Assembly (NCBI RefSeq): GCF_003334335.1
Contig: NZ_QOWQ01000005.1
Strand: one strand, 5' to 3'
Length of the DNA: 64,000 bases
DNA from: Escherichia coli
GTDB taxonomy: Bacteria; Pseudomonadota; Gammaproteobacteria; Enterobacterales; Enterobacteriaceae
Shown: piece after piece, positions 1 through 64,000 of the stretch
How the letters are laid out: every line of letters starts with the position of its first letter
Numbering within the stretch: the stretch's first letter is position 1
The notes under the pieces: generated by a model
What the model was told of the DNA's origin: nothing
The model's database searches: none
Seen by the model: the letters and a program-made list of their open reading frames with translations, nothing else
Made by a program: the position numbers and the translations under genes

Positions 1-7
1 TTTTTTA

Positions 8-1774
8 TTATTCCGTGACTTCCAGCGTAGTGAAGGCAAACTTCTCGCCATCAAATAGCCCCTGACTGGTTAGTTTTAGCGCGGGGATCACTGGCAGAGA
101 AAGAAACGCCATCTGAATAAACGGCTCATCGGGTAACGGACCGCATTCACGGGCGGCGGCTTTCAAGGCGTCAATTTGTTCCGCCAGCGACTGCGCCGTG
201 TCGGTGCTCATCAGCCCGGCAATGGGTAACGGCAGATGACTTTGTACCTGGCCGTTACGTACCACGCACAGCCCGCCGCCATCCTGAATCACCTGATTGA
301 CCGCCAGCGCCATCTCTTCGGCACTGCGACCGATCACCACAATATTATGGCTGTCATGGCTGACCGTCGCAGCCAGCGCACCTTCATTCAGTCCAAAGCC
401 GCCAAGCAAACCACAAGCCGGAGCCAGCCGTTGCCCGTAACGCTCAAGTACGGCAATAAAGCTCACATCATCGCGATCAAAACCATTTTCGCTGTAGACG
501 CTGGAGTGGGAGTGCGTAATCAATTCGTTATGGATGACGTCAATGACCCGATAGCGTTTTCCGGGCGTAAATTGCAGGGCAAAGTCGCTGGCGGAAACTG
601 GCTGGCGGGCAATGGTGTTGCCATATGGCGGAGCGGATTGTGCCAGTCTCGCCGACTCTTCCGCCTGTAAGGTTTGCGCATCAATCGGCTCGCCTTTCAC
701 CAGTACCTGCTGCACCGTGACCTTACGCGCATCGCTCAACAGGACGATATCGGCCTGCTTGCCGGGTGCCAGTAAGCCGAGGTGATTCAGACCAAAGTGG
801 CGCGCCGTCGACCAGCTGGCGACGCGATATGCCACATGCAGCGGCACATTGTGTTGTTCGATCAGGCGGCGAATTAAGGCATCGATGTGTCCTTCATGGG
901 CGATCTCCCACGGGTTACGGTCATCGGTACAGAGCATGCATTGCGGGCTGTTAAATTCGTTGATCAACGGTGCCAGCGCGTTGAGATTGCGGGCAGCGGA
1001 CCCTTCGCGGATCATCAACGACATGCCGAGTTGTAATTTCCGGCGTCCTTCTTCCAGCTGATAACTTTCGTGGCAGTTTTCAATACCCGCAGTAATATAG
1101 GCGTTAAGTTCTTTACCACCCAAACCCGGGCAGTGACCGTCCAGCGTCAGGTGGCGAAATGCATCCAGTTTATCGAGCAGCGCATTCTGCCCGCTAATTA
1201 CGCCAGGGTAGTCCATCATTTCTGCAAGGCCGGTAACCTGCGGATGGTCCCGCCAGGCGAGCATCTGTTCAAGGGTAAAACTGGCACCGTTAACATCGCA
1301 GCCTTCCAGGGCGGGTACGCAAGAGCTGACCTGTAAGTACTGGTTTTGCCTTGCCTGTTCGGCACAGCGGGCAAACCAGGCGAATCCGGCTTCGCCCATC
1401 ACGTTGACGATTTCATGAGGGTCGCAAATAACGGTCGTCAGGCCGCGCGGCAGGGTAGCGGTTTCAAAAGTGACCGGCGTCATCATGCTGGATTCAATAT
1501 GCAGGTGAGCATCAATAAACCCTGGCACCGCCGTTGCGCCGCGAGCATCAATCCGCTGCAAAGCCGGAGCATCAGTGTATTCTGCGCCAACACCGGCAAT
1601 GTAACGTCCTTTAATCACAATTGGGCCGGAAATTTCTCCGCCATTGATCAGGTCGAGAATAGAGACATTATCAATAATATAATCGGCAACAGCGTCGCCA
1701 CGGGAAACGGCTAACAATTCCTGGTATTCAGCCCGGCTAATGTGATGAAATTTATGGTTAATAGAATTATTCAT
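8..1774 (-). CDS. ade: adenine deaminase (amidohydrolase superfamily)
   Basis: 588-aa ORF with metal-binding motif [10 protein letters not shown]; divergently arranged with the adenine permease gene. Confidence 0.9.
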
Positions 1775-1948
1775 ATTTTTCTCATTTTGATTTTATCAAT
1801 TTGATTATTATTTATCATAAAGAAACGTCGCGAGATTATTAAAGAATATCCATTAATGTGCAATTGAAATGTGATAATTATCACTGAACCGTTGTTGTCA
1901 TTTGTTTTACAAAAGCAAGGGATTAAATCTCCTCCAATGGACAAAAAA

Positions 1949-3283
1949 ATGAATAATGACAATACCGATTACGTGAGTAATGAATCAGGGACGCTTTCGC
2001 GATTATTTAAACTACCTCAGCATGGGACCACCGTCCGCACAGAATTGATTGCGGGGATGACCACTTTTTTAACCATGGTGTACATCGTTTTTGTGAACCC
2101 GCAAATCCTCGGCGCGGCACAAATGGACCCGAAAGTGGTGTTTGTTACCACCTGTTTGATTGCCGGTATCGGCAGTATTGCGATGGGGATATTTGCTAAC
2201 TTACCCGTGGCGCTGGCTCCGGCAATGGGGCTGAACGCCTTCTTTGCCTTCGTGGTCGTGGGGGCGATGGGCATCTCCTGGCAGACCGGGATGGGCGCAA
2301 TATTCTGGGGCGCAGTTGGACTATTTTTGCTCACGCTGTTTCGTATCCGGTACTGGATGATCTCCAACATTCCCTTAAGTTTACGTATTGGTATCACCAG
2401 CGGAATTGGATTATTTATCGCCTTAATGGGATTAAAAAATACTGGCGTTATTGTCGCCAATAAAGACACGCTGGTGATGATTGGCGATTTAAGTTCTCAC
2501 GGCGTGTTGTTAGGTATTTTAGGGTTTTTTATTATAACCGTGTTGTCATCACGTCATTTTCATGCCGCGGTGCTGGTTTCTATTGTGGTGACGTCTTGCT
2601 GTGGATTATTTTTCGGTGATGTTCATTTTAGCGGCGTCTATTCCATTCCGCCTGATATTAGCGGCGTCATTGGTGAAGTAGATTTGAGCGGCGCGTTAAC
2701 ACTTGAACTCGCCGGTATCATTTTCTCCTTTATGCTGATCAACCTATTTGATTCATCAGGAACATTAATTGGTGTAACTGATAAAGCGGGCTTAATAGAT
2801 GGTAACGGTAAATTCCCCAATATGAATAAGGCGCTGTATGTTGATAGCGTCAGTTCGGTGGCGGGTGCGTTTATCGGCACCTCGTCTGTTACTGCCTATA
2901 TTGAAAGTACTTCTGGTGTGGCAGTCGGTGGCCGCACGGGGCTGACTGCGGTTGTGGTTGGCGTTATGTTCCTGTTGGTTATGTTCTTCTCACCGCTGGT
3001 GGCGATAGTTCCTCCTTACGCAACCGCCGGAGCGTTAATCTTTGTTGGCGTGCTGATGACTTCGAGCCTGGCGCGCGTTAACTGGGATGATTTTACCGAA
3101 TCGGTGCCTGCGTTTATTACCACGGTGATGATGCCCTTTACTTTCTCGATCACCGAAGGGATTGCACTCGGCTTTATGTCGTACTGCATCATGAAAGTAT
3201 GCACCGGGCGCTGGCGCGATCTGAACCTGTGTGTGGTGGTGGTCGCAGCTCTGTTTGCACTGAAGATTATTCTGGTGGATTAG
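1949..3283 (+). CDS. adeQ: adenine permease, NCS2/AzgA-like family
   Basis: Polytopic membrane ORF; start chosen at internal ATG (MNNDNTDY, 444 aa) rather than the longest ORF start at 1871. Confidence 0.8.
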   Translation: MNNDNTDYVSNESGTLSRLFKLPQHGTTVRTELIAGMTTFLTMVYIVFVNPQILGAAQMDPKVVFVTTCLIAGIGSIAMGIFANLPVALAPAMGLNAFFAFVVVGAMGISWQTGMGAIFWGAVGLFLLTLFRIRYWMISNIPLSLRIGITSGIGLFIALMGLKNTGVIVANKDTLVMIGDLSSHGVLLGILGFFIITVLSSRHFHAAVLVSIVVTSCCGLFFGDVHFSGVYSIPPDISGVIGEVDLSGALTLELAGIIFSFMLINLFDSSGTLIGVTDKAGLIDGNGKFPNMNKALYVDSVSSVAGAFIGTSSVTAYIESTSGVAVGGRTGLTAVVVGVMFLLVMFFSPLVAIVPPYATAGALIFVGVLMTSSLARVNWDDFTESVPAFITTVMMPFTFSITEGIALGFMSYCIMKVCTGRWRDLNLCVVVVAALFALKIILVD

Positions 3284-3335
3284 TAACTGGCGAGGGTTTC
3301 CAGATATCATGAGTTCTGATTACGCAGGAGAACTC

Positions 3336-3788
3336 ATGATCTGGATAATGCTCGCCACGCTGGCGGTAGTGTTTGTGGTTGGTTTTCGGGTGCTGACATC
3401 CGGGGCCAGAAAAGCGATTCGCCGTCTCAGCGATCGGCTGAACATCGATGTCGTACCCGTGGAGTCGATGGTCGATCAAATGGGAAAGTCAGCTGGTGAC
3501 GAATTTTTACGTTATTTGCATCGTCCGGATGAGTCGCACCTGCAAAACGCCGCGCAGGTGTTGCTCATCTGGCAAATTGTCATTGTCGATGGTAGCGAAC
3601 AGAACCTGCTGCAATGGCATCGGATTTTACAAAAAGCTCGCCTCGCCGCGCCGATTACCGACGCTCAGGTCAGGCTGGCGCTAGGTTTTCTGCGCGAAAC
3701 CGAACCTGAAATGCAGGATATTAATGCTTTTCAGATGCGCTATAACGCGTTCTTTCAGCCTGCCGAGGGCGTTCACTGGTTGCATTGA
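3336..3788 (+). CDS. yicN: small membrane protein of unknown function (YicN-like)
   Basis: 150-aa ORF from the second ATG, which is preceded by aggag; single N-terminal hydrophobic segment; start uncertain (alternative 3309). Confidence 0.6.
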   Translation: MIWIMLATLAVVFVVGFRVLTSGARKAIRRLSDRLNIDVVPVESMVDQMGKSAGDEFLRYLHRPDESHLQNAAQVLLIWQIVIVDGSEQNLLQWHRILQKARLAAPITDAQVRLALGFLRETEPEMQDINAFQMRYNAFFQPAEGVHWLH

Positions 3789-3998
3789 AACCGTTTCGTC
3801 TTATCAGCCTACAGACCGCGCCTGACCTGTCGGGTGGATAAGACGTTCACGCCGCATCCGGTAATCTTTGCCCTGTTCCGTTTCGATCTTAACTCCAGCT
3901 CAAGCAACACCGTAAAAGTTGCAAAAACGTTAAATGCGTCACACATTTCAATGTTAAAGTGGTCGGCTTTTCCCCTGAAACATGCCACGGGTAACACC

Positions 3999-5189
3999 AT
4001 GAGTGAATTTATTGCCGAAAACCGCGGCGCGGATGCCATCACCCGACCGAACTGGTCAGCCGTTTTCTCGGTGGCGTTTTGTGTCGCCTGTCTGATTATC
4101 GTTGAGTTTTTGCCCGTCAGTTTGTTGACGCCAATGGCCCAGGATTTAGGCATTTCGGAAGGGGTTGCCGGGCAATCGGTGACCGTGACCGCCTTTGTGG
4201 CAATGTTTGCCAGTTTGTTTATTACCCAGACAATTCAGGCTACTGACCGCCGCTACGTTGTTATTTTGTTTGCCGTTTTGCTGACGCTCTCCTGCTTGCT
4301 GGTTTCCTTTGCTAACTCATTCAGTTTGCTTTTAATCGGTCGTGCCTGTCTGGGGCTGGCGCTGGGCGGGTTCTGGGCGATGTCGGCGTCGCTGACCATG
4401 CGTCTGGTGCCGCCGCGTACGGTGCCGAAGGCGCTGTCGGTGATCTTCGGCGCGGTTTCTATTGCGCTGGTGATTGCCGCGCCGTTGGGCAGTTTTTTAG
4501 GCGAGCTTATCGGTTGGCGCAATGTCTTTAATGCGGCGGCGGTGATGGGCGTGCTGTGTATTTTCTGGATTATCAAATCATTGCCTTCACTGCCAGGCGA
4601 ACCCTCGCATCAGAAACAAAATACTTTCCGCTTATTACAACGTCCGGGTGTGATGGCAGGGATGATCGCCATCTTCATGTCTTTCGCCGGGCAGTTTGCT
4701 TTCTTCACGTATATTCGCCCGGTGTATATGAACCTGGCGGGATTCGGCGTGGATGGCTTAACGCTGGTGCTGTTGAGTTTTGGTATCGCCAGCTTTATTG
4801 GTACGTCGCTTTCGTCGTTCATTCTTAAACGTTCGGTAAAACTGGCCTTAGCAGGCGCGCCGTTAATACTGGCTGTGAGTGCGTTGGTACTGACGTTGTG
4901 GGGAAGCGATAAAATCGTTGCTACCGGCGTGGCGATTATCTGGGGGCTAACTTTTGCATTGGTTCCCGTCGGCTGGTCAACGTGGATCACCCGCTCGCTG
5001 GCCGATCAGGCAGAAAAAGCCGGGTCTATTCAGGTGGCGGTTATTCAGCTTGCTAATACCTGTGGCGCGGCAATCGGCGGTTATGCGCTGGATAATATTG
5101 GTCTGACTTCGCCGTTGATGTTGTCCGGCACATTGATGTTGCTGACTGCATTGTTGGTTACTGCAAAGGTGAAAATGAAGAAATCCTGA
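3999..5189 (+). CDS. nepI: MFS purine ribonucleoside efflux pump
   Basis: 396-aa ORF from MSEFIAEN; 12-TM MFS-like hydrophobicity; longest ORF (from 3834) overlaps yicN and is rejected. Confidence 0.8.
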
Positions 5190-5229
5190 TATCAGGTAAA
5201 GAAGCGTTGGTCAGTAGTTGTTGCTGTTC

Positions 5230-5523
5230 TTACATATCCGGGCATTCTACCTTACCCAACGCTTCCCAATAATTGCTCTGATTATTACGTTCCATCGCCA
5301 CGATGGCCTCGCGTATATGTTGTTTATTGTTTTCATCTGACAACATTAACTTTTCCCACGCTTCATCTGATAATGACGCCTGTGGCGTGCAAATTTTACG
5401 TAAATCTTGTAATACCGTGGTTTTCTCTTTTGCGGACTGCAGTGAGCTAAAAGGCGACTCGGCGTATACGATGCCTGGCATAGCGAAAAAAGTGAAAATA
5501 AGCAGTAGTGTCGTTGGTTTCAT
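5230..5523 (-). CDS. yicS: small secreted protein of unknown function (YicS-like)
   Basis: 97-aa ORF with N-terminal signal-peptide-like segment (LLLIFTFFAMPGIVYA). Confidence 0.6.
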   Translation of the reverse strand: MKPTTLLLIFTFFAMPGIVYAESPFSSLQSAKEKTTVLQDLRKICTPQASLSDEAWEKLMLSDENNKQHIREAIVAMERNNQSNYWEALGKVECPDM

Positions 5524-5744
5524 GGATTCAACCTTTTACAAATGTGTATCGAATGAAGCATAAGTGTAGTTTGCTTTCATCGCTCTCATCATGCTGTACG
5601 AAACGCGCTTGCGTGGTCAGTAAGAAGTGCCAGACTTTATATTCCACTTTTATTCCTTTTTATTCTTATCGATAGCGTTTCGTTTTTTAAACCGCAGCGA
5701 CCTTACCGCTATAGTCAGGTAATCATTAATAAAAGGATAAAAAA

Positions 5745-6563
5745 ATGAAACTGACAACACATCATCTACGGACAGGGGCCGCATTATTGCTGGCCGGAAT
5801 TCTGCTGGCAGGTTGCGACCAGAGTAGCAGCGATGCAAAACACATTAAAGTTGGCGTTATAAATGGCGCAGAACAAGATGTCGCGGAAGTCGCTAAAAAG
5901 GTGGCAAAAGAGAAATATGGCCTCGATGTTGAACTGGTAGGATTTAGCGGTTCGTTGCTACCGAACGATGCGACAAATCATGGCGAACTTGATGCGAATG
6001 TCTTCCAGCATCGACCCTTTCTTGAACAAGATAATCAGGCGCATGGTTATAAACTGGTAGCGGTGGGAAATACGTTTGTCTTCCCTATGGCGGGTTATTC
6101 CAAAAAAATCAAAACCGTGGCGCAAATAAAAGAAGGCGCGACAGTGGCGATCCCCAACGACCCGACCAACCTTGGTCGCGCACTTTTACTGTTGCAAAAA
6201 GAGAAGCTAATTACTCTGAAAGAGGGAAAAGGGTTATTACCTACCGCGCTGGATATAACCGATAATCCTCGTCATTTGCAGATTATGGAACTCGAGGGGG
6301 CGCAGCTCCCGCGCGTACTGGATGATCCCAAAGTTGATGTAGCGATTATCAGCACCACTTACATTCAGCAGACCGGGCTTTCTCCGGTGCACGACAGCGT
6401 ATTTATTGAAGATAAGAATTCGCCGTATGTGAATATTTTGGTGGCACGGGAAGATAATAAGAATGCAGAAAACGTGAAGGAATTTCTGCAATCTTATCAA
6501 TCACCCGAAGTCGCTAAAGCGGCAGAAACCATTTTTAACGGTGGCGCGGTGCCTGGCTGGTAA
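5745..6563 (+). CDS. nlpA: lipoprotein-28, methionine-binding (MetQ/NlpA) family
   Basis: 272-aa ORF; lipobox LLAGC at the end of the signal peptide; NlpA family periplasmic binding fold by sequence. Confidence 0.85.
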   Translation: MKLTTHHLRTGAALLLAGILLAGCDQSSSDAKHIKVGVINGAEQDVAEVAKKVAKEKYGLDVELVGFSGSLLPNDATNHGELDANVFQHRPFLEQDNQAHGYKLVAVGNTFVFPMAGYSKKIKTVAQIKEGATVAIPNDPTNLGRALLLLQKEKLITLKEGKGLLPTALDITDNPRHLQIMELEGAQLPRVLDDPKVDVAIISTTYIQQTGLSPVHDSVFIEDKNSPYVNILVAREDNKNAENVKEFLQSYQSPEVAKAAETIFNGGAVPGW

Positions 6564-6566
6564 TTC

Positions 6567-7490
6567 TCACTTATGCCGCGCCGGACGATTTATTTTTCTG
6601 GCGCGGCGACGGGAATCCATTGAAATCAAAATCACCGATGACAGAATCAGCAGCGTTCCCAGCCAGTCCGGTAATGTGAACGTGATCCCCAGCAACAGCA
6701 AAGAGAGTAGCGCGCTACTTAATGGTTCTGCACAGCTCAAAATGCTGGCTTTTGGACCGCCAATTAATTGTGCTCCTTTCAGGTACAGACTAAATGTCAG
6801 GGACGTACCAATGACCACCAAATAAAAAAACGCCAGAATCAAACTGCCGTTAACGACAAAGTTTGTTCCTTGTCTGGCATAAAAAGGCAACAGAATCAGA
6901 CCGCCAATCAGCATACTCCAGCCGACGACTGGTAACGTGCCATAGCGGGCAATTAGCGTTGAGGGATAGGTGGTATAGAATGCAGCAGCAAATGCCGAGG
7001 CAATGCCCCAGAACAACGCGGCAGGAGAGATCGATAATGACGTCGGATTACCGTGTGTCACCAATAAAAAAGTCCCGACCAGCGATGTCAAAATAGCGCA
7101 GAAAACCAGAATGCCCGGGCGCGATTTACGCACCAGTGAGAACCAGGCGACGATAATCGTCGGTGAGAGGAATTGCAGCACCGTTGCCGTGGCTGCGTTC
7201 GATTTTTCGATGGTTAGCAAAAAAGTGAGCTGTACAGTTAGCGCGCCAACCACGGAAAAAATCAGCAGGCTAATGGCATCTTTATGATTGTTAATAATAG
7301 AAAAGATTTTATCGCCATGAACAAATGACAGCGTCAGTAGAATCAAACCGGCGAATATCAAACGCGTCATAGTCAAAAACTGCGACGACATCTGGCTTTG
7401 CTCCATGATGTATTGCGCGCAGACCCCTGAACTTCCCCACAACACGGCGGCAATCAGAACGTTCAGCATCCCCTTTCTGGTGGAACCCAT
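6567..7490 (-). CDS. yicL: EamA/DMT-family inner membrane transporter
   Basis: 307-aa polytopic ORF with duplicated EamA-like halves. Confidence 0.75.
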
Positions 7491-7600
7491 TTTTCCCTCT
7501 GCATACTGTTTTGTCGTTTATGTATGCAGGCATGATAGCAAAAATGGCGAGGATGGCTCTGTTTGCGCCACGCCGATTTTTCTTAGCCCAGACTGGTGAG

Positions 7601-8785
7601 CTAAATATCTTTAATAAACAGCAGGCAAATCATCGCAATACCCAACATCCCTATCGCCAGCCAGAACAACGCATGGTAGCTCCAGATTTCAACCATAATT
7701 CCGTCAACAGAGCCGGCGATAATCCAGCCGACGCGTGAAGTATTTGCATATAACGTTGTCGCAGAGCCTATTTTTTCAGGCATCAAGTCCTGAAAATAAA
7801 GCATGCCGATACCACAGAGAATACCAAGGAAGATGGCATTAAGAATTTGCAATTCCAGCTCAACCGCCGGAGTCGTCGCCATGAGTACGCTGGCGTAAAA
7901 ACACATTCCACTCACGATAGCAATGAGCATTAATAGTCGCTTGCCAATACGTTTCATGTAATAGCCTGCGATTAACATCATCGGAATTTCCAGACCGGCA
8001 GCGATACCAATCATTTCTCCAGCCAGTTTATCGGTTAGATGCAGTTCATCAATAATAAATAGCGGCATATTTATCATGTAGAGATTATTCGCCGCCCACA
8101 TCATTGAACAGACCACAAAAAGTAGCCGCGTATCCCGCTTCCTGTGGGTGGAGGGTAAAATTTCTACGGGTTGGGTAACGACAGGAATATTTCTTTGTAT
8201 TGATGGCAAAAACAACCAGACTATCAGTCCGCAAACAACAAATGCGATGGCAGCGGTGAGATACATCACTTTAAAACTAAATCCCATTGCCAGTTCATAA
8301 GCGAGCGGTGGCCCGATAACCCAGGCAAGCGAGATCTGAGCACGTAAAAATGTACTGAACATGACCGTCTCACGGCCTGTTCTGTCGGCGTGTTCACGGG
8401 CGAGGGCGAACATTTGCGGGTTTGCGGTGGAAGCAAAACTACTCAGAAGTACGCCCGTTGAGAGGAGAATGAAGTAGTTGCGATTCCACGCAAAAAGCGT
8501 GCAGGCCAGCACTCCAAATAAGCAACATAGCAGAATCAGTAATTTACGGTCGCCTTGTTTATCGGAGTGCCTTGCCAGAAATTGACTGACCAGAATTCCC
8601 ATAATAGCGCTACCGGTGAAGAAAAAACCTACCATTATAGGACGGGCTTTCAGTTCATCTGCGAGGAATATACTTAGGGTAGGAGTCTGAAGAGCGCCCG
8701 CAATACCCGTCAGAAAGGCGACAAGTAAAAATGCCGCGGCAGTGAGATCAAGTATTTTTGATGGAGTGGTAGCCGTTTTTTGCAT
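7601..8785 (-). CDS. setC: MFS sugar efflux transporter (Set family)
   Basis: 394-aa 12-TM ORF, Set-family-like; adjacent to selC as in E. coli. Confidence 0.8.
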   Translation of the reverse strand: MQKTATTPSKILDLTAAAFLLVAFLTGIAGALQTPTLSIFLADELKARPIMVGFFFTGSAIMGILVSQFLARHSDKQGDRKLLILLCCLFGVLACTLFAWNRNYFILLSTGVLLSSFASTANPQMFALAREHADRTGRETVMFSTFLRAQISLAWVIGPPLAYELAMGFSFKVMYLTAAIAFVVCGLIVWLFLPSIQRNIPVVTQPVEILPSTHRKRDTRLLFVVCSMMWAANNLYMINMPLFIIDELHLTDKLAGEMIGIAAGLEIPMMLIAGYYMKRIGKRLLMLIAIVSGMCFYASVLMATTPAVELELQILNAIFLGILCGIGMLYFQDLMPEKIGSATTLYANTSRVGWIIAGSVDGIMVEIWSYHALFWLAIGMLGIAMICLLFIKDI

Positions 8786-9421
8786 TCTTCTGAATCACCG
8801 GGCGAAAAAATATAACTGAGTTACAAATAAGTACCAGTCGAATGAGTATTGTATTAAGAATTTTTGAGTATCGCTGATACAACCAGAAAGCAATGCTAGC
8901 GCAATATTATAGGGCCAGCAATTGAGATTATTAGTAAAAGCATGTTAAGAATTAATTACCGAATTTATATATTAATTATAGTAAGGCAATGAGCTATTTT
9001 TGATAGTAAAAATAAAACAAGTTGATTTGATATATTAAATGAACAAATTAATCTTGATGGCAGTCTGATTATTGGTGAAGTTTATAGTCAGTTTTTTTCG
9101 CCAGCGGTTAAAGAAATAGAATAGTCGTATAAAAAAGGGTGTTCTGGGGCGAGTAAAACAACATCTTCACCTTAATGGCGATACAGTTGGCTGAGAGTCA
9201 GCAGGGGGGCAAATCACCTGCAAATAAACACGGCGCATACTGGCGTGAATATCGCGGATGCGTTCGAGGACAGAAGAACCGACAGGCGGATTCTTCAGCC
9301 GCTCATCGTCCATCACAAAACCTTAGACCAGGTATTCCTGAAGCCGATTGAATATTGAGCAGTAGAAAATATCTGGATTGACAGTATTACAAGGGGTTGG
9401 AGAACGTCAGGAGAGGCATTT

Positions 9422-9516
9422 TGGCGGAAGATCACAGGAGTCGAACCTGCCCGGGACCGCTGGCGGCCCCAACTGGATTTGAAGTCCAGCCGCCTCACCG
9501 GAGACGACGATCTTCC
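9422..9516 (-). tRNA. selC: tRNA-Sec (selenocysteine, UCA anticodon)
   Basis: Reverse complement reads GGAAGATCGTCGTCTCCGGTGAGGCGGCTGGACTTCAAATCCAGTTGGGGCCGCCAGCGGTCCCGGGCAGGTTCGACTCCTGTGATCTTCCGCCA; long variable arm and 8-bp acceptor stem typical of tRNA-Sec. Confidence 0.9.
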
Positions 9517-9808
9517 GCGCCTCGATTGCTACATGGAGGCGGGGCGCATTATAGCTACTTCCTTGAGTTTCTACATCCCCCAGATCAGTTTTTTCCGCCT
9601 AATACACGCAGCGTATTATCACGAAAGCATTATAGTTCATATAAAATCCATATTTTACAATGATATATGAGCGGAATTAACGCTACCACGATCACATAAA
9701 ACAAGAATCATAAATTAATAACCAGATATCGGAATATTCGCTCTCACAGGGATGGTTTACAAAATGCGTTATCGGTCTCAGCACCCCTATAGCATCAAGG
9801 AAAAGTAG

Positions 9809-11191
9809 ATGAAGAGTGAAGTGTTGTCCGTTAAAGAGAAAATTGGTTATGGCATGGGAGACGCCGCCAGCCACATTATTTTCGATAACGTAATGTTATA
9901 TATGATGTTCTTTTATACCGATATTTTTGGCATTCCTGCCGGATTTGTCGGAACCATGTTTTTGGTCGCTCGTGCACTGGATGCGATTTCCGATCCTTGC
10001 ATGGGGTTGTTGGCCGATCGAACGCGCTCTCGCTGGGGTAAATTTCGTCCGTGGGTACTGTTTGGCGCACTGCCATTTGGGATCGTCTGTGTACTGGCCT
10101 ATAGCACGCCAGATCTCAGTATGAACGGAAAAATGATTTATGCAGCAATTACTTACACCCTACTTACCTTACTTTATACCGTCGTCAATATCCCTTACTG
10201 CGCATTGGGTGGTGTAATCACCAATGACCCGACTCAGCGTATCTCGCTGCAATCCTGGCGTTTTGTGCTGGCGACCGCGGGAGGCATGCTTTCTACGGTT
10301 CTGATGATGCCACTGGTTAATTTAATTGGTGGTGATAATAAACCACTCGGTTTCCAGGGTGGTATCGCGGTCCTTTCCGTGGTGGCATTCATGATGCTGG
10401 CATTCTGTTTCTTCACCACTAAAGAACGCGTTGAAGCACCACCTACAACGACGTCTATGCGGGAAGATTTACGTGATATCTGGCAAAACGACCAGTGGCG
10501 GATTGTCGGTTTACTAACCATTTTCAATATCCTGGCGGTGTGCGTACGCGGTGGAGCGATGATGTATTACGTCACATGGATTCTGGGTACGCCGGAAGTG
10601 TTTGTCGCTTTTCTCACCACTTATTGCGTGGGTAACCTGATTGGTTCCGCTCTGGCAAAACCGCTGACCGACTGGAAATGTAAAGTCACTATTTTCTGGT
10701 GGACGAACGCCCTGCTGGCAGTGATTAGCCTCGCGATGTTCTTTGTTCCCATGCAGGCCAGCATCACTATGTTTGTCTTCATCTTCGTGATTGGTGTGTT
10801 GCATCAACTGGTGACACCTATCCAGTGGGTAATGATGTCCGATACCGTCGACTACGGCGAGTGGTGCAATGGTAAACGCCTGACCGGGATCAGTTTTGCT
10901 GGCACGCTGTTTGTGCTCAAACTGGGGTTGGCCTTCGGCGGCGCTCTTATCGGCTGGATGCTGGCTTATGGCGGATATGATGCGGCAGAAAAAGCGCAGA
11001 ACAGCGCCACGATTAGCATCATTATTGCGCTATTCACGATTGTTCCGGCGATCTGTTATTTGCTGAGCGCGATTATCGCTAAACGCTACTACTCACTCAC
11101 GACGCACAATCTGAAAACCGTTATGGAACAGCTGGCCCAGGGCAAACGCCGTTGCCAGCAACAATTCACCTCTCAAGAAGTGCAGAACTAA
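9809..11191 (+). CDS. yicJ: GPH-family glycoside/cation symporter
   Basis: 460-aa polytopic ORF, melibiose/xyloside permease-like; immediately upstream of the alpha-xylosidase gene. Confidence 0.8.
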   Translation: MKSEVLSVKEKIGYGMGDAASHIIFDNVMLYMMFFYTDIFGIPAGFVGTMFLVARALDAISDPCMGLLADRTRSRWGKFRPWVLFGALPFGIVCVLAYSTPDLSMNGKMIYAAITYTLLTLLYTVVNIPYCALGGVITNDPTQRISLQSWRFVLATAGGMLSTVLMMPLVNLIGGDNKPLGFQGGIAVLSVVAFMMLAFCFFTTKERVEAPPTTTSMREDLRDIWQNDQWRIVGLLTIFNILAVCVRGGAMMYYVTWILGTPEVFVAFLTTYCVGNLIGSALAKPLTDWKCKVTIFWWTNALLAVISLAMFFVPMQASITMFVFIFVIGVLHQLVTPIQWVMMSDTVDYGEWCNGKRLTGISFAGTLFVLKLGLAFGGALIGWMLAYGGYDAAEKAQNSATISIIIALFTIVPAICYLLSAIIAKRYYSLTTHNLKTVMEQLAQGKRRCQQQFTSQEVQN

Positions 11192-11200
11192 GGAACGGCA

Positions 11201-13519
11201 ATGAAAATTAGCGATGGAAACTGGTTGATTCAACCTGGCCTCAATTTGATTCACCCGCTTCAGGTGTTCGAGGTTGAACAGCAGGGTAATGAAATGGTGG
11301 TCTATGCTGCCCCCCGTGATGTGCGTGAACGTACCTGGCAGCTTGATACGCCTTTATTTACGCTGCGCTTTTTCTCCCCACAGGAAGGTATTGTCGGTGT
11401 ACGGATTGAGCATTTTCAGGGGGCGCTGAATAACGGTCCTCATTACCCACTCAATATTTTGCAGGACGTGAAGGTCACAATCGAAAACACAGAGCGTTAT
11501 GCTGAGTTTAAAAGTGGCAACTTAAGTGCGCGTGTCAGCAAAGGTGAGTTCTGGTCACTGGATTTTCTGCGCAACGGCGAACGTATTACCGGTAGTCAGG
11601 TGAAAAATAATGGCTACGTGCAGGACACGAATAATCAACGAAATTATATGTTTGAGCGGCTGGATCTTGGCGTTGGCGAAACAGTTTATGGTCTGGGAGA
11701 GCGCTTCACTGCCCTGGTGCGCAATGGTCAAACGGTAGAGACCTGGAACCGGGACGGCGGCACAAGTACTGAACAGGCGTATAAAAATATCCCGTTCTAC
11801 ATGACTAACCGTGGTTATGGGGTACTGGTCAATCATCCCCAATGCGTCTCTTTTGAAGTGGGATCGGAGAAAGTCTCCAAAGTGCAGTTCAGCGTTGAGA
11901 GTGAATATCTCGAATACTTTGTTATCGACGGTCCGACGCCGAAAGCGGTACTTGATCGTTATACCCGCTTTACTGGTCGTCCGGCGCTGCCGCCCGCGTG
12001 GTCCTTCGGTCTGTGGCTAACCACTTCATTTACCACCAACTACGACGAGGCGACAGTAAACAGCTTTATCGATGGTATGGCGGAACGCAATCTGCCACTG
12101 CATGTTTTCCACTTTGACTGTTTCTGGATGAAAGCCTTCCAGTGGTGCGATTTTGAGTGGGACCCGCTGACTTTCCCGGACCCGGAAGGGATGATCCGCC
12201 GCCTGAAAGCGAAAGGGCTGAAAATCTGCGTCTGGATTAACCCCTATATCGGGCAAAAATCCCCCGTCTTTAAAGAGTTACAAGAGAAAGGCTATTTACT
12301 CAAACGCCCGGACGGTTCGCTGTGGCAGTGGGATAAATGGCAGCCAGGTCTGGCGATTTATGACTTTACCAATCCGGATGCCTGCACATGGTACGCCGAC
12401 AAACTGAAAGGTCTGGTCGCGATGGGCGTTGATTGCTTTAAGACCGACTTTGGCGAACGTATCCCAACCGATGTTCAGTGGTTTGACGGTTCCGATCCGC
12501 AGAAAATGCATAACCATTATGCGTACATCTACAACGAACTGGTGTGGAACGTGCTCAAGGACACCGTTGGTGAGGAAGAAGCCGTCTTGTTTGCCCGCTC
12601 GGCCTCCGTTGGTGCGCAGAAATTCCCGGTACACTGGGGTGGTGACTGTTACGCTAACTACGAATCAATGGCGGAAAGCCTGCGCGGTGGTTTGTCTATT
12701 GGCCTTTCAGGTTTTGGCTTCTGGAGCCACGATATCGGCGGCTTTGAAAATACCGCTCCGGCACACGTTTACAAACGCTGGTGCGCGTTTGGTTTGCTCT
12801 CCAGCCATAGCCGTTTACATGGCAGCAAATCTTATCGTGTGCCGTGGGCCTACGATGATGAGTCCTGTGATGTGGTGCGCTTCTTCACGCAACTGAAATG
12901 CCGCATGATGCCGTATCTGTATCGTGAAGCTGCGCGTGCAAACACGCGGGGTACGCCGATGATGCGGGCCATGATGATGGAGTTCCCGGACGATCCGGCT
13001 TGTGATTACCTTGACCGTCAATACATGTTAGGCGACAACGTGATGGTTGCGCCGGTGTTCACTGAAGCGGGCGATGTGCAGTTCTACCTGCCGGAAGGTC
13101 GCTGGACACACCTGTGGCACAACGATGAACTCGACGGTAGTCGCTGGCATAAACAGCAGCACAGCTTCCTGAGTCTGCCCGTTTATGTGCGTGATAACAC
13201 TCTACTGGCGCTGGGCAACAACGATCAACGTCCCGATTACGCGTGGCACGAAGGCACGGCATTCCACCTCTTTAATCAGCAAGACGGGCATGAAGCCGTC
13301 TGTGAAGTGCCCGCTGCTGACGGTTCGGTGATCTTTACTCTAAAAGCAACACGTACTGGTAACACGATTACTGTGATTGGTGCGGGCGAGGCGAGGAACT
13401 GGACACTGTGCTTGCGCAATGTTGTGAAAGTAAATGGTCTGCAAGGCGGTTCGCAGGCTGAAAGTGAGCAGGGGCTGGTGGTGAAGCCTCAAGGGAATGC
13501 GCTGACAATTACGTTGTAA
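11201..13519 (+). CDS. yicI: alpha-xylosidase, glycoside hydrolase family 31
   Basis: 772-aa ORF with GH31 catalytic-region signature (KTDFGE, HWGGDC); 9-bp spacing from yicJ suggests an operon. Confidence 0.9.
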
Positions 13520-13535
13520 TCTATTGATGGAATGC

Positions 13536-13558
13536 CGGGTACGTCTGAGTCGTACCCG
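13536..13558. terminator. hairpin between convergent yicI and yicH
   Basis: CGGGTACG-tctgagt-CGTACCCG perfect 8-bp inverted repeat; no clear U-tract on either strand. Confidence 0.4.
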
Positions 13559-13571
13559 ACGAGATTGATGT

Positions 13572-15281
13572 TTACTGCACCGGCTCCGTCGATGTAACTT
13601 CACCGCTGGAAACGACGCCCGCATTCATGGTTTGAGTCACTTGCTGCTTTGCGGCGTTCACGGCATGCAATTGCCCGCTAACCGTAGGTTTCAGCGGGGC
13701 ATTGGCCTGAATATCTCCACTGGCGGTAAGCTGAATATTGCCGTCGCCAGTCAACGGTAATTCAGGCCATCCCCATTGTTGCAAAATATTCACCGGCACA
13801 CCGCGTCCATTCAGGCTGATATGGGTCTGACGTTGTGGCGTTTGTGAAACACTGGCGGTGGCTTCCAGAATGCCTTTTTCAGTAAATGCACTCAGTTCGC
13901 TGATATTCACCGTGCTGCTGTTGGCGGTCAGCGCCAGCGACGGGCGACGAACATCAACACGATTGAATGTCGCGGCGGCGGCATTCAGATTCGCCGAGCC
14001 ACTCCAGACGCCCCATTTATGATCGGTAACCAGCGTCAGGTTGGCACCGTAACCATCGAGCGTGGTGAGCTGCCACGGGAAGTCAGGGTCGATATCAATG
14101 ATCAGATTGCGGCTGGCGCTAAATCTCTTCAGTTGCAGGCTGTTTAACCAACCGGGTGTCGTTTCCATCCACAACTGTTGCCAGTTTTTCGGCAAGGTAT
14201 ATTCCAGCCCGGCAATTGCCGCATCATCAAGGATCAACGTTTTCCCGTCACGCAGCCAGTTCCCTGACGTTCTGACCATACCCCCTTCCCAGCGGCTGGT
14301 GAACTGGCGCAGCGCTACGCCCTGCGGGGAAAATTCCGCGTTTATAATCGGGTCAAATAAATGCAGCGAACCATAAATGAACTCGCTAGCGTTCATCGAC
14401 AGTTTGCCTTCTTGTGTCTGCCAGTCATCTTTACTGAAGGTCATGTTGCGCAAGCTGAGATCGAGGTCGGTCACCGCCCAGTCCGGACCTTGCAAACGAG
14501 CATCGATCACTTCCAGGCGACCAATCTGCAACGACGGGACAGAGCGTAATGGCGCAAAGAAGTCGGTTAGCGATTTTTCGCTTTGTAGACGGATATCCGC
14601 CATGCGCAGGTTTTCCACTTGCCAGCTGCCGTCGGCGTTACGCTGCGCGTTTCCGGTTAATGTCCCGCGCGCGATGTCGGCACCCAGGTTAGTCAGCGTA
14701 ACGCGATCGTTATCAATACTGCCTTCAATCAGTACATTGGTGGCAGGAACATCATTGAGCGAAAGCGATCCGGCACTAAACTGAATCTGCGCCTTCGTAC
14801 CCAGCACTTTACCGGCTTCTGGTGACCACGGAACCACGCCGCCATTTACCCGCTGCGCGCTCAGTTTCCATTCGCTATTCGGGCTATTAAACGCCATATC
14901 ACGCAGTTGCAGACGATCGGCTTTGAACGGTAGCGGCGCGGTCTGGTCGGTGAGATTCAGCGTCCCGTTTTCCAGCAGGATGGTATCGACATGGCGTGGT
15001 TCGGTCAGTTGCCGACTACTTAGCGCAATGTCGACACTTTTGGCCACCAGGGTCGCGGGCTGGCCATCACGACCAAACGTGACATTCTCCAGCACGATAT
15101 GAGATGGCGCGGAAAAACGGTGATCCATCGCCCCGAAGGCCAGATGATAGTCGCTATTCTCGGAAACCCATGCGCTGATATGTTCTGCTCCCCAGCGGGT
15201 TTGCAGAAGAAAATAGAGGCCAGCGATCACCACTAACAGAGCGATGAGAATGTAGAGAAGCAGCTTCCCAATAAATTTCAT
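13572..15281 (-). CDS. yicH: AsmA-family protein
   Basis: 569-aa ORF from MKFIGKLL with N-terminal membrane anchor; AsmA-like. Confidence 0.8.
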   Translation of the reverse strand: MKFIGKLLLYILIALLVVIAGLYFLLQTRWGAEHISAWVSENSDYHLAFGAMDHRFSAPSHIVLENVTFGRDGQPATLVAKSVDIALSSRQLTEPRHVDTILLENGTLNLTDQTAPLPFKADRLQLRDMAFNSPNSEWKLSAQRVNGGVVPWSPEAGKVLGTKAQIQFSAGSLSLNDVPATNVLIEGSIDNDRVTLTNLGADIARGTLTGNAQRNADGSWQVENLRMADIRLQSEKSLTDFFAPLRSVPSLQIGRLEVIDARLQGPDWAVTDLDLSLRNMTFSKDDWQTQEGKLSMNASEFIYGSLHLFDPIINAEFSPQGVALRQFTSRWEGGMVRTSGNWLRDGKTLILDDAAIAGLEYTLPKNWQQLWMETTPGWLNSLQLKRFSASRNLIIDIDPDFPWQLTTLDGYGANLTLVTDHKWGVWSGSANLNAAAATFNRVDVRRPSLALTANSSTVNISELSAFTEKGILEATASVSQTPQRQTHISLNGRGVPVNILQQWGWPELPLTGDGNIQLTASGDIQANAPLKPTVSGQLHAVNAAKQQVTQTMNAGVVSSGEVTSTEPVQ

Positions 15282-15401
15282 GGTCTTCCATCCCGTGAAA
15301 TGCACATAAGGGAGTTATGCACGATTTACGCGCAATCCTCAAGGCGGGAATGGTGAAAGAGGTGAGACTGCGGCGGTAATTATCTTACCGCCGCCAGTGA
15401 A

Positions 15402-16793
15402 TTACTGTTTTTCTGGTGGGAAAATCAGATTCAGCACGATGGCAGTAATACCGCCCGCGGCGATCCCGGAGGAGAGCAGGTTTTTCAGCCATTCAGGGGC
15501 AAACTGCAAAATCAGCGGCTGCTGAGACACGCCCAGACCAACCGCCAGCGACAGCGCGATAATCAGAATCGCCCGACGGTTCAGCGGCTCACGAGAAACG
15601 ATACGCACACCGGAGGCGGCGATGGTGCCAAACATTACAAGCGTTGCGCCGCCCAGAACCGGTTCTGGAATGTGTTGTACAAAACCGCTCACTGCCGGGA
15701 ACAGACCCAGCACGATCAACATCAGCGCGACGACAAAACCGACATAGCGGCTGGCAACACCAGTCAACTGGATCACTCCGTTGTTTTGCCCGAAGCAGGA
15801 GTTCGGGAAGGTGTTAAACACCGCCGAAACAAACGAGTTCAGGCCGTTTGCCAGCACGCCACCTTTCAGGCGTTTCATGTACAGCGGACCGGACACTGGC
15901 TGTTCGGAAACGTCAGAGGTCGCCGTGATATCGCCAATGGTTTCCAGCGAAGTGATCATAAAGACCAGCATCAGCGGCAGCAGCAGACTCCATTCAATGC
16001 CAAGACCGTAATAGAGCGGCGTTGGCACCATAATCAGTTCTTGCGTCATCGGTTCGTTGCTTTCTGGCAACATGCCCATAAACCACGCCAGCGCATATCC
16101 GGCCGCCATCGCAATCACCAGTGAGGCCACGCGTAAGTAAGGGTTACGTTGACGGTTAAGCAGGATAATTAAGGCTAAGACCACGCCTGCCAGCAGCAGA
16201 TTTTTCGGTGCGCCGAAGGTGTTATCGCTCATGGCTGCGTAACCGCCGCCAATGGACGTTAACCCAACCTGAATTAGCGACAGGCCGATAATCATCACCA
16301 CAACGCCAGAAACCAGCGGCGTAATAATGCGGCGCGCCAGATGCAGAACGCGGGAGATCACCATCTCGGTGCAACTTGCCAGCATCAACGTGCCGAACAA
16401 AGCCGCCATCATGGTAGGAACATCAGCACCACCGGTTTTCAGCGCGGTACCGCCCATAATCAGCGGGGCAACAAAGTTGAAGCTGGTGCCCTGAATAGAC
16501 AACAGCCCGGAGCCAACCGGACCCCAGGCCTTAATTTGAATAATCGATGCCACACCGGAGGCAAACAGCGACATACTAATAATGTGTTGCGTGTCTTGTG
16601 CCGGTAAACCCAGCGCCTGGCAGATTAATAGCGCTGGCGTGATCACCGCAACGAACATCGCCAGCAGATGCTGACAGGCGGCAAACAGGGTTTGAGGAAG
16701 CGGCGGACGATCTTCAAGACGGTAAATCAGTTCGCTGTTTTGAGTCTGCGCAACCGGTTGCGCATTTTCTGACTCGAGGGTGGAAACAGACAT
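15402..16793 (-). CDS. xanP: xanthine permease, NCS2 family
   Basis: 463-aa polytopic ORF from MSVSTLES; nucleobase:cation symporter-2 motifs. Confidence 0.85.
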
Positions 16794-17072
16794 CGAAAAC
16801 AATCCCGTGGTAGCAAAGCGGGCATTTTAGCTGACCGAAAGAGAAAAGCAAACGTTTGCCACATCCTCATCTAAATATTTAAATGAGATAAATGCACTTT
16901 TTTATATAACTTTTGGTATTTTTCTGCTTAAAATCCATGCCATTTGTTCATTAACAGCTGAGAATTTGACCCAGGAAAGCATAACTCGATACCCGTCATA
17001 GTTCATGAAGTTGCCACTGCGCGATGAAGTATGACGAGTATGAAAGAGTGATGCGGATACAAAGGAGTAACT

Positions 17073-18278
17073 ATGTTTCATCTCGATACTTTAGCAACGC
17101 TTGTTGCCGCAACGCTGACGTTGCTGCTCGGGCGTAAGTTGGTCCATTCCGTCTCCTTTTTGAAGAAATACACCATACCGGAACCTGTTGCGGGTGGTTT
17201 GTTGGTGGCGCTGGCGCTACTAGTACTGAAAAAAAGCATGGGCTGGGAAGTCAACTTTGATATGTCCCTGCGCGATCCGTTAATGCTGGCTTTCTTCGCC
17301 ACCATTGGCCTGAACGCCAACATTGCCAGTTTGCGTGCCGGTGGGCGTGTGGTTGGCATCTTCTTGATTGTGGTTGTTGGTCTGTTGGTGATGCAAAATG
17401 CCATTGGCATTGGTATGGCTAGCCTGTTAGGGCTTGATCCGCTGATGGGGCTGTTGGCCGGTTCTATTACGCTTTCCGGCGGTCACGGTACGGGCGCTGC
17501 GTGGAGTAAATTGTTCATTGAACGTTATGGCTTCACCAATGCGACGGAAGTGGCGATGGCCTGTGCAACGTTCGGTCTGGTGCTGGGCGGCTTGATTGGC
17601 GGTCCGGTGGCGCGCTATCTGGTGAAACACTCCACCACGCCGAACGGTATTCCGGATGACCAGGAAGTCCCGACGGCGTTTGAAAAGCCGGATGTGGGCC
17701 GCATGATCACCTCGTTGGTGCTGATTGAAACTATCGCGCTGATTGCTATCTGCCTGACGGTGGGGAAAATTGTTGCGCAACTTTTGGCTGGCACTGCTTT
17801 TGAACTGCCGACCTTCGTCTGTGTACTGTTTGTTGGCGTGATTCTGAGCAACGGTCTGTCAATAATGGGCTTTTACCGCGTCTTTGAGCGTGCGGTATCC
17901 GTGCTGGGTAACGTAAGCTTGTCGTTGTTCCTGGCGATGGCGTTGATGGGGCTGAAACTGTGGGAGCTGGCTTCGCTGGCGCTGCCGATGCTGGCGATTC
18001 TGGTGGTACAGACCATCTTCATGGCGTTGTATGCCATCTTCGTTACCTGGCGCATGATGGGCAAAAACTACGATGCGGCAGTGCTGGCTGCGGGTCACTG
18101 TGGTTTTGGCCTCGGTGCAACGCCAACGGCAATCGCCAACATGCAGGCGATCACTGAACGCTTTGGCCCGTCGCACATGGCGTTTTTGGTGGTGCCGATG
18201 GTCGGTGCGTTCTTTATCGATATCGTCAATGCGCTGGTAATTAAGTTGTATTTGATGTTGCCGATTTTTGCCGGTTAA
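17073..18278 (+). CDS. gltS: sodium/glutamate symporter
   Basis: 401-aa polytopic ORF, GltS (ESS) family. Confidence 0.9.
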   Translation: MFHLDTLATLVAATLTLLLGRKLVHSVSFLKKYTIPEPVAGGLLVALALLVLKKSMGWEVNFDMSLRDPLMLAFFATIGLNANIASLRAGGRVVGIFLIVVVGLLVMQNAIGIGMASLLGLDPLMGLLAGSITLSGGHGTGAAWSKLFIERYGFTNATEVAMACATFGLVLGGLIGGPVARYLVKHSTTPNGIPDDQEVPTAFEKPDVGRMITSLVLIETIALIAICLTVGKIVAQLLAGTAFELPTFVCVLFVGVILSNGLSIMGFYRVFERAVSVLGNVSLSLFLAMALMGLKLWELASLALPMLAILVVQTIFMALYAIFVTWRMMGKNYDAAVLAAGHCGFGLGATPTAIANMQAITERFGPSHMAFLVVPMVGAFFIDIVNALVIKLYLMLPIFAG

Positions 18279-18320
18279 CCGATGAAGCGGCGGTAGAAGT
18301 GCCGCCGCAACAAAGACAAA

Positions 18321-18352
18321 TGCCTGATACGCTTCGCTTATCAAGCCTGCGT
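18321..18352. repeat. REP-like palindromic element between gltS and recG
   Basis: TGCCTGATACGCTTCGCTTATCAAGCCTGCG resembles the GCCTGATGCG...CTTATCAGGCCTAC REP consensus. Confidence 0.5.
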
Positions 18353-18443
18353 ATTGATTCATAATTTATTGAATTTGTAGGGTGAATCGCATCCGGCAGG
18401 AAGGTAGGGTAACCTGAAATGGCGGTCTTCTCACTGCCGCCTT

Positions 18444-20525
18444 TTACGCATTCGAGTAACGTTCTGTCTCCGGCATCCAGCGTTCTATCAAGGCTTTTGC
18501 CTGTTGTGGGTAACGTTCGTGAATATGTCGCGCCAGGCGCTGAACTTCCGGGATCATCGCCTGATCGCGCAGTAAATCCGCCACTTTAAATTCAGCATTA
18601 CCCGTCTGACGCGTGCCTAACAATTCGCCAGGGCCGCGAATCTCCAGATCTTTTTGCGCAATCACAAAACCGTCGTTACTGTCGCGCAGCACTTGCAGGC
18701 GAATTTGCGCCGTTTTAGAAAGCGGCGTTTTGTAGAGCAGCACGCAGTGAGAAGCCACCGCGCCACGACCTACGCGCCCGCGCAGCTGGTGTAACTGCGC
18801 CAGACCCAGACGCTCAGGGTTTTCGATAATCATCAGGCTGGCGTTAGGCACATCAACACCGACTTCAATAACGGTAGTGGCAACCAGCAGATGTAGCTCA
18901 CCTTGTTTAAACGACGCCATCACCGCCTGTTTCTCGGCTGGTTTCATCCGCCCGTGTACCAGGCCAACATTCAATTCTGGTAGCGCCAGTTTCAACTCTT
19001 CCCAGGTAGCTTCCGCCGCCTGCGCTTCCAGTAACTCTGACTCTTCAATCAACGTACAAACCCAGTACGCCTGACGACCTTCAGTTATGCAGGCGTGGCG
19101 CACGCGGTCAATGATGTCGGTACGGCGGGTATCAGGAATAGCGACCGTAGTCACTGGCGTGCGGCCTGGCGGCAGCTCATCTATCACCGAGGTATCGAGA
19201 TCGGCATACGCCGTCATTGCCAGCGTGCGGGGGATCGGCGTGGCGGTCATGATCAACTGATGCGGATGGAAGCCCTGCTGCTGGCCTTTCTCCCACAATG
19301 CCAGACGCTGATGCACGCCAAAACGATGCTGTTCGTCGATAATCACCAGCGCCAGGCCGTTAAACTGCACCTGTTCCTGGAAGATGGCGTGTGTACCGAC
19401 AATCATCTGCACCTGACCGCTGGCGATGGCTTCCTGCTGAGACAGTCGCGCTTTGCCTTTCTGCTTACCGGCGAGCCAGCCCACTTTGATACCGAGCGGT
19501 GCAAACCAGTTGCGGAAGTTATTGGCGTGCTGCTCGGCGAGTAATTCGGTTGGTGCCATCAGTGCCACCTGTTTGCCGTGGGCAATCGCACGCAGCGCGG
19601 CGAGGGCGGCGACCAGCGTTTTACCGGAACCTACATCGCCCTGTACCAGGCGCATCATCGGCACATCCAGCGCCATATCATGCTCGATCTCCGCCACTAC
19701 GCGTGCCTGTGCGCCCGTTGGCTTGAACGGTAAGGCGGCGAGGAGTTTATTTTTCAGCGTGTCATTGGCGCTCAGCGGCTGGGCATGAAAACGCTGTGCT
19801 CCGGCACGTAAGGCTAACATGCTGAGGTTGTGCGCCAGCAGTTCTTCCAGAATCAGACGACGTTGCGCCGGATGCTGCCCGGTTTCCAGATCGCTAAGCT
19901 GTAGCGTCGGTGGCGGGCGGTGCAAAGTGCGCAACGCTTCCGGTAGCGTCATCATTCCTTGTGACAGTTCCGGCGGCAGGAGTTCTTCAATGGCGCAGGT
20001 GTCGAGCAGATCCAGCGCCTGGTCGGTTAATTTACGCAGCGTGGCCTGCTTTACGCCTTCCGTTGTTGGATAAACCGGCGTGAGCGTTTCCTGTAATTCT
20101 GGCGTGCTGAGATCGCCCTGCACGCGGTATTCCGGGTGGATCATCTCCGCACCATATTTACCGCGCTTTGCTTCGCCATAAGCCAGTACACGGCGGCCCG
20201 TCGCCAGGCTATTTTTCATTGCCGCGCTGAAATTGAAAAAGCGCATGGTGAGGATGCCGGAACCGTCGCTGATCTGGCAGGTCATCATCCGCCGACCGCC
20301 GAAGGAGATATTGCAGTTCAGCACTTCGCCTTCCACCGTGGCATAAACGCCCGGCAGTAGTTCTCCGATGGGGTAGAGATGGGTGCGATCTTCGTAGCGC
20401 AGGGGAAGGTGTAAGAGTAAATCCTGCACGGTATGCAGGTTGATTTTCGCCAGTTTGTTACTAAGCGCTGCGCCAACGCCCGTTAGGGAACTGAGCGGGA
20501 CAGTATCTAACAGGCGGCCTTTCAT
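18444..20525 (-). CDS. recG: ATP-dependent DNA helicase RecG
   Basis: 693 aa from MKGRLLD; Walker A GDVGSGKT and DEQH box IIDEQHRFG; start overlaps the 3' end of trmH. Confidence 0.9.
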   Translation of the reverse strand: MKGRLLDTVPLSSLTGVGAALSNKLAKINLHTVQDLLLHLPLRYEDRTHLYPIGELLPGVYATVEGEVLNCNISFGGRRMMTCQISDGSGILTMRFFNFSAAMKNSLATGRRVLAYGEAKRGKYGAEMIHPEYRVQGDLSTPELQETLTPVYPTTEGVKQATLRKLTDQALDLLDTCAIEELLPPELSQGMMTLPEALRTLHRPPPTLQLSDLETGQHPAQRRLILEELLAHNLSMLALRAGAQRFHAQPLSANDTLKNKLLAALPFKPTGAQARVVAEIEHDMALDVPMMRLVQGDVGSGKTLVAALAALRAIAHGKQVALMAPTELLAEQHANNFRNWFAPLGIKVGWLAGKQKGKARLSQQEAIASGQVQMIVGTHAIFQEQVQFNGLALVIIDEQHRFGVHQRLALWEKGQQQGFHPHQLIMTATPIPRTLAMTAYADLDTSVIDELPPGRTPVTTVAIPDTRRTDIIDRVRHACITEGRQAYWVCTLIEESELLEAQAAEATWEELKLALPELNVGLVHGRMKPAEKQAVMASFKQGELHLLVATTVIEVGVDVPNASLMIIENPERLGLAQLHQLRGRVGRGAVASHCVLLYKTPLSKTAQIRLQVLRDSNDGFVIAQKDLEIRGPGELLGTRQTGNAEFKVADLLRDQAMIPEVQRLARHIHERYPQQAKALIERWMPETERYSNA

Positions 20526-20530
20526 GGCGC

Positions 20531-21220
20531 TTACCCTGCGGCCTGCATGGTGGACCACCAGTCAGCATCAGCTTCGATCTCGCCTTGCTGATTGACGTGG
20601 GGGTAAGGCAGGCCTTTGCGTTTTGCGACTTTCGCCAGCACCGGATAGCCGCCTTCAAACAACAGGCGTTGTTGCTCTGCTTCCGGCAACATGCTGTTTT
20701 CACGCAGGTACATGCCTGCATTTTGCCGCTGACGCTGGGCTTCGTAAAGAATGAGGGCTGAGGCAACGGAAACATTCAGCGACTGCACCATGCCGATCAT
20801 CGGAATGATGATGTCCTGATCCGCCAGGGCCAATGCTTCCTGCGTGATGCCCGTTTTCTCCTGTCCCATCAAAATGCAGGTCGGGCGAGTGTAATCAATT
20901 TCGCGGAAATCGACAGCATTATCAGAAAGATGGGTTGCCAGAATCTGCATGCCCTGGCCTTTCAGATGAGCGACGGCATCGCCAATGGTGCGGTGTGTTT
21001 TCACCTGTACCCAGCTGTTACTACCCGCCGCTGCCGAAGCCATGGTGCGCATCCGGCTACCAGGCCAGACGGCGTGAACTTCATGTACGCCAACGGCATC
21101 TGCGGTACGAATAATCGCAGAAACGTTATGAGGTTTGTGGACCTGCTCCATGCAGACGGTCAGGTCAGGCTGCCGCCTGGCGAGCATTTCGCAGATGCGT
21201 GCATAACGTGTTGGGTTCAT
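20531..21220 (-). CDS. trmH: tRNA (guanosine18-2'-O)-methyltransferase, SpoU/TrmH family
   Basis: 229-aa SPOUT-fold ORF in the spoT operon. Confidence 0.9.
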   Translation of the reverse strand: MNPTRYARICEMLARRQPDLTVCMEQVHKPHNVSAIIRTADAVGVHEVHAVWPGSRMRTMASAAAGSNSWVQVKTHRTIGDAVAHLKGQGMQILATHLSDNAVDFREIDYTRPTCILMGQEKTGITQEALALADQDIIIPMIGMVQSLNVSVASALILYEAQRQRQNAGMYLRENSMLPEAEQQRLLFEGGYPVLAKVAKRKGLPYPHVNQQGEIEADADWWSTMQAAG

Positions 21221-21226
21221 AAAACA

Positions 21227-23335
21227 TTAATTTCGGTTTCGGGTGACTTTAATCACGTCTGGCATCACGCGGATTTTGCGCATGATATTCGCCAGATGCA
21301 CACGGTCACGAGCGGTCAGACGAATAAAGGCGCTGTAGACGCGACCATCTTTCTCTTCCGTATTCAAACTTTGAATATTCGAGGTCGTGGTGTTAATTGC
21401 CGCCGTCAGGTTTGCCAGCGCACCCTGATGATTGAACATCTCCACCTTGATTTCGGTGATGAATTCCTGCGCCGTCTCTTTATCCCATTCCACAGCCATA
21501 AACTTCTCTGGCTCTTTCTGGTAGCCACGGATGTTACGGCAGGATTCATGGTGGATCACCAGACCTTTACCGGGGCTGACGTGGGCGATAATCGGGTCGC
21601 CAGGAATAGGGCGGCAGCATTTCGCAAAGGTGATCAGCACGCCATCGGCACCTTTAATTGGCAGATGTCCGTGACTTTGGGTTGCCGGTGGAATGGAGGC
21701 GTCCCCATGTTGTAGATTTTTCGCGACCACCACGCTCATTGCGTTACCAAGGCCGATTTCAGCCAGCAGATCGTCAAGCGTTGCCAGCTTCATGCGATCC
21801 AGCTCGCGCTGAATATTTTCCTGCGGGATTTCATTCAGCTTACGGCTACCACCCAAAGCATGGTTGAGCAGACGACGGCCCAGGCTTACAGAATCATCAC
21901 GCTTGAGGTTTTTCAGCAACTGACGAATTTTGGCGCGCGCTTTTGAGCTAACGACAAAGTTCAGCCACGCGGCATTCGGGCGAGCGCCCGGTGCGGTAAT
22001 GATTTCAACGGTTTGACCGCTGGTAAGCGGCTGCGACAGCGGGTAAGGCTGGCGGTCAACGCGTGCGCCCACGCAGGCATGACCGATATCGGTATGCACT
22101 GCATAAGCGAAGTCGACGGGCGTTGCACCGGCAGGCAGCTCGACAATGCGCCCTTCCGGTGTGAAAACGTAAATCTCATCCGGGAAGAGATCGGATTTAA
22201 CGCTCTCGATAAATTCAAACGAACTACCGGCGCTCTGTTGCAGCTCCAGCAGGCTTTGCATCCAGCGCTGGGCGCGGATTTGTGCGGTAGTACTGGTTTC
22301 GCCGTGCTCTTTATAAGCCCAGTGCGCGGCAACACCCATCTCCGCCATCTGATCCATATCTTCGGTACGGATCTGGACCTCAACCGGCACGCCGTGCGGG
22401 CCAATCATCGAGGTGTGCAAAGACTGATAGCCGTTCGCTTTTGGAATGGCGATATAGTCTTTCACGCGGCCCGGACGCGGCTTGTACAGGCTGTGCATCT
22501 GGCCCAGCACGCGATAACAGGTGTCAGAATCATTGACGATCACGCGGAAAGCGTAGATGTCCATGATTGAGTGAAAACGCTGCTCTTTGAGCACCATTTT
22601 GCAGTAAATCGAATAAAGATGCTTTTCGCGACCACTGACGCGGCACGGTATTCCCGCTTCCTGCAAACGCCCTTCGATTTCAGAAAGAATCTTCTGGATC
22701 ATCTCTTTACGGTTGCCGCGCGCGGCTTTCACCACTTCTTTGATTACGCGATAACGGTTGGGATACAGCGCCTCAAAACCCAGCTCTTCGAGTTCGGTTT
22801 TAATGTGGTGGATACCTAAACGGTGCGCCAGCGGGCTGTAAATTTCGAGAGTTTCACGGGCGATGCGGCGACGTTTGTCCGGGCGAAGTGAGCCCAGCGT
22901 GCGCATGTTGTGGGTACGGTCGGCAAGTTTGATGAGGATGACGCGGATATCCTGCACCATCGCCATAATCATCTTGCGAAAGTTTTCGGCCTGCGCCTCT
23001 TTCTTATCGCGGAACTTGAGTTTATCAAGTTTCGACACCCCCTCTACCAGCTCGGCGACGCTTTTACCAAAAAGCTGTTCCATATCCTGGTAGGTGGCGG
23101 GAGTATCTTCAATCACGTCATGCAGCAGCGCCGCCATCAGCGTTTCATAGTCGAGTTTCATCTCGGCCAGAATGCAGGCAACCGCTACCGGGTGCGTGAT
23201 ATAGGGTTCACCGCTTGAACGTGTTTGCCCCTCGTGAGCATCACGTGCAACGAGATACGCCTGCCGCAGACGCTTGATTTGGTCTTCCGGCAGGTAGGTT
23301 TGAATCAGTTGATTCAGGCTTTCAAACAGATACAA
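21227..23335 (-). CDS. spoT: bifunctional (p)ppGpp synthetase/hydrolase
   Basis: 702-aa ORF; HD hydrolase motif (HPVAVA...LHDVIEDT), synthetase, TGS and ACT regions. Confidence 0.95.
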   Translation of the reverse strand: MYLFESLNQLIQTYLPEDQIKRLRQAYLVARDAHEGQTRSSGEPYITHPVAVACILAEMKLDYETLMAALLHDVIEDTPATYQDMEQLFGKSVAELVEGVSKLDKLKFRDKKEAQAENFRKMIMAMVQDIRVILIKLADRTHNMRTLGSLRPDKRRRIARETLEIYSPLAHRLGIHHIKTELEELGFEALYPNRYRVIKEVVKAARGNRKEMIQKILSEIEGRLQEAGIPCRVSGREKHLYSIYCKMVLKEQRFHSIMDIYAFRVIVNDSDTCYRVLGQMHSLYKPRPGRVKDYIAIPKANGYQSLHTSMIGPHGVPVEVQIRTEDMDQMAEMGVAAHWAYKEHGETSTTAQIRAQRWMQSLLELQQSAGSSFEFIESVKSDLFPDEIYVFTPEGRIVELPAGATPVDFAYAVHTDIGHACVGARVDRQPYPLSQPLTSGQTVEIITAPGARPNAAWLNFVVSSKARAKIRQLLKNLKRDDSVSLGRRLLNHALGGSRKLNEIPQENIQRELDRMKLATLDDLLAEIGLGNAMSVVVAKNLQHGDASIPPATQSHGHLPIKGADGVLITFAKCCRPIPGDPIIAHVSPGKGLVIHHESCRNIRGYQKEPEKFMAVEWDKETAQEFITEIKVEMFNHQGALANLTAAINTTTSNIQSLNTEEKDGRVYSAFIRLTARDRVHLANIMRKIRVMPDVIKVTRNRN

Positions 23336-23353
23336 GGGCGACCCGCTTTGTGA

Positions 23354-23629
23354 TTAACGACGACCTTCAGCAATAGCGGTAACGGCTTGTAATTCAGCGG
23401 CTTCCTGCTCTTGCTGTTCCTGGCGTTCGCGAACGTCGAGGATCTGGTTGTTGATCAGACCTTCTTCGATTTCGCGCAGCGCGATTACAGTGGTTTTATC
23501 GTTTTCTTCCGGTACCAGCGGATCCTTTCCGCCTACCTGCATCTGACGAGCGCGACGCGCGGCGACCAGTACCAGGTCAAAACGGTTACCAATTTTCTCT
23601 ACAGCGTCCTGAACAGTTACGCGTGCCAT
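23354..23629 (-). CDS. rpoZ: RNA polymerase omega subunit
   Basis: 91-aa [32 protein letters not shown], canonical RpoZ. Confidence 0.95.
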
Positions 23630-23683
23630 ACTTAAAAAGCTCCACAGGTGAAGAAATGACTGGGCATGATACTGAAATCAGGT

Positions 23684-26861
<3,178 letters not shown>

Positions 26862-27152
26862 GGTTCTCTCCCTAAAAATCTGTCTGGCAGGGTAGCGATT
26901 TGTGCGTATTGTCACGATTGAGATTTTTTAAGGTGAGAGGAAATTGATAACTTGTAGTTATGTGAAATCGCTATTTTCTGTAGCGTAGATGCATTCTTCT
27001 GACTTCTTGTCTGAGAAAATGCATAAGAAAAAATAGGTTAAAATTGAGGGGTGGAAAAGAAAGGTGCAATGTTTAGCCATTGTGTTCACCGCACCTGGAC
27101 TTTGGCTTACGCATCGGGTATCTCAATCAACAAAAAGAGTTTTTAGTTTCTG

Positions 27153-27977
27153 CTATTTCTTCTCTGTAATTTTTACACTGTTTTCCAACTGCTTGATGCT
27201 GACCTGCGGGGTCGGCAACTCCTCAGGCATGGTTCCGCCAAGTTCCTGAATGGTTTGCATCACCTTGCTACCCACGTCAAAGTGTGTGGTATTAGCTTGC
27301 TGTTTTGAATTCACGCCATCCCGCTTGAGTTTTTCTTCTGTTTGGGTAGCTCGAAAGAGATTAGCCGCCAGTTCTGTTGAACCCATATGATCCAGGATCT
27401 TCTGATTCTTTTTCAGCCCCTTCCGCTGATGAATAGCTTTCTGATCTAATCCACCATACAGCCCCTGGTAACCATGATTCTGAAATATGGCGAAATCAGT
27501 AGCTGTCGCTACCCCAGCTTGCTGTGCTGCCTCAACCAATTGTTTGTTATGTTCTTTCAACTCATTTCTCAGAAACAGACGCTTTTCGTCTTCACGAAGT
27601 TGCTTAAATGCTTCATCGTCAGCAAGCTCCTGCCGTCGGGTCTGGATAGCAAAATAAGTCTGCCCTGCCGCAATGACCGGTTTCGCAGGGTCGCCGTTTT
27701 GTACTACCAGGTAACAGGCATAGCGGGAGAGTACGATGTCTTTTAATGCTCTTTTGGCATTTGAGCCAATTTTGACCATATCGAGGATCTCCTCGAAATG
27801 GTCATCAATTGTGTGACCACTGTTCTCACAGGCTTCTTTGGCGCGCGTTAATACAGGTATAAAGTGACGATACTCTGAATAACCCAGTAGTTTCCCAAGT
27901 TGTCTTGCTGACCATTGTTCTGCTCCGTTTGCATTAATCAGTTTTATCTCTTCAAAAGGTTGATGATGTTCGTTCAT
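27153..27977 (-). CDS. dinD: DNA-damage-inducible protein D
   Basis: 274 aa from MNEHHQPF; a perfect LexA box lies just upstream. Confidence 0.85.
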   Translation of the reverse strand: MNEHHQPFEEIKLINANGAEQWSARQLGKLLGYSEYRHFIPVLTRAKEACENSGHTIDDHFEEILDMVKIGSNAKRALKDIVLSRYACYLVVQNGDPAKPVIAAGQTYFAIQTRRQELADDEAFKQLREDEKRLFLRNELKEHNKQLVEAAQQAGVATATDFAIFQNHGYQGLYGGLDQKAIHQRKGLKKNQKILDHMGSTELAANLFRATQTEEKLKRDGVNSKQQANTTHFDVGSKVMQTIQELGGTMPEELPTPQVSIKQLENSVKITEKK

Positions 27978-28022
27978 TGCCCACTCCATGTGATATCAAT
28001 TGCAAAGAAAGTAAATCTGTAA

Positions 28023-28038
28023 CTGTATTTATATACAG
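28023..28038. promoter_or_regulatory. LexA operator (SOS box) in the dinD promoter
   Basis: CTGTATTTATATACAG is a perfect CTGT-N8-ACAG palindrome about 45 bp upstream of the dinD start. Confidence 0.8.
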
Positions 28039-28130
28039 TTGTGAGTATCTCACGTTCTCAGTGTGCTGGGCAAAAAAACATCGCAAAATCTGGAGCAGGC
28101 ACGAAAAACAGAATTGAAAGTTGCGGGGAA

Positions 28131-28162
28131 GAAAAATGCCGCTCTGTTTGAGTGGGCGGCAT
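28131..28162 (-). terminator. intrinsic terminator after yicC
   Basis: Minus strand ATGCCGC...GCGGCAT stem followed by TTTTTC, downstream of the yicC stop. Confidence 0.55.
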
Positions 28163-28198
28163 TTGTGAAGGCTGAAAAGTAAGAATTGGCGTTACGAG

Positions 28199-29062
28199 TT
28201 ATTCAATATTCTGAATCTGCTCGCGCATCTGCTCAATCAACACTTTCAGCTCAATCGCGGAGTTTGTCACTTCGGCATTGATAGACTTCGACGCAAGAGT
28301 GTTCGACTCGCGGTTGAACTCCTGCATCATAAAGTCCAGACGACGACCAACGGCTTCTTTTTTCTTCAGAATGTTGTAGGTCTCTTTGACATGCGCTTCG
28401 AGGCGGTCCAGTTCTTCGGCAACGTCAATTCGTTGTGCCAGCAGAACCAACTCCTGCTCCAGACGGTTGTTTTCCAACTGAACCTGAGCATCTTCCAGCT
28501 TCGCGACCAAGCGTTCACGCTGCCATTGCAGGATTTCCGGCATATGGGAGCGGACTTTGACCACTTCGGCGGTGACGCCTTCCAGACGCTGCTCGATCAA
28601 TGCTTTCAGTGCCTGACCTTCGGTTTCGCGCGCGACAATAAAGTCGTCCAGCGTACCATCCAGCGCCGCGAGAATTTCAGCGGCAATGGCGTCAAGATCC
28701 TGCTCCTGGGCTGCCATCACGCCCGGCCAGCGTAGAATATCAACCGGGTTGATTTCCCCTTCGTCACTCTGCATTTTTACCCAGTTCGCGGCAGTTACCA
28801 GCTGTTTAGCCAGTTTTTCGTTGAGGATCAGCTCACCTTGCGCGCTAACATCTGGCTCATAGCGCAGGGTACATTCCACTTTACCGCGCGTCAGGCGAGA
28901 ACGAATACGCTCGCGAACGACAGGTTCAAGGCTACGGAACTGCTCCGGCAGACGAAAGTAAGTTTCCAGATAACGCTGGTTTACCGAGCGCATTTCCCAG
29001 GTTGCGCTCCCCCATTCACCCTTGATTTCACGCCGGGCGTAGGCGGTCATACTGCGGATCAT
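28199..29062 (-). CDS. yicC: YicC-family stress-induced protein
   Basis: 287-aa ORF with YicC N-terminal domain and coiled-coil C-terminus. Confidence 0.85.
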   Translation of the reverse strand: MIRSMTAYARREIKGEWGSATWEMRSVNQRYLETYFRLPEQFRSLEPVVRERIRSRLTRGKVECTLRYEPDVSAQGELILNEKLAKQLVTAANWVKMQSDEGEINPVDILRWPGVMAAQEQDLDAIAAEILAALDGTLDDFIVARETEGQALKALIEQRLEGVTAEVVKVRSHMPEILQWQRERLVAKLEDAQVQLENNRLEQELVLLAQRIDVAEELDRLEAHVKETYNILKKKEAVGRRLDFMMQEFNRESNTLASKSINAEVTNSAIELKVLIEQMREQIQNIE

Positions 29063-29188
29063 AGACGTTCCTGTTTATAAAAGGAGAGGTGGAAGGATTA
29101 TAGCCATCGATGCCTTGTCAGGATAGGAATAACCGCCGGAAGTCCGTATAATGCGCAGCCACATTTGTTTCAAGCCGGAGATTTCAAT

Positions 29189-29905
29189 ATGCGTCCAGCA
29201 GGCCGTAGCAATAATCAGGTGCGTCCCGTTACCCTGACTCGTAACTATACAAAACATGCAGAAGGCTCGGTGCTGGTCGAATTTGGCGATACCAAAGTGT
29301 TGTGTACCGCCTCTATTGAAGAAGGCGTGCCGCGCTTCCTGAAAGGTCAGGGCCAGGGCTGGATCACCGCAGAGTACGGCATGCTGCCACGTTCTACCCA
29401 CACCCGTAACGCTCGTGAAGCGGCGAAAGGTAAGCAGGGTGGACGCACAATGGAAATCCAGCGTCTGATCGCCCGTGCGCTTCGCGCGGCAGTAGATTTG
29501 AAAGCGCTGGGTGAGTTCACCATTACGCTGGACTGCGACGTGCTTCAGGCTGATGGTGGCACGCGTACCGCTTCGATTACGGGTGCCTGTGTGGCGCTGG
29601 CAGATGCGCTACAGAAGCTGGTGGAAAACGGCAAGCTGAAAACCAACCCGATGAAAGGGATGGTAGCCGCGGTTTCTGTCGGGATTGTGAACGGCGAAGC
29701 GGTTTGCGATCTGGAATACGTTGAAGACTCTGCCGCAGAGACCGACATGAACGTAGTGATGACCGAAGACGGGCGCATCATTGAAGTGCAGGGGACGGCA
29801 GAAGGCGAGCCGTTCACCCATGAAGAGCTACTCACCTTGTTGGCGCTGGCCCGAGGGGGAATCGAATCCATTGTAGCGACGCAGAAGGCGGCGCTGGCAA
29901 ACTGA
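29189..29905 (+). CDS. rph: ribonuclease PH (intact, 238 codons)
   Basis: Starts [14 protein letters not shown] and runs uninterrupted to ...KAALAN stop; no frameshift near the 3' end. Confidence 0.9.
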
Positions 29906-29912
29906 TTTTTAA

Positions 29913-29937
29913 GGCGACTGATGAGTCGCTTTTTTTT
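29913..29937 (+). terminator. pyrE leader attenuator hairpin in the rph-pyrE spacer
   Basis: GGCGACTGATGAGTCGC hairpin followed by an 8-T run, then the pyrE RBS and start. Confidence 0.75.
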
Positions 29938-29969
29938 GTCTGTAGAAAAGTAAGATGAGGAGCGAAGGC

Positions 29970-30611
29970 ATGAAACCATATCAGCGCCAGTTTATTGAAT
30001 TTGCGCTTAGCAAGCAGGTGTTAAAGTTTGGCGAGTTTACGCTGAAATCCGGGCGTAAAAGCCCCTATTTCTTCAACGCCGGGCTGTTTAATACCGGGCG
30101 CGACCTGGCACTGTTAGGCCGTTTTTACGCTGAAGCATTGGTGGACTCCGGCATTGAGTTCGATCTGCTGTTTGGCCCTGCTTACAAAGGGATCCCGATT
30201 GCCACCACAACCGCCGTGGCGTTGGCGGAGCATCATGACCTGGACCTGCCGTACTGCTTTAACCGCAAAGAGGCAAAAGACCACGGTGAAGGCGGCAATC
30301 TGGTTGGTAGCGCGTTACAAGGACGCGTAATGCTGGTAGATGATGTGATCACCGCCGGAACGGCGATTCGTGAGTCGATGGAAATTATTCAGGCCAATGG
30401 CGCGACGCTTGCTGGCGTGTTGATTTCGCTCGATCGTCAGGAACGGGGGCGCGGCGAGATTTCGGCGATTCAGGAAGTTGAGCGTGATTACAACTGCAAA
30501 GTGATCTCTATCATCACCCTGAAAGATCTGATTGCTTACCTGGAAGAGAAGCCGGAAATGGCGGAACATCTGGCGGCGGTTAAGGCCTATCGCGAAGAGT
30601 TTGGCGTTTAA
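29970..30611 (+). CDS. pyrE: orotate phosphoribosyltransferase
   Basis: 213 aa from MKPYQRQF; PRPP-binding motif [13 protein letters not shown]. Confidence 0.9.
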
Positions 30612-30618
30612 AGAAACT

Positions 30619-30642
30619 CGCCGGATGAAAATTCATCCGGCG
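30619..30642. terminator. hairpin between convergent pyrE and slmA
   Basis: CGCCGGATGA-aaat-TCATCCGGCG perfect inverted repeat; U-tracts weak. Confidence 0.5.
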
Positions 30643-30647
30643 TCATA

Positions 30648-31244
30648 TTACTGCAACTGCGCGGCAATTAGCGGCCAGCGGGCGTCAAAATCATCCGTCG
30701 GGCGGTATTTAAATTCGCTGCGGACAAAACGTGACAGCATACCTTCACAGAAGGCCAGGATCTGGCTTGCCAGCAGGGTTTCATCGGTGGTGTAACCTTC
30801 ACCCTCACGCATTCTCTTTTCACGCAATACCTGGCGCAGCTGCGCTTCAATACGCTCGAACAGCTGGTTGATGCGCCCTTGCAGGCGATCCTGTTCAAAC
30901 ATTAGCGCATGACCAGTGAGGATGCGGGTCAGGCCAGGATTACGCTCACCAAAACCGAGAAGCAGCAACACAATCAGACGCAGGCGCGCTGTGGTGTCTT
31001 TCTCATCTTTCAGAATCAGATTGATGCGAGTAATCAGGCTATCTTCGATAAACTCAATCAGGCTATCGAACATGCGGGTCTTACTGGGGAAGTGGCGATA
31101 CAGTGCCGCTTCGGAAACGCCGACAGAGGCGGCCAGTTTTGCCGTCGTGATACGTTGGCTTCCATCGCTGGATTCCAGCATCAGCGCCAGAGACTGAAGT
31201 ATTTCCTCGCGACGGTTCCTTTTCGCAGTTTGTTTTTCTGCCAT
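30648..31244 (-). CDS. slmA: nucleoid occlusion factor SlmA (TetR family)
   Basis: 198 aa from [14 protein letters not shown]; N-terminal TetR-type HTH. Confidence 0.9.
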
Positions 31245-31350
31245 GTTACAAAATACCCCTGAAAATAAGCACTTGCCAGGCGGCACCCACGCTATGACCG
31301 CAAACGAAATGTTTGCGGCTATGTTATGACGTTATTCGGATGCGTATGTG

Positions 31351-31806
31351 TTACTGACGACCAGAGTGACCAAAGCCGCCTTCACCGCGGTCGGTGGCGT
31401 CGAAATCTTCCACCAGATTAAATTCAGCCTGTACTACCGGAACAAAAATCATCTGGGCGATGCGTTCGCCAGGTTGAATGGTGAAGCTGTCCTGACCACG
31501 GTTCCACACGGAAATCATCAACTGGCCCTGATAGTCGGAATCGATCAATCCTACCAGGTTACCAAGCACGATACCGTGCTTATGTCCCAATCCGGAGCGC
31601 GGCAGCATCATTGCCGCCAGTGAAGGATCGGCAATATGAATCGCCAGCCCGGTCGGAACCAGCGTAGTGTCACCCGGAGCCAGTTCTACGGCGTCGTCGA
31701 GACAGGCACGCAGGTCAAGTCCGGCAGAGCCAGAGGTGGCATAAGTCGGGAGCGGAAATTCCTTCCCAACGCGCGGGTCCAGAATCTTAACGTCGATTTT
31801 TTTCAT
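31351..31806 (-). CDS. dut: dUTP diphosphatase
   Basis: 151 aa; dUTPase motifs AGLDLRA and RSGLGHKHG. Confidence 0.9.
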
Positions 31807-33007
31807 CATAACGGGTCACGATCTCGTCGAGTAATAATTGGCCAAGGAGCTCTTTGCGCTCAAGCGGTAAGACTTTATCTCCGTCCTGCCAGAAAAGGTG
31901 TAATGCGTTGTTGTCGCTGTTAAATCCTTGAGTTGGCTGGGAAACATCGTTCGCGCAGATCAGATCAAGGTTTTTACGGATACGTTTTTGCCGGGCGTAT
32001 TCTTCCACATTATTTGTTTCGGCGGCAAATCCAACGACGTAGGGTCGATGGTCTTTTAGTGCGGCAACGCCTGCGACGATATCGGGGTTTTTAACCATTT
32101 TTATTGTTAATTCATCACCCTGCGTGGCCTGCTTTTTGATTTTTTCTGGGGCCACGGTAGCTGCGCGATAATCCGCCACGGCGGCGCAGCCGATAAAAAT
32201 ATTTTGCTGCTGTACAGAAGCATTCACGGCGGCTTCCATTTCCAGCGCGGTCATCACATCAACACGTTTAACAAACGGTGGCGTCGGTAGTGAAACCGGA
32301 CCTGATACCAGCGTGACGTTCGCGCCACGACGGGCAGCGGCGGCGGCGATAGCAAAACCCATCTTGCCGGAGCTGTGATTAGAGATATAACGCACCGGAT
32401 CGAGCGGTTCACGCGTCGGACCGGCGGTAATCATAATGTTCAGATGTTTCAGGTCGTTGACGGGCGAAAAATGCGCCACCGCCATATCCACAATGGTTAA
32501 CGGATCGAGCATTCGCCCAGGACCGATATCACCACAAGCCTGACTGCCACTGTCTGGCCCCCAGATGAGCAAACCACGGGAAGCAAGCACCTCTAAATTA
32601 TGCTGCGTGGCAGCGGCACGGTACATCTGCTGGTTCATGGCGGGGAGCACGGCTACAGGCGCAGGTGTAGCCAGACAAATCGTCGATACCAGGTCATTCG
32701 CCATTCCGGCAGCAACACGGGCAATCAAATCTGCCGTGGCAGGGGCGAGAATCACTAAATCAGCCCATTTACCCAGCTCAATATGGCCCATAGCGGCTTC
32801 GGCTGCCGGGTCCAGCAAACTGTCGGAAACGGGATAACCAGAAACCGCCTGCAAGCTAAGTGGGGTGATAAAGGCTTTTGCCGCTTCGGTCATGGCTACG
32901 CGGACGTCGGCCCCGCGATCGCGCAAACGACGCACCAGTTCAGGGGTTTTATAGGCAGCAATACCGCCGCTAACGCCGAGAACGATTTTTTTACCGGCCA
33001 GGCTCAT
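31787..33007 (-). CDS. coaBC: bifunctional phosphopantothenoylcysteine decarboxylase/synthetase
   Basis: 406 aa from [20 protein letters not shown] (flavoprotein motif); 3' end overlaps the dut start. Confidence 0.9.
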
Positions 33008-33172
33008 GATGATTTTTCCTGTTGGGTGACACCAGAAGTTGGCGATTTTATCACAATACTTTTGTTGTCGTGCCTTCACCTGAGAATCACTTTGCGAGGC
33101 GCTTTCCAGGATTGAAAACTGGCCGTCGATTTAACGGAACGGCTATGACAGGATGCGAGCACCACAAAGGAG

Positions 33173-33847
33173 GTGAAGGTGAAAAACAATTCACAGCTGT
33201 TGATGCCGCGCGAAAAAATGCTGAAGTTTGGTATTAGCGCCTTAACGGATGTCGAGCTGCTGGCGCTATTTCTGCGTACCGGAACGCGCGGTAAAGATGT
33301 ATTAACCCTGGCAAAAGAGATGCTGGAGAATTTCGGCTCTCTTTATGGCTTGTTAACCTCTGAATATGAACAATTTAGTGGCGTTCATGGAATTGGCGTG
33401 GCGAAATTTGCCCAGTTAAAGGGGATTGCTGAACTGGCGCGGCGTTACTACAACGTGCGGATGCGTGAAGAAAGCCCTTTACTCAGCCCGGAGATGACGC
33501 GGGAATTTTTACAAAGCCAGCTCACGGGTGAGGAGCGGGAGATCTTTATGGTGATCTTTCTCGACTCACAACACCGGGTTATAACGCATAGCCGTCTTTT
33601 TTCCGGCACGCTAAACCATGTTGAAGTCCATCCTCGGGAAATTATCCGCGAAGCGATAAAAATAAACGCCTCGGCGCTGATCCTTGCACATAATCACCCT
33701 TCGGGTTGTGCTGAACCCAGTAAAGCGGATAAACTCATTACTGAACGGATAATAAAGAGTTGTCAGTTCATGGATTTACGCGTGCTCGACCATATCGTGA
33801 TTGGGCGTGGAGAGTATGTTTCTTTTGCCGAACGCGGTTGGATTTAA
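33173..33847 (+). CDS. yicR: UPF0758 JAB-domain protein (RadC-like)
   Basis: 224-aa ORF with JAMM-like motif HNHPSG; start uncertain. Confidence 0.8.
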
Positions 33848-34042
33848 CCCGCTATGCGCGATCCTTCGGGATCTTTGTCTGTTCGGGACTTGAGCACATC
33901 GCTGAGTCAGCGTATACTACGCCACCTTTGAGAATCTCGGGTTTGGCATTTGGGCCTGGCAATCGAGAGTTCACATAGAACTGCGATGACCGGGCTGTAA
34001 AGCCTGACGAGGCGCCAATACCCCATACGAAGCTCGAGCTAA

Positions 34043-34300
<258 letters not shown>

Positions 34301-34317
34301 GTACTTAGAGGAAATAA

Positions 34318-34488
<171 letters not shown>

Positions 34489-34506
34489 TTCTCGCTTTGA
34501 TGTAAC

Positions 34507-34534
34507 AAAAAACCTCGCTCCGGCGGGGTTTTTT
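34507..34534 (+). terminator. intrinsic terminator after rpmB-rpmG
   Basis: AAAAACCTCGCTCCGGCGGGGTTTTTT: GC-rich hairpin flanked by an A-run and a T-run. Confidence 0.6.
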
Positions 34535-34585
34535 GTTATCTGCTTGCCCCCATATTGACTGCATCTGTTCATTCCTGGAGATGCT

Positions 34586-35395
34586 ATGCCTGAATTACCC
34601 GAAGTTGAAACCAGCCGCCGCGGCATAGAACCGCATCTCGTTGGTGCAACCATTCTTCATGCAGTGGTGCGCAACGGACGCTTGCGCTGGCCGGTTTCAG
34701 AAGAGATCTACCGTTTAAGCGACCAACCAGTGCTTAGCGTGCAGCGGCGGGCTAAATATCTGCTGCTGGAGCTGCCTGAGGGCTGGATTATCATTCATTT
34801 AGGGATGTCTGGCAGCCTGCGCATCCTTCCAGAAGAACTTCCCCCTGAAAAGCATGACCATGTGGATTTGGTGATGAACAACGGCAAAGTGCTGCGCTAC
34901 ACCGATCCGCGCCGCTTTGGTGCCTGGCTGTGGACCAAAGAGCTGGAAGGGCATAATGTGCTGGCCCATCTTGGACCGGAGCCGCTTAGCGACGATTTCA
35001 ATGGTGAGTATCTGCATCAGAAGTGCGCGAAGAAAAAAACGGCGATCAAACCGTGGCTGATGGATAACAAGCTGGTGGTAGGCGTAGGGAATATCTATGC
35101 CAGCGAATCTCTGTTTGCGGCGGGGATCCATCCGGATCGGCTGGCGTCATCACTGTCGCTGGCGGAGTGCGAATTGCTGGCTCGGGTGATTAAAGCGGTG
35201 TTGCTGCGTTCGATTGAGCAGGGCGGTACAACGCTAAAAGATTTTCTGCAAAGCGACGGTAAACCGGGCTATTTCGCGCAGGAATTGCAGGTTTACGGGC
35301 GAAAAGGTGAGCCGTGTCGGGTGTGCGGTACGCCGATTGTGGCGACTAAACATGCGCAGCGGGCAACGTTTTATTGTCGGCAGTGCCAGAAGTAA
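34586..35395 (+). CDS. mutM: formamidopyrimidine-DNA glycosylase
   Basis: 269 aa; N-terminal PELPEVE catalytic motif and C-terminal zinc finger CRVCGTPI...CRQCQ. Confidence 0.9.
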
Positions 35396-35433
35396 TTCAT
35401 GCGCGCCGGATGGCATACCATCCGGCATAAACG

Positions 35434-37198
<1,765 letters not shown>

Positions 37199-37519
37199 AA
37201 TAAATAGCTGACTTATGGATGTGCTGGGGATTCTATGTATTTAGCACCGGGTTTGCCATTACTTTTCCTTTTTTTGACTTAATTAGCCTCTGTTTGAGCT
37301 GATCTGCCGCTAGATCTTCATTTTTTTTGTATTTTTATGCGATTCATTGAATTTCAGCCAGGATTGCAGCTTTACATCGACAATATCTGGATTCTCGAGT
37401 ATGCAAAATTTTATCTCTATGATTTTTATAATTAAAACATATTTTGTGTATAAAAATCATTCGGGTCGGATTGCTGCGAAAGAAATGATACACTAGCGCG
37501 TCAAAGTAAGTGCGTTATC

Positions 37520-37557
37520 AGTATTCGGGTAGCTGTTGAGCCTGGGGCGGTAGCGTG
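37520..37557 (+). promoter_or_regulatory. JUMPstart element with ops site (RfaH-dependent antitermination) in the waaQ operon leader
   Basis: GGGTAGC...GGCGGTAGCGTG about 50 bp upstream of waaQ; the ops 12-mer is at 37546..37557. Confidence 0.75.
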
Positions 37558-37604
37558 CTTTTTTCTGCTTAACTTAACCAGACAATCACACAAAAGAGTC
37601 GCTA

Positions 37605-38675
37605 GTGGAAAAGCCATTTCGAAAAATCCTGGTCATAAAGATGCGATATCACGGAGATATGTTATTAACTACTCCTGTAATCAGTACACTCAAGCAGAAT
37701 TATCCCGACGCAAAAATCGATATGCTGCTTTACCAGGATACAATTCCGATTTTATCTGAAAACCCAGAAATTAATGCACTCTATGGTATAAGCAATAAAG
37801 GTACGGGAACATTCGATAAAATTAAAAATGCACTTTCACTGATAAAAACTCTGCGTGCGAATAATTACGACCTGGTCATTAATCTTACGGATCAGTGGAT
37901 GGTGGCCCTGCTGGTACGTTGTTTACCTGCTCGTATGAAAATATCGCAGCTTTATGGTCATCGGCAGCATGGCATTTGGAAAAAAAGCTTTACACACTTA
38001 GCGCCTATACACGGTACACATATTGTTGAGCGTAATTTGTCGGTCCTTGAGCCATTAGGTATTACCGATTTTTATACTGAAACAACCATGAGTTACGCCG
38101 AGGATTGCTGGAAGAAAATGCGCCAGGAATTAGATGCACTGGGCGTGAAAGATCATTATGTCGTCATCCAGCCGACAGCCAGACAGATATTTAAGTGCTG
38201 GGACAACGATAAATTTTCTATGGTTATCGATGCGTTGCAACATCGTGGTTATCAGGTTGTGCTGACTTGTGGCCCTTCGGCAGATGATCTCGCTTGCGTA
38301 GATGAAATTGCACGAGGCTGCCAAACAAAACCTATTACCGGCCTTGCCGGTAAAACACGTTTTCCTGAACTGGGCGCATTAATTGATCATGCAGTGCTCT
38401 TTATTGGTGTGGATTCTGCGCCGGGGCATATTGCAGCGGCTGTGAAGACGCCAGTTATTAGCCTGTTTGGGGCCACTGATCATGTATTCTGGCGTCCATG
38501 GACCGAGAATATTATTCAGTTCTGGGCGGGGAATTATCAAAAAATGCCTACCCGGCACGAACTTGACCGCAACAAAAAATATCTTTCTGTTATTCCAGCG
38601 GAAGATGTCATTGCCGCTACGGAAAAGCTGTTGCCAGAAGATGCACCTTCAGCTGACAGGAATGCGCAATTATGA
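37605..38675 (+). CDS. waaQ: LPS core heptosyltransferase III (GT9)
   Basis: GT9 N-terminus KILVIKMRYHGDML aligns with waaC/waaF N-termini; ORF begins with GTG at 37605, alternative ATG at 37641. Confidence 0.8.
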   Translation: MEKPFRKILVIKMRYHGDMLLTTPVISTLKQNYPDAKIDMLLYQDTIPILSENPEINALYGISNKGTGTFDKIKNALSLIKTLRANNYDLVINLTDQWMVALLVRCLPARMKISQLYGHRQHGIWKKSFTHLAPIHGTHIVERNLSVLEPLGITDFYTETTMSYAEDCWKKMRQELDALGVKDHYVVIQPTARQIFKCWDNDKFSMVIDALQHRGYQVVLTCGPSADDLACVDEIARGCQTKPITGLAGKTRFPELGALIDHAVLFIGVDSAPGHIAAAVKTPVISLFGATDHVFWRPWTENIIQFWAGNYQKMPTRHELDRNKKYLSVIPAEDVIAATEKLLPEDAPSADRNAQL

Positions 38676-39796
38676 TCGTGGCATTTTGCTTATATAAATA
38701 TTTTCCATTTGGTGGGCTACAGCGTGACTTTATGCGTATTGCCTCAACAGTTGCCGCACGGGGCCACCATGTTCGGGTATATACACAGTCGTGGGAAGGC
38801 GATTGCCCGGAAGCATTTGAGCTTATTCGCGTACCGGTTAAATCCCATACTAACCATGGACGTAATGCAGAATATTATGCCTGGGTTCAAAACCATCTGA
38901 AGGCACATCCCGCTGATCGCGTTGTTGGCTTTAATAAGATGCCTAGGCTGGATGTTTATTTTGCCGCCGATGTCTGTTATGCCGAGAAAGTGGCGCAAGA
39001 AAAGGGATTTTTCTATCGTTTAACATCGCGCTATCGCCATTATGCTGCATTCGAGCGAGCGACTTTCGAACATGGTAAATCGACGAAACTTATGATGTTG
39101 ACCGATAAGCAAATCGCCGATTTTCAGAAGCATTACCAAACTGAACCAGAACGTTTTCAAATTCTTCCCCCTGGTATCTATCCTGACAGAAAATACAACG
39201 CGCAAATCCCAAACAGTCGTGAAATTTATCGCCAGAAAAATGGCATCACTGAACAACAAAACTTATTGCTGCAGGTTGGTTCAGATTTTGGTCGTAAAGG
39301 TGTGGATCGCTCAATTGAAGCTTTGGCATCGTTACCAGAATCGTTACGCCATAATACGTTGTTGTTTGTTGTTGGCCAGGATAAACCGCGTAAATTTGAA
39401 GTGCTGGCAGAAAAACTCGGTGTGCGTAGTAAAGTGCATTTCTTTTCCGGGCGGAATGATGTGTCTGAATTAATGGCAGCCGCTGATTTATTAATGCATC
39501 CCGCTTATCAGGAGGCTGCAGGTATTGTTCTCCTTGAGGCAATTGCCGCGGGATTACCTGTGTTGACGACTGCGGTATGCGGATACGCACACTATATCAC
39601 AGATGCTAATTGTGGAACGGTCATCGCTGAACCTTTCTCCCAGGAACAATTAAATGACGTTTTACGTAAAGCGTTAACTCAATCTCCATTGCGCATGGCC
39701 TGGGCGGAGAATGCTCGGTATTACGCCGATACTCAGGATTTATACAGCCTGCCGGAGAAAGCGGCAGATATCATTACAGGTGGTTTAGATGGTTGA
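38672..39796 (+). CDS. waaG: LPS core glucosyltransferase I (GT4)
   Basis: 374-aa GT4 ORF; 4-bp overlap with waaQ. Confidence 0.9.
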
Positions 39797-40586
39797 ATTA
39801 GAAGAGCCACTTGCCACACTCTGGCGTGGTAAAGATGCCTTTGCAGAAGTTAAAAAACTGAATGGCGAGGTCTTCCGTGAACTGGAGACGCGTCGCACAT
39901 TACGCTTTGAACTGGCCGGCAAAAGTTATTTCCTCAAATGGCACAAAGGGACGACCCTAAAGGAGATTATAAAAAATCTGCTCTCATTGCGGATGCCCGT
40001 TTTAGGTGCAGACAGAGAGTGGCACGCTATTCATCGACTGCATGATGTCGGTGTTGATACGATGCACGGAATAGGATTTGGTGAAAAAGGGTTAAATCCA
40101 TTAACTCGCACATCATTTATTATTACCGAAGATCTCACTCCCACAATTAGCCTTGAAGATTATTGTGCAGATTGGGCGGTCAACCCGCCTGATGTACATA
40201 TTAAGCGTATGCTGATCGCGCGTGTGGCAACCATGGTGCGCAAAATGCATGCAGCAGGGATTAATCACCGTGATTGTTATATCTGCCACTTTTTACTCCA
40301 TTTGCCATTTACTGGCCGGGAAGATGAATTAAAAATTTCGGTTATCGATCTGCACCGGGCACAGATACGTGCAAAAGTACCACGTCGTTGGCGGGATAAA
40401 GATTTGATTGGTTTATATTTCTCATCAATGAATATTGGTCTGACGCAGAGAGATATCTGGCGATTTATGAAGGTTTATTTTGGGATGCCTTTACGCGATA
40501 TTTATAGACTTGAGATTGATTTACTTAAAAAGGCAAGGATTAAAGCAGGAAAAATAGAAGCAAGAACAATAAGAAAAAACTTGTAA
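39789..40586 (+). CDS. waaP: LPS core heptose(I) kinase
   Basis: 265-aa kinase-like ORF; 8-bp overlap with waaG. Confidence 0.9.
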
Positions 40587-40618
40587 ATAGTATTTTATTA
40601 CAAAAAGGGATTCTAAAA

Positions 40619-41599
40619 TTGTTGAAATATAGAAACTTCGTTGCTAAGAAGAAAAATTTATACCAAAACGAAGTGTCGTATGTTAAAAATTTACATATTG
40701 CACTATGCTTTGACCGTGAATTCATAATGCCAGCGGGTGTTGCATTATATTCAATTATATCCAACAATAGACATATTAACCTTCATTTTCACCTTCTTAT
40801 ATCAGGCATAGAAGAAAAGGAGTGTTCAGCTTTTTACGAACTAGAAGGTCCTAATACATCAATATCTGTATATTATATAACTGATAAATTTGACATTAAT
40901 CCGGATACATTAGTTCTTGGTATTCCTTTATCAACATGTTTACGTTTTTTAATCCCAGAAGTTATTGATGATAAAATAAATAAGATACTTTATCTTGACT
41001 GTGATGTCATATGTAATGGTCCTTTAGATGAACTGGTTGATTATAATTTAAATGCTGATATTGCATGTGTAATTCCAGATTCGCCAGAAATGCAAGAACG
41101 TGTAAAAAAATTAGACTATGGCATTGAGTTTATTAATTATTTTAATGCCGGGGTTATGTTTATTAATACCAGCGAATGGAAAAAAAATAATATAACACAA
41201 AAAGCGTTAGAAATGATCAACAGTGGAAAAGTATATAGGTATGCAGATCAGGATGTGCTCAATATTTTACTTAATGGACGAGTGCATTACCTTGATAAGA
41301 AGTACAATAATAAGACAACATTGTCAGTACGATGTGATGAAGAACAAAAAAACTTGCCCAACACAATTATAATGCATTATGTTACCCAGAATAAACCATG
41401 GTACAAAATATTTAGAGCACAAAATTTTGATCATTATTTTTCAAATTCTCCTTGGAAGAACCATAAAAGAAATCTAGCTCCATCATCAAGTGAGATTAGG
41501 TTAAAGTCTAAAGTTTTTTGGCTAGAAGGAAAATATTGTAAAGCCATTTCTTATTATTATAAGTATTTACTTGTTAAATTATTTGGCTTAAAGATTTAG
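40619..41599 (+). CDS. GT8-family LPS core glycosyltransferase in the slot after waaP
   Basis: 326-aa ORF with GT8 motifs YLDCDVIC (DxD) and HYVTQNKPW; very AT-rich; exact orthology (waaS-position gene versus an extra GT8 paralogue) not resolved. Confidence 0.6.
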   Translation: MLKYRNFVAKKKNLYQNEVSYVKNLHIALCFDREFIMPAGVALYSIISNNRHINLHFHLLISGIEEKECSAFYELEGPNTSISVYYITDKFDINPDTLVLGIPLSTCLRFLIPEVIDDKINKILYLDCDVICNGPLDELVDYNLNADIACVIPDSPEMQERVKKLDYGIEFINYFNAGVMFINTSEWKKNNITQKALEMINSGKVYRYADQDVLNILLNGRVHYLDKKYNNKTTLSVRCDEEQKNLPNTIIMHYVTQNKPWYKIFRAQNFDHYFSNSPWKNHKRNLAPSSSEIRLKSKVFWLEGKYCKAISYYYKYLLVKLFGLKI

Positions 41600-41612
41600 C
41601 TGGAATGAAATT

Positions 41613-42692
41613 ATGAAAATAGCCTTTATTGGCGAAGCTGTTTCTGGATTTGGCGGCATGGAAACAGTCATTCGTGATGTTATTACTACCTTCAGGCAAC
41701 AACATATCCAAAGTGAAATTTTTTTCTTTTGTCGTAATGACAAAATGGATAAGGGATGGCTGGAAGGTATTAAGTACTCGTGTTCATTTTCCAATATTCG
41801 CTTAGGTTTTTTGCGTCGCGCGAAACATATTCATGCTTTAAGCAAATGGCTTCATGATTATCAGCCAGATGTTGTTATTTGTATTGACGTGATCTCGTGT
41901 TTGTATGCGGCCAAAGCTCGTAAAAAATCGGGGATTGATGTACCTGTATTTTCATGGCCGCATTTTTCTTTAGATCATAAAAAACATGCCGAATATATCA
42001 CCTGTGCCGACTATCATTTAGCCATCAGCTCTGGTATTAAACAGCAAATGATTAGCCGGGGTGTACCAGAATCGACAATAAACGTTATTTTTAATCCCGT
42101 TGAGGCGAAAAATTCAGTCATTCCTGCACCCGGGGAAGGCGAAACGGCAACATTCATTTATGTTGGGCGCATGAAATTTGAAGGCCAAAAGCGCGTAAAA
42201 GATCTGCTTGATGGCTTATCACAAGTGCAAGGTGACTGGAAACTTCATGTATTGGGAGATGGCTCCGATTTCGAAAAATGCCAGGCTTATGGTAGAGGAT
42301 TAAATATTGATGATCGAATTGTCTGGTATGGTTGGCAACAACATCCCTGGAAATTAGTTCAGCAAGATATTAAAAAAGTGAGTGCATTATTACTCACGTC
42401 ATCTTTTGAAGGTTTCCCAATGACTCTACTTGAAGCCTTGTCGTGGGGGATCCCTTGTATCAGTGCAGATTGTGTCTCCGGGCCTGTTGATATCATTCAG
42501 CCTGATGTTAATGGTCATTTATATCAACCGGGGGATATGACCGGTTTTGTTGCTCTTCTCAATAAATACATAGCCGGTGAAATTCACATCGCACATGAAA
42601 AAATTCCGGCGTCGATCGATAAATTTTATCAACCGAAATATTACGACAGATTGCAAAAGATAATTATTTCTGTTATTTCCCGGAGGAAATAA
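41613..42692 (+). CDS. waaB: LPS core alpha-1,6-galactosyltransferase (GT4)
   Basis: 359-aa GT4 ORF; length and position match waaB. Confidence 0.8.
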   Translation: MKIAFIGEAVSGFGGMETVIRDVITTFRQQHIQSEIFFFCRNDKMDKGWLEGIKYSCSFSNIRLGFLRRAKHIHALSKWLHDYQPDVVICIDVISCLYAAKARKKSGIDVPVFSWPHFSLDHKKHAEYITCADYHLAISSGIKQQMISRGVPESTINVIFNPVEAKNSVIPAPGEGETATFIYVGRMKFEGQKRVKDLLDGLSQVQGDWKLHVLGDGSDFEKCQAYGRGLNIDDRIVWYGWQQHPWKLVQQDIKKVSALLLTSSFEGFPMTLLEALSWGIPCISADCVSGPVDIIQPDVNGHLYQPGDMTGFVALLNKYIAGEIHIAHEKIPASIDKFYQPKYYDRLQKIIISVISRRK

Positions 42693-43711
42693 TGCAGCAG
42701 GTTTTTTTCCAGGAGACTGAGTTTCTCAATTCGGTTATTGATTATAATCATAAAATAGAAGCAGAAAATCTTTGTCTGGATATTGCTTATGGGACTGACA
42801 AAAATTTTCTTTTTGGATGCGGAATATCGATTGCTTCAATATTAAAATATAATGAAGGAAATCAATTATGCTTTCATATTTTTACTGATTATTTCGGTGA
42901 TGACGATCGCAAATATTTTGATGCCCTGGCCAGGCAATATAAAACAAGAATTAAGATATATTTAATTAATGGTGATCGACTCCGTTCATTACCCTGCACC
43001 AAGAACTGGACTCATGCTATTTATTTTCGTTTTGTTATCGCCGATTACTTTTTTAATAAAGCACCCAAAGTTCTTTATCTGGATGCAGATATTATTTGTC
43101 AGGGAACTATAGAACCACTTATCAATTACACGTTTTCTGAACATACAGTCGCAATGGTTGTTACAGAAGGACAAAAAGACTGGTGGGCAAAACGTGCTCA
43201 TTCGTTAGGTGTTGCTGGGATTGCTAATGGTTACTTTAACTCCGGTTTTTTACTGATTAATACTAATCAATGGACGAATGAGCGGGTTTCTGCACGGGCC
43301 ATTGCAATGTTAAGTGATCCAGAGATAGTCAAAAAAATAACACATCCTGATCAGGATGTATTAAATATGTTATTGGCAGACAAACTTGTTTATGCTGATA
43401 TTAAATATAACACTCAGTTTAGTTTAAATTATCAACTAAAAGAAAGTTTTAAAAACCCAGTAACTAACGATACAGTTTTTATTCATTATATTGGTCCAAC
43501 TAAACCCTGGCATGACTGGGCCTGGGATTATCCAATATCACAAGCTTTTATGGCGGCAAAAAATGCTTCACCATGGAAGGATACTGCGTTATTGAAACCG
43601 GTTAATAGTAATCAATTAAGATACAGTGCTAAACATATGTTGAAAAAAAAGCAATATATCAAAGGATTTGGCAACTATCTTTTGTATTTTATAAAAAAGC
43701 TAAAGCATTAA
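42692..43711 (+). CDS. waaO: LPS outer-core GT8 glycosyltransferase (waaO/waaI type)
   Basis: 339 aa; GT8 motifs YLDADIIC and HYIGPTKPW; donor sugar specificity cannot be read from sequence. Confidence 0.7.
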   Translation: MQQVFFQETEFLNSVIDYNHKIEAENLCLDIAYGTDKNFLFGCGISIASILKYNEGNQLCFHIFTDYFGDDDRKYFDALARQYKTRIKIYLINGDRLRSLPCTKNWTHAIYFRFVIADYFFNKAPKVLYLDADIICQGTIEPLINYTFSEHTVAMVVTEGQKDWWAKRAHSLGVAGIANGYFNSGFLLINTNQWTNERVSARAIAMLSDPEIVKKITHPDQDVLNMLLADKLVYADIKYNTQFSLNYQLKESFKNPVTNDTVFIHYIGPTKPWHDWAWDYPISQAFMAAKNASPWKDTALLKPVNSNQLRYSAKHMLKKKQYIKGFGNYLLYFIKKLKH

Positions 43712-43779
43712 TACTGATAATCTATACTCTAAATAATTCGAGTTGCAGGACAAAAAGCCAGTGGCGTTTTGAGGAACGC

Positions 43780-43870
43780 TTGCGTTGGCCCTGAAATGCC
43801 GAGTAACTCGCCGATGCAGCACATGCAACTTGAAGTATAACGAGTATATAAAGTAATGATATAAGGATAG
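43780..43870 (+). repeat. possible ERIC-flank-like fragment in the waaO-waaJ spacer
   Basis: GCAGCACATGCAACTTGAAGTATAACGAGTATA resembles the flanking arm of the ERIC copy at 51001..51082; no 44-bp core present. Confidence 0.35.
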
Positions 43871-43874
43871 CCTT

Positions 43875-44891
43875 GTGAACTCATTTCCTGCCATAGAGAT
43901 AGATAAAGTTAAAGCCTGGGATTTTAGGCTTATTGATGAAAATACTGCTGAAAGTTTAAATGTTGCCTATGGTGTCGATTCCAATTATCTTGATGGTGTA
44001 GGTGTTTCCATTACTTCAATTGTCATTAATAATCGACATGTTAATCTTGATTTTTATATTATTGCTGATGTTTATAACGACGATTTCTTTCAAAAAGTTG
44101 AGAAACTTGCTGAGCAATACCAATTAAGAATCACACTTTATAGAATAAATACTGATAATCTTCAGTGCCTGCCTTGTACACAAGTCTGGTCAAGAGCAAT
44201 GTACTTCCGTTTATTTGCTTTTCAATTATTGGGAGTAACACTTAATCGTTTGCTTTATCTTGATGCCGATGTAGTTTGTAAGGGAAATATTAGTCAACTA
44301 TTGCATTTAGAGTTTAATGGAGCGGTGGCTGCAGTAGTCAGGGATGTAGACCCAATGCAGGAAAAGGCGGTAGTCAGATTATCTGATCCTGAACTTCGGG
44401 GGCAGTATTTTAATTCTGGTGTCGTTTACTTAGACCTAAAAAAATGGACAGAAGCAAAACTAACCGAAAAAGCACTGTCTATTCTTATGAGTAAAGATAG
44501 TATTTATAAGTATCCTGACCAGGACGTTATGAATGTCCTACTAAAAGGGATGACAATATTCCTGCCACGTGAGTTCAATACTATATATACAATAAAAAGT
44601 GAGTTAAAAGATAAAACGCATCAAAAATATAAAGAGTTGATAAAAGAGGATACTCTTCTTATTCATTATACTGGGGCCACCAAGCCGTGGCACAAATGGG
44701 CAATTTATCCATCGGTAAAATACTATAAAATAGCTTTAGAAAGATCCCCCTGGAAAGATGACTCACCACGAGATGCAAAATCAATTATTGAATTCAAAAA
44801 AAGATATAAACATCTGTTAGTGCAACATCATTATATCTCAGGACTCATTGCAGGAGTGTGTTATCTTTGCCGAAAATATTACCGTAAATAA
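43875..44891 (+). CDS. waaJ: LPS outer-core GT8 glycosyltransferase (waaJ/waaR type)
   Basis: 338 aa; GT8 motifs YLDADVVC and HYTGATKPW. Confidence 0.7.
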   Translation: MNSFPAIEIDKVKAWDFRLIDENTAESLNVAYGVDSNYLDGVGVSITSIVINNRHVNLDFYIIADVYNDDFFQKVEKLAEQYQLRITLYRINTDNLQCLPCTQVWSRAMYFRLFAFQLLGVTLNRLLYLDADVVCKGNISQLLHLEFNGAVAAVVRDVDPMQEKAVVRLSDPELRGQYFNSGVVYLDLKKWTEAKLTEKALSILMSKDSIYKYPDQDVMNVLLKGMTIFLPREFNTIYTIKSELKDKTHQKYKELIKEDTLLIHYTGATKPWHKWAIYPSVKYYKIALERSPWKDDSPRDAKSIIEFKKRYKHLLVQHHYISGLIAGVCYLCRKYYRK

Positions 44892-44908
44892 CATTTAACT
44901 GGTTTAAC

Positions 44909-45607
44909 ATGATTCAGAAGAATAAAATCAAAGATTTAGTTGTTTTTACCGATGAAAATAACTCAAAGTATCTCAATGTATTAAATGACTTTCTTTCTTA
45001 TGATATTAATATCATCAAAGTTTTTCGTTCTATAGATGATACAAAAGTCATGCTTATTGATACCGATTACGGTAAATTGATACTTAAAGTTTTTTCGCCT
45101 AAAGTAAAACGCAACGAACGTTTCTTTAAATCTCTTTTAAAGGGAGATTATTATGAACGCCTTTTTGAGCATACTCAAAAAGTGCGTAACGAGGGGCTAC
45201 ATTCTCTCAATGATTTTTATTTGTTGGCAGAACGGAAAACATTACGTTTTGTCCATACTTATATCATGCTTATCGAATATATCGATGGCGTAGAGTTGTG
45301 TGATATCCCCGATATTGATGAAACTTTAAAAAATAAAATTCAACAATCAATTCGTTCATTACACGAACACGGTATGGTATCTGGTGATCCTCACCGCGGT
45401 AATTTTATTATTGAAAATGGTGAAGTACGCATTATTGATCTTTCAGGAAAACGGGCATCTGCACAACGTAAAGCGAAAGATCGTATTGATTTAGAGCGAC
45501 ATTATGGTATTAAGAATGAGGTTAAAGATCTCGGTTATTATCTTTTAGTTTATCGTAAAAAAATACGTAATCTTATGCGGCGTTTGAAAGGGAAGCCAGC
45601 ACGATAA
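44909..45607 (+). CDS. waaY: LPS core heptose(II) kinase
   Basis: 232-aa kinase-like ORF; length and position match waaY. Confidence 0.75.
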   Translation: MIQKNKIKDLVVFTDENNSKYLNVLNDFLSYDINIIKVFRSIDDTKVMLIDTDYGKLILKVFSPKVKRNERFFKSLLKGDYYERLFEHTQKVRNEGLHSLNDFYLLAERKTLRFVHTYIMLIEYIDGVELCDIPDIDETLKNKIQQSIRSLHEHGMVSGDPHRGNFIIENGEVRIIDLSGKRASAQRKAKDRIDLERHYGIKNEVKDLGYYLLVYRKKIRNLMRRLKGKPAR

Positions 45608-45678
45608 AGTAAAAGTCTTACATTTAAACGTCTTCGTCAGGACATTTCTATGCGGAGTTCTTATTTCACAGGTTTATC

Positions 45679-46488
45679 ATGAAGAATATTAGATACATTG
45701 ACAAAAAAGATGTTGAAAACCTGATAGAAAGTAAAACGTCTGATGATGTTATTATTTTTCTTTCCGGCCCCGCATCGCAAAAAACACCATTGTCAGTGCT
45801 GCAGACAAGGGATGTTATTGCTGTCAATGGTTCTGCACAATATCTATTAAGTCATAATATTATTCCCTATATTTATGTACTTACCGATGTTCGCTTTTTA
45901 CATCAACGGCGTGATGATTTTTATAAATTTAGCCAGAGAAGTCGTTATACCATCGTAAATGTTGACGTTTATGAACATGCTTCTGAAGAAGATAAGCGGT
46001 ACATCCTTCAAAACTGCCTGGTACTACGTTCATTTTACCGCAGAGAAAAAGGTGGATTGATCAAGAAGATCAAGTTTAATATTTTGAGCCGAATTCATAA
46101 AGAGCTCCTGATCTCTGTACCTTTTTCTAAAAAAGGTCGTCTGGTTGGCTTTTGCAAGGATATTAACCTCGGTTATTGTTCATGCCATACCGTTGCTTTT
46201 GCTGCAATCCAAATAGCCTATTCGCTGAAGTATGCTCGTATTATCTGTTCAGGCCTTGATTTAACGGGTAGCTGTTCGCGTTTCTATGATGAAGATAAGA
46301 ATCCTATGCCCTCAGAGTTGACTCGGGATTTATTCAAAATTTTACCATTTTTCCGTTTTATGCGTGAAAATATAGAAGATATCAATATTTATAATTTATC
46401 CGACGATACTGCAATTCAATATGATATTATTCCCTATATGAAAATATCCGAAATTGAAGAGCCGTGTGTTTATGAAAAAATAAGCTAA
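45679..46488 (+). CDS. waaZ: LPS core biosynthesis protein (KdoIII-associated, WaaZ-like)
   Basis: 269-aa ORF in the waaZ position; assigned by position and composition. Confidence 0.6.
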   Translation: MKNIRYIDKKDVENLIESKTSDDVIIFLSGPASQKTPLSVLQTRDVIAVNGSAQYLLSHNIIPYIYVLTDVRFLHQRRDDFYKFSQRSRYTIVNVDVYEHASEEDKRYILQNCLVLRSFYRREKGGLIKKIKFNILSRIHKELLISVPFSKKGRLVGFCKDINLGYCSCHTVAFAAIQIAYSLKYARIICSGLDLTGSCSRFYDEDKNPMPSELTRDLFKILPFFRFMRENIEDINIYNLSDDTAIQYDIIPYMKISEIEEPCVYEKIS

Positions 46489-46540
46489 TATTTTATATGT
46501 GTTTATTACGTGTTATAAATTATATTGGAGTTGGCTAATA

Positions 46541-47683
46541 ATGATTAAAAAAATAATATTTACCGTCACACCAATATTTTCTATACCGCCAAAAGGAGCT
46601 GCAGCGGTTGAAACATGGATTTATCAGGTCGCAAAAAGACTTTCGATTCCAGTAACTATCGCCTGTATTCGAAACGAAGGTTACCCAACCTACACAAAAG
46701 TAAATGATCACTGTGATATTCACTACATTGGTTTTAGTCGAGTCTATAAACGACTTTTCCAAAAGTGGACTCGACTTGATCCTGTGCCATATTCTCAGCG
46801 TATTTTAAATACCCAACCTAAAAACACTGATCCGAAAGACTCTGTTATTGTTATCCACAATAGCATGAAGCTGTATAAACAGATTCGTAGCAGAAGCCCT
46901 CACGCGCAGCTAGTTATGCATCTTCATAATGCTTTCGAGCCAGGTGAGTTAGACAAAAATGCAAAGATAATTGTTCCTAGCCAGTTTCTTTTCGATTTCT
47001 ATTCGGAAAAAATGCCTGATGCAAATATTGCTATTGTGCCTAATGGTTTTTGTTCTGAATCGTATGAACAAAATAATACTGAAGATTTGAGGCAGAAACT
47101 GAACATTGATGCAAATGATACCGTGTTATTATTTGCAGGAAGGATATCACCAGATAAAGGTTGCCTGATGCTTATGGAGGCTTTTAATCAGCTGAATAAG
47201 ATACAAGATAACCTCAAACTGGTGATTGTCGGAGATCCTTTTGCCAGTAAAAAAGGCGAAAAAGCTGAATATCAGAAAAAAGTTCTGGATGCAGCGAAAG
47301 CTATTGGAGCGCAATGCATTATGGCGGGTGGACAGCCTCCAGAGCAGATGCATAACTATTACCGTTTAGCAGATTTAGTTGTTGTTCCTTCTCAGGTAGA
47401 AGAAGCTTTTTGTATGGTAGCTGTTGAAGCGATGGCGGCAGGTAAACCAGTGCTTGCCAGTCAAAAAGGTGGAATTAGTGAGTTTGTTCTGGAAGGAATT
47501 ACAGGCTATCACCTTGCAGAGCCTATGACATCTGAAAGTATTCTCGCGGATATTAAGCGCGTTTTGGCGGATGCTGACAGAGCTCAAATTGCTAAAAATG
47601 CCCGAAATTTTGTTTTCTCAAAATATAGCTGGGAACATGTTACTCAGCGTTTTGAAGCACAAATACAAGACTGGTTTGGTTAA
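46541..47683 (+). CDS. waaK: GT4 LPS outer-core transferase (WaaK-like, putative GlcNAc transferase)
   Basis: 380 aa from MIKKIIF, preceded by ggag; GT4 E-x7-E motif (VEEAFCMVAVEAMAAGKPV); occupies the terminal slot before waaL. Confidence 0.7.
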   Translation: MIKKIIFTVTPIFSIPPKGAAAVETWIYQVAKRLSIPVTIACIRNEGYPTYTKVNDHCDIHYIGFSRVYKRLFQKWTRLDPVPYSQRILNTQPKNTDPKDSVIVIHNSMKLYKQIRSRSPHAQLVMHLHNAFEPGELDKNAKIIVPSQFLFDFYSEKMPDANIAIVPNGFCSESYEQNNTEDLRQKLNIDANDTVLLFAGRISPDKGCLMLMEAFNQLNKIQDNLKLVIVGDPFASKKGEKAEYQKKVLDAAKAIGAQCIMAGGQPPEQMHNYYRLADLVVVPSQVEEAFCMVAVEAMAAGKPVLASQKGGISEFVLEGITGYHLAEPMTSESILADIKRVLADADRAQIAKNARNFVFSKYSWEHVTQRFEAQIQDWFG

Positions 47684-47702
47684 AAATTATTGGATTTGAA
47701 GA

Positions 47703-47738
47703 GCCTGCCTGAACTTAATGTCAGGCAGGCTTTTTTTT
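47703..47738 (+). terminator. intrinsic terminator after waaK (bidirectional, shared with convergent waaL)
   Basis: GCCTGCCTGA-acttaatg-TCAGGCAGGC perfect 10-bp stem followed by an 8-T run. Confidence 0.7.
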
Positions 47739-48954
47739 ATTTATTCCGCATTGCTAACAGTAAACCAACAATCAAGCCAATTGGTTTGAGATCAACTTCC
47801 TCGAAGTTACCTCGAATAATATAAAAGCTTACAAGCGTTAAAAATAGTAGTAATTGACCATTATAAGGAGTGACGACAACTGTTTTAAACGTTGCATTAG
47901 CTGTCTCTTTGATAATAGAGCCATACAGATAAAGTAAAGCGAGTAGTCCAGCCAAACCCGCTGCAAACCAAATTGACAAAACAACGTTGTGTGGCCCAAT
48001 GGATTGCCTGAACTTCCATGACGGAAAATCTACAACACGCTTATTATATATTGCATGGTAAATATCATCGCCGTAGCCATATCCCTTAAGAGGATTTTCC
48101 ATAATTAATGTCCACGCCGTACCTTGAGTACCATTGGTATAGCGATAAGAACTGTCGGTCTGTTGAAGTTTATAAATAAGCCTGTCTTTACCAGCATGAT
48201 CACCTTTATAGGTAAATACACCCACTGCGGCAACAGAAATAACGATGGAAGTCAGCATCAATAATTTCCACTGACGATTTAAGATTAACCATAGCAGAGT
48301 CACTATGAATACTGCCAGCCATGCACCACGAGACAGCGTTCCTAATAGCAGAAATAAGAAAACTGCACTAAAAATTACGAATGCTATTTTATAAGAGGTT
48401 TTCTTGATAAGCCAAAGGTTTAATAATGCTGGAAACAGAAACACCATTGAATCGGAAATACTACGGTGTTCATAGGTGGAAAATGGCATTATTCCTTTAT
48501 TATAATCCTGAATATAAAGAATAAGTTCAACAAGACAACGTAAGCCAAGTCCGGTAACTAATGAGTATAGTACAATTTTACCAATGCTTTCATTATCTTC
48601 ATCTTTTAATAATGCAGGTATAAGTAAACTATAGGCCAAAAATCCTTTAAGTACCGTATTACTGAATTCTTTAAAACTGATTTTCAGATCAGGTGATATA
48701 AAAGTAGCATATAAAAGAATGAGTGATAGTGCCAGGACACTATAAAAAAGATTATTTTTATAGAGTACTTTAAATGTTCCCGGAGCACGAGAAACTTGAT
48801 AGATTACCGTAATAATCATTAGTATAGATATGATGTGTTTATAACGGGTTATACCATCAAGGAAAAAGGTTGCAATAAAGAGGAATACCAACGCTTTATT
48901 CCAGTACGGTTTCCACTTTTCTTTATTACGTAGCGCCAGCGAGGCTGTTAACAT
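47737..48954 (-). CDS. waaL: O-antigen ligase
   Basis: 405-aa polytopic membrane ORF, Wzy_C-type; convergent with the waaK operon; AT-rich. Confidence 0.8.
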   Translation of the reverse strand: MLTASLALRNKEKWKPYWNKALVFLFIATFFLDGITRYKHIISILMIITVIYQVSRAPGTFKVLYKNNLFYSVLALSLILLYATFISPDLKISFKEFSNTVLKGFLAYSLLIPALLKDEDNESIGKIVLYSLVTGLGLRCLVELILYIQDYNKGIMPFSTYEHRSISDSMVFLFPALLNLWLIKKTSYKIAFVIFSAVFLFLLLGTLSRGAWLAVFIVTLLWLILNRQWKLLMLTSIVISVAAVGVFTYKGDHAGKDRLIYKLQQTDSSYRYTNGTQGTAWTLIMENPLKGYGYGDDIYHAIYNKRVVDFPSWKFRQSIGPHNVVLSIWFAAGLAGLLALLYLYGSIIKETANATFKTVVVTPYNGQLLLFLTLVSFYIIRGNFEEVDLKPIGLIVGLLLAMRNK

Positions 48955-48992
48955 TGCTTCTCCACCATCTTAAATAATATATAACGTATTAA

Positions 48993-49949
48993 TCAGGAAT
49001 TGATTTTATTAAATACCGTTTCTGCAGTCAGATGAGCAAGATCTTTATCTGGTGCCCTACAAACCACCTGATTCTTCCCATATCCGCCAATTAATCCCGG
49101 ATCGGTTGGTCCATAAACCGTGATATTCGGTCGATCCAGTGCTGCAGTTAAATGACTTAACCCAGTGTCTACCGATACCACGAATTTCGCTCCGGCCAGC
49201 ACACGGGCAACACCTTCCAGACTCATCTTCGGCAATACTTCAACATAAGCAAATCCTTCCGCCAGTCGTTTCGCCCGTTTTTCCTCATGCGGCGCACCCC
49301 ACGGAAGTTTAATGCGAATCCCTGAATCTGCCAGTAAACCAATCAATTCTCGCCAGTGTTCTTCCGGCCAGTGTTTATCATCACGGGTCGTCGCATGAAG
49401 AAATACGGCATATTCGCCAGCATCTGTAGGCAGGTTCGTCAGAAAATGCTGTGCGATAGCATAATCGCCCTGGGTTTGCGGTTTGCTATAGCCCAGACTT
49501 TTGGCAAAAAGTTCGCGGATGCGTTCTACGGCGTGCTGCTGTTTTGCAATATGATGTTTACGATTGTAAAACAGGCTGGCTAAAGGTTCGCGAGCGGTTT
49601 GCCAGTCCATTCCATGCTTTACGCCATGCGCCAGACGCGTCACCAGCGCCGCGCTTTTTACCAGCCCCTGAGCATCGATAACTGCGTCATAGTTCTCTGC
49701 TTGTAGCGCTTCACGAAACGCTTTGCGTTCAGCTTTTATGGGGGCCGAGAACCAGGCTTTACGCCAGCGACGTATTGCCACAGGAATAACTCGCTCAACG
49801 GCGGCGTGCCAGGAAGGAATCTGTGCGAACCCTTCTTCCACCACCCAGTCAAACTTAATCCCTGGGATTGCCTGCTGGGCATCAGTGAGTGCGGGCAACG
49901 TATGGAGAACATCGCCCATCGACGATGTTTTAACGATCAAAACCCGCAT
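48993..49949 (-). CDS. waaC: LPS heptosyltransferase I (GT9)
   Basis: 318-aa GT9 ORF MRVLIVKTSSMGDVLH. Confidence 0.9.
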   Translation of the reverse strand: MRVLIVKTSSMGDVLHTLPALTDAQQAIPGIKFDWVVEEGFAQIPSWHAAVERVIPVAIRRWRKAWFSAPIKAERKAFREALQAENYDAVIDAQGLVKSAALVTRLAHGVKHGMDWQTAREPLASLFYNRKHHIAKQQHAVERIRELFAKSLGYSKPQTQGDYAIAQHFLTNLPTDAGEYAVFLHATTRDDKHWPEEHWRELIGLLADSGIRIKLPWGAPHEEKRAKRLAEGFAYVEVLPKMSLEGVARVLAGAKFVVSVDTGLSHLTAALDRPNITVYGPTDPGLIGGYGKNQVVCRAPDKDLAHLTAETVFNKINS

Positions 49950-49952
49950 CCG

Positions 49953-50999
49953 TCAGGCTTCCTCTTGTAACAATAGAGAGTTGAGTTCTTCCAGCACGCG
50001 CTGGGGAGTAATGTCGATCAAGCTCTGGTGATAACCTTCTGCGGCGTCGCCTTTGCGTACTTTGTGATAGCCGGTAATCAGGCGGATCACGCGCGCTTTA
50101 TGGGATAGCGGCGGTGTGAAGTCCGGGCTACTCGGACCATACAGGGCAACCAGCGGACGATTGAGCGCCGCCGCAACGTGCATCAGGCCAGAATCGTTAG
50201 TGACAATGGCTTTACAGGCTGCAATCAGGATAACCGCTTGATCAAGCTGTGTTTCCCCCGCCAGGTTCCGGCACCATGCCTGCTGCTCGGTATTTAAAGC
50301 GGCAAGAATCTCATTGCCCGCTTCATGATCTTTCGCCGAGCCAAACAGAACCACTTGATAACCTTCATCAATCAGTTGCTTTGCCAGTTCCGCATAGTGG
50401 TAGTGTGGCCAGCGTTTTGCCGGACCAAACTCCGCACCCGGGCAAAAACCAATCATTGGACGTTCTGATGAAAGCGAAAATTGATTACAGGTATATGATT
50501 TTTCACCTTCGCTCACCTGCAACTGCGGCCATAACAATGGCTGCGGCAGATCTTGTGCGGTACGCATAATACCTTTGTCATAGGCCAGCGCCACATAGCG
50601 TTCCACCATCAGCGGCCAGGCTTCTTTATCCAGCACACGCACATCGTTGAGTAAACCGTAGCGCATTTCGCCGCGCCAGCCGGTGCGATGAGGAATACCC
50701 GCGAAGAAAGGCACTAATGCGGATTTGAAGGAGTTGGGTAAAACGTAGGCGCGGTCGTAACGTTTTTCGCGCAGGCTATGACCCAGCTTGCGGCGTTCGC
50801 CAATTTCCAGCGCCCCGTGACCAAGCGGCATAGGAATGGCTTCGTTAACTTCCGGCATCCGCGATAATAATGGACGGCACCATGCCGGTGCCATCACGTC
50901 GATTATCGCCTGGGGATAGCGCGCCTGGAGCGTGCGATAGAGACTTTGCGACATCATCATGTCGCCAACCCATGACGGGCCGATCACCAATATTTTCAT
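49953..50999 (-). CDS. waaF: LPS heptosyltransferase II (GT9)
   Basis: 348-aa GT9 ORF MKILVIGPSWVGDMMM. Confidence 0.9.
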   Translation of the reverse strand: MKILVIGPSWVGDMMMSQSLYRTLQARYPQAIIDVMAPAWCRPLLSRMPEVNEAIPMPLGHGALEIGERRKLGHSLREKRYDRAYVLPNSFKSALVPFFAGIPHRTGWRGEMRYGLLNDVRVLDKEAWPLMVERYVALAYDKGIMRTAQDLPQPLLWPQLQVSEGEKSYTCNQFSLSSERPMIGFCPGAEFGPAKRWPHYHYAELAKQLIDEGYQVVLFGSAKDHEAGNEILAALNTEQQAWCRNLAGETQLDQAVILIAACKAIVTNDSGLMHVAAALNRPLVALYGPSSPDFTPPLSHKARVIRLITGYHKVRKGDAAEGYHQSLIDITPQRVLEELNSLLLQEEA

Positions 51000-51000
51000 T

Positions 51001-51082
51001 CACTTCATCCTTCAAGCTGTCTCTGCGGCGGCTGCCTGCGTTCACTCCGGTCACTTACTTTTGTAAGCTCCCGGAGATTCAC
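51001..51082 (-). repeat. ERIC (IRU) repetitive element at the hldD/waaF junction
   Basis: Minus strand reads GTGAATCtCCgGGAGCTTACAaAAGTAAGTGACcGGaGTGAaCG, matching the ERIC core (ERIC1R and ERIC2 primer regions) at about 39 of 44 positions. Confidence 0.75.
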
Positions 51083-52059
51083 TTAGTTGCTGCCTTGATA
51101 CTGCTCGAATGATTTTGTGAATTTACGTTGATGTCGCGATTCAGCCAGGCCATGTATTCCGTTACGCCTTCGGCAACGGTTTTGAACGGTTTGTCATAAC
51201 CCGCCGCGCGCAGATTCGTCAGATCTGCCTGCGTGAATGCCTGATAGCGGCCTTTCAGTTTATCCGGGAACGGAATGTATTCGATCTGGCCTTTCTTGTG
51301 ATAAGCAAGCGTTGCATCGGCTACCGCCTGGAAGGATTCCGCACGACCAGTACCGAGGTTGAAGATGCCGGAAACGCCATTTTCCAGGAACCACAGGTTT
51401 ACATCTGCCACGTCGCCAACATAGACGAAGTCGCGTTTAAAGTTCTCGCTACCTTCGAACAGTTTCGGTGATTCACCGTTATTAAGCTGGGTGTTGAGAT
51501 GGAAAGCGACGCTCGCCATGCTGCCTTTATGGCCTTCACGCGGTCCATAAACGTTGAAATAACGGAAGCCAACAATCTGTGAGTTTGCTTCCGGCAGAAT
51601 TTGACGAACATATTCATCAAACAGGAATTTCGAGTAACCGTAGACGTTCAACGGTTTTTCGTACTCGCGGGATTCAATAAAGTCGGAAGTGCGACCGCCG
51701 TAAGTGGCTGCGGATGAAGCGTACAGGAACGGGATTTCACGCTCCAGGCAGTAGTGCAGCAGCTCCTTGGAGTATTGATAGTTGTTATCCATCATATACT
51801 TGCCGTCCCACTCGGTGGTGGAAGAGCACGCGCCTTCGTGGAAAATCGCTTCGACATCGCCGAACTCTTCGCCAGCCATAATCTGGATCAGGAAGTCTTC
51901 CTTATCCATATAGTCTGCGATATTCAGGTCCACCAGGTTCACAAACTTGGTGCCGTCTTTCAGGTTGTCCACCACCAGAATATCGGTGATGCCTTTGTCA
52001 TTCAGGGCTTTAACGATGTTGCTGCCGATAAAGCCCGCGCCGCCGGTAACGATGATCAT
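51079..52059 (-). CDS. hldD: ADP-L-glycero-D-manno-heptose 6-epimerase, with a variant C-terminal tail
   Basis: 326 aa; Rossmann motif [11 protein letters not shown]; after ...WLNRD the ORF continues [17 protein letters not shown] and its stop codon lies inside an ERIC repeat. Confidence 0.9.
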
Positions 52060-52272
52060 AACTGTAACCTTCGAATTGTGGAGTCAGAGACAATCTCAGA
52101 CACGAATACTTCTATCATATCACTACACGGCGCTGGCTACAGCCATTCACCGAAAGTGGTATGCCTGAGCGTGATTTATGCTTATTTTTTGACAAGTACA
52201 AATGCTTCATCTCGTATCAACCTATGGCTTTCGGTAATATGTGCTGAAATTTGCCCAGTCTGGAGAATCGCG

Positions 52273-53469
52273 ATGCGTGGAGATTTTTATCAGCAGTTAG
52301 CCAACGATCTGGAAACCGCTCGTGCGGAAGGATTGTTTAAAGAAGAGCGCATTATCACATCCGCTCAACAAGCGGATATCACTGTGGCGGATGGTAGCCA
52401 CGTCATTAACTTTTGTGCCAATAACTACCTGGGGCTGGCGAACCACCCGGAACTGATTGCGGCAGCAAAAGCGGGAATGGATTCTCATGGTTTCGGCATG
52501 GCTTCGGTGCGTTTTATTTGTGGCACTCAGGACAGCCACAAAGAGCTTGAGCAGAAGCTGGCTGCATTCCTGGGGATGGAAGATGCGATTCTCTACTCTT
52601 CCTGCTTTGATGCTAACGGTGGCCTGTTTGAAACACTGCTGGGTGCGGAAGACGCCATTATCTCCGACGCACTGAACCACGCGTCTATTATTGATGGTGT
52701 GCGTCTGTGTAAAGCTAAACGCTATCGCTATGCCAACAACGATATGCAGGAGCTTGAAGCTCGTCTGAAAGAAGCGCGTGAAGCCGGTGCGCGTCATGTG
52801 CTGATTGCCACCGATGGTGTGTTCTCGATGGACGGCGTGATTGCCAATCTGAAGGGCGTTTGCAATCTGGCAGATAAATACGATGCCCTGGTGATGGTAG
52901 ACGACTCCCACGCGGTCGGTTTTGTCGGTGAAAACGGTCGTGGTTCCCATGAATACTGCGATGTGATGGGCCGGGTCGATATTATCACCGGTACGCTTGG
53001 TAAAGCGCTGGGCGGGGCTTCTGGTGGTTATACCGCGGCGCGCAAAGAAGTGGTTGAGTGGCTACGCCAGCGTTCTCGTCCGTACCTGTTCTCCAACTCG
53101 CTGGCACCAGCGATTGTCGCCGCTTCCATCAAAGTGCTGGAGATGGTTGAAGCGGGCAGCGAGCTACGTGACCGTTTGTGGGCGAACGCGCGTCAGTTCC
53201 GTGAGCAAATGTCGGCGGCGGGCTTTACCCTGGCGGGAGCCGATCACGCCATTATTCCGGTCATGCTTGGCGATGCGGTAGTGGCGCAGAAATTTGCTCG
53301 TGAGCTGCAAAAAGAGGGGATTTACGTCACCGGTTTCTTCTATCCGGTCGTTCCGAAAGGTCAGGCGCGTATTCGTACCCAGATGTCTGCGGCGCATACC
53401 TCTGAGCAAATTACGCGCGCAGTAGAAGCATTCACGCGTATTGGTAAACAACTGGGCGTTATCGCCTGA
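52273..53469 (+). CDS. kbl: 2-amino-3-ketobutyrate CoA ligase (glycine C-acetyltransferase)
   Basis: 398 aa from MRGDFYQQ; PLP-dependent class II aminotransferase fold; operon with tdh. Confidence 0.9.
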
Positions 53470-53478
53470 GGATGTGAA

Positions 53479-54504
53479 ATGAAAGCGTTATCCAAACTGA
53501 AAGCGGAAGAAGGCATCTGGATGACCGACGTTCCTGAGCCGGAACTGGGTCATAACGATCTGCTGATTAAAATCCGTAAAACAGCCATCTGCGGGACTGA
53601 CGTTCACATCTATAACTGGGATGAGTGGTCGCAAAAAACCATCCCGGTGCCGATGGTCGTGGGCCATGAATATGTCGGTGAAGTGGTAGGTATTGGTCAG
53701 GAAGTGAAAGGCTTCAAGATTGGCGATCGCGTTTCTGGCGAAGGCCATATCACTTGCGGTCACTGTCGCAACTGTCGTGGCGGTCGTACCCATCTGTGCC
53801 GCAACACGATCGGCGTCGGCGTTAACCGCCCGGGCTGCTTCGCCGAATATCTGGTGATTCCGGCGTTCAACGCCTTCAAAATTCCCGACAATATCTCCGA
53901 CGATCTGGCTTCCATTTTTGATCCCTTCGGTAATGCCGTGCATACCGCGCTGTCGTTCGATCTGGTTGGCGAGGATGTGCTGGTCTCTGGTGCAGGTCCG
54001 ATAGGTATTATGGCTGCGGCGGTGGCGAAACACGTTGGTGCACGCAATGTGGTGATCACGGATGTTAATGAATATCGTCTCGAACTGGCGCGCAAAATGG
54101 GTATCACCCGTGCGGTCAACGTCGCTAAAGAAAACCTTAATGATGTGATGGCAGAACTGGGTATGACCGAAGGCTTTGATGTCGGTCTGGAAATGTCCGG
54201 TGCGCCGCCAGCGTTTCGTACCATGCTCGACACCATGAACCACGGCGGTCGTATTGCGATGTTGGGTATTCCACCTTCTGACATGTCGATAGACTGGACA
54301 AAAGTGATCTTTAAGGGCTTGTTCATTAAAGGCATTTACGGTCGTGAGATGTTTGAAACCTGGTACAAGATGGCGGCGCTGATTCAGTCTGGCCTCGATC
54401 TCTCGCCGATCATTACCCATCGTTTCTCTATCGATGATTTCCAGAAGGGCTTTGACGCTATGCGTTCGGGCCAGTCCGGGAAAGTTATTCTGAGCTGGGA
54501 TTAA
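53479..54504 (+). CDS. tdh: L-threonine 3-dehydrogenase
   Basis: 341-aa zinc-ADH family ORF (GHEYVGEVV, GxGxxG). Confidence 0.95.
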
Positions 54505-54513
54505 CACGAACAA

Positions 54514-54536
54514 GGGCTGGTATTCCAGCCCTTTTA
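54514..54536 (+). terminator. intrinsic terminator after tdh
   Basis: GGGCTGG-tatt-CCAGCCC stem followed by TTTT, directly after the tdh stop. Confidence 0.7.
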
Positions 54537-54742
54537 TCTGAGGATAATCTGTTAAATATGTAAAATCCTGTCAGTGTAATAAAGAGTTCGTAATTGTGCT
54601 GATCTCTTATATAGCTGCTCTCATTATCTCTCTACCCTGAAGTGACTCTCTCACCTGTAAAAATAATATCTCACAGGCTTAATAGTTTCTTAATACAAAG
54701 CCTGTAAAACGTCAGGATAACTTCAGAGGTCGTCGGTAATTT

Positions 54743-55777
54743 ATGATGAACAGCACCAATAAACTTAGTGTTATTATTCCGTTATATAATGCGGGCGATG
54801 ATTTCCGCACTTGTATGGAATCTTTAATTACGCAAACCTGGACTGCTCTGGAAATCATTATTATTAACGATGGTTCAACGGATAATTCTGTTGAAATAGC
54901 AAAGCATTACGCAGAAAACTATCCGCACGTTCGTTTGTTGCATCAGGCGAATGCTGGCGCATCGGTGGCGCGTAATCGTGGGATTGAAGTGGCAACGGGC
55001 AAATATGTCGCTTTTGTCGATGCTGACGATGAAGTCTATCCCACCATGTACGAAACGCTGATGACCATGGCGTTAGAGGACGACCTCGACGTGGCGCAGT
55101 GCAACGCTGACTGGTGTTTTCGTGAAACGGGAGAAACCTGGCAATCCATCCCCACCGATCGCCTTCGCTCAACCGGCGTCTTAACCGGCCCGGACTGGCT
55201 GCGGATGGGGCTTTCTTCGCGCCGTTGGACTCACGTTGTCTGGATGGGGGTTTATCGCCGTGATGTTATTGTTAAAAATAACATTAAATTTATTGCCGGA
55301 TTACATCATCAGGATATTGTCTGGACAACAGAATTCATGTTTAACGCGCTGCGTGCGCGATATACCGAGCAATCATTATATAAATATTATCTGCATAATA
55401 CGTCAGTGAGTCGGTTGCATAGACAAGGGAATAAAAACCTTAATTATCAACGTCACTATATTAAGATTACCCGCCTGCTGGAGAAATTAAATCGAAATTA
55501 TGCCGACAAAATTATGATTTATCCGGAATTTCATCAGCAAATAACTTACGAGGCATTGCGTGTTTGCCATGCGGTGCGCAAAGAGCCGGATATTCTTACC
55601 CGCCAACGGATGATTGCCGAGATATTTACTTCCGGTATGTATAAGCGCCTGATTACCAATGTGCGCAGCGTGAAGGTCGGTTACCAGGCGTTACTGTGGT
55701 CTTTCCGCTTATGGCAATGGCGCGACAAAACGCGGTCGCACCATCGCATTACGCGTAGCGCCTTTAATTTGCGCTAG
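54743..55777 (+). CDS. waaH: GT2 glycosyltransferase (LPS core glucuronic acid transferase WaaH-like)
   Basis: 344 aa; GT2 motifs DGSTDNS and DADD. Confidence 0.8.
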   Translation: MMNSTNKLSVIIPLYNAGDDFRTCMESLITQTWTALEIIIINDGSTDNSVEIAKHYAENYPHVRLLHQANAGASVARNRGIEVATGKYVAFVDADDEVYPTMYETLMTMALEDDLDVAQCNADWCFRETGETWQSIPTDRLRSTGVLTGPDWLRMGLSSRRWTHVVWMGVYRRDVIVKNNIKFIAGLHHQDIVWTTEFMFNALRARYTEQSLYKYYLHNTSVSRLHRQGNKNLNYQRHYIKITRLLEKLNRNYADKIMIYPEFHQQITYEALRVCHAVRKEPDILTRQRMIAEIFTSGMYKRLITNVRSVKVGYQALLWSFRLWQWRDKTRSHHRITRSAFNLR

Positions 55778-56723
55778 CGTTAAACTTCGCCGCTTCGGGC
55801 TGTTTGCCCCAGCCTTGCCACTGATGCTGGAAGTAAACGATCAGCGTGCTCTGGCTGATGCTTTCGCTTAATACTTCAAAGAAGCGATTAGCATAAACAG
55901 GTTCTATCGGTTTCTTCGGTTTGCACAGCTTCACGCCACGGAACGGATTACGCGGTGCATCAGGCACAGCGTTTTTCGGCGGTGTAGAAGTATCAACCTG
56001 CGGTTCATTCAGCAAGCTGCTGGCTTTCACCAGCGTAATGTCTGGCGGCAGGTTATAAACCATCTGTTGTAGCACGCGTACCGTTGAAGGGTGAGGATGC
56101 CCAATGGCAATGGTTGAACCGTTGCGACGCGCCAGATCAATTGCGCGATTAAATTGCACACGGATGTCCGCTTCGTTCTGCGAATCGTCGAGGAACACCT
56201 TCCGTTTGATCACCTTCACGCCAGTACCTTGCGCGGCGCGCATCGCCTGGGTATTACCGATGGTTACGCTGTCGAGGAAGTAAAGATTGTAACGCTCCAG
56301 TGCCTGCATCACTTTCTGCATACCAAACAGGTTAGAGGTCATCTTGCTACCCATGTGGTTGTTGATCCCCACGGCATAGGGCACGTTATTGACCGCACTA
56401 CGAATAATGCGCTCAATTTCGTCGCTGCTCATCTCCGGGCGCAGCGTATTTTTCTCCAGCGGCTGTTTACTCAGTGGTGCCATCGGGAGATGAATCAACA
56501 CTTCGTGCCCGCTGTTATGCGCTTTGGTCGCCATCTCTCTGGCGTGCGGTGAATCGGGTAATACAGCGACGGAGATAGCGGAGGGCATCGCCAGCACCTG
56601 GTTTTCGTTGTGCGGGCGATACCCAAAATCATCAATGACGATGGCAAGTTTGCCAGCAAGTACGGGGGAGGAGAGCGCCAACAGAGCGGCAAATGCAAGA
56701 ACGTTACGACGAAATGGAAACAA
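55764..56723 (-). CDS. yibQ: divergent polysaccharide deacetylase family protein
   Basis: 319-aa ORF with N-terminal signal peptide; YibQ-like. Confidence 0.8.
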   Translation of the reverse strand: MFPFRRNVLAFAALLALSSPVLAGKLAIVIDDFGYRPHNENQVLAMPSAISVAVLPDSPHAREMATKAHNSGHEVLIHLPMAPLSKQPLEKNTLRPEMSSDEIERIIRSAVNNVPYAVGINNHMGSKMTSNLFGMQKVMQALERYNLYFLDSVTIGNTQAMRAAQGTGVKVIKRKVFLDDSQNEADIRVQFNRAIDLARRNGSTIAIGHPHPSTVRVLQQMVYNLPPDITLVKASSLLNEPQVDTSTPPKNAVPDAPRNPFRGVKLCKPKKPIEPVYANRFFEVLSESISQSTLIVYFQHQWQGWGKQPEAAKFNASAN

Positions 56724-56726
56724 AAC

Positions 56727-57986
56727 TTATCTTCCCAACCACGGCTGTGGATTGACCGCCTGACCCTGGCGGCGAATTTCGAAATAGAGTGAAGGCCGAC
56801 CCTGACCGCCACTGCTGCCCACCAGTGCAATTGGCTGGCCCGCGCGAACCTGCGAACCAACGCTCACCAGTGCGCTCTGATTATAGCCGTAAAGACTCAT
56901 GTCGCCTTTACCGTGCTCAACCACCACCACCAGACCGTAACCTTGCAGCCAGTCAGCCAGAATCACCCGACCGTCGGCAATCGCTTTAACTTCAGTACCT
57001 TCAGAGGCACCGATAACCATTCCTTTCCAGCGTAGTTCGCCCTGTAGCTGTTCACCATAGCGATGCAGCGTCGGCCCGCGAACCGGCCAGAATGCCTGAC
57101 CACGCGGCGCACCCAGACCACCGGTACGGGACATCAGCGATTTTTCGCTTTCAGTCGGTTTGTAGGTGGTGCCTTTACGCGTCGCTTCTTTCTGGCGGTC
57201 GCGAACCGCCTGGGCCTCACGCGCTTCTCGTTCAGCACGCGCTTTCGCCGCGGCTTCCGCACGGGCAATGCTGTTACGCAGACGGGATTCGTTGGCACGC
57301 AGTTCACTTAGCTGCTGCTGACCTTGCTGGATGGAAGATTCCAGCCCCGCCAGCGTCTTTTTACGCTCGTTCAGAGCCTGAGTCAGTTTCGCCTGTTGGG
57401 CGCGCTGTTCATATAACAGCGTTTGTTGCTCGCTTTGTTTCTCTTCCAGTTCAGCACGCTGCATGGCGACTTCTTCACGCGTTTGCTTCAACTGGGCAAT
57501 GGTTTCTTGTCGCGCCTGGTTGAGATAGCCGAAATAAGCCTGTAAACGCTGTCCACGCTGGCTTTCTTCACCGCTGAGAATTAGCTGAATACCGGTATGC
57601 TCGCCCTGACGGAATGCGGCATCCAGTTGTGCGGCGAGGCTGCGCTCCTGGGCGGCTTTTTGCTGCTCCAGTTTGGCAATCGACGCGTTCATCTCATCAA
57701 TCTGTTTATTGAGTTGATTGAGCGTGTTTTGCGTTTCGCGCAGCTTACGGGTGGCTTCAGAGATCGCTTCTTCCTGCTTTTTCAATTGTGCGAGCAGGCT
57801 TGCGCGTTGTTGTTGCTTTTGGCGTACCGCGCGCTCTTTCGCGGCGATATCGGCCTGAATAGATTTGAGTTGGTCACGCTCATCCGCGTGGGCGGAAAAG
57901 GCGCACAACAATACGCCAGCGCTAAGAACGCTGGCGTAGATGATGGGCCTGATTGCAAACCTGCGCGGTTTCACGGCCCGTGTCAT
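56727..57986 (-). CDS. envC: murein hydrolase activator EnvC
   Basis: 419 aa from MTRAVKPRRF; long coiled coil followed by C-terminal LytM/M23 domain. Confidence 0.85.
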   Translation of the reverse strand: MTRAVKPRRFAIRPIIYASVLSAGVLLCAFSAHADERDQLKSIQADIAAKERAVRQKQQQRASLLAQLKKQEEAISEATRKLRETQNTLNQLNKQIDEMNASIAKLEQQKAAQERSLAAQLDAAFRQGEHTGIQLILSGEESQRGQRLQAYFGYLNQARQETIAQLKQTREEVAMQRAELEEKQSEQQTLLYEQRAQQAKLTQALNERKKTLAGLESSIQQGQQQLSELRANESRLRNSIARAEAAAKARAEREAREAQAVRDRQKEATRKGTTYKPTESEKSLMSRTGGLGAPRGQAFWPVRGPTLHRYGEQLQGELRWKGMVIGASEGTEVKAIADGRVILADWLQGYGLVVVVEHGKGDMSLYGYNQSALVSVGSQVRAGQPIALVGSSGGQGRPSLYFEIRRQGQAVNPQPWLGR

Positions 57987-58019
57987 GGTATTAATCGCCT
58001 TTCCCCTCATGGGGAGGGA

Positions 58020-59564
58020 TTATTCCACGATGAACAGCGGCTTACCAGTCATCTCTTGCGGGATTTCCATACCCATCAGCGACAACATGGTCGGCGCGAT
58101 GTCAGAAAGTTTGCCGCCTGCAACCGCTTTCACGTTCTTATCACCAACGTAAATCAGCGGAACTGGCAGGTTGGTGTGTGCCGTGTGTGCCTGACCCGTT
58201 GCCGGATCGCGCATCTGTTCAGCGTTACCGTGGTCAGCGGTGATCAGCAGTTGTCCACCCACGGACTCAACCGCTTTCGCGACTTCTTCCACGCAGTGAT
58301 CCAGTGCTTCAACCGCTTTAACCGCCGCTTCCATCACCCCGGTGTGACCTACCATGTCGCCGTTCGGATAGTTACAGATAATGGTGTCGTATTTGCCGCT
58401 CTTGATGGCCGCAACCAGTTTTTCGGTCAGCTCTGCGGAGCTCATTTCCGGTTGCAGATCGTAGGTAGCCACTTTCGGTGAGTTGATCAGAATGCGATCT
58501 TCGCCTTTGAACGACTCTTCTACGCCACCGTTGAAGAAGAAAGTAACGTGGGCATATTTTTCGGTTTCGGAAATACGCAACTGAGTTTTGTCGTTTTTCG
58601 CCATCCACTCGCCGAAGGTGTTAACCAGGGAAGCGGGTGGGTAAGCAACCGCAGTTTTGATGTCAGCGGCGTATTCGGTCAGCATCACGAAATCGACGTT
58701 AACCACTTTCTTACGCGCGAAGCCGTCGAAATCTGCGTTTACGAATGCACGAGTGATTTCGCGCGCGCGGTCAGCACGGAAGTTCATGAAAATCAGCGCA
58801 TCGCCGTCTTCCATTGCCGCATCTGGCTGACCTTCTGCACGAATAACGGTCGCTTTCACGAACTCGTCGTTTTCGTCGCGAGCATAAGCTGCCTGCAAAC
58901 CAGCAACGGCAGTATCGGCCTGGAACTCACCCTGCGCCAGAGTCAGCAGGTCATAGGCTTTTTCAACGCGATCCCAACGGTTATCGCGGTCCATCGCGTA
59001 GTAACGACCAATGATGGACGCTACGCGGCCTTTACCCAGCGCAGCAAATTTCTCTTCAAATTTTTTCAGCGAGGATTCAGCACTGCGCGGCGGGGTGTCG
59101 CGACCGTCAAGGAATGCGTGCAGGTAGATTTTTTCTGCGCCGCGTTCAGCTGCCAGTTCTACCATCGCCATGATGTGATCTTCGTGGCTGTGTACGCCGC
59201 CTGCGGAGAGCAGACCCATAATGTGTACTGCTTTACCTGCGTTTTTCGCTTTATCTACCGCGCCAGTCAGCACTGGATTAGCAAAGAAAGCGCGATCTTT
59301 GATTTCAACGTCCAGACGAGTCAGGTCCTGATACACGATGCGGCCGGCACCCAGGTTAACGTGGCCTACTTCGGAGTTACCCATCTGACGGTCAGGCAGA
59401 CCGACTTCCAGACCGGAAGCGTCGATCAGGGTATGCGGACGATTGGCCCACAGTGCATCCATTACCGGGGTTTTAGCACTAAAAATGGCGTTATCCTGCT
59501 GTTCTTCACGATAGCCATAGCCATCCAGAATCACCAGTACCATAGGTTTTTTAGAAACCGACAT
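58020..59564 (-). CDS. gpmM: 2,3-bisphosphoglycerate-independent phosphoglycerate mutase
   Basis: 514 aa from [17 protein letters not shown]; longer 562-aa ORF start rejected. Confidence 0.9.
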
Positions 59565-59808
59565 TGCGACAACCTCATACTCAAGAGTCAAAATTTGCGT
59601 AATTTTACTACAGCTGAATCGATAAAATAGCCTCTGAAGATCAAAATATACGACCGCTCGCGGCAAGCCGATGCCAGATTTGCGCTTTTTTTTCGTCGTG
59701 CCCCGCAAAATTGCATTCCAGTTAACGCGCTGGCTGTATTTGCCGCACCGCGCAGGTATACTCCTTTCCTGGTTTTTTTAATCACTACGTCGGGAGTTGT
59801 TACCCCCC

Positions 59809-60240
59809 ATGCAAGAAATTATGCAATTTGTTGGCCGTCATCCCATACTGAGTATCGCCTGGATCGCGTTACTGGTGGCGGTTCTTGTGACTACGTTTAA
59901 GAGCCTGACCTCGAAAGTGAAGGTGATTACTCGTGGTGAAGCTACGCGTCTGATCAACAAAGAAGACGCTGTGGTTGTGGATTTACGTCAGCGTGATGAC
60001 TTCCGTAAAGGCCATATCGCAGGTTCTATCAATCTGTTGCCGAGCGAAATCAAAGCCAACAATGTTGGTGAGCTTGAGAAGCACAAAGACAAACCGGTTA
60101 TCGTGGTAGACGGTTCTGGCATGCAGTGCCAGGAGCCTGCAAACGCGCTGACGAAAGCTGGTTTTGCGCAAGTATTCGTGCTGAAAGAGGGCGTTGCTGG
60201 CTGGGCTGGCGAAAACTTGCCTCTGGTGCGCGGCAAATAA
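59809..60240 (+). CDS. yibN: rhodanese-domain inner membrane protein
   Basis: 143 aa from MQEIMQFVG; N-terminal TM segment plus rhodanese-like domain. Confidence 0.8.
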
Positions 60241-60381
60241 TTTACCTGTCGTCTTTCATGATGCAGGCCGTTAGCTGCAATTAGGCCCCCAGCGACTTAT
60301 TGTTATAAGCTTCTGGGGACACTCCATTTTGCAGCCGCCCTGCAACATGAAATTTCAGGGTAAAAAAACAGGAGCTAAATT

Positions 60382-60633
60382 ATGGCCAATGTTGAAATCT
60401 ATACCAAAGAAACCTGCCCGTATTGCCATCGTGCAAAAGCACTGCTGAGCAGCAAGGGCGTGAGTTTTCAGGAGTTGCCGATCGATGGCAATGCCGCCAA
60501 GCGTGAAGAGATGATCAAACGCAGCGGTCGCACCACGGTTCCCCAGATTTTTATTGACGCACAGCACATTGGCGGCTGTGATGACTTGTATGCATTGGAT
60601 GCACGTGGTGGACTGGATCCCCTGCTGAAATAA
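60382..60633 (+). CDS. grxC: glutaredoxin 3
   Basis: 83-aa ORF with CPYC active site. Confidence 0.9.
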
Positions 60634-60695
60634 CGTGTGAACGTTGGCATTACATTGCGCAGTATTTAAGGACAACACTTAAGGGTTTTCTACAC

Positions 60696-61163
60696 ATGTC
60701 AGAACAAAACAACACTGAAATGACTTTCCAGATCCAACGTATTTATACCAAGGATATCTCTTTCGAAGCGCCGAACGCGCCGCACGTTTTCCAGAAAGAT
60801 TGGCAACCAGAAGTTAAACTTGATCTGGATACGGCATCTTCCCAACTGGCAGATGACGTATACGAAGTGGTACTGCGTGTTACCGTAACGGCCTCCCTGG
60901 GCGAAGAAACCGCGTTCCTGTGTGAAGTTCAGCAGGGCGGTATTTTCTCCATCGCGGGTATCGAAGGCACCCAGATGGCACATTGCCTGGGCGCATACTG
61001 CCCGAACATTCTGTTCCCGTATGCTCGTGAGTGCATCACCAGCATGGTATCCCGCGGTACATTCCCGCAACTGAACCTTGCGCCGGTTAACTTCGATGCG
61101 CTGTTCATGAACTATTTGCAGCAGCAGGCTGGCGAAGGTACTGAAGAACATCAGGATGCCTGA
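60696..61163 (+). CDS. secB: protein-export chaperone SecB
   Basis: 155-aa ORF, canonical SecB. Confidence 0.95.
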
Positions 61164-62182
61164 TGAACCAACGTAATGCTTCAATGACTGTGATCGGTGC
61201 CGGCTCGTACGGCACCGCTCTTGCCATTACCCTGGCAAGAAATGGCCACGAGGTTGTCCTCTGGGGCCATGACCCTGAACATATCGCAACGCTTGAACGC
61301 GACCGCTGTAACGCCGCGTTTCTCCCCGATGTGCCTTTTCCCGATACGCTCCATCTTGAAAGCGATCTCGCCACTGCGCTGGCAGCCAGCCGTAATATTC
61401 TCGTCGTCGTACCCAGCCATGTCTTTGGTGAAGTGCTGCGCCAGATTAAACCGCTGATGCGTCCTGATGCGCGTCTGGTGTGGGCGACCAAAGGGCTGGA
61501 AGCGGAAACCGGGCGTCTGTTACAGGACGTGGCCCGCGAGGCGTTAGGCGATCAAATTCCGCTGGCGGTTATCTCTGGCCCAACGTTTGCGAAAGAACTG
61601 GCGGCAGGTTTACCGACAGCTATTTCGCTGGCCTCGACCGATCAGACCTTTGCTGATGATCTTCAGCAGCTGCTGCACTGCGGCAAAAGTTTCCGCGTTT
61701 ACAGTAACCCGGATTTCATTGGCGTGCAGCTTGGCGGCGCGGTGAAAAACGTCATTGCCATTGGTGCGGGGATGTCCGACGGTATCGGTTTTGGTGCGAA
61801 TGCGCGTACGGCGCTGATCACCCGTGGGCTGGCTGAAATGTCGCGTCTTGGCGCGGCGCTGGGTGCCGATCCTGCCACCTTTATGGGCATGGCGGGGCTG
61901 GGGGATCTGGTGCTTACCTGTACCGACAACCAGTCGCGTAACCGCCGTTTTGGCATGATGCTCGGTCAGGGCATGGATGTACAAAGCGCGCAGGAGAAGA
62001 TTGGTCAGGTGGTGGAAGGCTACCGCAATACGAAAGAAGTCCGCGAACTGGCGCATCGCTTCGGCGTTGAAATGCCAATAACCGAGGAAATTTATCAAGT
62101 ATTATATTGCGGAAAAAACGCGCGCGAGGCAGCATTGACGTTATTAGGTCGTGCACGCAAGGACGAGCGCAGCAGCCACTAA
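61163..62182 (+). CDS. gpsA: NAD(P)H-dependent glycerol-3-phosphate dehydrogenase
   Basis: 339 aa; NAD-binding [10 protein letters not shown]; start overlaps the secB stop. Confidence 0.9.
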
Positions 62183-62261
62183 CCTCAGGGAACCTTTGTT
62201 ACCGCTATGACCCGGCCCGCGCAGAACGGGCCGGTCATTATCTCATCGTGTGGAGTAAGCA

Positions 62262-63083
62262 ATGTCGTGTGAAGAACTGGAAATTGTCTGGAACAATATT
62301 AAAGCCGAAGCCAGAACGCTGGCGGACTGTGAGCCAATGCTGGCCAGTTTTTACCACGCGACGCTACTCAAACACGAAAACCTTGGCAGTGCACTGAGCT
62401 ACATGCTGGCGAACAAGCTGTCATCGCCAATTATGCCTGCTATTGCTATCCGTGAAGTGGTGGAAGAAGCCTACGCCGCTGACCCGGAAATGATCGCCTC
62501 TGCGGCCTGTGATATTCAGGCGGTGCGTACCCGCGACCCGGCAGTCGATAAATACTCAACCCCGTTGTTATACCTGAAGGGTTTTCATGCCTTGCAGGCC
62601 TATCGCATCGGTCACTGGTTGTGGAATCAGGGGCGTCGCGCACTGGCAATCTTTCTGCAAAACCAGGTTTCTGTGACGTTCCAGGTCGATATTCACCCGG
62701 CAGCAAAAATTGGTCGCGGTATCATGCTTGACCACGCGACAGGCATCGTCGTTGGTGAAACGGCGGTGATTGAAAACGACGTATCGATTCTGCAATCTGT
62801 GACGCTTGGCGGTACGGGTAAATCTGGTGGTGACCGTCACCCGAAAATTCGTGAAGGTGTGATGATTGGCGCGGGCGCGAAAATCCTCGGCAATATTGAA
62901 GTTGGGCGCGGCGCGAAGATTGGCGCAGGTTCCGTGGTGCTGCAACCGGTGCCGCCGCATACCACCGCCGCTGGCGTTCCGGCTCGTATTGTCGGTAAAC
63001 CAGACAGCGATAAGCCATCAATGGATATGGACCAGCATTTCAACGGTATTAACCATACATTTGAGTATGGGGATGGGATCTAA
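62262..63083 (+). CDS. cysE: serine O-acetyltransferase
   Basis: 273 aa with left-handed beta-helix hexapeptide repeats. Confidence 0.9.
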   Translation: MSCEELEIVWNNIKAEARTLADCEPMLASFYHATLLKHENLGSALSYMLANKLSSPIMPAIAIREVVEEAYAADPEMIASAACDIQAVRTRDPAVDKYSTPLLYLKGFHALQAYRIGHWLWNQGRRALAIFLQNQVSVTFQVDIHPAAKIGRGIMLDHATGIVVGETAVIENDVSILQSVTLGGTGKSGGDRHPKIREGVMIGAGAKILGNIEVGRGAKIGAGSVVLQPVPPHTTAAGVPARIVGKPDSDKPSMDMDQHFNGINHTFEYGDGI

Positions 63084-63097
63084 TGTCCTGTGATCGT

Positions 63098-63130
63098 GCC
63101 GGATGCGATGTAATCATCTATCCGGCCTAC
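63098..63130. repeat. REP palindromic element between cysE and trmL
   Basis: GCCGGATGCGATGTAATCATCTATCCGGCCTAC, a GCCGGATG...CCGGCCTAC imperfect palindrome. Confidence 0.6.
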
Positions 63131-63135
63131 AGTAA

Positions 63136-63609
63136 CTAATCTCTCAATACCGCTCCCGGATACCCCAACTGCCGCCAGGCTTCATACACCACTACCGACA
63201 CCGCATTGGACAGATTCATGCTGCGGCTGTCCGGCACCATCGGAATGCGAATTTTTTGTTCAGCGGGCAGGGCATCAAGAATGCTCGCTGGCAGGCCGCG
63301 TGTTTCCGGGCCGAACATCAGATAATCGCCATCCTGATAGCTTACGGCGCTGTGAGCAGGTGTACCTTTCGTGGTGAGGGCGAACAGGCGCTGGGGATTT
63401 TCTGCTTCGAGGAACGCGCGATAGTCATGATGACGCGTAACGGCGGTAAACTCGTGATAGTCCAGCCCCGCGCGGCGCAGGCGCTTATCGTCCCAGGCAA
63501 ATCCCATCGGTTCGATGATATGCAGACGAAAGCCGGTATTAGCGCAAAGACGGATGATGTTGCCAGTATTTGGCGGAATTTCTGGTTCGTAAAGTACGAT
63601 GTTTAGCAT
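63136..63609 (-). CDS. trmL: tRNA (cytidine/uridine-2'-O)-methyltransferase, SPOUT family
   Basis: 157-aa [30 protein letters not shown]. Confidence 0.9.
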
Positions 63610-63660
63610 ACTGCCCCCTTAGTGCGGGGGCAGGATAGCAGAAAATTGGTGAGCAGTGCG

Positions 63661-63800
63661 GCCTTTTCCCCTCACCCCGGCCCTCTCCCCGGAGGGGCGA
63701 GGGAGAAAAAAAGAGTGCGGTGTCGTTTCAGAGTGAGGGAGTACATACAGCGCCGAACGGTCCCCTCTCCCTGAGGGAGAGGGTTAGGGTGAGGGGGCGC
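63661..63800. repeat. pair of GC-rich repeat copies in inverted orientation between trmL and lldD
   Basis: CCCCTCACCCCGGCCCTCTCCCCGGAGGGGCGAGGG and, about 45 bp away, the near-reverse-complement CCCTCTCCCTGAGGGAGAGGGTTAGGGTGAGGGGG. Confidence 0.5.
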
Positions 63801-63806
63801 AAACGA

Positions 63807-64000
63807 CTATGCCGCATTCCCTTTCGCCATGGGAGCCAGTGCCGCAGGCAACTCTTTACCCAGCCCCTGCACCAGCGAATCTTGCGTAATTTCGCTGATC
63901 GATTTCGCGCCAGTCAGCGTCATCGCCACTTTCATCTCTTTTTCGATCAGATTTAGCAGGTTAGCTACACCCGCCTGGCCCGCTGTTGCCAGCGCATACA
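63807..64000 (-). CDS. lldD: L-lactate dehydrogenase, C-terminal fragment (gene continues past window end)
   Basis: Minus-strand translation ends ...[28 protein letters not shown] stop; N-terminus lies beyond the window. Confidence 0.8.

Follow-up and report, generated by a model that had tools for sequence, protein, structure and literature searches.

An intact, unoccupied attachment site beside an old rhuM scar in the K-12-type selC-setC region of an Escherichia coli genome

The DNA analyzed here, referred to as the window, is a stretch of 64,000 nucleotides from Escherichia coli. ARAGORN identified one tRNA gene in the window, an intact selC encoding tRNA-Sec with the anticodon UCA, and the same gene was recognized by the Rfam model RF01852 at 83.8 bits (gathering score 47). 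selC lies on the minus strand with its 3' end at position 9422, and the 3' end therefore points towards lower coordinates, into the spacer that separates selC from setC. The product of setC is a sugar efflux transporter of the MFS superfamily. Further features were delimited within and around the spacer, and the locus is composed as follows.

6567-7490, minus strand: yicL, beyond setC
7601-8785, minus strand: setC, an ORF of 394 amino acids matched by the NCBIfam sugar efflux transporter model TIGR00899 at 646.7 bits (cut-off 522.3)
7520-9406, no strand assigned: lineage-variable segment of 1.9 kb, from 15 nt beyond selC to 29 nt upstream of yicL
8786-9421: selC-setC spacer, 636 bp
8786-9175, no strand assigned: AT-rich segment of 390 bp with 31% GC, delimited by composition, with partial homology to the setC upstream region of E. 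albertii
9176-9344, minus strand: rhuM pseudogene fragment of 169 nt, equal to yicT, recognized by tblastn, Pfam, PGAP, and the MG1655 annotation
9345-9421, minus strand: leader of 77 nt, to judge by homology probably what is left of the 5' UTR of an ancestral selC-adjacent rhuM gene
9407-9445, minus strand: att-core region, comprising the last 24 nt of selC and the 15 nt downstream (AAATGCCTCTCCTGA), in single copy
9422-9516, minus strand: tRNA-Sec gene selC, intact

On the side opposite the spacer, selC is flanked by yicJ and yicI. The positions of selC (9422-9516) and setC (7601-8785) and the 636-bp distance between them agree with the original prediction, which had described about 640 bp of AT-rich, non-coding DNA. 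The spacer is not purely non-coding, however, since 9176-9344 is the rhuM fragment (yicT).

The window is E. coli but not K-12, with 98.5% identity to MG1655 over positions 1-40496 and a different waa core locus. In this waa (LPS core) locus, at 40400-52200, parts are 86-88% identical to MG1655 and others are unmatched. The region is 100% identical to that of strains such as 65COLEC, including a gene annotated as 'lipopolysaccharide N-acetylglucosaminyltransferase', and the window's version was covered to at least 80% in 501 of 5426 genomes. Over 7401-9600, a single mismatch to MG1655 was found, at 8023 within setC, and the spacer and selC are thus identical to those of MG1655; the comparison with the K-12 selC-setC spacer proposed along with the original prediction returned identity base for base. 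That prediction had also read the locus as commensal-like. We consider the term unsafe, since the spacer was covered to at least 80% in 3619 of the 5426 complete E. coli genomes, many of them 100% identical, many of the listed examples come from human hosts, and other hotspots lie out of view.

Insertions at or near the locus were observed in several other E. coli. In strains SW071611 and CX08, an annotated IS1 transposase gene splits the spacer match in two, and in strain Z142-6 (locus L135, 6056-8500) two IS1 copies bracket an integrase arm-domain fragment, replacing most of the spacer. Elsewhere in this neighborhood, O157:H7 strain Z910 (locus L131, 1505-2165) has a RelE/ParE toxin gene and an HTH gene between yicN and nepI, neither of which is annotated in the corresponding interval of MG1655.

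Islands at selC are bounded by repeats of the tRNA 3' end of 16 bp (TTCGACTCCTGTGATC) and up to 24 bp (PMC6174562). A search of the whole window with the 16-mer TTCGACTCCTGTGATC, allowing up to three mismatches, returned no copy outside selC except a chance-level site with three mismatches at 26226. At 26225-26244, 17 of 20 bases agree with the selC T-arm, but this resemblance was dismissed as chance level, with 3 of 100 shuffles reaching at least two matches. Gapped local alignment of a 46-nt att probe over the interval from selC to yicL gave a best score of 16 outside the probe's own location, against a mean best score of 17.5 and a maximum of 26 for the shuffles, and the same alignment revealed no distal repeat of the selC end between setC and yicL. 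As a positive control, this probe detected the attR of strain LF82 at a score of 45. The att core at 9407-9445, which the LF82-type arrangement shares and which recurs as attR in occupied strains, is present once in the window, and the site is therefore an unoccupied attB.

We then searched for integrase genes. Six-frame translations of the spacer matched no NCBIfam family at E ≤ 1. A tblastn search of the whole window with five P4-type integrases encoded adjacent to selC in other species yielded noise only (E > 0.5) and nothing in the spacer; two of the five queries were checked against NCBIfam, and both matched the integrase domain model NF007246. The survey of other species covered 120 selC loci, with a set of 95 representative loci having at least 1.2 kb after selC, and a P4-type integrase gene starting 154-300 nt after selC on the same strand was present in 33 of the 95. 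No cargo genes were found between selC and setC, and the only ORF there is that of the rhuM fragment. With neither an att repeat nor an integrase, the window is without an island of the integrase type, and its att core is single and intact. The absence of an integrase, of a direct repeat of the selC 3' end, and of cargo genes had all been predicted and was in each case confirmed. To judge by its sequence, the 3' end of selC is undamaged, and selC-specific integrases should still be able to use it.

The occupied state could be examined in relatives. In E. coli CE10 and GN03551, the K-12-type spacer is preceded not by selC but by island DNA ending in an attR copy. The attR of CE10 (TTCGACTCCTGTGATCCCTTCCGCCA...) reads TTCGACTCCTGTGATCCCTTCCGCCAAAATGCC..., and CE10 carries the TTTGGGGGTTCTTATGGGGGT motif that has been reported for selC islands (PMC6174562). 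Copies of attR were seen in LF82, E. albertii, CE10, and GN03551, where they precede the spacer, whereas in the window a complete selC abuts a spacer of the K-12 type; the hotspot is thus unoccupied by an island of the integrase type, as the original prediction had it. In O157:H7, the LEE stands in place of the spacer and of all but 174 nt of setC. A synthetic query joining the two flanks detected a bare selC-yicL junction, with flanks within about 660 bp, in none of the 5426 E. coli genomes. Three features allow the absence of an island at selC to be scored reliably: the att core occurs once, no integrase lies at +150 to +300, and selC is directly adjoined by the K-12 leader.

The LF82 type, found in B2 strains, has an intact rhuM (345 amino acids) that begins 52 nt after selC and is followed by a degenerate selC-end repeat (CGACTCCTGTGATC----GCCAAAATGCCTCT). 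In the LF82 locus (L003), this B2-type cassette spans 6187-8465 with the degenerate attR repeat at 7252-7279. Beyond attR lie a second, older rhuM remnant and then an AT-rich hypothetical gene of 165 amino acids, and setC is absent. In E. albertii, the order is selC, an integrase pseudogene, an ORF, an intact rhuM, attR, the K-12-type leader, setC, and yicL, and the integrase pseudogene is of the P4 type and truncated at its N terminus. This compact selC element occupies 6710-9608 of locus L127 and was also seen in locus L128. In another E. albertii strain, this element is preceded by one more island, which carries AlpA and GTPase-like genes and is set off by a further repeat; the stacking amounts to tandem accretion at selC.

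The original prediction had allowed that the AT-rich stretch could be a remnant of foreign DNA. No mobile-element homology was detected in that stretch; the real remnant lies outside it, in the GC-normal part of the spacer at 9176-9344. Residues 121-187 of the 345-residue LF82 RhuM aligned by tblastn to positions 9343-9176 with 41 identities over 67 residues (E 2e-17), and the Pfam family PF13310 (Virulence_RhuM) matched the fragment over model positions 50-98 of 252 with an independent E value of 1.3e-9. Both termini are missing, an in-frame TAA interrupts the frame, and eight codons are deleted internally. The sequence, disabled by two deletions and the stop codon, matches the family profile, but with 67 of 345 codons, broken, in place of an intact ORF of about 345 amino acids, it is a pseudogene fragment rather than a functional member of the RhuM family. 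The fragment is already catalogued. Pseudogene yicT of MG1655 (b4653; 3836425-3836556) corresponds to 9182-9313 of the window, and PGAP annotates the identical spacer of strain S3 with a pseudogene described as 'rhuM, RhuM family protein, internal stop, incomplete'.

Among four E. coli spacer variants with mutual identities of 93.7-100%, the deletion junctions of the rhuM fragment are all identical. The TAA is confined to the lineage of the window and K-12, and CE10 instead has a 1-nt deletion that shifts the frame. Shared junctions together with lineage-specific stop and frameshift mutations indicate that the truncation is old and that the frame has since drifted without constraint. No intact rhuM of this older layer was found among complete E. 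coli genomes at megablast sensitivity.

A position directly after selC is typical of rhuM. Of the 95 species loci, 20 have RhuM-like sequence on the selC strand no more than 3.5 kb beyond the tRNA gene, and in ten of these it is full length; Proteus, Morganella, Yersinia, Erwinia, Enterobacter, and Pseudescherichia are among the genera represented. rhuM is also a gene of the Salmonella selC island SPI-3 (PMC3680342). Given this habitual position of the gene, the decayed rhuM in the spacer marks the site as bearing an old scar. The selC locus of the window is an intact, currently unoccupied attB beside that scar, an arrangement that is ordinary and already known. The intact RhuM protein matches the PADLOC candidate defence family PDC-S05 (E 3e-173), and a preprint reports that a PDC-S05 representative protects against phages T7, T5, and T4, with plating of T7 and T5 lowered about 1000-fold. 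The fragment in the window cannot give phage protection of the PDC-S05 type.

In the same survey of other species, a degenerate copy of the selC end (GCGACTTCTGTGAG) was observed in Salmonella enterica subsp. arizonae (locus L093) about 115 nt downstream of selC, at about +105 to +125, which suggests that two att copies enclose a tiny remnant there. No similarity to RhuM, SetC, or YicL was found within the 3.3 kb available of that locus.

The leader between selC and the rhuM fragment was compared with relatives. Past the 15 nt shared with the LF82 type, the remaining 62 nt aligned strongly with the DNA that follows selC in E. whittamii (L094; z 14.6) and in a divergent genome of the E. coli clade (L039; z 15.0), short comparators that provided 402 and 117 nt downstream of selC, respectively. 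The leader of E. whittamii leads to the start codon of a rhuM that breaks off after 14 rhuM-like codons. In E. albertii, the same leader stands behind attR with a trace of the rhuM start. A descent of the leader from the attL arm of an integrase island was also tried and rejected, local alignment to 12 such arms giving z ≤ 3.1 against about 15 for E. whittamii and L039.

The remaining part of the spacer is AT-rich, as had been noticed for about 8.85-9.15 kb. GC content is 31% over 8786-9175, with a minimum of 22.7% in 8950-9099, and rises to 53% over 9176-9344 and 40% over 9345-9421, so that AT-richness is confined to the setC-proximal part and the selC-proximal 246 bp have 40-53% GC. The window as a whole has 49% GC; the 390 bp at 31% are partly common to E. 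albertii and behave like a promoter region. The DNA upstream of setC in E. albertii can be aligned with positions 8853-9073 at a z of 6.1, a modest value measured against mononucleotide shuffles, and this homology indicates that the stretch predates the split of the two species. For 9074-9175, a relative was not detected in the comparisons made. Across E. coli lineages, the AT-rich stretch is 93-100% conserved with identical boundaries. The AT-rich part was unmatched in the LF82 cassette and in the 120 other-species selC loci, and its alignment with the DNA upstream of setC in a metagenomic Escherichia-like contig gave a z of -0.5.

When plasmids and phages were searched with the spacer in a distant mode, only misfiled E. 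coli DNA and rhuM genes were returned, and the AT-rich part was otherwise unmatched. The misfiled records include those of Campylobacter phages A18a (MG065686.1, 68924-69559) and A11a (MG065691.1, 104564-105199), in which the E. coli selC-setC spacer is present at 100% identity; in these unannotated records it looks like E. coli DNA that entered by contamination or chimeric assembly. Three PLSDB 'plasmids' of 1.0-4.9 Mb (NZ_OL790696.1, NZ_CP141089.1, and CP061233.1) carry the chromosomal selC-setC spacer and are apparently chromosomes, whole or in part, that were deposited as plasmids.

Genomic SELEX has placed in vitro binding peaks of the sigma-S and sigma-32 holoenzymes in the spacer between selC and setC (PMC5493296). 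By our conversion from the older K-12 coordinates, these peaks fall at about 8905 and 8807 of the window. A consensus scan of the spacer for sigma-70 promoters and terminators found fewer promoter-like sites than in shuffles and nothing on the minus strand, which is that of setC. As the scan yielded no minus-strand promoter, the assignment of a setC promoter to this DNA is based on in vitro SELEX and converted coordinates. A search of 7400-9900 against Rfam at E ≤ 1 returned, besides tRNA-Sec, only a chance group II intron fragment inside setC. The partial homology to E. albertii and the RNA polymerase binding peaks make it most likely that the AT-rich segment is old DNA of the setC upstream and promoter region rather than a recent foreign remnant.

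The spacer and setC together vary between lineages. By blastn, homology of the window to LF82 was limited to 9407-9600 and 7401-7519, with different DNA between. Since the homology ends at 9407 and resumes at 7519, 29 nt upstream of yicL, the segment 7520-9406, including setC, is lineage-variable, and its K-12-type content is the leader, the rhuM fragment, the AT-rich DNA, and setC. Other E. coli lineages have different DNA in place of this segment and thus of setC: the gene was covered to at least 80% in 3722 of the 5426 genomes, is absent from the LF82 type, and in O157:H7 has shrunk to 174 nt next to the LEE. SetB reaches 72-73% in the comparison with SetC, and of the best 120 homologues, the named ones above that level are all from E. 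coli (99%) or E. albertii (about 90%). No SetC-like sequence was found downstream of selC in the 120 loci of other species, some of which are short. The GC content of setC is 46%, compared with 49% for the window. The metagenomic Escherichia-like contig retains setC-yicL synteny with selC outside its view and is uninformative either way.

We regard it as highly probable that the region is a standard selC-setC region of the K-12 type, in which an intact, unoccupied att site lies beside an old rhuM scar. On this account, the common ancestor of E. coli and E. albertii would have had the order selC, leader, intact rhuM, setC, and yicL, an ancestral state reconstructed from few genomes. The old rhuM would then have decayed independently in each lineage, with E. 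coli keeping codons 121-187, E. whittamii the first 14 codons, and E. albertii a trace of the start. The fragment in the window would now be inert, and the AT-rich part would serve as the promoter region of setC. In other strains and species, later elements would have inserted at the att core, displacing the old layer to a position behind attR. These later arrivals would include an int-orf-rhuM element and larger islands; the LEE of O157:H7 also occupies this interval.

Several other explanations were weighed against this one. That the site is an attB which never held foreign genes, with plain ancestral intergenic DNA for a spacer, would fit the joint absence of integrase, repeat, and cargo and the identity with K-12. 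It is scarcely credible, however, given that 9176-9344 is recognizable as part of a 345-amino-acid gene at E values (2e-17 and 1.3e-9) that make chance very unlikely, that in LF82, E. albertii, and ten loci of other species an intact rhuM directly follows selC, and that no E. coli genome searched has the bare selC-yicL junction. We give as little credence to the proposal that the rhuM fragment has been kept for a function, either as a small protein from the 49-codon ORF at 9167-9316 or as a regulatory RNA for setC. The GTG start of that ORF and the constant boundaries of the fragment in the four E. coli variants could be cited for it, but the frame is unprotected, with the TAA in one lineage and the 1-nt deletion in CE10, and substitutions are spread as in the flanking non-coding DNA. 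Moreover, no Rfam family matches, both MG1655 and PGAP annotate a pseudogene, and the sequence is dispensed with where IS1-bracketed DNA replaces most of the spacer (Z142-6) or the LEE replaces the whole segment (O157:H7). It is improbable, if somewhat less so, that the AT-rich DNA at 8.85-9.15 kb is the stump of a separate and more recent mobile element. Its 31% GC in a window of 49%, the lack of a homolog in the 120 other-species selC loci, and the stretch without a relative at 9074-9175 would be expected of such a stump. Repeats, integrase, and transposase are nevertheless absent, the plasmid and phage matches are confined to E. coli DNA, the alignment of 8853-9073 upstream of setC in E. 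albertii and the 93-100% conservation in E. coli speak for older DNA, and the RNA polymerase binding peaks fit a promoter region (PMC5493296).

A larger possibility, which we hold tentatively and think rather less probable than its opposite, is that the whole 1.9-kb segment of leader, rhuM fragment, AT-rich DNA, and setC was delivered to selC as an ancient islet whose attR has since eroded. The segment extends from 15 nt past selC to within 29 nt of yicL and is swapped in LF82-type strains, rhuM rides an integrase-bounded element in E. albertii and LF82, SetC-like sequence does not follow selC in the 120 other-species loci (some short), the named proteins closer to SetC than SetB is, among the best 120 homologues, come from E. 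coli and E. albertii only, and setC differs in GC content from the window (46% versus 49%). Against it, no distal repeat was found between setC and yicL, the likeness of the leader to attL arms is at chance (z ≤ 3.1), and the GC deviation of setC is small. A related and equally speculative idea is that rhuM is the signature cargo of small, selC-specific int-orf-rhuM elements that have repeatedly colonized tRNA-Sec across the Enterobacterales, in which case yicT, and possibly the whole segment from leader to setC, might be the fossil of the first such arrival in Escherichia. If so, the 'empty' selC of K-12 would be an anciently occupied defence islet with an eroded far boundary.

Returning to the standard K-12-type region with its rhuM scar, the main value of the analysis lies in a correct annotation, as the locus has the textbook K-12 arrangement. 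An unoccupied hotspot is not the same as blank ancestral DNA, and this one records an earlier occupancy by a suspected phage-defence gene family.

The locus may be compared with four known systems. In SPI-3 of Salmonella, the genes after selC are sugR, rhuM, rmbA, misL, fidL, marT, slsA, cigR, mgtB, and mgtC, and Blanc-Potard et al. reportedly described in 1999 that rhuM adjoins selC. As in SPI-3, rhuM-family sequence lies directly downstream of selC on the same strand in the window; the window has a fragment only, followed by setC and yicL, and sugR, misL, marT, and mgtCB cannot fit into 636 bp. The mini-element of LF82/B2 strains and E. albertii (int'-orf-rhuM, bounded by attL and attR) shares its gene family and its tRNA with the window, but there an intact rhuM is bracketed by a degenerate selC-end repeat, whereas the window has the older, decayed layer only. 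The P4-type islands at selC, including the LEE, PAI I536, SHI-2, EPI-I, GIselC, and the retronphage phiR73, use the attachment site that is present in the window (TTCGACTCCTGTGATC...). Unlike the window, they carry an integrase gene at a distance of about 150-300 nt from selC and end distally in a repeat of 16-24 bp. In E. coli K-12 MG1655, the selC-yicT-setC locus (b3658, b4653, b3659) has the gene order and the 636-bp spacer of the window with zero base differences; the two genomes differ elsewhere, at 98.5% identity over 40 kb and in the waa core, and at the locus itself they are the same.

Follow-up and report, generated by a model that had tools for sequence, protein, structure and literature searches.

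The rph–pyrE operon of a natural, non-K-12 Escherichia coli: an intact rph gene followed by an attenuator hairpin with a derived one-base deletion

The junction between the genes rph and pyrE was analysed in a stretch of 64,000 nucleotides of Escherichia coli DNA (NCBI RefSeq assembly GCF_003334335.1, contig NZ_QOWQ01000005.1), which is called the window in the following. Both genes are located on the plus strand and are separated by a rho-independent terminator (Table 1). The upstream gene is an open reading frame of 238 codons plus stop, which begins with the ATG at 29189 and reads through to KAALAN (C-terminal end ATQKAALAN), just as an earlier note on this DNA had described it. Its translation matches TIGR01966, the NCBIfam equivalog of ribonuclease PH, with 380.8 bits (cut-off 141.5), and residues 2–236 cover positions 1–235 of the 236 positions of the model, so that the match extends from end to end. 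Judged by this family match the product is ribonuclease PH (RNase PH), and a phosphorolytic 3′-exoribonuclease activity is predicted for it. The product of the downstream gene, PyrE, matches TIGR00336 with 240.6 bits (cut-off 106.8). In the natural isolate 65COLEC both genes are annotated by RefSeq at exactly the corresponding positions, 29189..29905 and 29970..30611 of the window. A mechanical list of open reading frames gives 218 amino acids for pyrE, starting from an in-frame ATG 15 nt before the pyrE start and within the Shine-Dalgarno region (29955–29972); the start at 29970 (213 amino acids) agrees with MG1655 and RefSeq. Upstream of rph no sigma-70 promoter was convincing under the criteria of the scan. 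A perfect TATAAT is visible there at 29147–29152.

Table 1 Features of the rph–pyrE junction (positions in the window)
Feature	Position	Strand	Evidence
rph, intact ribonuclease PH gene	29189..29905	+	ORF, translation, TIGR01966, 65COLEC annotation
10-bp direct repeat GCAGAAGGCG, two copies	29798–29807, 29881–29890	+	repeat search
rph-1 deletion site, GGGGG run with all five G	29855..29859	+	MG1655 alignment
TAG, not in frame with rph in the window and unused; ends translation prematurely in rph-1	29874..29876	+	MG1655 translation
rph stop TGA, 5 nt upstream of the hairpin	29903..29905	+	sequence
pyrE attenuator hairpin	29911..29932	+	terminator scan, folds, alignments
hairpin 5′ arm AAGGCGACT	29911–29919	+	sequence
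hairpin loop GATG	29920–29923	+	sequence
hairpin 3′ arm AGTCGCTTT	29924–29932	+	sequence
attenuator run of eight T, overlapping the hairpin	29930..29937	+	sequence, fold
probable pyrE Shine-Dalgarno sequence GAGGAG	29957..29962	+	inferred from position, 7 nt before the ATG
pyrE, orotate phosphoribosyltransferase, 213 codons + TAA	29970..30611	+	TIGR00336, 65COLEC annotation

Between the two genes the terminator scan found a 9-bp stem with a 4-nt loop, together with eight consecutive T (29911–29937). Compared with shuffled sequence the fold of the hairpin has a z-score of −4.7, and none of 200 shuffles was as stable. The earlier note had placed a hairpin and a T-run directly after rph and had assigned rph and attenuator together to 29189–29937, which is accurate; the hairpin begins five nucleotides past the rph stop. 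From the usual size of a ribosomal footprint, a ribosome terminating at the TGA of rph is expected to extend over the 5′ arm of the hairpin. Rfam covariance models gave no match at E ≤ 1 in the region 28900–30800, an absence which is no argument against an attenuator at this site.

MG1655 and W3110 carry the rph-1 mutation, a deletion of one base near the 3′ end of rph, as the earlier note had correctly stated. In an alignment of positions 29780–29985 with the MG1655 junction, the comparison which that note had proposed, the window has GGGGG where MG1655 has GGGG, and W3110 (NC_007779.1) matches the GGGG allele exactly. Thus the base deleted in rph-1 is there in the window. A frameshifted 3′ end like that of MG1655, the finding which would have spoken against an intact gene, was looked for in the same alignment and is absent. 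Beyond the G-run the frame of MG1655 continues with ARGESNPL and a stop, resulting in 228 amino acids versus 238 in the window; the shift alters the last 15 codons. The premature TAG ends 34 nt before the hairpin, the true stop only 5 nt before it. The truncated RNase PH of K-12 is inactive (PMC11148124). Upstream of the G-run the rph genes of window and MG1655 differ by nine further substitutions, of which two are non-synonymous; residues 138 and 216 are alanine and threonine (A138, T216) in the window and valine and isoleucine (V138, I216) in MG1655 (window 29601 and 29835, codons 138 and 216).

With a 72-nt query the GGGG allele was found as an exact match in 168 of 5,425 complete E. coli genomes, among them MG1655 (NC_000913.3), W3110, BW25113, J53 and HMS174. 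Among 60 listed matches of these 168, 59 are laboratory strains, and K-12 derivatives where the name was recognised; the remaining one is a human isolate of 5.3 Mb. As the exact GGGG allele is limited to these 168 genomes, intact rph is the overwhelming norm among natural E. coli. The human isolate 2015C-3101 (NZ_CP027221.1; stool, USA, 5.3 Mb) has the GGGG allele and an rph gene which is labelled 'frameshifted' in RefSeq (844–1559 of its retrieved locus); its GGGG is either an independent natural mutation of the rph-1 type or a homopolymer assembly error.

The junction of rph and pyrE in K-12 is reportedly a UTP-sensitive, translation-coupled intercistronic attenuator, as Poulsen et al. and Bonekamp et al. 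in 1984 and Jensen in 1993 are said to have described. The leader attenuator of pyrBI in E. coli works by the same logic: polymerase pausing is UTP-sensitive, the ribosome catches up and the terminator hairpin is prevented. While pyrBI uses a dedicated short leader peptide, the upstream frame of the rph–pyrE attenuator is a full enzyme gene, rph. The window has the same genes as the K-12 operon in the same order and spacing, with a stop codon adjoining the terminator hairpin and a U-tract behind it, and the mechanism, which is established for K-12, is applied to the window on the basis of this common anatomy. According to the coupling model, transcription passes the intercistronic terminator only if the polymerase is closely followed by a ribosome; at low UTP the polymerase moves more slowly, which lets the ribosome catch up (PMC11148124; PMC2784333; PMC5933015 supplement). 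In the window the polymerase would meet a rho-independent terminator at the end of rph, beginning 5 nt past the stop. When UTP is low, the slow polymerase would be followed closely by the ribosome, which would reach the TGA and cover the 5′ arm; the hairpin would not form and transcription would run into pyrE. With abundant UTP the polymerase would outrun the ribosome, the hairpin would form and transcription would end. In rph-1 strains the ribosome leaves the message at the premature TAG, 34 nt short of the hairpin; termination is therefore always high and pyrE is starved. Since the frame of rph is intact in the window, the coupling between translation and transcription should be normal here.

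This supports one half of the earlier reading, in which a wild-type arrangement was taken to imply normal attenuation-controlled expression of pyrE. The other half has to be restricted, because a derived deletion of one base in the hairpin was overlooked and the strength of the terminator is probably not that of the species norm. In the alignment the 3′ arm of the attenuator reads AGTCGC-T8 in the window and AGTCGCC-T8 in MG1655, i.e. one C is missing at 29929–29930, and from the rph stop to the ATG of pyrE this missing C is the sole difference between the two. The canonical hairpin AAGGCGACT-GATG-AGTCGCCTT is accordingly missed by the window by a single base (AGTCGC-TTT), and in terms of its sequence the window attenuator is a variant of the known element and not a different element. 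With CC reduced to C, G29913 pairs with U rather than with C. In the fold three residues of the T-run are drawn into the stem and five stay free, whereas in MG1655 two are drawn in and six stay free. The majority form of the hairpin has a predicted energy of −14.3 kcal/mol, the window form one of −11.6 kcal/mol; with only the G+C core considered, the values are −11.7 and −8.4 kcal/mol, respectively, which corresponds to a predicted loss of stability of 2.7–3.3 (about 3) kcal/mol. Because a G-U pair replaces a G-C pair and the free U-tract is shortened from six to five, the terminator is probably somewhat leakier than the species norm. A leakier terminator would lift the basal expression of pyrE, mainly when pyrimidines are replete.

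The single-C allele is not restricted to the window. A 71-nt query centred on the site matched 488 of the 5,425 complete E. coli genomes exactly; nearly all others, including MG1655 and the O157:H7 strain EDL933, have one extra base at this site. The combination of GGGGG and single C was found exactly in 485 of the 5,425 genomes. The combination of GGGG and single C, i.e. rph-1 together with the short 3′ arm, had no exact match among the 5,425 genomes with a query of 99 nt, where the best matches reach 99.0 %, equal to one difference; it is on these best matches that the absence rests and not on the number of genomes within the 99 % identity band. When a 901-nt query was used and the ranking was sampled, ranks from about 1 to 460 were all at 100.0 % and the next sampled rank was at 99.2 %. 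Due to this abrupt fall the allele apparently sits on one local 901-nt haplotype, which fits a single origin.

The polarity of the change was read from an alignment of hairpins retrieved from enterobacterial genomes, one genome per species. The search pattern accepted C as well as CC and fixed 17 of the 22 stem-loop bases, so that only the other bases and the C/CC state were free to vary and diverged hairpins could not be returned. In all of the 20 species representatives retrieved with this pattern the site reads CC and the rest of the hairpin is the same as in the window, while the flanks vary. They include E. albertii, cryptic Escherichia, Citrobacter, Enterobacter, Leclercia, Pseudocitrobacter and Silvania; Salmonella and Klebsiella are not among the 20. 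Since CC is found in all 20 representatives, the alignment identifies the single-C form as derived.

The same change is known from laboratory evolution. In MG1655 the two C residues are at positions −41 and −42 from the ATG of pyrE, and the loss of either one results in exactly the attenuator sequence of the window. Several MG1655 lineages which evolved independently of each other acquired a mutation listed as 'pyrE(G-41ΔG terminator)' (Knöppel et al. 2018, PMC5933015 supplement); the main text of that study calls it parallel at the nucleotide level. Besides the classic 82-bp deletion, the same table also lists 'A-33ΔA in polyU in terminator' and 'G-42C terminator'. In a second laboratory, two out of the six endpoint strains carried 'Δ1 bp pyrE/rph intergenic (-41/+54)' (Sandberg et al. 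2016, PMC4786092), and a 'C->T intergenic' mutation between rph and pyrE is mentioned elsewhere (PMC6941894). The terminator mutations have been interpreted as raising read-through of the attenuator and thereby relieving the pyrimidine limitation caused by rph-1 (PMC5933015). Both one-base laboratory alleles, G-41ΔG and Δ1 bp (-41/+54), have AAGGCGACTGATGAGTCGC followed by eight T and are nucleotide-identical to the window at this site. However, they arose in an rph-1 background, where they compensate for broken coupling, whereas the window allele is natural and goes along with an intact rph.

The 82-bp deletion between rph and pyrE, which recurs in adaptive laboratory evolution of MG1655 (Conrad et al. 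2009, PMC2784333, and others), affects the same regulatory junction. It is itself absent from the window, in which both bounding copies of GCAGAAGGCG are kept, and because of the extra G these are 83 nt apart. In K-12 the deletion brings the stop codon of rph beside the hairpin (PMC2784333; PMC5933015 supplement), a position which the intact frame of the window already provides.

In summary of the literature, the intact rph–pyrE arrangement as it was first described is already known and belongs to textbook E. coli biology. The natural single-C attenuator differs only slightly from the known element and is identical at the nucleotide level to a recurrent laboratory adaptation; no mention of it as a natural form was found in literature using the phrase 'pyrE attenuator'. 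The locus is very probably to be read as the undamaged, well-known rph–pyrE operon of a natural non-K-12 E. coli, with a derived one-base deletion in the hairpin and with a probably leakier attenuator. From the anatomy, the allele frequencies, the polarity and the identity with the laboratory mutation, all of which are observed, we infer an effect on expression: a widespread natural lineage (about 9 % of the complete genomes, many of them clinical isolates) would have fixed the same terminator-weakening deletion which is selected in the laboratory, and it may run a re-tuned, leakier pyrE attenuator. We consider the chances for and against such a re-tuning to be evenly balanced.

A competing explanation is that the single C is real but neutral, that the attenuator works within the normal range as long as rph is intact, and that the allele became frequent by hitch-hiking with a successful clone. 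This is a serious possibility, although we tend to doubt it. The single haplotype agrees with it as well, being consistent with a single origin, and the frequency of 9 % on this haplotype could reflect clonal success together with the sampling of clinical lineages and not selection on pyrE. In addition, the hairpin of the window keeps a stable predicted fold (−11.6 kcal/mol) and is recognised as a terminator by the scan. The laboratory mutation was selected in strains with broken coupling; where rph is intact and coupling works, the single C could affect pyrE only slightly, perhaps hardly measurably. Against neutrality stands the predicted loss of 2.7–3.3 kcal/mol and of one U of the tract. 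The hairpin is moreover identical in the 20 species representatives while the flanks vary, with the qualification that 17 of the 22 stem-loop bases were fixed by the search pattern. Finally, exactly this change can be selected in rph-1 K-12, where it is annotated as a terminator mutation, and loss of only one U of the tract was likewise selected for in that experiment (PMC5933015).

That the missing C is an error of sequencing or assembly is practically inconceivable, and this explanation was rejected. Single-base indels are the commonest assembly error, and the GGGG of 2015C-3101 might be such a case, but the site is a CC dinucleotide and not a long homopolymer. The 488 complete genomes with the allele come from many different laboratories, hosts and countries and have an identical 901-nt haplotype.

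From the intact rph gene the earlier note had concluded that the window does not originate from MG1655 or W3110. The window is indeed neither of them, but the argument excludes only the rph-1 lineage and not K-12 as such. As the K-12 strains JM83, JM109 and XL1-Blue are rph+ (PMC11148124), intact rph alone does not exclude K-12, and the window could be imagined to come from an independent rph+ lineage of this kind or from a repaired MG1655. The gene order of the window would allow this, since it is collinear with the region 3.78–3.85 Mb of MG1655, in opposite orientation. In sequence the two clearly differ: positions 1–30737 of the window have 230 mismatches and 5 gaps in comparison to MG1655 (99.2 % identity over 30.7 kb), and the identity is about 96 % (96.4 %) over 30238–40496. 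The waa genes are 86–88 % identical to those of MG1655 or unmatched, and htrL is missing. Within rph itself there are the nine substitutions before the G-run, and with the 901-nt query K-12 genomes reach 98.8–98.9 %, versus 100 % for natural isolates. The features expected of a K-12 genome, namely near-identity throughout, the K-12 waa genes and htrL, are therefore not found in the window. Natural isolates of human, poultry, pig and water origin match the window best, and over 24.9 kb it is 100 % identical to some of them, e.g. 65COLEC, PSJ-29 and NCTC9038. On the basis of the 230 mismatches in 30.7 kb, the diverged waa cluster and the lack of htrL the window is from neither MG1655 nor W3110, nor from any other K-12 strain. 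An origin from an rph+ K-12 strain was rejected by this window-wide comparison, and its remaining probability is negligible. In practical terms, the status of rph alone is unusable for calling a sequence K-12 or non-K-12.

If the undamaged operon of a natural lineage does carry a re-tuned attenuator, the set-point of this regulatory element varies in nature. The locus offers a natural experiment on a textbook attenuator, because the deletion which compensates for rph-1 occurs also in a successful lineage without the rph-1 defect. A re-tuned attenuator would further call for caution against taking K-12 or the majority hairpin as the only wild type in the engineering or modelling of pyrimidine control.

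Some minor observations concern the surroundings of the operon. The waa (LPS core) cluster of the window at about 40500–49000 is not of the K-12 type. The annotation of the identical natural genome has a family-8 glycosyltransferase where K-12 has waaS, and an 'LPS N-acetylglucosaminyltransferase' adjoining rfaL, which is itself different. The gene htrL, located between rfaD and kbl in MG1655, would be expected at about 52108–52169 of the window, where the window has about 60 nt in place of some 1.3 kb in MG1655. Directly downstream of pyrE, between the convergent genes pyrE and slmA, there is a strong 10-bp hairpin with seven G-C pairs (30619–30642), which was scored as a minus-strand terminator of slmA and may act in both directions.

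Follow-up and report, generated by a model that had tools for sequence, protein, structure and literature searches.

Within a 64,000-nt window of an Escherichia coli genome (NZ_QOWQ01000005.1; the whole stretch analysed), positions 40619-48954 hold eight genes which almost certainly form the outer-core part of a chromosomal waa locus of the E. coli R2 core type. All eight open reading frames were found at the coordinates given in the preliminary description, and they coincide with the genes that RefSeq calls in a genome of 100% identity, whose gene list is the same. The operon begins upstream of this block. The waaQ operon leader carries a JUMPStart element (37519..37557, + strand; Rfam RF01707, 53.1 bits, gathering score 35) that includes the ops sequence GGCGGTAGCGTG, with the ops motif matched at 37546-37557. 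RfaH loads at JUMPStart/ops for antitermination. Three genes follow on the same strand, assigned from how RefSeq annotates the identical genome and from amino acid identity to their K-12 counterparts: waaQ, encoding the HepIII heptosyltransferase (37605..38675; 98%), waaG, encoding glucosyltransferase I, which places GlcI onto HepII (38672..39796; 95.7%), and waaP, encoding the HepI kinase (39789..40586; 90.9%).

The block itself opens with wabA (40619-41599, + strand), which has a TTG start and encodes a 326-aa GT8 glycosyltransferase; the gene was named wabA in R2 by PMC13293308. Six further genes share this orientation. These include waaB (41613-42692), encoding the alpha-1,6-galactosyltransferase that attaches a Gal branch to GlcI (NCBIfam NF007396, 593 bits, cut-off 385; 92% amino acid identity to K-12, 63% to Salmonella), and waaO (42692-43711), encoding a GT8 enzyme for alpha-1,3-linked GlcII (NF011718, 572 bits). 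The PGAP/NCBIfam product label for WaaO, "3-alpha-galactosyltransferase", derives from Salmonella WaaI. The waaO-waaJ spacer is occupied by an unstranded 126-bp ERIC-like imperfect palindrome (43723..43848; its 25-nt inverted arms are 80% complementary), which is absent from K-12 (alignment gap at 43727-43846). Beyond it lie waaJ (= waaR; 43875-44891), annotated as the GT8 enzyme for alpha-1,2-linked GlcIII (89.6% amino acid identity to K-12 WaaJ, 58% to Salmonella WaaJ), and waaY (44909-45607), the HepII kinase gene (NF007684, 394 bits against 248; 92% amino acid identity to K-12). The gene previously described as waaZ-like (45679-46488) encodes a bona fide WaaZ, the KdoIII transferase, of 269 aa (equivalog NF007333, 546 bits against 473). 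Its 88% identity to K-12 WaaZ covers residues 1-259 only, and the DNA alignment stops inside the 3' end of the gene at ~46443. The last gene in this direction, waaK (46541-47683), encodes a 380-aa GT4 alpha-1,2-N-acetylglucosaminyltransferase (NF012028, 724 bits against 618) with the E-x7-E motif EAFCMVAVE at residue 288 and 74% amino acid identity to Salmonella WaaK. According to Heinrichs 1998, as cited in PMC13293308, WaaK supplies the terminal GlcNAc branch required by the ligase.

On the opposite strand, waaL (47737-48954) encodes a 405-aa O-antigen ligase of the R2/Salmonella type (NF012031, 651 bits against 277). It is the final gene of the hldD-waaF-waaC-waaL operon and adjoins waaC (48993..49949, - strand), the heptosyltransferase I gene, whose product is 95% identical to that of K-12. 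The alignment boundary at which K-12 DNA homology resumes falls within the waaC 3' end, at ~49050. Between the convergent waaK and waaL, a terminator scan matched the pattern of a GC-rich 15-bp hairpin with a T run after it (47698..47735, + strand), which is likely the terminator of the waaQ operon. Altogether, NCBIfam equivalog or subfamily models exceeded their curated cut-offs for WaaB, WaaO, WaaY, WaaZ, WaaK, and WaaL. Every entry of the earlier gene list (GT8, waaB, two GT8 genes, waaY, waaZ-like, GT4 with E-x7-E, and 405-aa waaL) was confirmed.

The order waaQ-G-P-wabA-B-O-J/R-Y-Z-K with a convergent waaL adjoining waaC is that of R2, and PMC13293308 gives wabA, waaK, and the R2 waaL as the R2 gene set. 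The LPSTyper scheme was validated on 4,549 genomes, with ECOR11 as the R2 reference (PMC13293308). Its primers R2-F and R2-R matched exactly at 46025-46045 (+) and 46614-46634 (-), and in-silico PCR from waaZ to waaK gave a product of 610 bp, equal to that published. The K-12 typing primer was searched for in the sequence and was absent. BLASTP, NCBIfam, and the R2 primers therefore agree with the initial reading of a Salmonella/R2-like rather than a K-12 gene set. The R2 call is sequence-based, resting on the 2025 typing scheme with its primers and gene names. Likeness to R2 was judged via this scheme and genome copies, and on that basis no difference was detected from the E. coli R2 waa locus (prototype F632/F576; Heinrichs et al. 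1998, J Biol Chem 273:8849). Among E. coli genomes, strain 65COLEC was 100% identical over 9.5 kb, and 484 genome records showed at least 99% identity. Of 5,426 complete genomes, 501 (9.2%) contained a match that spans 80% or more of the query; the published R2 frequency is 8.15%. This is the well-known, canonical R2 variant of the locus, and it is ordinary.

The first gene of the block stands apart. At 29.7% GC, wabA is the most AT-rich of the eight. By BLASTP, WabA did not match K-12 WaaS and was 29-31% identical to WaaO and WaaJ. Its relatives carry Pfam domains PF01501 and PF08437, and WabA scored 184 bits against the NCBIfam WaaO/I model, under the cut-off of 461. WabA retains intact DxD (DCD at residue 127) and KPW motifs, and the gene is kept in one slot across Escherichia (99%, 79-82%), Citrobacter (63-64%), and Salmonella (63-66%). 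K-12 WaaS, which is unrelated to WabA and occupies the equivalent slot, decorates the Kdo region along with WaaZ, and a Kdo-linked Gal has been reported for R2. WabA is the sole block enzyme credited with no step in the published R2 outer core, which leaves the gene-to-sugar account short by one enzyme. One tentative and on balance doubtful possibility is that WabA and WaaS are functional counterparts, with WabA adding a non-stoichiometric alpha-linked hexose to the Kdo/inner-core region in the LPS of R2, Salmonella, and Citrobacter. If so, swapping slot S would adjust the inner-core glycoforms separately from the module for O-antigen attachment.

Base composition set the block apart from most of the window. 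Its GC content was 35.5%, compared with a mean of 51.6% (SD 3.6%) for 1-kb windows outside the waa region. The eight 1-kb windows within the block rank among the nine lowest of 64, the ninth being the one that spans its 5' edge. A flat GC profile, named beforehand as speaking against the preliminary description, was not seen; the profile was far from flat. The contrast drawn with the flanks is real with respect to the wider window, but it must be qualified for waaQGP, which are also below average (42-45%). Less of the accompanying suggestion, that AT-richness fits exchanged cassettes, can be retained. The low GC is genuine, but the corresponding blocks of K-12 (33.3%) and Salmonella (36.7%) are equally AT-rich, so composition is not a specific mark of R2. 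AT-richness is a long-standing trait of this locus and is not in itself a sign of recent transfer.

DNA alignment to K-12 showed 86.6-88.3% identity for waaB, waaO, waaJ, waaY, and waaZ, and 98.7% for the remaining window. No K-12 homology was detected by this alignment at 40497-41611 and 46444-49049. Likewise, K-12 WaaS, WaaU, and WaaL had no BLASTP match (E<1e-3) to the slot-S, terminal, and ligase proteins of the block. Best matches of at least 98% to the K-12 waaS/waaZ/waaU/waaL set had been named as evidence against an R2-like block; WaaZ reached 88%, and the others had no match. The waaQGP genes showed 87-92% DNA identity to K-12. As they are already divergent from K-12 and low in GC, the divergent haplotype starts at about 37100 rather than at 40619. 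Compared with K-12, yibB/htrL (1.28 kb) is also missing from the window, at 52108-52169, and two ERIC-type insertions of ~125 bp each are present. With these changes, the block is not quite the only variable segment.

The similarity to K-12 raises the question of whether the core locus is of the K-12 type or a hybrid of K-12 and R2. Protein identity to the K-12 orthologues reaches 88-92% for WaaB, WaaO, WaaJ, WaaY, and most of WaaZ, and hybrids that pair waaS with waaK, or wabA with waaU, have been reported in E. coli (PMC13293308). However, the three diagnostic genes (wabA, waaK, and the 405-aa waaL) are all R2 versions, the K-12 primer has no site, and the block is nearly identical to hundreds of ordinary E. 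coli records (the 484 at 99% or above). Such a locus is exceedingly improbable, being refuted by the BLASTP, NCBIfam, and K-12 primer results. A strain with this block could instead be thought to make a Salmonella-type core, with a Glc-Gal-Glc backbone. The gene order is the same as in Salmonella loci L005 and L006 (Q-G-P-GT8-B-I-J-Y-Z-K, with L convergent), and PGAP calls waaO a galactosyltransferase. Yet WaaO is 88% identical to the K-12 glucosyltransferase WaaO and only 56% identical to the Salmonella galactosyltransferase WaaI, values which favour a predicted glucosyltransferase over a galactosyltransferase. As the validated scheme also types the locus as R2, a Salmonella-type core is extremely unlikely. 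Judged by its genes, the locus is R2 specifically and not of the Salmonella chemotype.

A further reading holds that recent transfer from Salmonella brought in the block or its waaK-waaL end, making R2 a literal K-12/Salmonella recombinant. WaaK and WaaL are like their Salmonella counterparts and unlike the K-12 proteins, the GC of the block is low, and the title of Heinrichs 1998, as cited in PMC13293308, calls R2 "hybrid". Protein-by-protein comparison with L005, however, gave 56-74% amino acid identity for every gene, with WaaK (74%) and WaaL (65%) standing beside WaaZ (69%), WaaY (66%), WaaB (63%), and WabA (63%). Because WaaK and WaaL are no closer to Salmonella than the other block proteins are, the divergence is even and old. 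Nearer relatives of the ligase exist within Escherichia (E. fergusonii, 97%; E. albertii and E. marmotae, 90%) than in C. rodentium (71%) or Salmonella (65-66%). Low GC, being common to the K-12 and Salmonella blocks, cannot date a transfer. We therefore regard recent transfer as very unlikely. Colinearity and even identity to Salmonella instead indicate an old architecture in common, with R2 no recent import, and R2 is better seen as a Salmonella-shared arrangement than as a recombinant "hybrid".

We infer the enzymatic steps and core chemotype from published R2, K-12, and Salmonella work and from the genotype. The published R2 core composition is Glc3-GlcNAc-Gal-Hep3-Kdo (PMC7504096). The waaQ operon would be transcribed from a promoter upstream of JUMPStart/ops, with RfaH carrying RNA polymerase through the ~10-kb AT-rich operon. 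On lipid A-Kdo2-Hep, WaaG would add GlcI first, followed by the alpha-1,6-Gal branch from WaaB, GlcII from WaaO, GlcIII from WaaJ/R, and lastly the alpha-1,2-GlcNAc branch from WaaK. WaaP, WaaY, and WaaQ would decorate the heptose region, and WaaZ may contribute a non-stoichiometric third Kdo. The convergently encoded WaaL would then ligate O-antigen or ECA to the finished core, for which the GlcNAc branch is probably required. The R2 core that these steps would build is GlcNAc-(1,2)-Glc-(1,2)-Glc-(1,3)-[Gal-(1,6)]-Glc on Hep3-Kdo.

Core type determines the sugar used by WaaL for O-antigen attachment and affects the action of phages, colicins, antibodies, and antimicrobial peptides on the cell. 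For these reasons the R2 call is of use in strain typing. Genetic and chemical descriptions of R2 date back to 1998, and R2 is present in ~1/11 E. coli genomes, so current understanding is unchanged. Of general interest are the evenly diverged match to Salmonella, the independent recombination of two modules across genera, and WabA as an enzyme without an assigned role in the published R2 outer core.

Compared with known systems, this locus has in common with the K-12 waa locus (waaQGPSBOJYZU / waaL) its flanks, operon layout, waaB/O/J/Y/Z orthologues, and AT-richness. The two differ in slot S, where K-12 has waaS and this locus the unrelated wabA, and in the terminal module, where K-12 has a GT9 waaU with a 419-aa waaL and this locus a GT4 waaK with a 405-aa waaL. 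The K-12 terminal gene and ligase length had been given correctly at the outset (K-12 waaL is 1260 nt, or 419 aa). Further differences are the length of WaaZ (283 aa in K-12, 269 aa here), the waaO-waaJ ERIC-like insert, which K-12 lacks, and the terminal sugar, which is HepIV in K-12 and GlcNAc in R2. With the Salmonella enterica waa locus it shares a wabA-like GT8 gene, gene-for-gene colinearity, and a GlcNAc-dependent ligation logic. Protein sizes are also close (WaaZ, WaaK, and WaaL of 269, 381, and 404 aa in Salmonella; 269, 380, and 405 aa here), whereas the second backbone transferase is WaaI (Gal) in Salmonella and WaaO (Glc) here. The Citrobacter sp. locus L007 has a wabA-like GT8 gene (63% identity) in the matching slot, then waaB, O, J, Y, and Z, but its terminal module is K-12-like, with a GT9 gene, a ligase of 423 aa, and a WaaZ of 284 aa. 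This pairing of a wabA-like gene with a terminal module of the K-12 kind indicates independent assortment of the two modules. R2 and K-12 represent old alleles of a single locus, differing by two swappable modules: slot S, which holds wabA or waaS, and the terminal module, which consists of waaK and a 405-aa waaL or of waaU and a 419-aa waaL.

The outer-core LPS block of the waa locus (40619-48954) lies in an E. coli chromosomal segment that keeps the K-12 gene order (uhp genes, spoT, waa locus, kbl-tdh). It resolved into eight intact ORFs, at the positions given in the preliminary description. A 326-aa GT8 gene (wabA, 40619-41599) filled the first slot and was followed by waaB, waaO, waaJ, and waaY in that order, a 269-aa waaZ, a 380-aa GT4 gene (waaK, 46541-47683), and a minus-strand waaL of 405 aa (47737-48954). 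Exactly these eight genes were present in the RefSeq annotation of 65COLEC, an E. coli strain that is 100% identical over the 9.5-kb query region. Curated NCBIfam cut-offs were exceeded by WaaB, WaaO, WaaY, WaaZ, WaaK (724 bits against the 'lipopolysaccharide N-acetylglucosaminyltransferase' model, cut-off 618), and WaaL (651 bits, cut-off 277).

A 2025 typing study defined the R2 core type by waaK, the R2 waaL, and wabA after waaP, with R2-specific primers in waaZ and waaK that yield a 610-bp product (PMC13293308). Both primers matched the window exactly in silico, at 46025 and 46634, and spanned 610 bp. The K-12 waaU primer found no match in the window with up to three mismatches allowed. 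K-12 identity was ruled out by protein BLAST and by DNA alignment to the MG1655-derived strain MGY. Hybrid K-12/R2 loci have been published in E. coli (PMC13293308), and this reading was ruled out as well, as all three diagnostic genes were R2-type. The locus is R2, and a Salmonella chemotype is very unlikely. The preliminary description had observed a Salmonella/R2-like gene set in place of the K-12 set and read it accordingly; both observation and reading were correct, subject to three refinements that concern the core type, the base composition, and the upstream limit.

This R2 locus is already known and common in E. coli. We surveyed 5,426 complete E. coli genomes with the 9.5-kb query, and 501 (9.2%) had a match over at least 80% of its length; 484 records were at least 99% identical to it. 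The published R2 frequency is 8.15% (PMC13293308). The 80-90% identity band held 1,024 records (18.9%), a share that would fit the K-12 core type, published at 18.4% (PMC13293308).

Alignment to K-12 (MGY) covered 99.6% of the bases that lie outside the waa region, with 98.7% identity. Two segments of the locus had no homology to K-12. One (40497-41611) contains wabA, where K-12 has waaS. The other (46444-49049) comprises the waaZ 3' end, waaK, waaL, and the last waaC codons, and its K-12 counterpart contains waaU and a 419-aa waaL. One module junction falls inside the waaZ 3' end. Between these segments, DNA identity to K-12 was 88.3% across waaB and waaO (41612-43726) and 86.6% across waaJ, waaY, and most of waaZ (43847-46443), with an intervening insertion of ~120 bp in the waaO-waaJ spacer (43727-43846) that is absent from K-12. 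Upstream, waaQ, waaG, and waaP (37100-40500) showed 87-92% DNA identity to K-12 against the 98.7% background, while their proteins were 91-98% identical. Raised divergence began in the waaA-waaQ spacer near 37100, and identity recovered to 93-98% within waaC. The divergent haplotype therefore reaches upstream of the 40619 limit first proposed, to ~37100. The divergence of waaQGP appears to reflect linkage with the variable modules. R2 and K-12 are thus two old haplotypes that span the entire waaQ operon and differ further in two modules without homology. A second presence/absence difference from K-12 within the window was the lack of yibB/htrL at 52108-52169, with ~60 bp between hldD and kbl compared to ~1.28 kb in K-12.

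Two ERIC-type palindromes absent from K-12 were observed. An imperfect palindrome of ~125 bp between waaF and hldD (50998-51122) had 3 mismatches to each of the ERIC1R and ERIC2 primer sequences. This element replaces the end of hldD, resulting in an ORF of 326 instead of 310 aa that is identical to K-12 through residue 309. The other, a 126-bp ERIC-like palindrome with 25-nt arms (43723-43848), corresponds to the ~120-bp insertion described above and expands the waaO-waaJ spacer to 163 bp, compared to 39 bp in K-12. Its ends resemble those of the waaF-hldD element, while the centres differ.

Base composition agreed with the preliminary description in that the block was far more AT-rich than its flanks, with 35.5% GC versus 51.6% (SD 3.6%) averaged over the 1-kb windows beyond the waa region. 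The eight that lie in the block, and a ninth across its 5' edge, made up the nine lowest of all 64; wabA was the lowest-GC single gene (29.7%). However, the corresponding blocks of K-12 (33.3%) and Salmonella (36.7%) are equally AT-rich, so low GC was rejected as a sign that a block is R2 or recently transferred. Every version of the locus has this high AT content, which is an old feature that outer-core genes share. GC also dipped a second time, less strongly (~43-45%), at an ORF colinear with K-12 waaH (54743-55777), outside the main waa locus. The waaH product is a GlcUA transferase acting on HepIII.

WabA scored 184 bits against the NCBIfam WaaO/I model, far under the cut-off of 461, indicating that it is a GT8 paralogue in its own right. 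Both the DxD and the KPW motif of WabA are intact. Relatives were found in Escherichia (99% and 79-82% identity), Citrobacter (63-64%), Salmonella (63-66%), and Gilliamella and Hafnia (~44%). Our literature search found wabA named in E. coli by one paper, without an assigned function (PMC13293308); a review is confined to WaaS and WaaZ of K-12 (PMC6286764). No WabA step is needed to explain the reported R2 core composition, Glc3-GlcNAc-Gal-Hep3-Kdo (PMC7504096).

The known loading site of RfaH, a JUMPStart element that contains the ops sequence, lies 48 bp upstream of waaQ. Convergent waaK and waaL are separated by a 15-bp hairpin and T run (47698-47735), the only notable site across 37-52.4 kb, where counts of promoter-like and terminator-like sites equalled shuffle expectation. 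The enzymatic steps are inferred from published R2, K-12, and Salmonella work. WaaG would add GlcI first, followed by Gal (WaaB), GlcII (WaaO), and GlcIII (WaaJ/R). WaaK would then supply the GlcNAc branch required by the ligase (PMC13293308), allowing O-antigen ligation by WaaL. WaaP, WaaY, and WaaQ would modify the heptoses, and WaaZ would add KdoIII, as in R2 and K-12 types.

Two Salmonella enterica waa loci (L005 and L006) shared the window order: waaQ-G-P, a wabA-like GT8, waaB-I-J-Y-Z-K, and a convergent 404-aa waaL. Their GT8 between waaP and waaB (L005 1-951; L006 9001-9873) was 63-66% identical to WabA and belongs to a protein cluster of 4,127 sequences. With this gene in the slot, the Salmonella locus is gene-for-gene the same as R2. 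Identities to L005 were 63% for WabA, 63% for WaaB, 56% for WaaO/I, 58% for WaaJ, 66% for WaaY, 69% for WaaZ, 74% for WaaK, 65% for WaaL, and 84% for WaaC. Recent import from Salmonella was ruled out, as the block genes are evenly 56-74% identical and WaaL has closer relatives in Escherichia itself (E. fergusonii, 97%; E. albertii and E. marmotae, 90%; compared to Citrobacter rodentium, 71%, and Salmonella enterica, 66%). Such even identities are also at odds with Salmonella waaK-waaL having been grafted recently onto a K-12 backbone. These comparisons fit a model in which R2 keeps the architecture common to Salmonella, and K-12 has replacements in two slots. A Citrobacter sp. locus (L007, 9001-17294) joins a wabA-like GT8 to a terminal module in the style of K-12, which comprises a 284-aa WaaZ, a GT9 gene, and a ligase of 423 aa; only in its first slot is it the converse of K-12. 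This combination and the published E. coli K-12/R2 hybrids show that the two modules assort independently.

Follow-up and report, generated by a model that had tools for sequence, protein, structure and literature searches.

wabA, an accessory family 8 glycosyltransferase gene of the Escherichia coli R2 core locus with a predicted role in a minor lipopolysaccharide glycoform

The open reading frame (ORF) that lies between waaP and waaB in a 64,000-nucleotide stretch of the Escherichia coli contig NZ_QOWQ01000005.1 (the window hereafter) is wabA, an already named glycosyltransferase family 8 (GT8) gene of the R2 core locus and not a new gene. We hold with good confidence that it is an accessory GT8 gene of R2, whose predicted product would be a minor or conditional hexose on the lipid A-core. 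The core of lipopolysaccharide (LPS) serves as a phage receptor, as a target of vaccines and antibodies and as the attachment site of the O antigen, and the five core types of E. coli are treated as explained gene by gene. The evidence for the reading offered here comes from the arrangement of the locus, the reading frame and its conserved start, the alignment and modelled fold of the enzyme, the distribution of orthologues and a comparison of sugar donors among the outer-core GT8 enzymes.

The R2 core locus and the identity of the gene

Curated NCBIfam models identify the plus-strand ORFs between 37605 and 47683 as LPS-core genes, namely RfaQ, (WaaG), RfaP, a GT8 without a name, WaaB (1,6-galactosyltransferase), two further GT8s, RfaY, WaaZ and a WaaK-type N-acetylglucosaminyltransferase. 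The waaO ORF scores above the cut-off of the NCBIfam '3-alpha-galactosyltransferase' model (WaaO/I type), while the waaR ORF is a WaaR/J-type GT8. The gene order in the window, waaQ-G-P-[ORF]-B-O-R-Y-Z-K with waaL, waaC and waaF on the opposite strand, is the R2 core-type arrangement of E. coli, and E. coli chromosomes with the same annotation match the region at 100% identity. The initial annotation had placed the gene in the slot immediately after waaP, in a cluster of three GT8 paralogues plus waaB, and the locus bears this out: the gaps that flank wabA measure 32 nt after the waaP stop (which ends at 40586) and 13 nt before waaB, the paralogues are the wabA ORF, waaO and waaR/J, and waaB is a GT4 gene (Table 1). 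A scan of the plus strand from waaQ to 42378 found no terminator-like site, so that we read wabA as co-transcribed within the waaQ operon, and a strong hairpin terminator lies 3' of waaK at 47698-47735.

Table 1. Coordinates of the wabA gene, its coding features and its neighbours in the window
Feature	Position	Strand	Basis
waaQ operon, waaQ start to terminator hairpin	37605..47735	+	ORFs, NCBIfam, terminator scan
waaP, heptose I kinase, upstream neighbour	39789..40586	+	NCBIfam NF011703, 459.8 bits
Shine-Dalgarno-like AAGGG, 9 nt 5' of the TTG start	40605..40609	+	read from sequence
wabA coding sequence, 326 aa, predicted TTG start, TAG stop	40619..41599	+	ORF, Pfam, PGAP annotation
Strand beta1 and loop LHIALCFD, aa 25-32	40691..40714	+	orthologue and LgtC alignments
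DxD motif D127-C-D129, predicted metal and UDP-sugar binding	40997..41005	+	aligns with LgtC D103-I-D105
YFNAG motif, aa 174-178; N176 = LgtC N153	41138..41152	+	alignment
D210-Q211-D212, predicted sugar-binding/catalytic region	41246..41254	+	aligns with LgtC D188-Q189-D190
HYVTQNKPW; H253 = LgtC H244, K259 = LgtC K250 (diphosphate)	41375..41401	+	alignment
GT8 C-terminal domain; predicted helices aa 290-302 and 306-322	41417..41578	+	Pfam, AlphaFold2 model
waaB, alpha-1,6-galactosyltransferase, GT4, downstream neighbour	41613..42692	+	NCBIfam NF007396, 592.9 bits
waaO, GT8 paralogue, 28% identity to WabA	42692..43711	+	NCBIfam model and pairwise comparison
waaR (rfaJ), GT8 paralogue, 29% identity to WabA	43875..44891	+	NCBIfam model and pairwise comparison

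Several properties tie the gene to R2: its waaP-waaB position, the waaZ-waaK genes and Salmonella-like waaL at the end of the locus, and its identity to R2 copies. In the R2 strains (prototype F632; ECOR11) WabA is the same gene in the same waaP-waaB position, 100% identical and without any difference. The name wabA reportedly goes back to Heinrichs et al. in 1998, who are said to have left the function open. In a 2025 paper wabA is described as the R2-specific counterpart of K-12 waaS, a supplementary table gives the R2 gene order as waaR, waaO, waaB, wabA, waaP, and the frequency of R2 is put at 8.15% (PMC13293308). We found wabA in 503 of 5426 complete E. coli genomes (9.3%; megablast and blastn agree), which agrees with that published frequency. 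All 503 copies are chromosomal and single, with at least 80% of the length covered; identity is at least 99% in 485 of them and 90-95% in 17 (a minority allele at 94%). Every one of about 80 sampled rows, taken in overlapping samples from a table that does not flag pseudogenes, was annotated as GT8 or glycosyltransferase. The 'partial' E. coli cluster P0004 (237 aa) might have been a truncated wabA allele, but it lacks a start codon and is a fragment cut off by a contig edge. A literature search on WabA and WP_000922462 returned nothing on function apart from PMC13293308 and PMC7504096.

Two neighbouring regions of the locus carry features of their own. The longest waaK ORF opens at GTG 46499 and encodes 394 aa, the PGAP start is ATG 46541 (380 aa), and the alignment to the NCBIfam model begins at residue 15 of the 394-aa ORF. 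The waaO-waaR intergenic region (43712-43874) is 163 bp long versus 39 bp in K-12. The roughly 125 bp of extra sequence form an element at about 43723-43848 with 25-nt imperfect terminal inverted repeats (TATACTCTAAATAATTCGAGTTGCA / TGCAACTTGAAGTATAACGAGTATA). Because this element recurs in 1368 E. coli genomes, in at most three places each, we regard it as a dispersed intergenic repeat, which we take to resemble an ERIC/IRU element.

Reading frame and start codon

The wabA ORF comprises 981 nt on the plus strand, that is 326 codons and a TAG stop, and its G+C content of 29.7% is the lowest of the cluster. In an E. coli genome that matches at 100% identity, PGAP annotates WP_000922462.1, a 'glycosyltransferase family 8 protein', at the same coordinates. 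Four in-frame start candidates follow the upstream stop: TTG 40619, TTG 40622, GTG 40673 (codon 19) and ATG 40727 (codon 37). An ATG had initially been read at 40619, where the codon is in fact TTG with a second TTG at 40622; the start had also been called ambiguous, and although the internal GTG and ATG named in that connection do exist, the first 36 residues are conserved, which leaves little real ambiguity. The orthologue alignment is conserved from the first residues (xxFVAKKxxLF) through strand beta1, all of it before M37, with C30, F31 and D32 invariant among orthologues. A start at the internal ATG 40727 was rejected, as it would delete conserved strand beta1 and D32.

The sequence upstream of the gene is similarly maintained. 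AAGGG, AAGGA or CAGGG, 9 nt ahead of a TTG, is also kept in loci L005 and L007 of other Escherichia lineages and in the Citrobacter locus L006, and in the Salmonella locus L003 AAGGA precedes a GTG at the homologous start site. PGAP places the start of WP_000922462.1 at the same TTG 40619. The predicted start of wabA is TTG 40619, or possibly the adjacent TTG 40622, because the N-terminus is conserved, the combination of a Shine-Dalgarno sequence with a non-ATG start is kept, and PGAP agrees.

In the Salmonella loci the ATG chosen by gene callers yields 290 aa and leaves an unexplained 164-nt gap after waaP. These automatic calls (L003 7838-8001; L077-L080 8838-9001) use an internal ATG, and the conserved N-terminus puts a GTG 108 nt upstream (L003 7893), from which we conclude that the 290-aa Salmonella database entries are N-terminally truncated.

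Enzyme family and predicted fold

Pfam assigns residues 26-263 to PF01501 (Glyco_transf_8, E=1.6e-49, model positions 1-251 of 253), a match that is far above chance, and also detects the GT8 C-terminal domain PF08437 (E=6.5e-6). The motifs that had initially been taken as GT8 hallmarks, YLDCDVIC and HYVTQNKPW, were located at aa 125-132 (nt 40991-41014) and aa 253-261 (nt 41375-41401), respectively, and Pfam agrees with the family assignment that had been drawn from them. Every catalytic residue of WabA aligns with its counterpart in LgtC, and D127/D129, D210-Q211-D212, H253 and K259 are invariant in 20 aligned sequences. D32 aligns with LgtC D8, a UDP ligand (PMC13128908). The AlphaFold2 model (pLDDT 85.7, pTM 0.85) displays the alternating strand-helix pattern of the GT-A fold followed by two C-terminal helices, and the best Foldseek matches in the PDB are all GT8 proteins (the WbbM GT8 domain, LgtC, GlyE and 3TZT, probability 1.00). 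The profile match, the DxD motif, the His and Lys of HxxGxxKPW together with DQD, and the GT-A fold all place the protein in GT8. From its sequence, the ORF is predicted to encode a complete, GT-A-fold, retaining family 8 glycosyltransferase in which all donor- and metal-binding residues are present.

Among the solved relatives, LgtC of Neisseria, an alpha-1,4-galactosyltransferase (PDB 1GA8, 1G9R, 1SS9), is one of the best matches after the WbbM GT8 domain, with a Foldseek E of about 1e-15 and a TM of 0.63-0.74. The donor and metal ligands of the two enzymes all align, whereas their identity is about 24-25%, LgtC is without a PF08437-type C-terminal extension, and LgtC differs from WabA in its acceptor, the lactose of LOS. 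The tail of WabA (aa 286-326, 41 residues) contains 8 K/R and 8 F/W/Y; analogy with other peripheral LPS transferases suggests membrane association, and this basic and aromatic tail is probably membrane- or LPS-binding.

Comparison with WaaS and other outer-core enzymes

The initial annotation had left two options, an orthologue of K-12 WaaS or an additional retaining glycosyltransferase, and had proposed alignment to WaaS, WaaT and WaaW as a check. When this was run, the second option held. BLASTP of WabA against WaaS of MG1655 found no similarity (the best alignment spans 21 residues at E=1.8), a Pfam search of K-12 WaaS found no domain, and WaaT and WaaW are 27-32% identical to WabA and fall outside its clade. 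WaaS occupies the same waaP-waaB slot in a closely related locus, also as an extremely AT-rich stretch, yet it shares neither sequence similarity nor a Pfam domain with WabA, which is a canonical GT8.

The comparison with the outer-core GT8 enzymes drew on the R3 (O157:H7, L081) and R1 (PSUO2, L082) loci, which supplied WaaI, WaaJ, WaaO, WaaT and WaaW. WaaO/WaaI, WaaR/WaaJ, WaaT and WaaW resemble WabA in family, in a length of about 330 aa, in the DxD, DQD and HxxxxxKPW motifs, in the GT8 C-terminal domain and in their place in the operon; however, they are only 26-32% identical to WabA, belong to other clades and lack its clade-specific substitutions. In a neighbour-joining tree with 100 bootstraps, WabA-like sequences form a clade at 100% that lies outside the WaaO/I (100%) and WaaR/J (100%) clades. 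Against the WaaO/I model NF011718 WabA scores 183.6 bits, where the cut-off is 461. It also differs at columns that are invariant in 11 characterized outer-core GT8 enzymes, including G to C30, G to P38 and G to T256, among others.

The waaP-waaB slot itself (window 40587-41612; K-12 locus L002 10182-11117; L083 17382-18457) is held by at least three occupants with no relation to one another, namely the GT8 enzyme WabA in R2 and others, WaaS in K-12, and two adjacent ORFs in the Salmonella Typhimurium-type locus L083. The L083 ORFs encode proteins of 127 aa and 230 aa, of which the latter matches Pfam PS_pyruv_trans, and together they have the appearance of a single pyruvyl-transferase-family gene that has been broken into two ORFs.

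Orthologues, synteny and selection

A protein search recovered relatives of WabA at 79-81% identity in E. coli/Escherichia variants, 63-64% in Citrobacter, 61-66% in Salmonella enterica, 60% in Pseudocitrobacter, 46% in Hafnia and 41-46% in many Gilliamella and other Orbaceae. The order waaP-[GT8]-waaB is kept in L005, in E. albertii (L007), in Citrobacter sp. NCU1 (L006) and in Salmonella (L003 and L077-L080). The Citrobacter cluster terminates in a WaaU-like heptosyltransferase and not in WaaK, the Salmonella loci have an intact waaK, and one of the Salmonella orthologues is annotated as subsp. salamae; since wabA occurs together with either a WaaU-like gene or waaK, it is not tied to WaaK. 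In Citrobacter sp. NCU1 (L006 15921-16976) wabA accompanies a K-12-type WaaU-like heptosyltransferase at 60% identity, and a rare E. coli 'R2/K-12 hybrid' with the same combination has been described (PMC13293308).

Across 14 orthologues 71 alignment columns are invariant, and the catalytic residues stay the same across the range from Escherichia to Gilliamella. Nei-Gojobori dN/dS values of 0.115 (against L005) and 0.150 (against L007) show that wabA is clearly under purifying selection. Its dN between Escherichia lineages, at about 0.11, is nonetheless the highest in the cluster, versus 0.014-0.068 for the other genes, and WabA is 79% identical to its L005 and L007 counterparts where the cluster neighbours reach 87-98% (WaaP 89-91%, WaaB 89-96%). 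Against Salmonella and Citrobacter, the identity of WabA (63-64%) is at the level of WaaB and above that of WaaO and WaaR (55-58%). The divergence of WabA between Escherichia lineages, together with its near-invariance within R2, may reflect recombination or a faster evolution of the cassette.

In Salmonella subsp. enterica (Newport, Anatum and others; cluster P0010) orthologues are annotated at 137-310 aa on long contigs, and full-length 326-aa Salmonella WabA is found in serovar Bere and in subsp. salamae. This suggests that wabA decayed repeatedly in Salmonella subspecies I. Because so many of the subsp. enterica orthologues are annotated as truncated, the gene appears dispensable in some lineages. 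A WaaL protein search gave mostly subsp. enterica and one salamae cluster among the matches listed, none of them named Arizonae. The 'WaaH' of Salmonella Arizonae, an alpha-1,2-glucosyltransferase, might be an orthologue of WabA, and might equally be a WaaK/WaaD-type GT4 enzyme. Gilliamella apicola and an Orbaceae genome (loci L017 5108-11943 and L008 5764-10942) carry four to five adjacent WabA-like GT8 paralogues, not all co-oriented and 27-46% identical to WabA, which marks an expansion of this clade among bacteria of the bee gut.

Predicted donor and role in the R2 core

The five outer-core sugars of R2 are attributed to WaaG, WaaO, WaaR, WaaB and WaaK. These enzymes account for the whole R2 core (Glc3-Gal-GlcNAc), which makes WabA an orphan transferase. 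By ESI-MS the R2 core oligosaccharide is Glc3-GlcNAc-Gal-Hep3-Kdo, as in the published structure (PMC7504096), and it has been remarked that WaaS and WabA may add further modifications (PMC13293308). The activity of WabA on LPS is predicted from its family and gene position.

To compare donors we used 11 outer-core GT8 enzymes, in which the glucose users are WaaO (K-12, R2, R1), WaaR (K-12, R2) and WaaJ (R3, Salmonella), and the galactose users are WaaI (R3, Salmonella), WaaT and WaaW. The donors of WaaI, WaaT, WbbM and GlyE are background assignments. Only three alignment columns part the glucose users from the galactose users among these 11 enzymes, a tentative rule derived here from roughly three independent contrasts. 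At two of the columns, T106 and A177 (within YFNAG), all seven WabA-clade sequences have the galactose state, where glucose enzymes have I/M and S, respectively. At the third column the A209 of WabA matches neither group (P/M in glucose enzymes, L in galactose enzymes). The column change is not merely phylogeny, because it follows the donor inside the WaaO/WaaI clade. The T/A pair also occurs in LgtC (T83/A154), the WbbM GT8 domain and GlyE, while the uncharacterized 3TZT has M/S; in LgtC these residues sit beside N153 within the loop that closes over the donor (PMC13128908). On this comparison of residues, the balance tips modestly towards UDP-Gal as the donor of WabA.

In the mechanism that we propose, WabA would bind a UDP-hexose and Mn2+ through D32, D127/D129, H253 and K259 at the cytoplasmic face of the inner membrane, where its basic and aromatic C-terminal helices would hold it on the membrane or on LPS. 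It would then move an alpha-linked hexose, predicted to come from UDP-galactose, onto a lipid A-core acceptor. The product would most likely be sub-stoichiometric, condition-dependent or confined to a minor glycoform, because the canonical R2 core is fully explained by WaaG, WaaB, WaaO, WaaR and WaaK. The weak TTG start is consistent with a low expression of wabA.

Alternative explanations

The shared waaP-waaB slot and the presence of waaZ in R2 too would suit an R2 orthologue of WaaS with the same job, that is the formation of rhamnose/KdoIII-containing alternative glycoforms. However, a common slot is not homology, the BLASTP and Pfam results given above refute orthology, and we regard this explanation as practically eliminated. 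WaaS and WabA may still be functional analogues, each of which modifies a minor glycoform in its own way. It is unlikely, in our judgement, that wabA is an evolutionary relic, intact-looking but silent, which contributes nothing to R2 LPS. The residues of the R2 core are all assigned to other enzymes, a TTG start and a G+C content of 29.7% would also suit a poorly expressed passenger gene, the dN of wabA tops the cluster, copies in Salmonella subsp. enterica are truncated, and unrelated genes fill the slot in K-12 and in the Typhimurium-type locus. Against this, dN/dS at 0.12-0.15 is far below neutral, the catalytic residues are unchanged as far as Gilliamella, all 503 complete E. coli genomes with the gene have one full-length copy, and the position as well as the non-ATG start with its Shine-Dalgarno sequence are conserved across four genera.

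A redundant isoenzyme of WaaO or WaaR, which would make the same linkage as a back-up, could account for the absence of an extra sugar and for the family, length and C-terminal domain that WabA shares with these enzymes. We consider it very improbable, given that WabA stands in a separate clade (100% bootstrap) at 26-32% identity to each characterized outer-core GT8, that T106 and A177 are of the Gal type and not the Glc type, and that C30, P38 and T256 depart from columns invariant in 11 enzymes. R2 waaO and waaR mutants are reported to be truncated although wabA is present. The orphan status of WabA in core structures would also be understandable if its target were not the core at all but an O-antigen or ECA unit, another glycolipid or a protein, and GT8 acceptors are indeed very diverse (the serine-rich protein of GlyE, glycogenin, the O antigen of WbbM). 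Such a target is more improbable still, as wabA lies between core genes in one operon in each enterobacterial locus examined, as WabA has a PF08437 domain like the core enzymes WaaO/I and WaaR/J here, and as its linkage is with core type and has no tie to any O serotype. The reading that we favour is that of an accessory transferase which would act on a minor or conditional glycoform of the R2 lipid A-core.

Implications for core diversity

The gene itself was already known; what the present analysis resolves is that it is not waaS, that its start is predicted to be TTG, that it is under selection and that its donor is probably UDP-Gal as judged from alignment. Tentatively, and with doubts of our own, we propose that WabA may add a so far unnoticed, sub-stoichiometric or conditional alpha-galactose to the outer core of R2 E. 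coli and of the Salmonella, Citrobacter and E. albertii carriers, and that the waaP-waaB slot may be a swappable 'modifier cassette' which tunes minor glycoforms. If true, a swappable slot of this kind would affect recognition by phages, lectins or antibodies as well as O-antigen ligation. WabA is among the few core-locus genes without an assigned reaction, and the R2 core type is carried by about 9% of E. coli. The R2 pathway would be complete once the addition made by WabA is known, and a hidden glycoform could come to light.

Follow-up and report, generated by a model that had tools for sequence, protein, structure and literature searches.

The 163-bp spacer between the lipopolysaccharide (LPS) core genes waaO and rfaJ in the 64,000-nucleotide stretch of Escherichia coli DNA analysed here (the window) is very probably a 39-bp gap that was enlarged by the TA-duplicating insertion of an ERIC/IRU element. 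The inserted copy would derive from a composite ERIC, from which the core was deleted and in which a nested module then decayed, and it would be mainly a passenger, fixed together with its core type.

Genomic setting and insertion site

The upstream gene is the glycosyltransferase gene waaO (42692–43711, plus strand, with its TAA stop codon at 43709–43711), present in the open reading frame list and matched by the NCBIfam model NF011718 with 572 bits (cut-off 461). Downstream lies its paralogue rfaJ (waaJ/waaR; 43875–44891, plus strand, with a GTG start codon), which scores, as a paralogue, 280 bits against the same model. Both names, waaO and rfaJ, are those used in the PGAP annotation of an identical record. 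The LPS core operon contained in the window consists of rfaQ, rfaG, rfaP, a GT8 gene, waaB, waaO, rfaJ, rfaY, waaZ and a GlcNAc transferase gene, the last of which scores 724 bits against the WaaK-type model NF012028. A WaaK-type gene at the end of the operon is taken by us to mark an R2-like cluster, so that the cluster would belong to an R2-like core type.

The sequence-only reading had placed the spacer at 43712–43874 and described it as 163 bp in length, unusually long and comparatively GC-rich. The coordinates and the length are correct, and the other nine gaps of the operon range from -8 to +71 bp. With regard to composition, the GC fraction of the spacer (0.411) is above that of waaO (0.336) and rfaJ (0.349), but the description is only weakly true, as 16% of the 163-bp windows across the low-GC part of the operon equal or exceed this value. 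The 126-bp element inside the spacer has a GC fraction of 0.452, reached by 5% of the windows, and its centre one of 0.547. The real anomaly of the spacer is its length; its composition is a mild anomaly, not unusual on its own.

Clusters of the K-12 type have the same genes in the same order, with a waaO–rfaJ spacer of 39 bp. Two of these were examined, one from a K-12-like strain (L002) and one (L001) from clusters that are 88% identical to the query, a group which includes ST131 strains. Where the empty site in K-12-type clusters reads aaacTAtaaagtaatg, the filled site in the window reads aatcTA[TACTC...GAGTA]TAtaaagtaatg; with more of the flanks included, ...cattaaaactgggaaacTAtaaagtaatgatataagggtagcattGTG corresponds to ...cattaatactgataatcTA[TACTC...GAGTA]TAtaaagtaatgatataaggatagccttGTG, the difference being exactly 124 bp, with TA duplicated. 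The ERIC-framed element thus delimited (43723–43848, plus strand) measures 126 bp including both TA dinucleotides, for a net insertion of 124 bp. To its left, a remnant of the ancestral spacer (43712–43722, plus strand; TACTGATAATC) is homologous to K-12 AACTGGGAAAC in the alignment of filled and empty sites; to its right, the other remnant (43849–43874, plus strand) bears the Shine-Dalgarno sequence of rfaJ, AAGGA (43863–43867), which is conserved in K-12-type clusters. The surrounding residues 43860–43877 read AAGGAUAGCCUUGUG in this cluster type, allowing a 4-bp AAGG/CCUU hairpin over the Shine-Dalgarno sequence, and AAGGGUAGCAUUGUG in K-12-type clusters, in which this hairpin is impossible.

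Duplication of TA is the signature of ERIC insertion reported in reviews. The earlier suggestion of a repeat remnant related to ERIC is correct; the repeat is a complete, TA-flanked, ERIC-framed insertion that is absent from the K-12-type waaO–rfaJ spacer: similarity to ERIC goes beyond chance, and the spacer is not the same in all waa cluster types, as that of the K-12 type lacks the insertion. The same reading had also proposed a recombination joint between outer-core gene cassettes, with the repeat as its mark. Dispersed repeats can act as substrates for recombination, and waa clusters are mosaic, with patches of 93% identity inside alleles that are otherwise 98–100% identical. However, the sliding identity to K-12-type clusters is about 0.80–0.93 on both sides and shows no step at the spacer, which speaks against a joint between cassettes; the genes stand in the same order, the insertion is cleanly flanked by TA and there is no second copy of the element in these genomes to serve as partner. 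The proposal is already largely refuted, and we consider it very improbable.

Anatomy and relatives of the element

The inserted element is composed of two ERIC ends and an unrelated centre. The left ERIC terminus (TATACTCTAAATAATTCGAGTTGCAGGA; 43723–43750, plus strand) matches SeRU-1, an ERIC sequence published from Salmonella (Delihas 2007, PMC2759123), in reverse complement and at 28 of 28 positions. The right ERIC arm (43808–43848, plus strand) starts with the ERIC-derived TCGCCGA and continues into the terminus TGCAGCACATGCAACTTGAAGTATAACGAGTATA (43815–43848), with 32 of 34 positions identical to SeRU-1. The likeness to ERIC is thus real and stronger than first noted, as both ends are present and not a single flank. 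Neither end recurs in the 64-kb window, and 100 shuffles gave no match to either. Residues 43723–43747 and 43824–43848 form a 25-nt imperfect inverted repeat, 80% complementary, its halves 76 nt apart. Between the ends lies a truncated TLR/RtT-type module (43749–43807, plus strand) of the C-type found nested in ERICs, recognised by its match to our covariance model R1 and by alignment to the modules of loci L004, L009 and L023.

The ERIC core was not found in the 64-nt centre of the element, the alignment of centre to core scoring -10 against a shuffle mean of -9.1. A site for primer ERIC2 with up to three mismatches is likewise absent from the spacer element, the only match in the window being in another ERIC copy, near 51 kb. 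The element's length of 126 bp is close to the approximately 127 bp of ERIC, but was reached via insertion and deletions, and the ERIC-like total is coincidental.

Two further ERIC remnants were observed in the window. The copy near 51 kb (approximately 51000–51095) is a truncated ERIC in which the core is kept and the ends are eroded; it fills the gap between the start of rfaF and the stop of rfaD in a minus-strand operon, and is the copy with whose flank the sequence-only reading had compared part of the spacer. The other, at 16978–17045, is a short palindromic remnant made up of two inverted copies of one ERIC end (GATACCCGTCATAGTTCATGAAGTTGC ... GCGATGAAGTATGACGAGTATG), consistent with internal deletion induced by palindromes, as proposed in the literature. 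A minus-strand open reading frame across the spacer (43700–43894, 64 amino acids) was rejected as a gene; it is the usual open frame through ERIC sequences, comparable to the 88-amino acid frame across the L023 element.

The ERIC, IRU or RU-1 sequences were reportedly described by Sharples and Lloyd in 1990 and by Hulton and colleagues in 1991. With these, the element has in common a size of about 127 bp, conserved termini, imperfect terminal inverted repeats, the TA duplication, a long RNA hairpin and an intergenic site inside an operon, in this case the waaO–rfaJ gap of the rfaQ operon, which has an ops element upstream. It differs in that the central inverted repeat, containing the ERIC-PCR primer sites (ERIC1R/ERIC2), is missing and an unrelated module is found instead; without these sites, ERIC-PCR should miss this copy. 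Deletion and insertion derivatives of ERIC are already known in general, and ERICs with internal insertions or deletions are said to have been treated by Sharp and Leach in 1996, by Cromie, Collins and Leach in 1997 and by Sharp in 1997. ERICs with internal insertions likewise contain nested modules at fixed internal sites, the window copy being of the site-C type. However, the window element keeps the insert while having lost the ERIC core, a form found at this one locus only. Judged by its sequence, it appears best filed as a deletion-and-insertion derivative of ERIC; it would not itself be a TLR, although its centre would be derived from a TLR-type module.

The R1 model matches the window copy at 43749–43846 with 27.6 bits (E-value 2.6e-6), the next best match in the 64 kb scoring 12.6 bits. 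Hairpins 1 and 2 of the module are recognisable, while hairpins 3 and 4 have been fused by the loss of 13 nt between AAGG repeats. One stem has point changes, with a broken pair in hairpin 1, and so has the conserved UUUGAAC joiner, which reads UUUGAGG. When the spacer with some flanking sequence (43600–43980) was compared with Rfam at E ≤ 10, neither RF00391 nor RF02902 gave a match, and only noise was obtained (a snoRNA, SAM-II and a weak match to V_AS5); the V_AS5 family is presumably a Vibrio ERIC copy.

Intact relatives of the centre occur inside other ERICs. In another E. coli strain, an ERIC-framed composite of 330 bp lies downstream of mnmH (L004). Of its three nested modules, two are similar to the window centre, with RF02902 scores of 31.4 and 25.5 bits (gathering score 39.8). 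Another composite, from E. albertii, is located downstream of a ubiV-like gene (L023). In canonical ERICs at E. coli loci, modules are located at site A, after GCGAGTGA (L006, L007), at site B, after GGGGTGAGCGA (L005, L007, L008), or at site C, after GCAGGA (L009, L004); nested modules are present in L005 to L009, L004, L023 and many copies from Yersinia, Serratia and Citrobacter. The window element corresponds to two pieces of the L023 and L004 composites, their leftmost 81 nt and their rightmost 51 nt, at 86–93% identity, the pieces overlapping by 6 nt at GCCGAG. Because its left and right pieces align to these two loci, the window copy can be described as a composite minus its interior, that is, minus the ERIC core and most of module B.

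The most probable course of events would start with a composite ERIC carrying nested four-hairpin modules of the TLR (RtT/RrB) kind. A small, non-autonomous mobile repeat of the ERIC/IRU class, with such a composite as its source copy, would have entered the 39-bp waaO–rfaJ gap at a TA, which was duplicated. Modules C and B have similar 3' ends (GCCGA(G/A)TAAC), and an internal deletion from one to the other would have removed the canonical ERIC core; a later 13-nt slip deletion between the AAGG repeats, together with the point changes, would have damaged the module that remained.

The four-hairpin module family

The seed alignment of the R1 model contains no E. coli TLR unit, although among its copies are a few tRNA-linked ones of other taxa (L010, L013, L031, L045 and L084). 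It matches all four annotated RtT sRNA units at K-12 tyrT (L131:22315–23099), with about 25 bits each, and the K-12 rrnB T1–T2 spacer (L132:18448–18522, minus strand), with 60.2 bits (E-value 6e-17). Because of these matches, the module is of the tRNA-linked-repeat (TLR) kind. A Serratia copy downstream of tRNA-Lys passes RF00391 (RtT) with 50.1 bits, and Neisseria-like copies pass RF02902 with 49.7 bits (gathering score 39.8).

A pattern scan of 100,044 species genomes yielded at least 120 loci, from which about 17 chance matches in coding-like sequence were discarded. In the MAFFT alignment of 71 distinct copies, four hairpins are formed by 21 pairs, 14 of them with compensatory changes. Paired cells make up 96.8% of the alignment, against 30–42% when the partners are slid, and covariation scores 0.504, compared with 0.078 at most; none of 500 shuffles reached it. 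As copies were selected on hairpin 1 only, hairpins 2 to 4 provide an unbiased test of covariation.

TLRs have been on record since 1978, and we know of no agreed function for them. According to the passages on TLRs in Stenum et al. (2021, PMC8144298), there are 22 copies in K-12, each ending in 18–19 nt that match the 3' terminus of the tRNA or 5S RNA upstream. The TLRs (RtT, RF00391, at tyrT, and RrA, RrB and RrF after 5S) have the module GACAAA-hp1-UUUGAAC-hp2-G-hp3-(U/C)GAG-hp4-CGA(G/A)UA, in which hp1 to hp4 are the four hairpins and of which the window element shows hairpins 1 and 2 recognisably. However, they are located in tRNA and rRNA operons and end in the 18–19-nt 3' copy, while the window copy is truncated and lies inside ERIC ends in an LPS operon. 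A tRNA- or 5S-like 3' tail was not found on the window module, which is followed directly by the right ERIC arm. The consensus structure of the Rfam family RF02902 (AaHKsRNA22, Aggregatibacter sRNA 22) is this same module, and intact ERIC-nested copies score 25–31 bits against it; its Pasteurellaceae and Neisseria copies adjoin uptake-signal sequences and not ERIC, and the window copy does not match it at E ≤ 10.

The surroundings of the module have one feature in common. Where the module stands alone, it interrupts an incomplete copy of either the tRNA T-arm (GGTTCGA|module|ATCC...CCA) or the 3' end of 5S (GAGTAGGA|module|AACTGCCAGGCAT). It forms the core of the rrnB T1–T2 spacer (RrB) and of the RtT units, and there the interrupted sequence, at GA|A, is part of a 3' end copied from 5S or from tRNA-Tyr. 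The GA|A junction is present in every context examined: the three ERIC sites, GGTTCGA|ATCC, TAGGGA|ACTGCC and the Neisseria uptake sequence TCTGA|A.

Other settings of the module were also observed. On three Neisseria-like contigs (L091–L093) it is located between inverted DNA-uptake sequences (atgccgtctGA|CAAAAGCC...ttcagacggcat), and in the RF02902 consensus it comes after the USS-like GTGCGGT. In the metagenome-assembled genome (MAG) Proteobacteria bacterium CTSoil_132 (L047–L057) and in Edwardsiella hoshinae (L078), the module is found close to one end of a longer non-coding repeat (cattaggctattttatttgccattttgg...cagtgctcac|ACAAAATG...GTACTGCGTGTACGCTCCGGTTGTTGCGCG...), which is present in multiple copies and often lies where a contig ends. 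No transposase was found beside the CTSoil_132 repeat in L052, nor did any Rfam family match at the gathering threshold.

We tentatively propose, as a reading that falls somewhat short of probable, that the ERIC "insertions", the TLRs (RtT and RrB) and AaHKsRNA22 form one family, defined by a covarying module of about 75 nt and spread across Proteobacteria and at least one non-proteobacterial MAG, that the GA|A pattern points to a single site-specific insertion process and perhaps to a common origin of ERIC and TLR, and that the window copy is a decayed by-product of it. A statement linking ERIC inserts with TLRs was not found in the TLR passages of PMC8144298; the link between ERIC inserts, TLRs and RF02902 may be new.

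Membership in this family raises the possibility that the centre of the window element is a working TLR-like sRNA or protein-binding module, released from the operon transcript and bound for instance by Hfq or CsrA, as RrB. It does belong to the same family as RtT and RrB, and binding of RrA, RrB and RrF to Hfq and CsrA in vitro is reported in the part of PMC8144298 that deals with TLRs. Such a role is nevertheless most unlikely for the window copy, because it has no separate hairpins 3 and 4, no GGA in the hairpin loops and no tRNA- or rRNA-like 3' end, and because the models RF00391 and RF02902 both fail to match it even at E ≤ 10; in addition, its joiner is mutated (UUUGAGG) and a pair of hairpin 1 is broken. 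In most B-type and TLR-type copies, the loops of hairpins 1 and 4 contain GGA (cGGGAg and aUGGAu), resembling CsrA-binding hairpins; the C-type copies, including that in the window, lack GGA in both loops.

Distribution, transcription and possible role

The regions flanking the element are at least 90% identical in 505 of 5,426 complete E. coli genomes, and the centre of the element is present in about 496 of the 5,426, once per genome. The sampled matches to the centre that were checked are all at the waaO–rfaJ locus, except one (H70), which is weak and partial and belongs to the related composite ERIC in L004. With at least 496 carriers in about 505, the element is all but fixed in this cluster type, while K-12 types lack it. 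Strains of this core type include F632 and 481 near-identical genomes.

The allele of strain 32F4 (L003:1476–1601) differs from the window copy (43723–43848) at 11 of 126 element positions (8.7%), against 5 of 675 positions (0.7%) in the flanks. It keeps the family consensus at several positions where the window copy has changed: in the latter, hairpin 1 has A in place of C, the joiner UUUGAAC has become UUUGAGG and the fused hairpin has U in place of G. From these sequences, the changes in the window copy look like decay or patchy conversion rather than conservation; the contrast between element and flanks may be due to ectopic conversion, a recombination patch or fast decay.

Upstream of rfaQ, the window contains an ops element (the JUMPStart core, GGCGGTAGCGTG; 37546–37557, plus strand), the only match where 0.05 were expected by chance. 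The ops element and RfaH lead to read-through of the whole operon as one unit. As ops is located upstream of rfaQ, the spacer would be transcribed by RfaH-modified polymerase, in the sense orientation of both the ERIC (the Wilson–Sharp orientation) and the module. Going by Delihas (2007) and by what is generally known of the orientation classes A and B, the copy, which runs in the Wilson–Sharp orientation, opposite to the one bearing the open reading frame, probably belongs to class "A". The 126-nt sense RNA of the element has a predicted folding energy of -41.8 kcal/mol (z-score -3.98 against shuffles), in which the ERIC ends pair as the outer stem; folding of the antisense strand is weaker (z-score -2.32). 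The stem starts 11 nt past the stop codon of waaO and ends 14 nt before the Shine-Dalgarno sequence of rfaJ. Co-transcribed with the RfaH-dependent operon, the element is thus predicted to pair its ends into a long stem between the waaO stop codon and the rfaJ ribosome-binding site.

An internal promoter driving rfaJ and the genes downstream of it, another suggestion of the sequence-only reading, found no support in the sequence. A sigma-70-like match (TTAATA-18-AATAAT, 43708–43737) agrees with 9 of 12 consensus positions and is the only match to touch the spacer, and the ERIC ends are AT-rich. Against this, the region contains 6 matches where shuffles contain 3.6 ± 1.8, which is at chance level; the candidate has a poor -35 hexamer and sits at the edge of the element; and an operon with ops upstream of rfaQ is, by established knowledge, read through as one unit. 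K-12-type clusters, moreover, do without the sequence. A promoter here is very doubtful, and the same scan of the spacer region detected no terminator-like site.

If the element has any effect, it would most likely be that of other intercistronic hairpins, acting as a barrier to 3'-to-5' exonucleases or as an RNase entry site and so uncoupling the upstream half of the transcript from the downstream half in stability. According to reviews, ERICs alter the stability of flanking transcripts in an orientation-dependent manner, as in Yersinia mRNAs. A role as processing site, which the earlier reading had also mentioned, is possible by analogy with these ERIC hairpins. REP/BIME and Correia/NEMIS sequences are likewise palindromic repeats between genes of operons, co-transcribed and able to alter mRNA decay through RNase E, RNase III or an exonuclease barrier; however, their sequences are unrelated to the window element, and some of their copies have a demonstrated functional effect, such as the window copy may have.

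A stronger claim would be that the hairpin is under selection as an intercistronic RNA element, setting the relative stability or processing of the waaQ–waaO and rfaJ–waaK segments of the mRNA as reported for Yersinia ERICs and REP. The near-fixation of the element in its cluster type could reflect selection and not hitch-hiking, but for a single insertion in one cluster lineage, fixation would be expected anyway. Its stable sense fold, better than that of shuffles and of the antisense strand, its placement between the waaO stop codon and the rfaJ Shine-Dalgarno sequence, and the orientation-dependent effects reviewed for ERICs all agree with selection. The state of the copy does not: it is decaying, with stem and joiner mutations and deletions, and differs from the 32F4 allele far more than its flanks do. 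Furthermore, K-12-type clusters of identical gene order manage without it. We therefore regard selection as unlikely, though less so than a promoter, a cassette joint or a working TLR-like RNA, and favour the reading that the element is mainly a passenger, which would have been fixed along with this core type.

An ERIC-framed insertion explains the odd waa spacer, and a promoter or a cassette joint is no longer needed to account for it. The TA-flanked insertion of 124 bp is a simple marker that tags one core-type lineage. Beyond this locus, the centre of the window repeat ties the ERIC "insertions" to the tRNA- and rRNA-linked repeats and, if one insertion process explains all contexts, it would become possible to test how two long-known classes of enterobacterial repeats arose and how they move.

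Follow-up and report, generated by a model that had tools for sequence, protein, structure and literature searches.

A full-length ERIC element at the hldD-waaF junction of Escherichia coli supplies both gene boundaries and may couple their translation

The window analyzed here is a 64,000-nucleotide stretch of Escherichia coli DNA (contig NZ_QOWQ01000005.1, assembly GCF_003334335.1), in which hldD (rfaD, gmhD) and waaF (rfaF) follow one another on the minus strand with a full-length ERIC element at their junction (Table 1). This copy sits in what we take to be the hldD-waaF-waaC-waaL operon. HldD residues 1 to 309 are 100% identical to those of PDB 1EQ2, a 310-aa protein, and their codons differ from those of K-12 by 29 synonymous and 0 nonsynonymous changes, which points to strong purifying selection on this part of the enzyme. 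In K-12, rfaD is 933 nt long, ends ...NRDA* and stops 9 nt before rfaF; in the window, the terminal Ala and stop of the K-12 form are replaced by a 17-residue tail. A previous reading of the window, made from the sequence only, had put the canonical endpoint at 310 aa, and K-12 rfaD, the crystallized protein and the NCBIfam HldD model, which ends at residue 309/310, all agree with that figure; the frame does overrun it, as that reading said, into a variant tail with its stop at 51081..51079. RefSeq annotates the identical 981-nt coding sequence in strain L73 (WP_000587766.1). The gene is not strictly essential in K-12; deep-rough mutants are viable.

Table 1. Features of the hldD-waaF junction in window coordinates
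Feature	Position	Strand	Basis
hldD (rfaD/gmhD) CDS, variant tail included, 326 aa	51079..52059	-	ORF list; NCBIfam NF008360 matches residues 1-309
HldD canonical part, codons 1-309	51133..52059	-	Amino acid-identical to K-12 HldD and PDB 1EQ2
Linker ATCAACGTAA, 10 nt; codons 310-312 (I-N-V) and first base of codon 313	51123..51132	-	Alignments
Full-length ERIC/IRU element, 125 nt, Wilson & Sharp consensus orientation on mRNA-sense strand	50998..51122	-	Consensus alignment
HldD tail codons 313-326 (14 codons), encoded by ERIC 5' arm	51082..51122	-	Translation
Basal stem 5' strand, helices 1-2	51103..51122	-	Inverted repeat, MFE fold, consensus structure, pair counts
ERIC central core inverted repeat GTGAATCTCCGGGAGCTTACAAAAGTAAGTGACCGGAGTGA, apical hairpin	51042..51082	-	Degenerate core pattern, 0 mismatches
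hldD stop codon TGA, in GTGAATC start of ERIC core	51079..51081	-	Sequence
Basal stem 3' strand, with waaF Shine-Dalgarno and A and T of ATG	50998..51017	-	Inverted repeat, MFE fold, consensus structure
waaF Shine-Dalgarno GAAGGA, ERIC-supplied, 8 nt before ATG	51008..51013	-	Sequence; paired in helix 2
waaF (rfaF) CDS, 348 aa	49953..50999	-	ORF list; NCBIfam NF008162, 752 bits; RefSeq start identical

ERIC elements, also known as IRU or RU-1, are imperfect palindromes of about 127 nt with a conserved core, found in multiple copies in transcribed intergenic regions, and their presence varies between strains (Sharples & Lloyd 1990; Hulton et al. 1991; Wilson & Sharp 2006). The element in the window aligns without gaps and in a single orientation to positions 2 to 126 of the published 127-nt E. 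coli consensus (97 of 125 positions identical), and over its whole length with six other E. coli copies; identity to other E. coli copies is 70 to 82% over 88 to 96% of the query. The six copies are all intergenic, and five of them have the same orientation to the downstream gene as at hldD-waaF. A degenerate pattern for the ERIC core (GTGAATCCCCAGGAGCTTACATAAGTAAGTGACTGGGGTGA) has a single match in the window, where none was expected in 100 shuffles. ERIC-matching places occur in 5,426 of 5,426 E. coli genomes, at 2 to 17 per genome (median, 11), and Wilson and Sharp reportedly list 14 non-K-12 copies. Among Rfam families, the only match (51001..51124) is a full-length but subthreshold one to the Vibrio family V_AS5 (29.6 bits; gathering score, 96), which we read as a sign that Vibrio has an ERIC-like repeat rather than as evidence that the element belongs to that family. 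A search of the element for intrinsic-terminator-like and sigma-70-like sites found none, and on that ground a terminator or promoter role was rejected; the hairpin has no T-run after it and is thus not an intrinsic terminator. Our literature search for an ERIC between rfaD/hldD/gmhD and waaF/rfaF found nothing relevant. In short, this is a known kind of element in an old and unusually conserved allele.

At both ends, the element is part of the genes that it separates. The first two bases of the waaF ATG come from the terminal GTGAAT of the element (51003..50998), so the start codon does not lie 3 bp beyond the repeat, contrary to what had been proposed. On the other side, the sequence-only reading was right that the hldD stop codon comes from the repeat and that the variant tail coincides with it; the repeat also encodes 14 of the 17 tail codons. 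That reading had recognized the core, which is real, and had underestimated the extent of the element, and because the element is the whole of 50998..51122, the TGA lies about 42 nt inside the repeat rather than in its first bases. What lies outside both the K-12 sequence and the ERIC is the linker, that is, codons 310 to 312 (9 nt, 51124..51132) together with base 51123, the first of codon 313. The other two reading frames also meet stops at or inside the element, and in Raoultella the stop is TAA where the window has TGA. The reshaping of the hldD 3' end is thus as had been claimed, although it did not come about by a clean insertion. In pairwise alignment, the 15 nt of K-12 (GCATAAGAGCTCTGC) correspond to 133 nt in the window, and the ERIC allele is best read as a replacement of the junction. 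Compared with ERIC-less alleles, 15 nt are lost and a 10-nt linker is gained, with no clean TA duplication visible; the element has the termini ATTCAC...GTGAAT, with GTAA as its left flank and G as its right flank. The published consensus has the termini TATAC...GTATA (reprinted in PMC2759123).

The ERIC allele is a minority form in E. coli. It is present in 480 of 5,426 complete genomes (8.8%); the 326-aa HldD is therefore not the conserved state, since K-12 and about 91% of complete genomes combine a 9-nt spacer with a 310-aa HldD. The allele tracks one waaL/LPS-core type, for which it is close to a marker, an association that rests on matching genome counts: the waaL type of the window occurs in 501 genomes (≥99% identity in 481), against 480 with the ERIC allele. 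Gene content (waaB, waaY, waaZ and a WaaK-type GlcNAc transferase) suggests that this core is R2-like. A link to loss of yibB/htrL was considered and rejected, as kbl-hldD adjacency is found in 3,465 of 5,426 genomes and is thus not specific to the ERIC allele. In one E. coli recombinant, the ERIC and linker are found as a cassette with a different hldD haplotype and a K-12-type waaF, with breakpoints within about 30 nt and about 12 nt of the ERIC; this is the one case of short-patch transfer of the cassette that was seen.

The same element, in unchanged position and orientation, is found at hldD-waaF in at least 19 other species of 11 named genera, as judged from the best 80 of at least 575 cross-genus loci under a ranking that favored tail-bearing loci. 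Copies fused to the waaF ATG in the identical way occur in Citrobacter, Enterobacter, Leclercia, Klebsiella, Raoultella, Phytobacter, Pluralibacter, Superficieibacter, Pseudocitrobacter and Buttiauxella. The window copy is 86 to 96% identical to these orthologues and at most 82% identical to any other E. coli ERIC, and locus signatures that recur across genera (the TTCAC...GTGAA ends and ACTAAGTGAATCTCCGG) are absent from the other E. coli copies. The allele is old and polymorphic, not a recent strain-specific insertion. Independent insertion in each genus is unlikely, given the locus-specific variants common to the copies and linkers that are graded around one consensus. Presence and absence flip between close relatives with near-identical hldD flanks, for example, between Raoultella ornithinolytica and R. 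planticola and between the window and K-12. When ERIC-less spacers were tested as remnants of the element, the 16-nt Buttiauxella spacer was significant and the other spacer classes were not. Two further observations concern individual taxa: the Buttiauxella noackiae ERIC, with consensus-type GTGTA ends and 6 nt shorter, may be separate, and in Klebsiella oxytoca and K. michiganensis the arms are as in other copies and the loop module is different.

Based on mean pairwise identity over 66 interspecies pairs, the ERIC is 92.6% identical and its 3' arm, the most conserved segment, 95.2%, against 67% and 59% for third codon positions of hldD and waaF, respectively; the linker is hypervariable (50% between genera). 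The outer arms form a 26-nt inverted repeat, and the element is predicted to fold with a minimum free energy of -55.9 kcal/mol (z = -5.9). The consensus stem has 30 pairs, with 98% of cells paired, compared with 31 to 41% when the partner is slid. Compensatory changes occur in seven stem pairs, a number reached in 0 of 500 shuffles, and helix 5, the core hairpin, is among the helices with such pairs. At two stem positions G-U pairs dominate, which fits the sense strand. These comparisons show a nucleotide sequence and a hairpin far more conserved than expected under neutrality, and an encoded peptide that is not. With a conserved ERIC and compensatory pairs on one side and an unconserved tail peptide on the other, the RNA rather than the peptide appears to be the target of selection. 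Part of this conservation could come from the need for a waaF ribosome-binding site or from repeated short-patch transfer.

In total, these observations are consistent with a model in which the ERIC hairpin hides the ribosome-binding site of waaF and ribosomes finishing hldD open it, a reading to which we assign a probability of roughly 55%. In this model, the ERIC RNA would form one long hairpin, with the waaF Shine-Dalgarno sequence and AUG buried in its basal stem. Ribosomes on the last hldD codons would enter the 5' arm and unzip the basal stem, and waaF translation would thereby be coupled to hldD translation. The C-terminal tail would be a by-product, a runway for the ribosome and not a functional peptide. 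The same unfolding by ribosomes might also make an RNase E site accessible, by analogy with the proposal for the ERICs of Yersinia, and the ratio of hldD to waaF mRNA could shift as a result.

The model draws on computed opening energies for waaF positions -14 to +5, obtained by thermodynamic folding at equilibrium with one ribosome of assumed footprint -15 to +13 nt. In the free ERIC mRNA, opening this region is predicted to cost 15.3 kcal/mol, against 6.8 kcal/mol in K-12. With the ribosomal A site on any of codons 314 to 323, the cost would fall to about 3 kcal/mol; for an hldD stop at codon 310, it would be 10.6 kcal/mol. Once a ribosome has reached the actual TGA (codon 327), the basal stem is free to pair again in its wake and the value is 10.4 kcal/mol; coupling, if it occurs, must therefore be kinetic or polysome dependent. 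Across the 20 ERIC-bearing junctions examined, the GAAGGA Shine-Dalgarno sequence is invariant and the hldD stop falls at codon 314 or later in 20 of 20, a regularity that is not statistically compelling, since by our own estimate the chance of meeting no stop in about 30 random linker codons is about 0.24. At other E. coli ERICs that abut a start codon, such as that of rhlB-gppA, the upstream stop lies outside the element, so read-through is not a general requirement. Since 91% of E. coli lack the element and thrive, its benefit, if any, is small or context dependent.

The alternative that survives best concerns mRNA decay. In the De Gregorio model, ribosomes entering the ERIC would keep it from folding and leave an RNase E site within its 3' inverted repeat exposed, and hldD mRNA would decay faster than the waaF-waaC-waaL part. 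The configuration matches that of the Yersinia class as summarized in PMC2229807, PMC3184786 and PMC10969869, with an ERIC that overlaps an upstream stop and is cotranscribed in an operon. The 3' arm, the most conserved part, is A/U and purine rich (GAAGGAUGAAGUGAAUGAAAAUAUU), and the hairpin is stable and, as noted above, not an intrinsic terminator. An effect on the handling of hldD-waaF mRNA, which the sequence-only reading had raised, is plausible by this analogy and fits the published model. As the main explanation for the locus, we regard decay as possible and somewhat doubtful; it is compatible with translational coupling, and the two do not exclude each other.

A neutral account is also available, in which the element is a tolerated MITE-like passenger without function that persists at this site because its 3' end offers, by chance, a Shine-Dalgarno sequence and start context that can be used, and in which its conservation reflects recent spread (by short-patch recombination or horizontal transfer) or gene conversion. 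The flips between very close relatives and the absence of the element from 91% of E. coli are what such an account would predict, as is the cassette in a different E. coli haplotype, and the different loop module of K. oxytoca and K. michiganensis points to an exchange of ERIC subtypes. However, recent transfer would have kept the linker conserved, and the linker that travels with the ERIC is only 50% identical between genera, grading around a single consensus, beside an ERIC that is 93% identical; its divergence counts against recent spread. The stem is maintained by compensatory substitutions, and the absence of the locus signatures from other E. coli copies speaks against conversion by the resident ERIC pool. 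We consider this account unlikely.

Could the tail itself be the selected feature, a 17-residue innovation that alters HldD stability, oligomerization or localization? The 326-aa form recurs with a near-identical ...NSQNHSSGIKAATK end in nine other species and E. coli, and it extends an enzyme whose residues 1 to 309 are under strong purifying selection. Nonetheless, HldD lengths at ERIC-bearing loci are 313, 314, 316, 321, 324 and 326 aa, and in at least five lineages the tail is cut to 3 to 11 residues by independent premature stops or deletion while the downstream ERIC nucleotides are conserved. One premature stop (CAA to TAA) is half of a compensatory change from C-G to U-A. Variable tail columns fall 2/4/4 on the three codon positions, with no third-position bias; conservation of the ERIC arm at the nucleotide level fully explains the similarity of the tails; and the tail is polar, of low complexity, and outside both the family profile and the crystal construct. 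The tail looks dispensable, with premature stops in several lineages, and we find a protein-level role very improbable. An assembly or sequencing error or annotation quirk, for which nothing specific speaks, is refuted by population data, as the junction occurs in 480 independent complete genomes, RefSeq annotates the 326-aa protein, the exact HldD protein of the window is on record from nine contigs, and the architecture recurs in other genera.

More tentatively, we speculate that translational coupling belongs to a larger history in which the ERIC became a domesticated riboregulator. The hairpin would have been kept by selection since the enterobacterial genera arose, with waaF translation, and possibly hldD mRNA decay, dependent on ribosomes entering the repeat from hldD. 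It would persist as a presence/absence polymorphism that is exchanged in a cassette of less than 200 bp and is tied in E. coli to a single LPS core type, and the tail would be a runway selected for its position and not its sequence.

ERICs are ubiquitous targets for PCR fingerprinting, and we know of very little evidence for the function of any individual copy. The hldD-waaF element offers a natural experiment: alleles with and without it coexist in E. coli and in many genera, the setting is an operon for LPS inner-core heptose, and the repeat forms both gene boundaries. Should coupling or decay prove true, the locus would stand as a documented example of a MITE-like repeat put to use as an intercistronic regulator, and it would explain a variable, dispensable tail on a conserved enzyme. 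For annotation, the 326-aa HldD and the 313- to 324-aa forms are genuine alleles and not errors.

Within its own family, the hldD-waaF copy is typical in its length, core, palindrome (an imperfect one that forms one long hairpin) and relation to intergenic copies. It shows no clear TA duplication, and it differs in replacing 15 nt of the ERIC-less allele, in having both ends in gene signals (stop and tail at one end, Shine-Dalgarno sequence and ATG at the other) and in being orthologous across at least 12 named genera, Escherichia counted. A close functional parallel is with the Yersinia ERICs that overlap or abut stop codons (termed "B orientation"), for which ribosome-dependent unfolding and an effect on the upstream mRNA are described (De Gregorio et al. 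2005, J Bacteriol 187:7945, as summarized in the three articles cited above). Like them, the hldD-waaF ERIC overlaps the stop of the upstream cotranscribed gene, with the TGA 42 nt inside; it differs in that waaF also takes its ribosome-binding site and start codon from the 3' arm, and the expected read-out is thus translational coupling, besides or instead of RNase E decay.

RU-1 (ERIC) sequences have been found fused to the 3' ends of genes, for example, in Erwinia carotovora, those for an amidase (ECA3499) and a threonine dehydrogenase (ECA0168) (Delihas 2007, PMC2759123); hldD is absent from the fusion cases of that article. In these fusions as at hldD, the ERIC replaces the normal stop of an annotated coding sequence and extends the C terminus of an enzyme outside its conserved domain. 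In contrast, they read the opposite strand, which has a long RU-1 open reading frame (YTRH...NSNY), whereas the orientation of the hldD tail has stops in three frames. The hldD tail is in neither the RU-1 nor the RU-1f frame (YTRHISSC... and YSSYFKLH...); it comes from the opposite strand of the element, and we therefore treat it as analogous to an RU-1 peptide fusion rather than as one.

REP/BIME and Correia/NEMIS elements are likewise intercistronic, cotranscribed hairpin repeats that affect transcript stability and the relative expression of flanking genes, but they are other sequence families, with no sequence relationship to the hldD-waaF ERIC, and act as blocks to 3' exonucleases (REP) or through RNase III (NEMIS). 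Translational coupling by sequestration of a ribosome-binding site, as in RNA phage MS2 and several E. coli operons, provides the mechanistic parallel. There, the structure comes from native coding sequence, whereas at hldD-waaF it comes from a mobile repeat and is known from computed folding; the likeness is that the waaF Shine-Dalgarno sequence and AUG are predicted to pair inside the upstream open reading frame, with an opening energy that would drop from 15 to about 3 kcal/mol.

The K-12 junction reads AAT CGC GAC GCA TAA, followed by the spacer GAGCTCTGC and the ATG AAA of waaF. The window, in mRNA sense from the hldD side, reads AAT CGC GAC, then ATC AAC GTA, then AAT TCA CAA AAT CAT TCG AGC AGT ATC AAG GCA GCA ACT AAG TGA, and the spacer ATCTCCGGGAGCTTACAAAAGTAAGTGACCGGAGTGAACGCAGGCAGCCGCCGCAGAGACAGCTTGAAGGATGAAGTGA leads to ATG AAA. 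In this comparison, 133 nt stand in for 15 nt of K-12, and the sequence-only reading, which had placed an ERIC repeat and a variant HldD tail at this junction, proves correct. Its 310-aa endpoint for the canonical protein also holds, given the GCA TAA of K-12, PDB 1EQ2, and the NCBIfam HldD model, which ends at residue 309/310. HldD residues 1-309 are identical to those of K-12 and of 1EQ2; across these codons the window and K-12 differ at 29 nucleotides, and all 29 differences are synonymous.

Features of the junction and of its surroundings in the window
Feature	Position	Strand	Remark
hldD	51079..52059	minus	326 aa
waaF	49953..50999	minus	348 aa
ERIC	50998..51122		
Linker	51124..51132 (codons 310-312), plus base 51123 of codon 313	minus	neither K-12 spacer nor ERIC
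waaF Shine-Dalgarno, GAAGGA	51008..51013	minus	in the ERIC 3' end, 8 nt upstream of the ATG
Rfam match, RF02818	51001..51124	minus	full length, subthreshold
Terminator-like hairpin	50873..50895	minus	in waaF coding sequence; 10 pairs, then a weak T-rich tail
HldD as clustered at 90% identity	51082-52059		326 aa
kbl-hldD gap	52060..52272		
GT8-family glycosyltransferase-like ORF	40619..41599	plus	fourth gene of the waaQ operon; 326 aa listed from TTG

The repeat qualifies as a genuine ERIC. A single site fits the core pattern, with 0 mismatches, where chance predicts no match, and an ungapped alignment to positions 2-126 of the 127-nt ERIC consensus (as reprinted in PMC2759123) yields 97/125 identical bases in a single orientation only. 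Six other E. coli ERIC copies align with it end to end, and the 135-nt repeat stretch finds 2-17 matching places per genome (median, 11) in 5426/5426 complete E. coli genomes, at 88-96% coverage and 70-82% identity. The consensus and copy alignments set the limits of the element, from which it follows that HldD codons 313-326 and the TGA are ERIC sequence; the repeat does encode the hldD stop, as had been claimed, and the earlier interpretation stands in refined form. At the other end, the A and T of the waaF ATG are the final two ERIC bases. Stops of all three reading frames lie at or within the element in the window orientation, and thus upstream read-through in any frame would finish inside ERIC. 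The sole Rfam match, to V_AS5 (Vibrio antisense RNA AS5; 29.6 bits versus a gathering score of 96, E = 3.5e-4), is to a family whose basis is probably an ERIC-like repeat of Vibrio.

The same arrangement is found well beyond E. coli. When the 326-aa protein was searched against one genome per species, ERIC occupied the same site in the same orientation in 19 of the 80 top-ranked loci out of at least 575, a proportion that is not a frequency because the ranking favours loci with a tail. All 19 are fused to the waaF ATG in an identical mode, GAAGGATGAAGTGAATG, and they fall in Citrobacter, Enterobacter, Leclercia, Klebsiella, Raoultella, Phytobacter, Pluralibacter, Superficieibacter, Pseudocitrobacter, Buttiauxella, and one further genus. 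HldD is 326 aa long in nine loci (ending NSQNHSSGIKAATK, with 79 nt to waaF, like E. coli), 324 aa in Buttiauxella noackiae (ERIC 6 nt shorter), and 321 aa in two loci (an internal deletion of ~15 nt); premature stops give 316 aa in one (CAT->TAA), 314 aa in five (CAA->TAA), and 313 aa in one (TCA->TAA). This last, Citrobacter sp. Cu233 (L011), carries another palindromic repeat of ~180 nt nested inside the ERIC (about 2440-2700), and its hldD stop lies 260 nt upstream of waaF. The 61 ERIC-less loci among these 80 top-ranked ones (of at least 575) read GAC/CAG GCN TAA and then 1-16 nt, mostly GCGTAAGTATG; GCN TAA occurs in every ERIC-less allele and in no ERIC-bearing one. Every genus mixes loci with and without the element, and the hldD flanks of ERIC-bearing loci, within that top 80 of at least 575, are nearest to those of ERIC-less congeners (third-position divergence is 0.06 between R. 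ornithinolytica and R. planticola and 0.09 between the window and K-12). The linker may be an old duplication of CGC GAC GCA.

Two further observations concern the history of individual copies. In three ERIC-less Buttiauxella loci (L080, L087, and L088), the 16-nt spacer after the hldD TAA is GCAGG(C/T)AGCCTGACGC, which matches GCAGGCAGCCAACGC of the ERIC 3' arm as well as no more than about 1% of shuffles do; it looks like the remnant of a lost ERIC, though the canonical GCA TAA stop comes first. ERIC-less spacers of other genera have no significant similarity to ERIC. The close relatives K. oxytoca (L016) and K. michiganensis (L018) have the linker and both ERIC arms in common, whereas the central loop module is GGAACATAGGATAACGATGTGAC in the former (as in Phytobacter and B. 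noackiae) and GGAGCTGACTAAAGTCAGTGAC in the latter, which suggests that the core was exchanged between ERIC subtypes.

What, then, is conserved? Among 12 alleles of different species (means of 66 pairs), identity is 92.6% for the whole ERIC, with 95.2% in the 3' arm, 91.1% in the 5' arm, and 89.2% in the core, versus 50% in the adjacent 9-nt linker, 67% at hldD third codon positions, and 59% at those of waaF. Identity between the E. coli copy and same-locus copies in other genera is 86-96%, and no other E. coli ERIC comes closer to it than 82%; orthologues have in common the locus-specific variants TTCAC...GTGAA (the ends) and ACTAAGTGAATCTCCGG. Linker sequences vary in graded steps about (C/A)GCGATACA, the picture that would be expected of old, freely drifting sequence, unlike that of recent transfer. 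The consensus fold comprises 30 pairs, and pairing holds in 98% of cells, versus 31-41% after a shift of the partners by 1-3 columns; compensatory double changes occur in seven pairs, a count reached by 0/500 shuffles. Two positions are dominated by G-U pairs, in keeping with folding of the sense (mRNA) strand. The tail peptide as such is not conserved: its variable columns are split 2/4/4 over codon positions 1/2/3, it has been cut short repeatedly across lineages, and the CAA->TAA nonsense change is itself one half of a compensatory C-G to U-A pair. Given conservation and compensatory pairing without conservation of the peptide, selection appears to act on the RNA (or DNA) element, with the tail as a by-product.

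The best explanation of the junction, on modeled structures, is that the stem is opened by ribosomes. In the predicted minimum-free-energy fold (-55.9 kcal/mol, z = -5.9), the 5' arm, which is read as HldD codons 313-319, pairs with the Shine-Dalgarno sequence of waaF and with the A and U of its AUG. Equilibrium calculations with an assumed ribosome footprint put the energy of opening waaF positions -14 to +5 at 15.3 kcal/mol in free ERIC mRNA and 6.8 kcal/mol at the K-12 junction. This cost drops to about 3 kcal/mol with the ribosome A site on codons 314-323, versus 10.6 kcal/mol for a hypothetical ribosome stopped at codon 310 and 10.4 kcal/mol for one on the real stop, codon 327, behind which the basal stem is computed to be able to re-form. 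The hldD stop lies at codon 314 or later in 20/20 ERIC-bearing junctions examined and upstream in none. We posit that ribosomes completing hldD would unzip the stem and briefly expose the waaF ribosome-binding site, and that the tight hldD-waaF coupling that ERIC-less alleles manage via a 1-16-nt spacer would thereby be kept. No terminator-like or promoter-like features were found inside the element; the terminator-like hairpin within waaF is probably due to chance, since such hairpins are no more numerous than in shuffles.

Within E. coli, the ERIC allele is a minority state. A 451-nt junction probe is fully covered in 480/5426 genomes and falls into two pieces over 333 nt, the K-12 state, in the remainder; a junction-specific probe returns exactly 480 again. 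RefSeq annotates a 981-nt rfaD (e.g., WP_000587766.1) with rfaF starting at the same ATG. The usual tail ends HSSGIKAATK, and the HSSSIK of the window is a one-base variant recorded from nine contigs. Sequence flanking the ERIC allele is 3-4% divergent from K-12. The waaL allele of the window is carried by 501 genomes (at ≥99% identity in 481), and since this count is close to that of the ERIC allele, the latter essentially belongs to one waa/LPS-core haplotype, whose gene content suggests an R2-like core. The GT8-like ORF occupies the slot of waaS in K-12 and has a weak, below-cutoff 3-alpha-galactosyltransferase match (184 bits); waaB, waaY, waaZ, and a WaaK-type GlcNAc transferase are present too, and the set suggests a core type other than that of K-12, perhaps R2-like. 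Strain Z1323CEC0014 (L089; NZ_CP148426.1, 1101-1275) carries the E. coli-type ERIC and linker in another hldD haplotype beside a K-12-type waaF (WP_000699219.1), with the K-12 base as the final ERIC base before the ATG (GTGCATG) and breakpoints within ~29 nt and ~12 nt of the cassette, a mosaic indicating that the cassette is able to move by short-patch recombination. The direct adjacency of kbl and hldD (in K-12, yibB/htrL lies between them) is found in 3465/5426 complete genomes, in two sequence classes at ~100% and ~89% identity, and is not particular to the ERIC allele. The 326-aa HldD falls in a protein cluster represented by a 352-aa sequence, among whose members are Klebsiella entries oddly named RfaF (339-352 aa); fused or miscalled hldD-waaF ORFs may be the cause.

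Other E. coli ERIC copies likewise end at a start codon or shortly before one. The gppA ATG overlaps the ERIC end at rhlB-gppA of O157:H7 EDL933 (L007, 401-521), acpH starts at the base right after the ERIC at queA/acpH (L004, 401-526), and yajO (L006, dxs-yajO) and cybC (L008, pmbA-cybC) start 14 nt and 22 nt past it; five of the six other copies face the downstream gene in the same way. With its 3' end, GAAGGATGAAGTGTAT(G), ERIC seems to bring along a ready-made Shine-Dalgarno-plus-start context.

The basic feature would not surprise a specialist. ERIC extensions of enzymes and stop-overlapping ERICs with ribosome-dependent effects on mRNA are already known. Delihas (2007, PMC2759123) described C-terminal extension by ERIC/RU-1 of the Erwinia carotovora amidase and threonine dehydrogenase; those fusions use the opposite ERIC strand from the hldD tail, and hldD is absent from the cases listed there. 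In the searchable literature, Wilson and Sharp's list of non-K-12 copies aside, no account of ERIC at hldD-waaF was found. New here are the locus, the embedding in gene signals at both ends, the cross-genus conservation with covariation, and the presence/absence polymorphism tied to LPS core type. For Yersinia ERICs over stop codons, the accounts of De Gregorio et al. (2005) in PMC2229807, PMC3184786, and PMC10969869 set out a model in which folding impeded by ribosomes would expose an RNase E site and make the upstream transcript less stable. Where that model concerns decay of the upstream transcript, the one proposed for hldD-waaF is its translational counterpart, and the two could act together. 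The hldD-waaF ERIC is among the better natural systems in which to ask if a single ERIC copy is functional.
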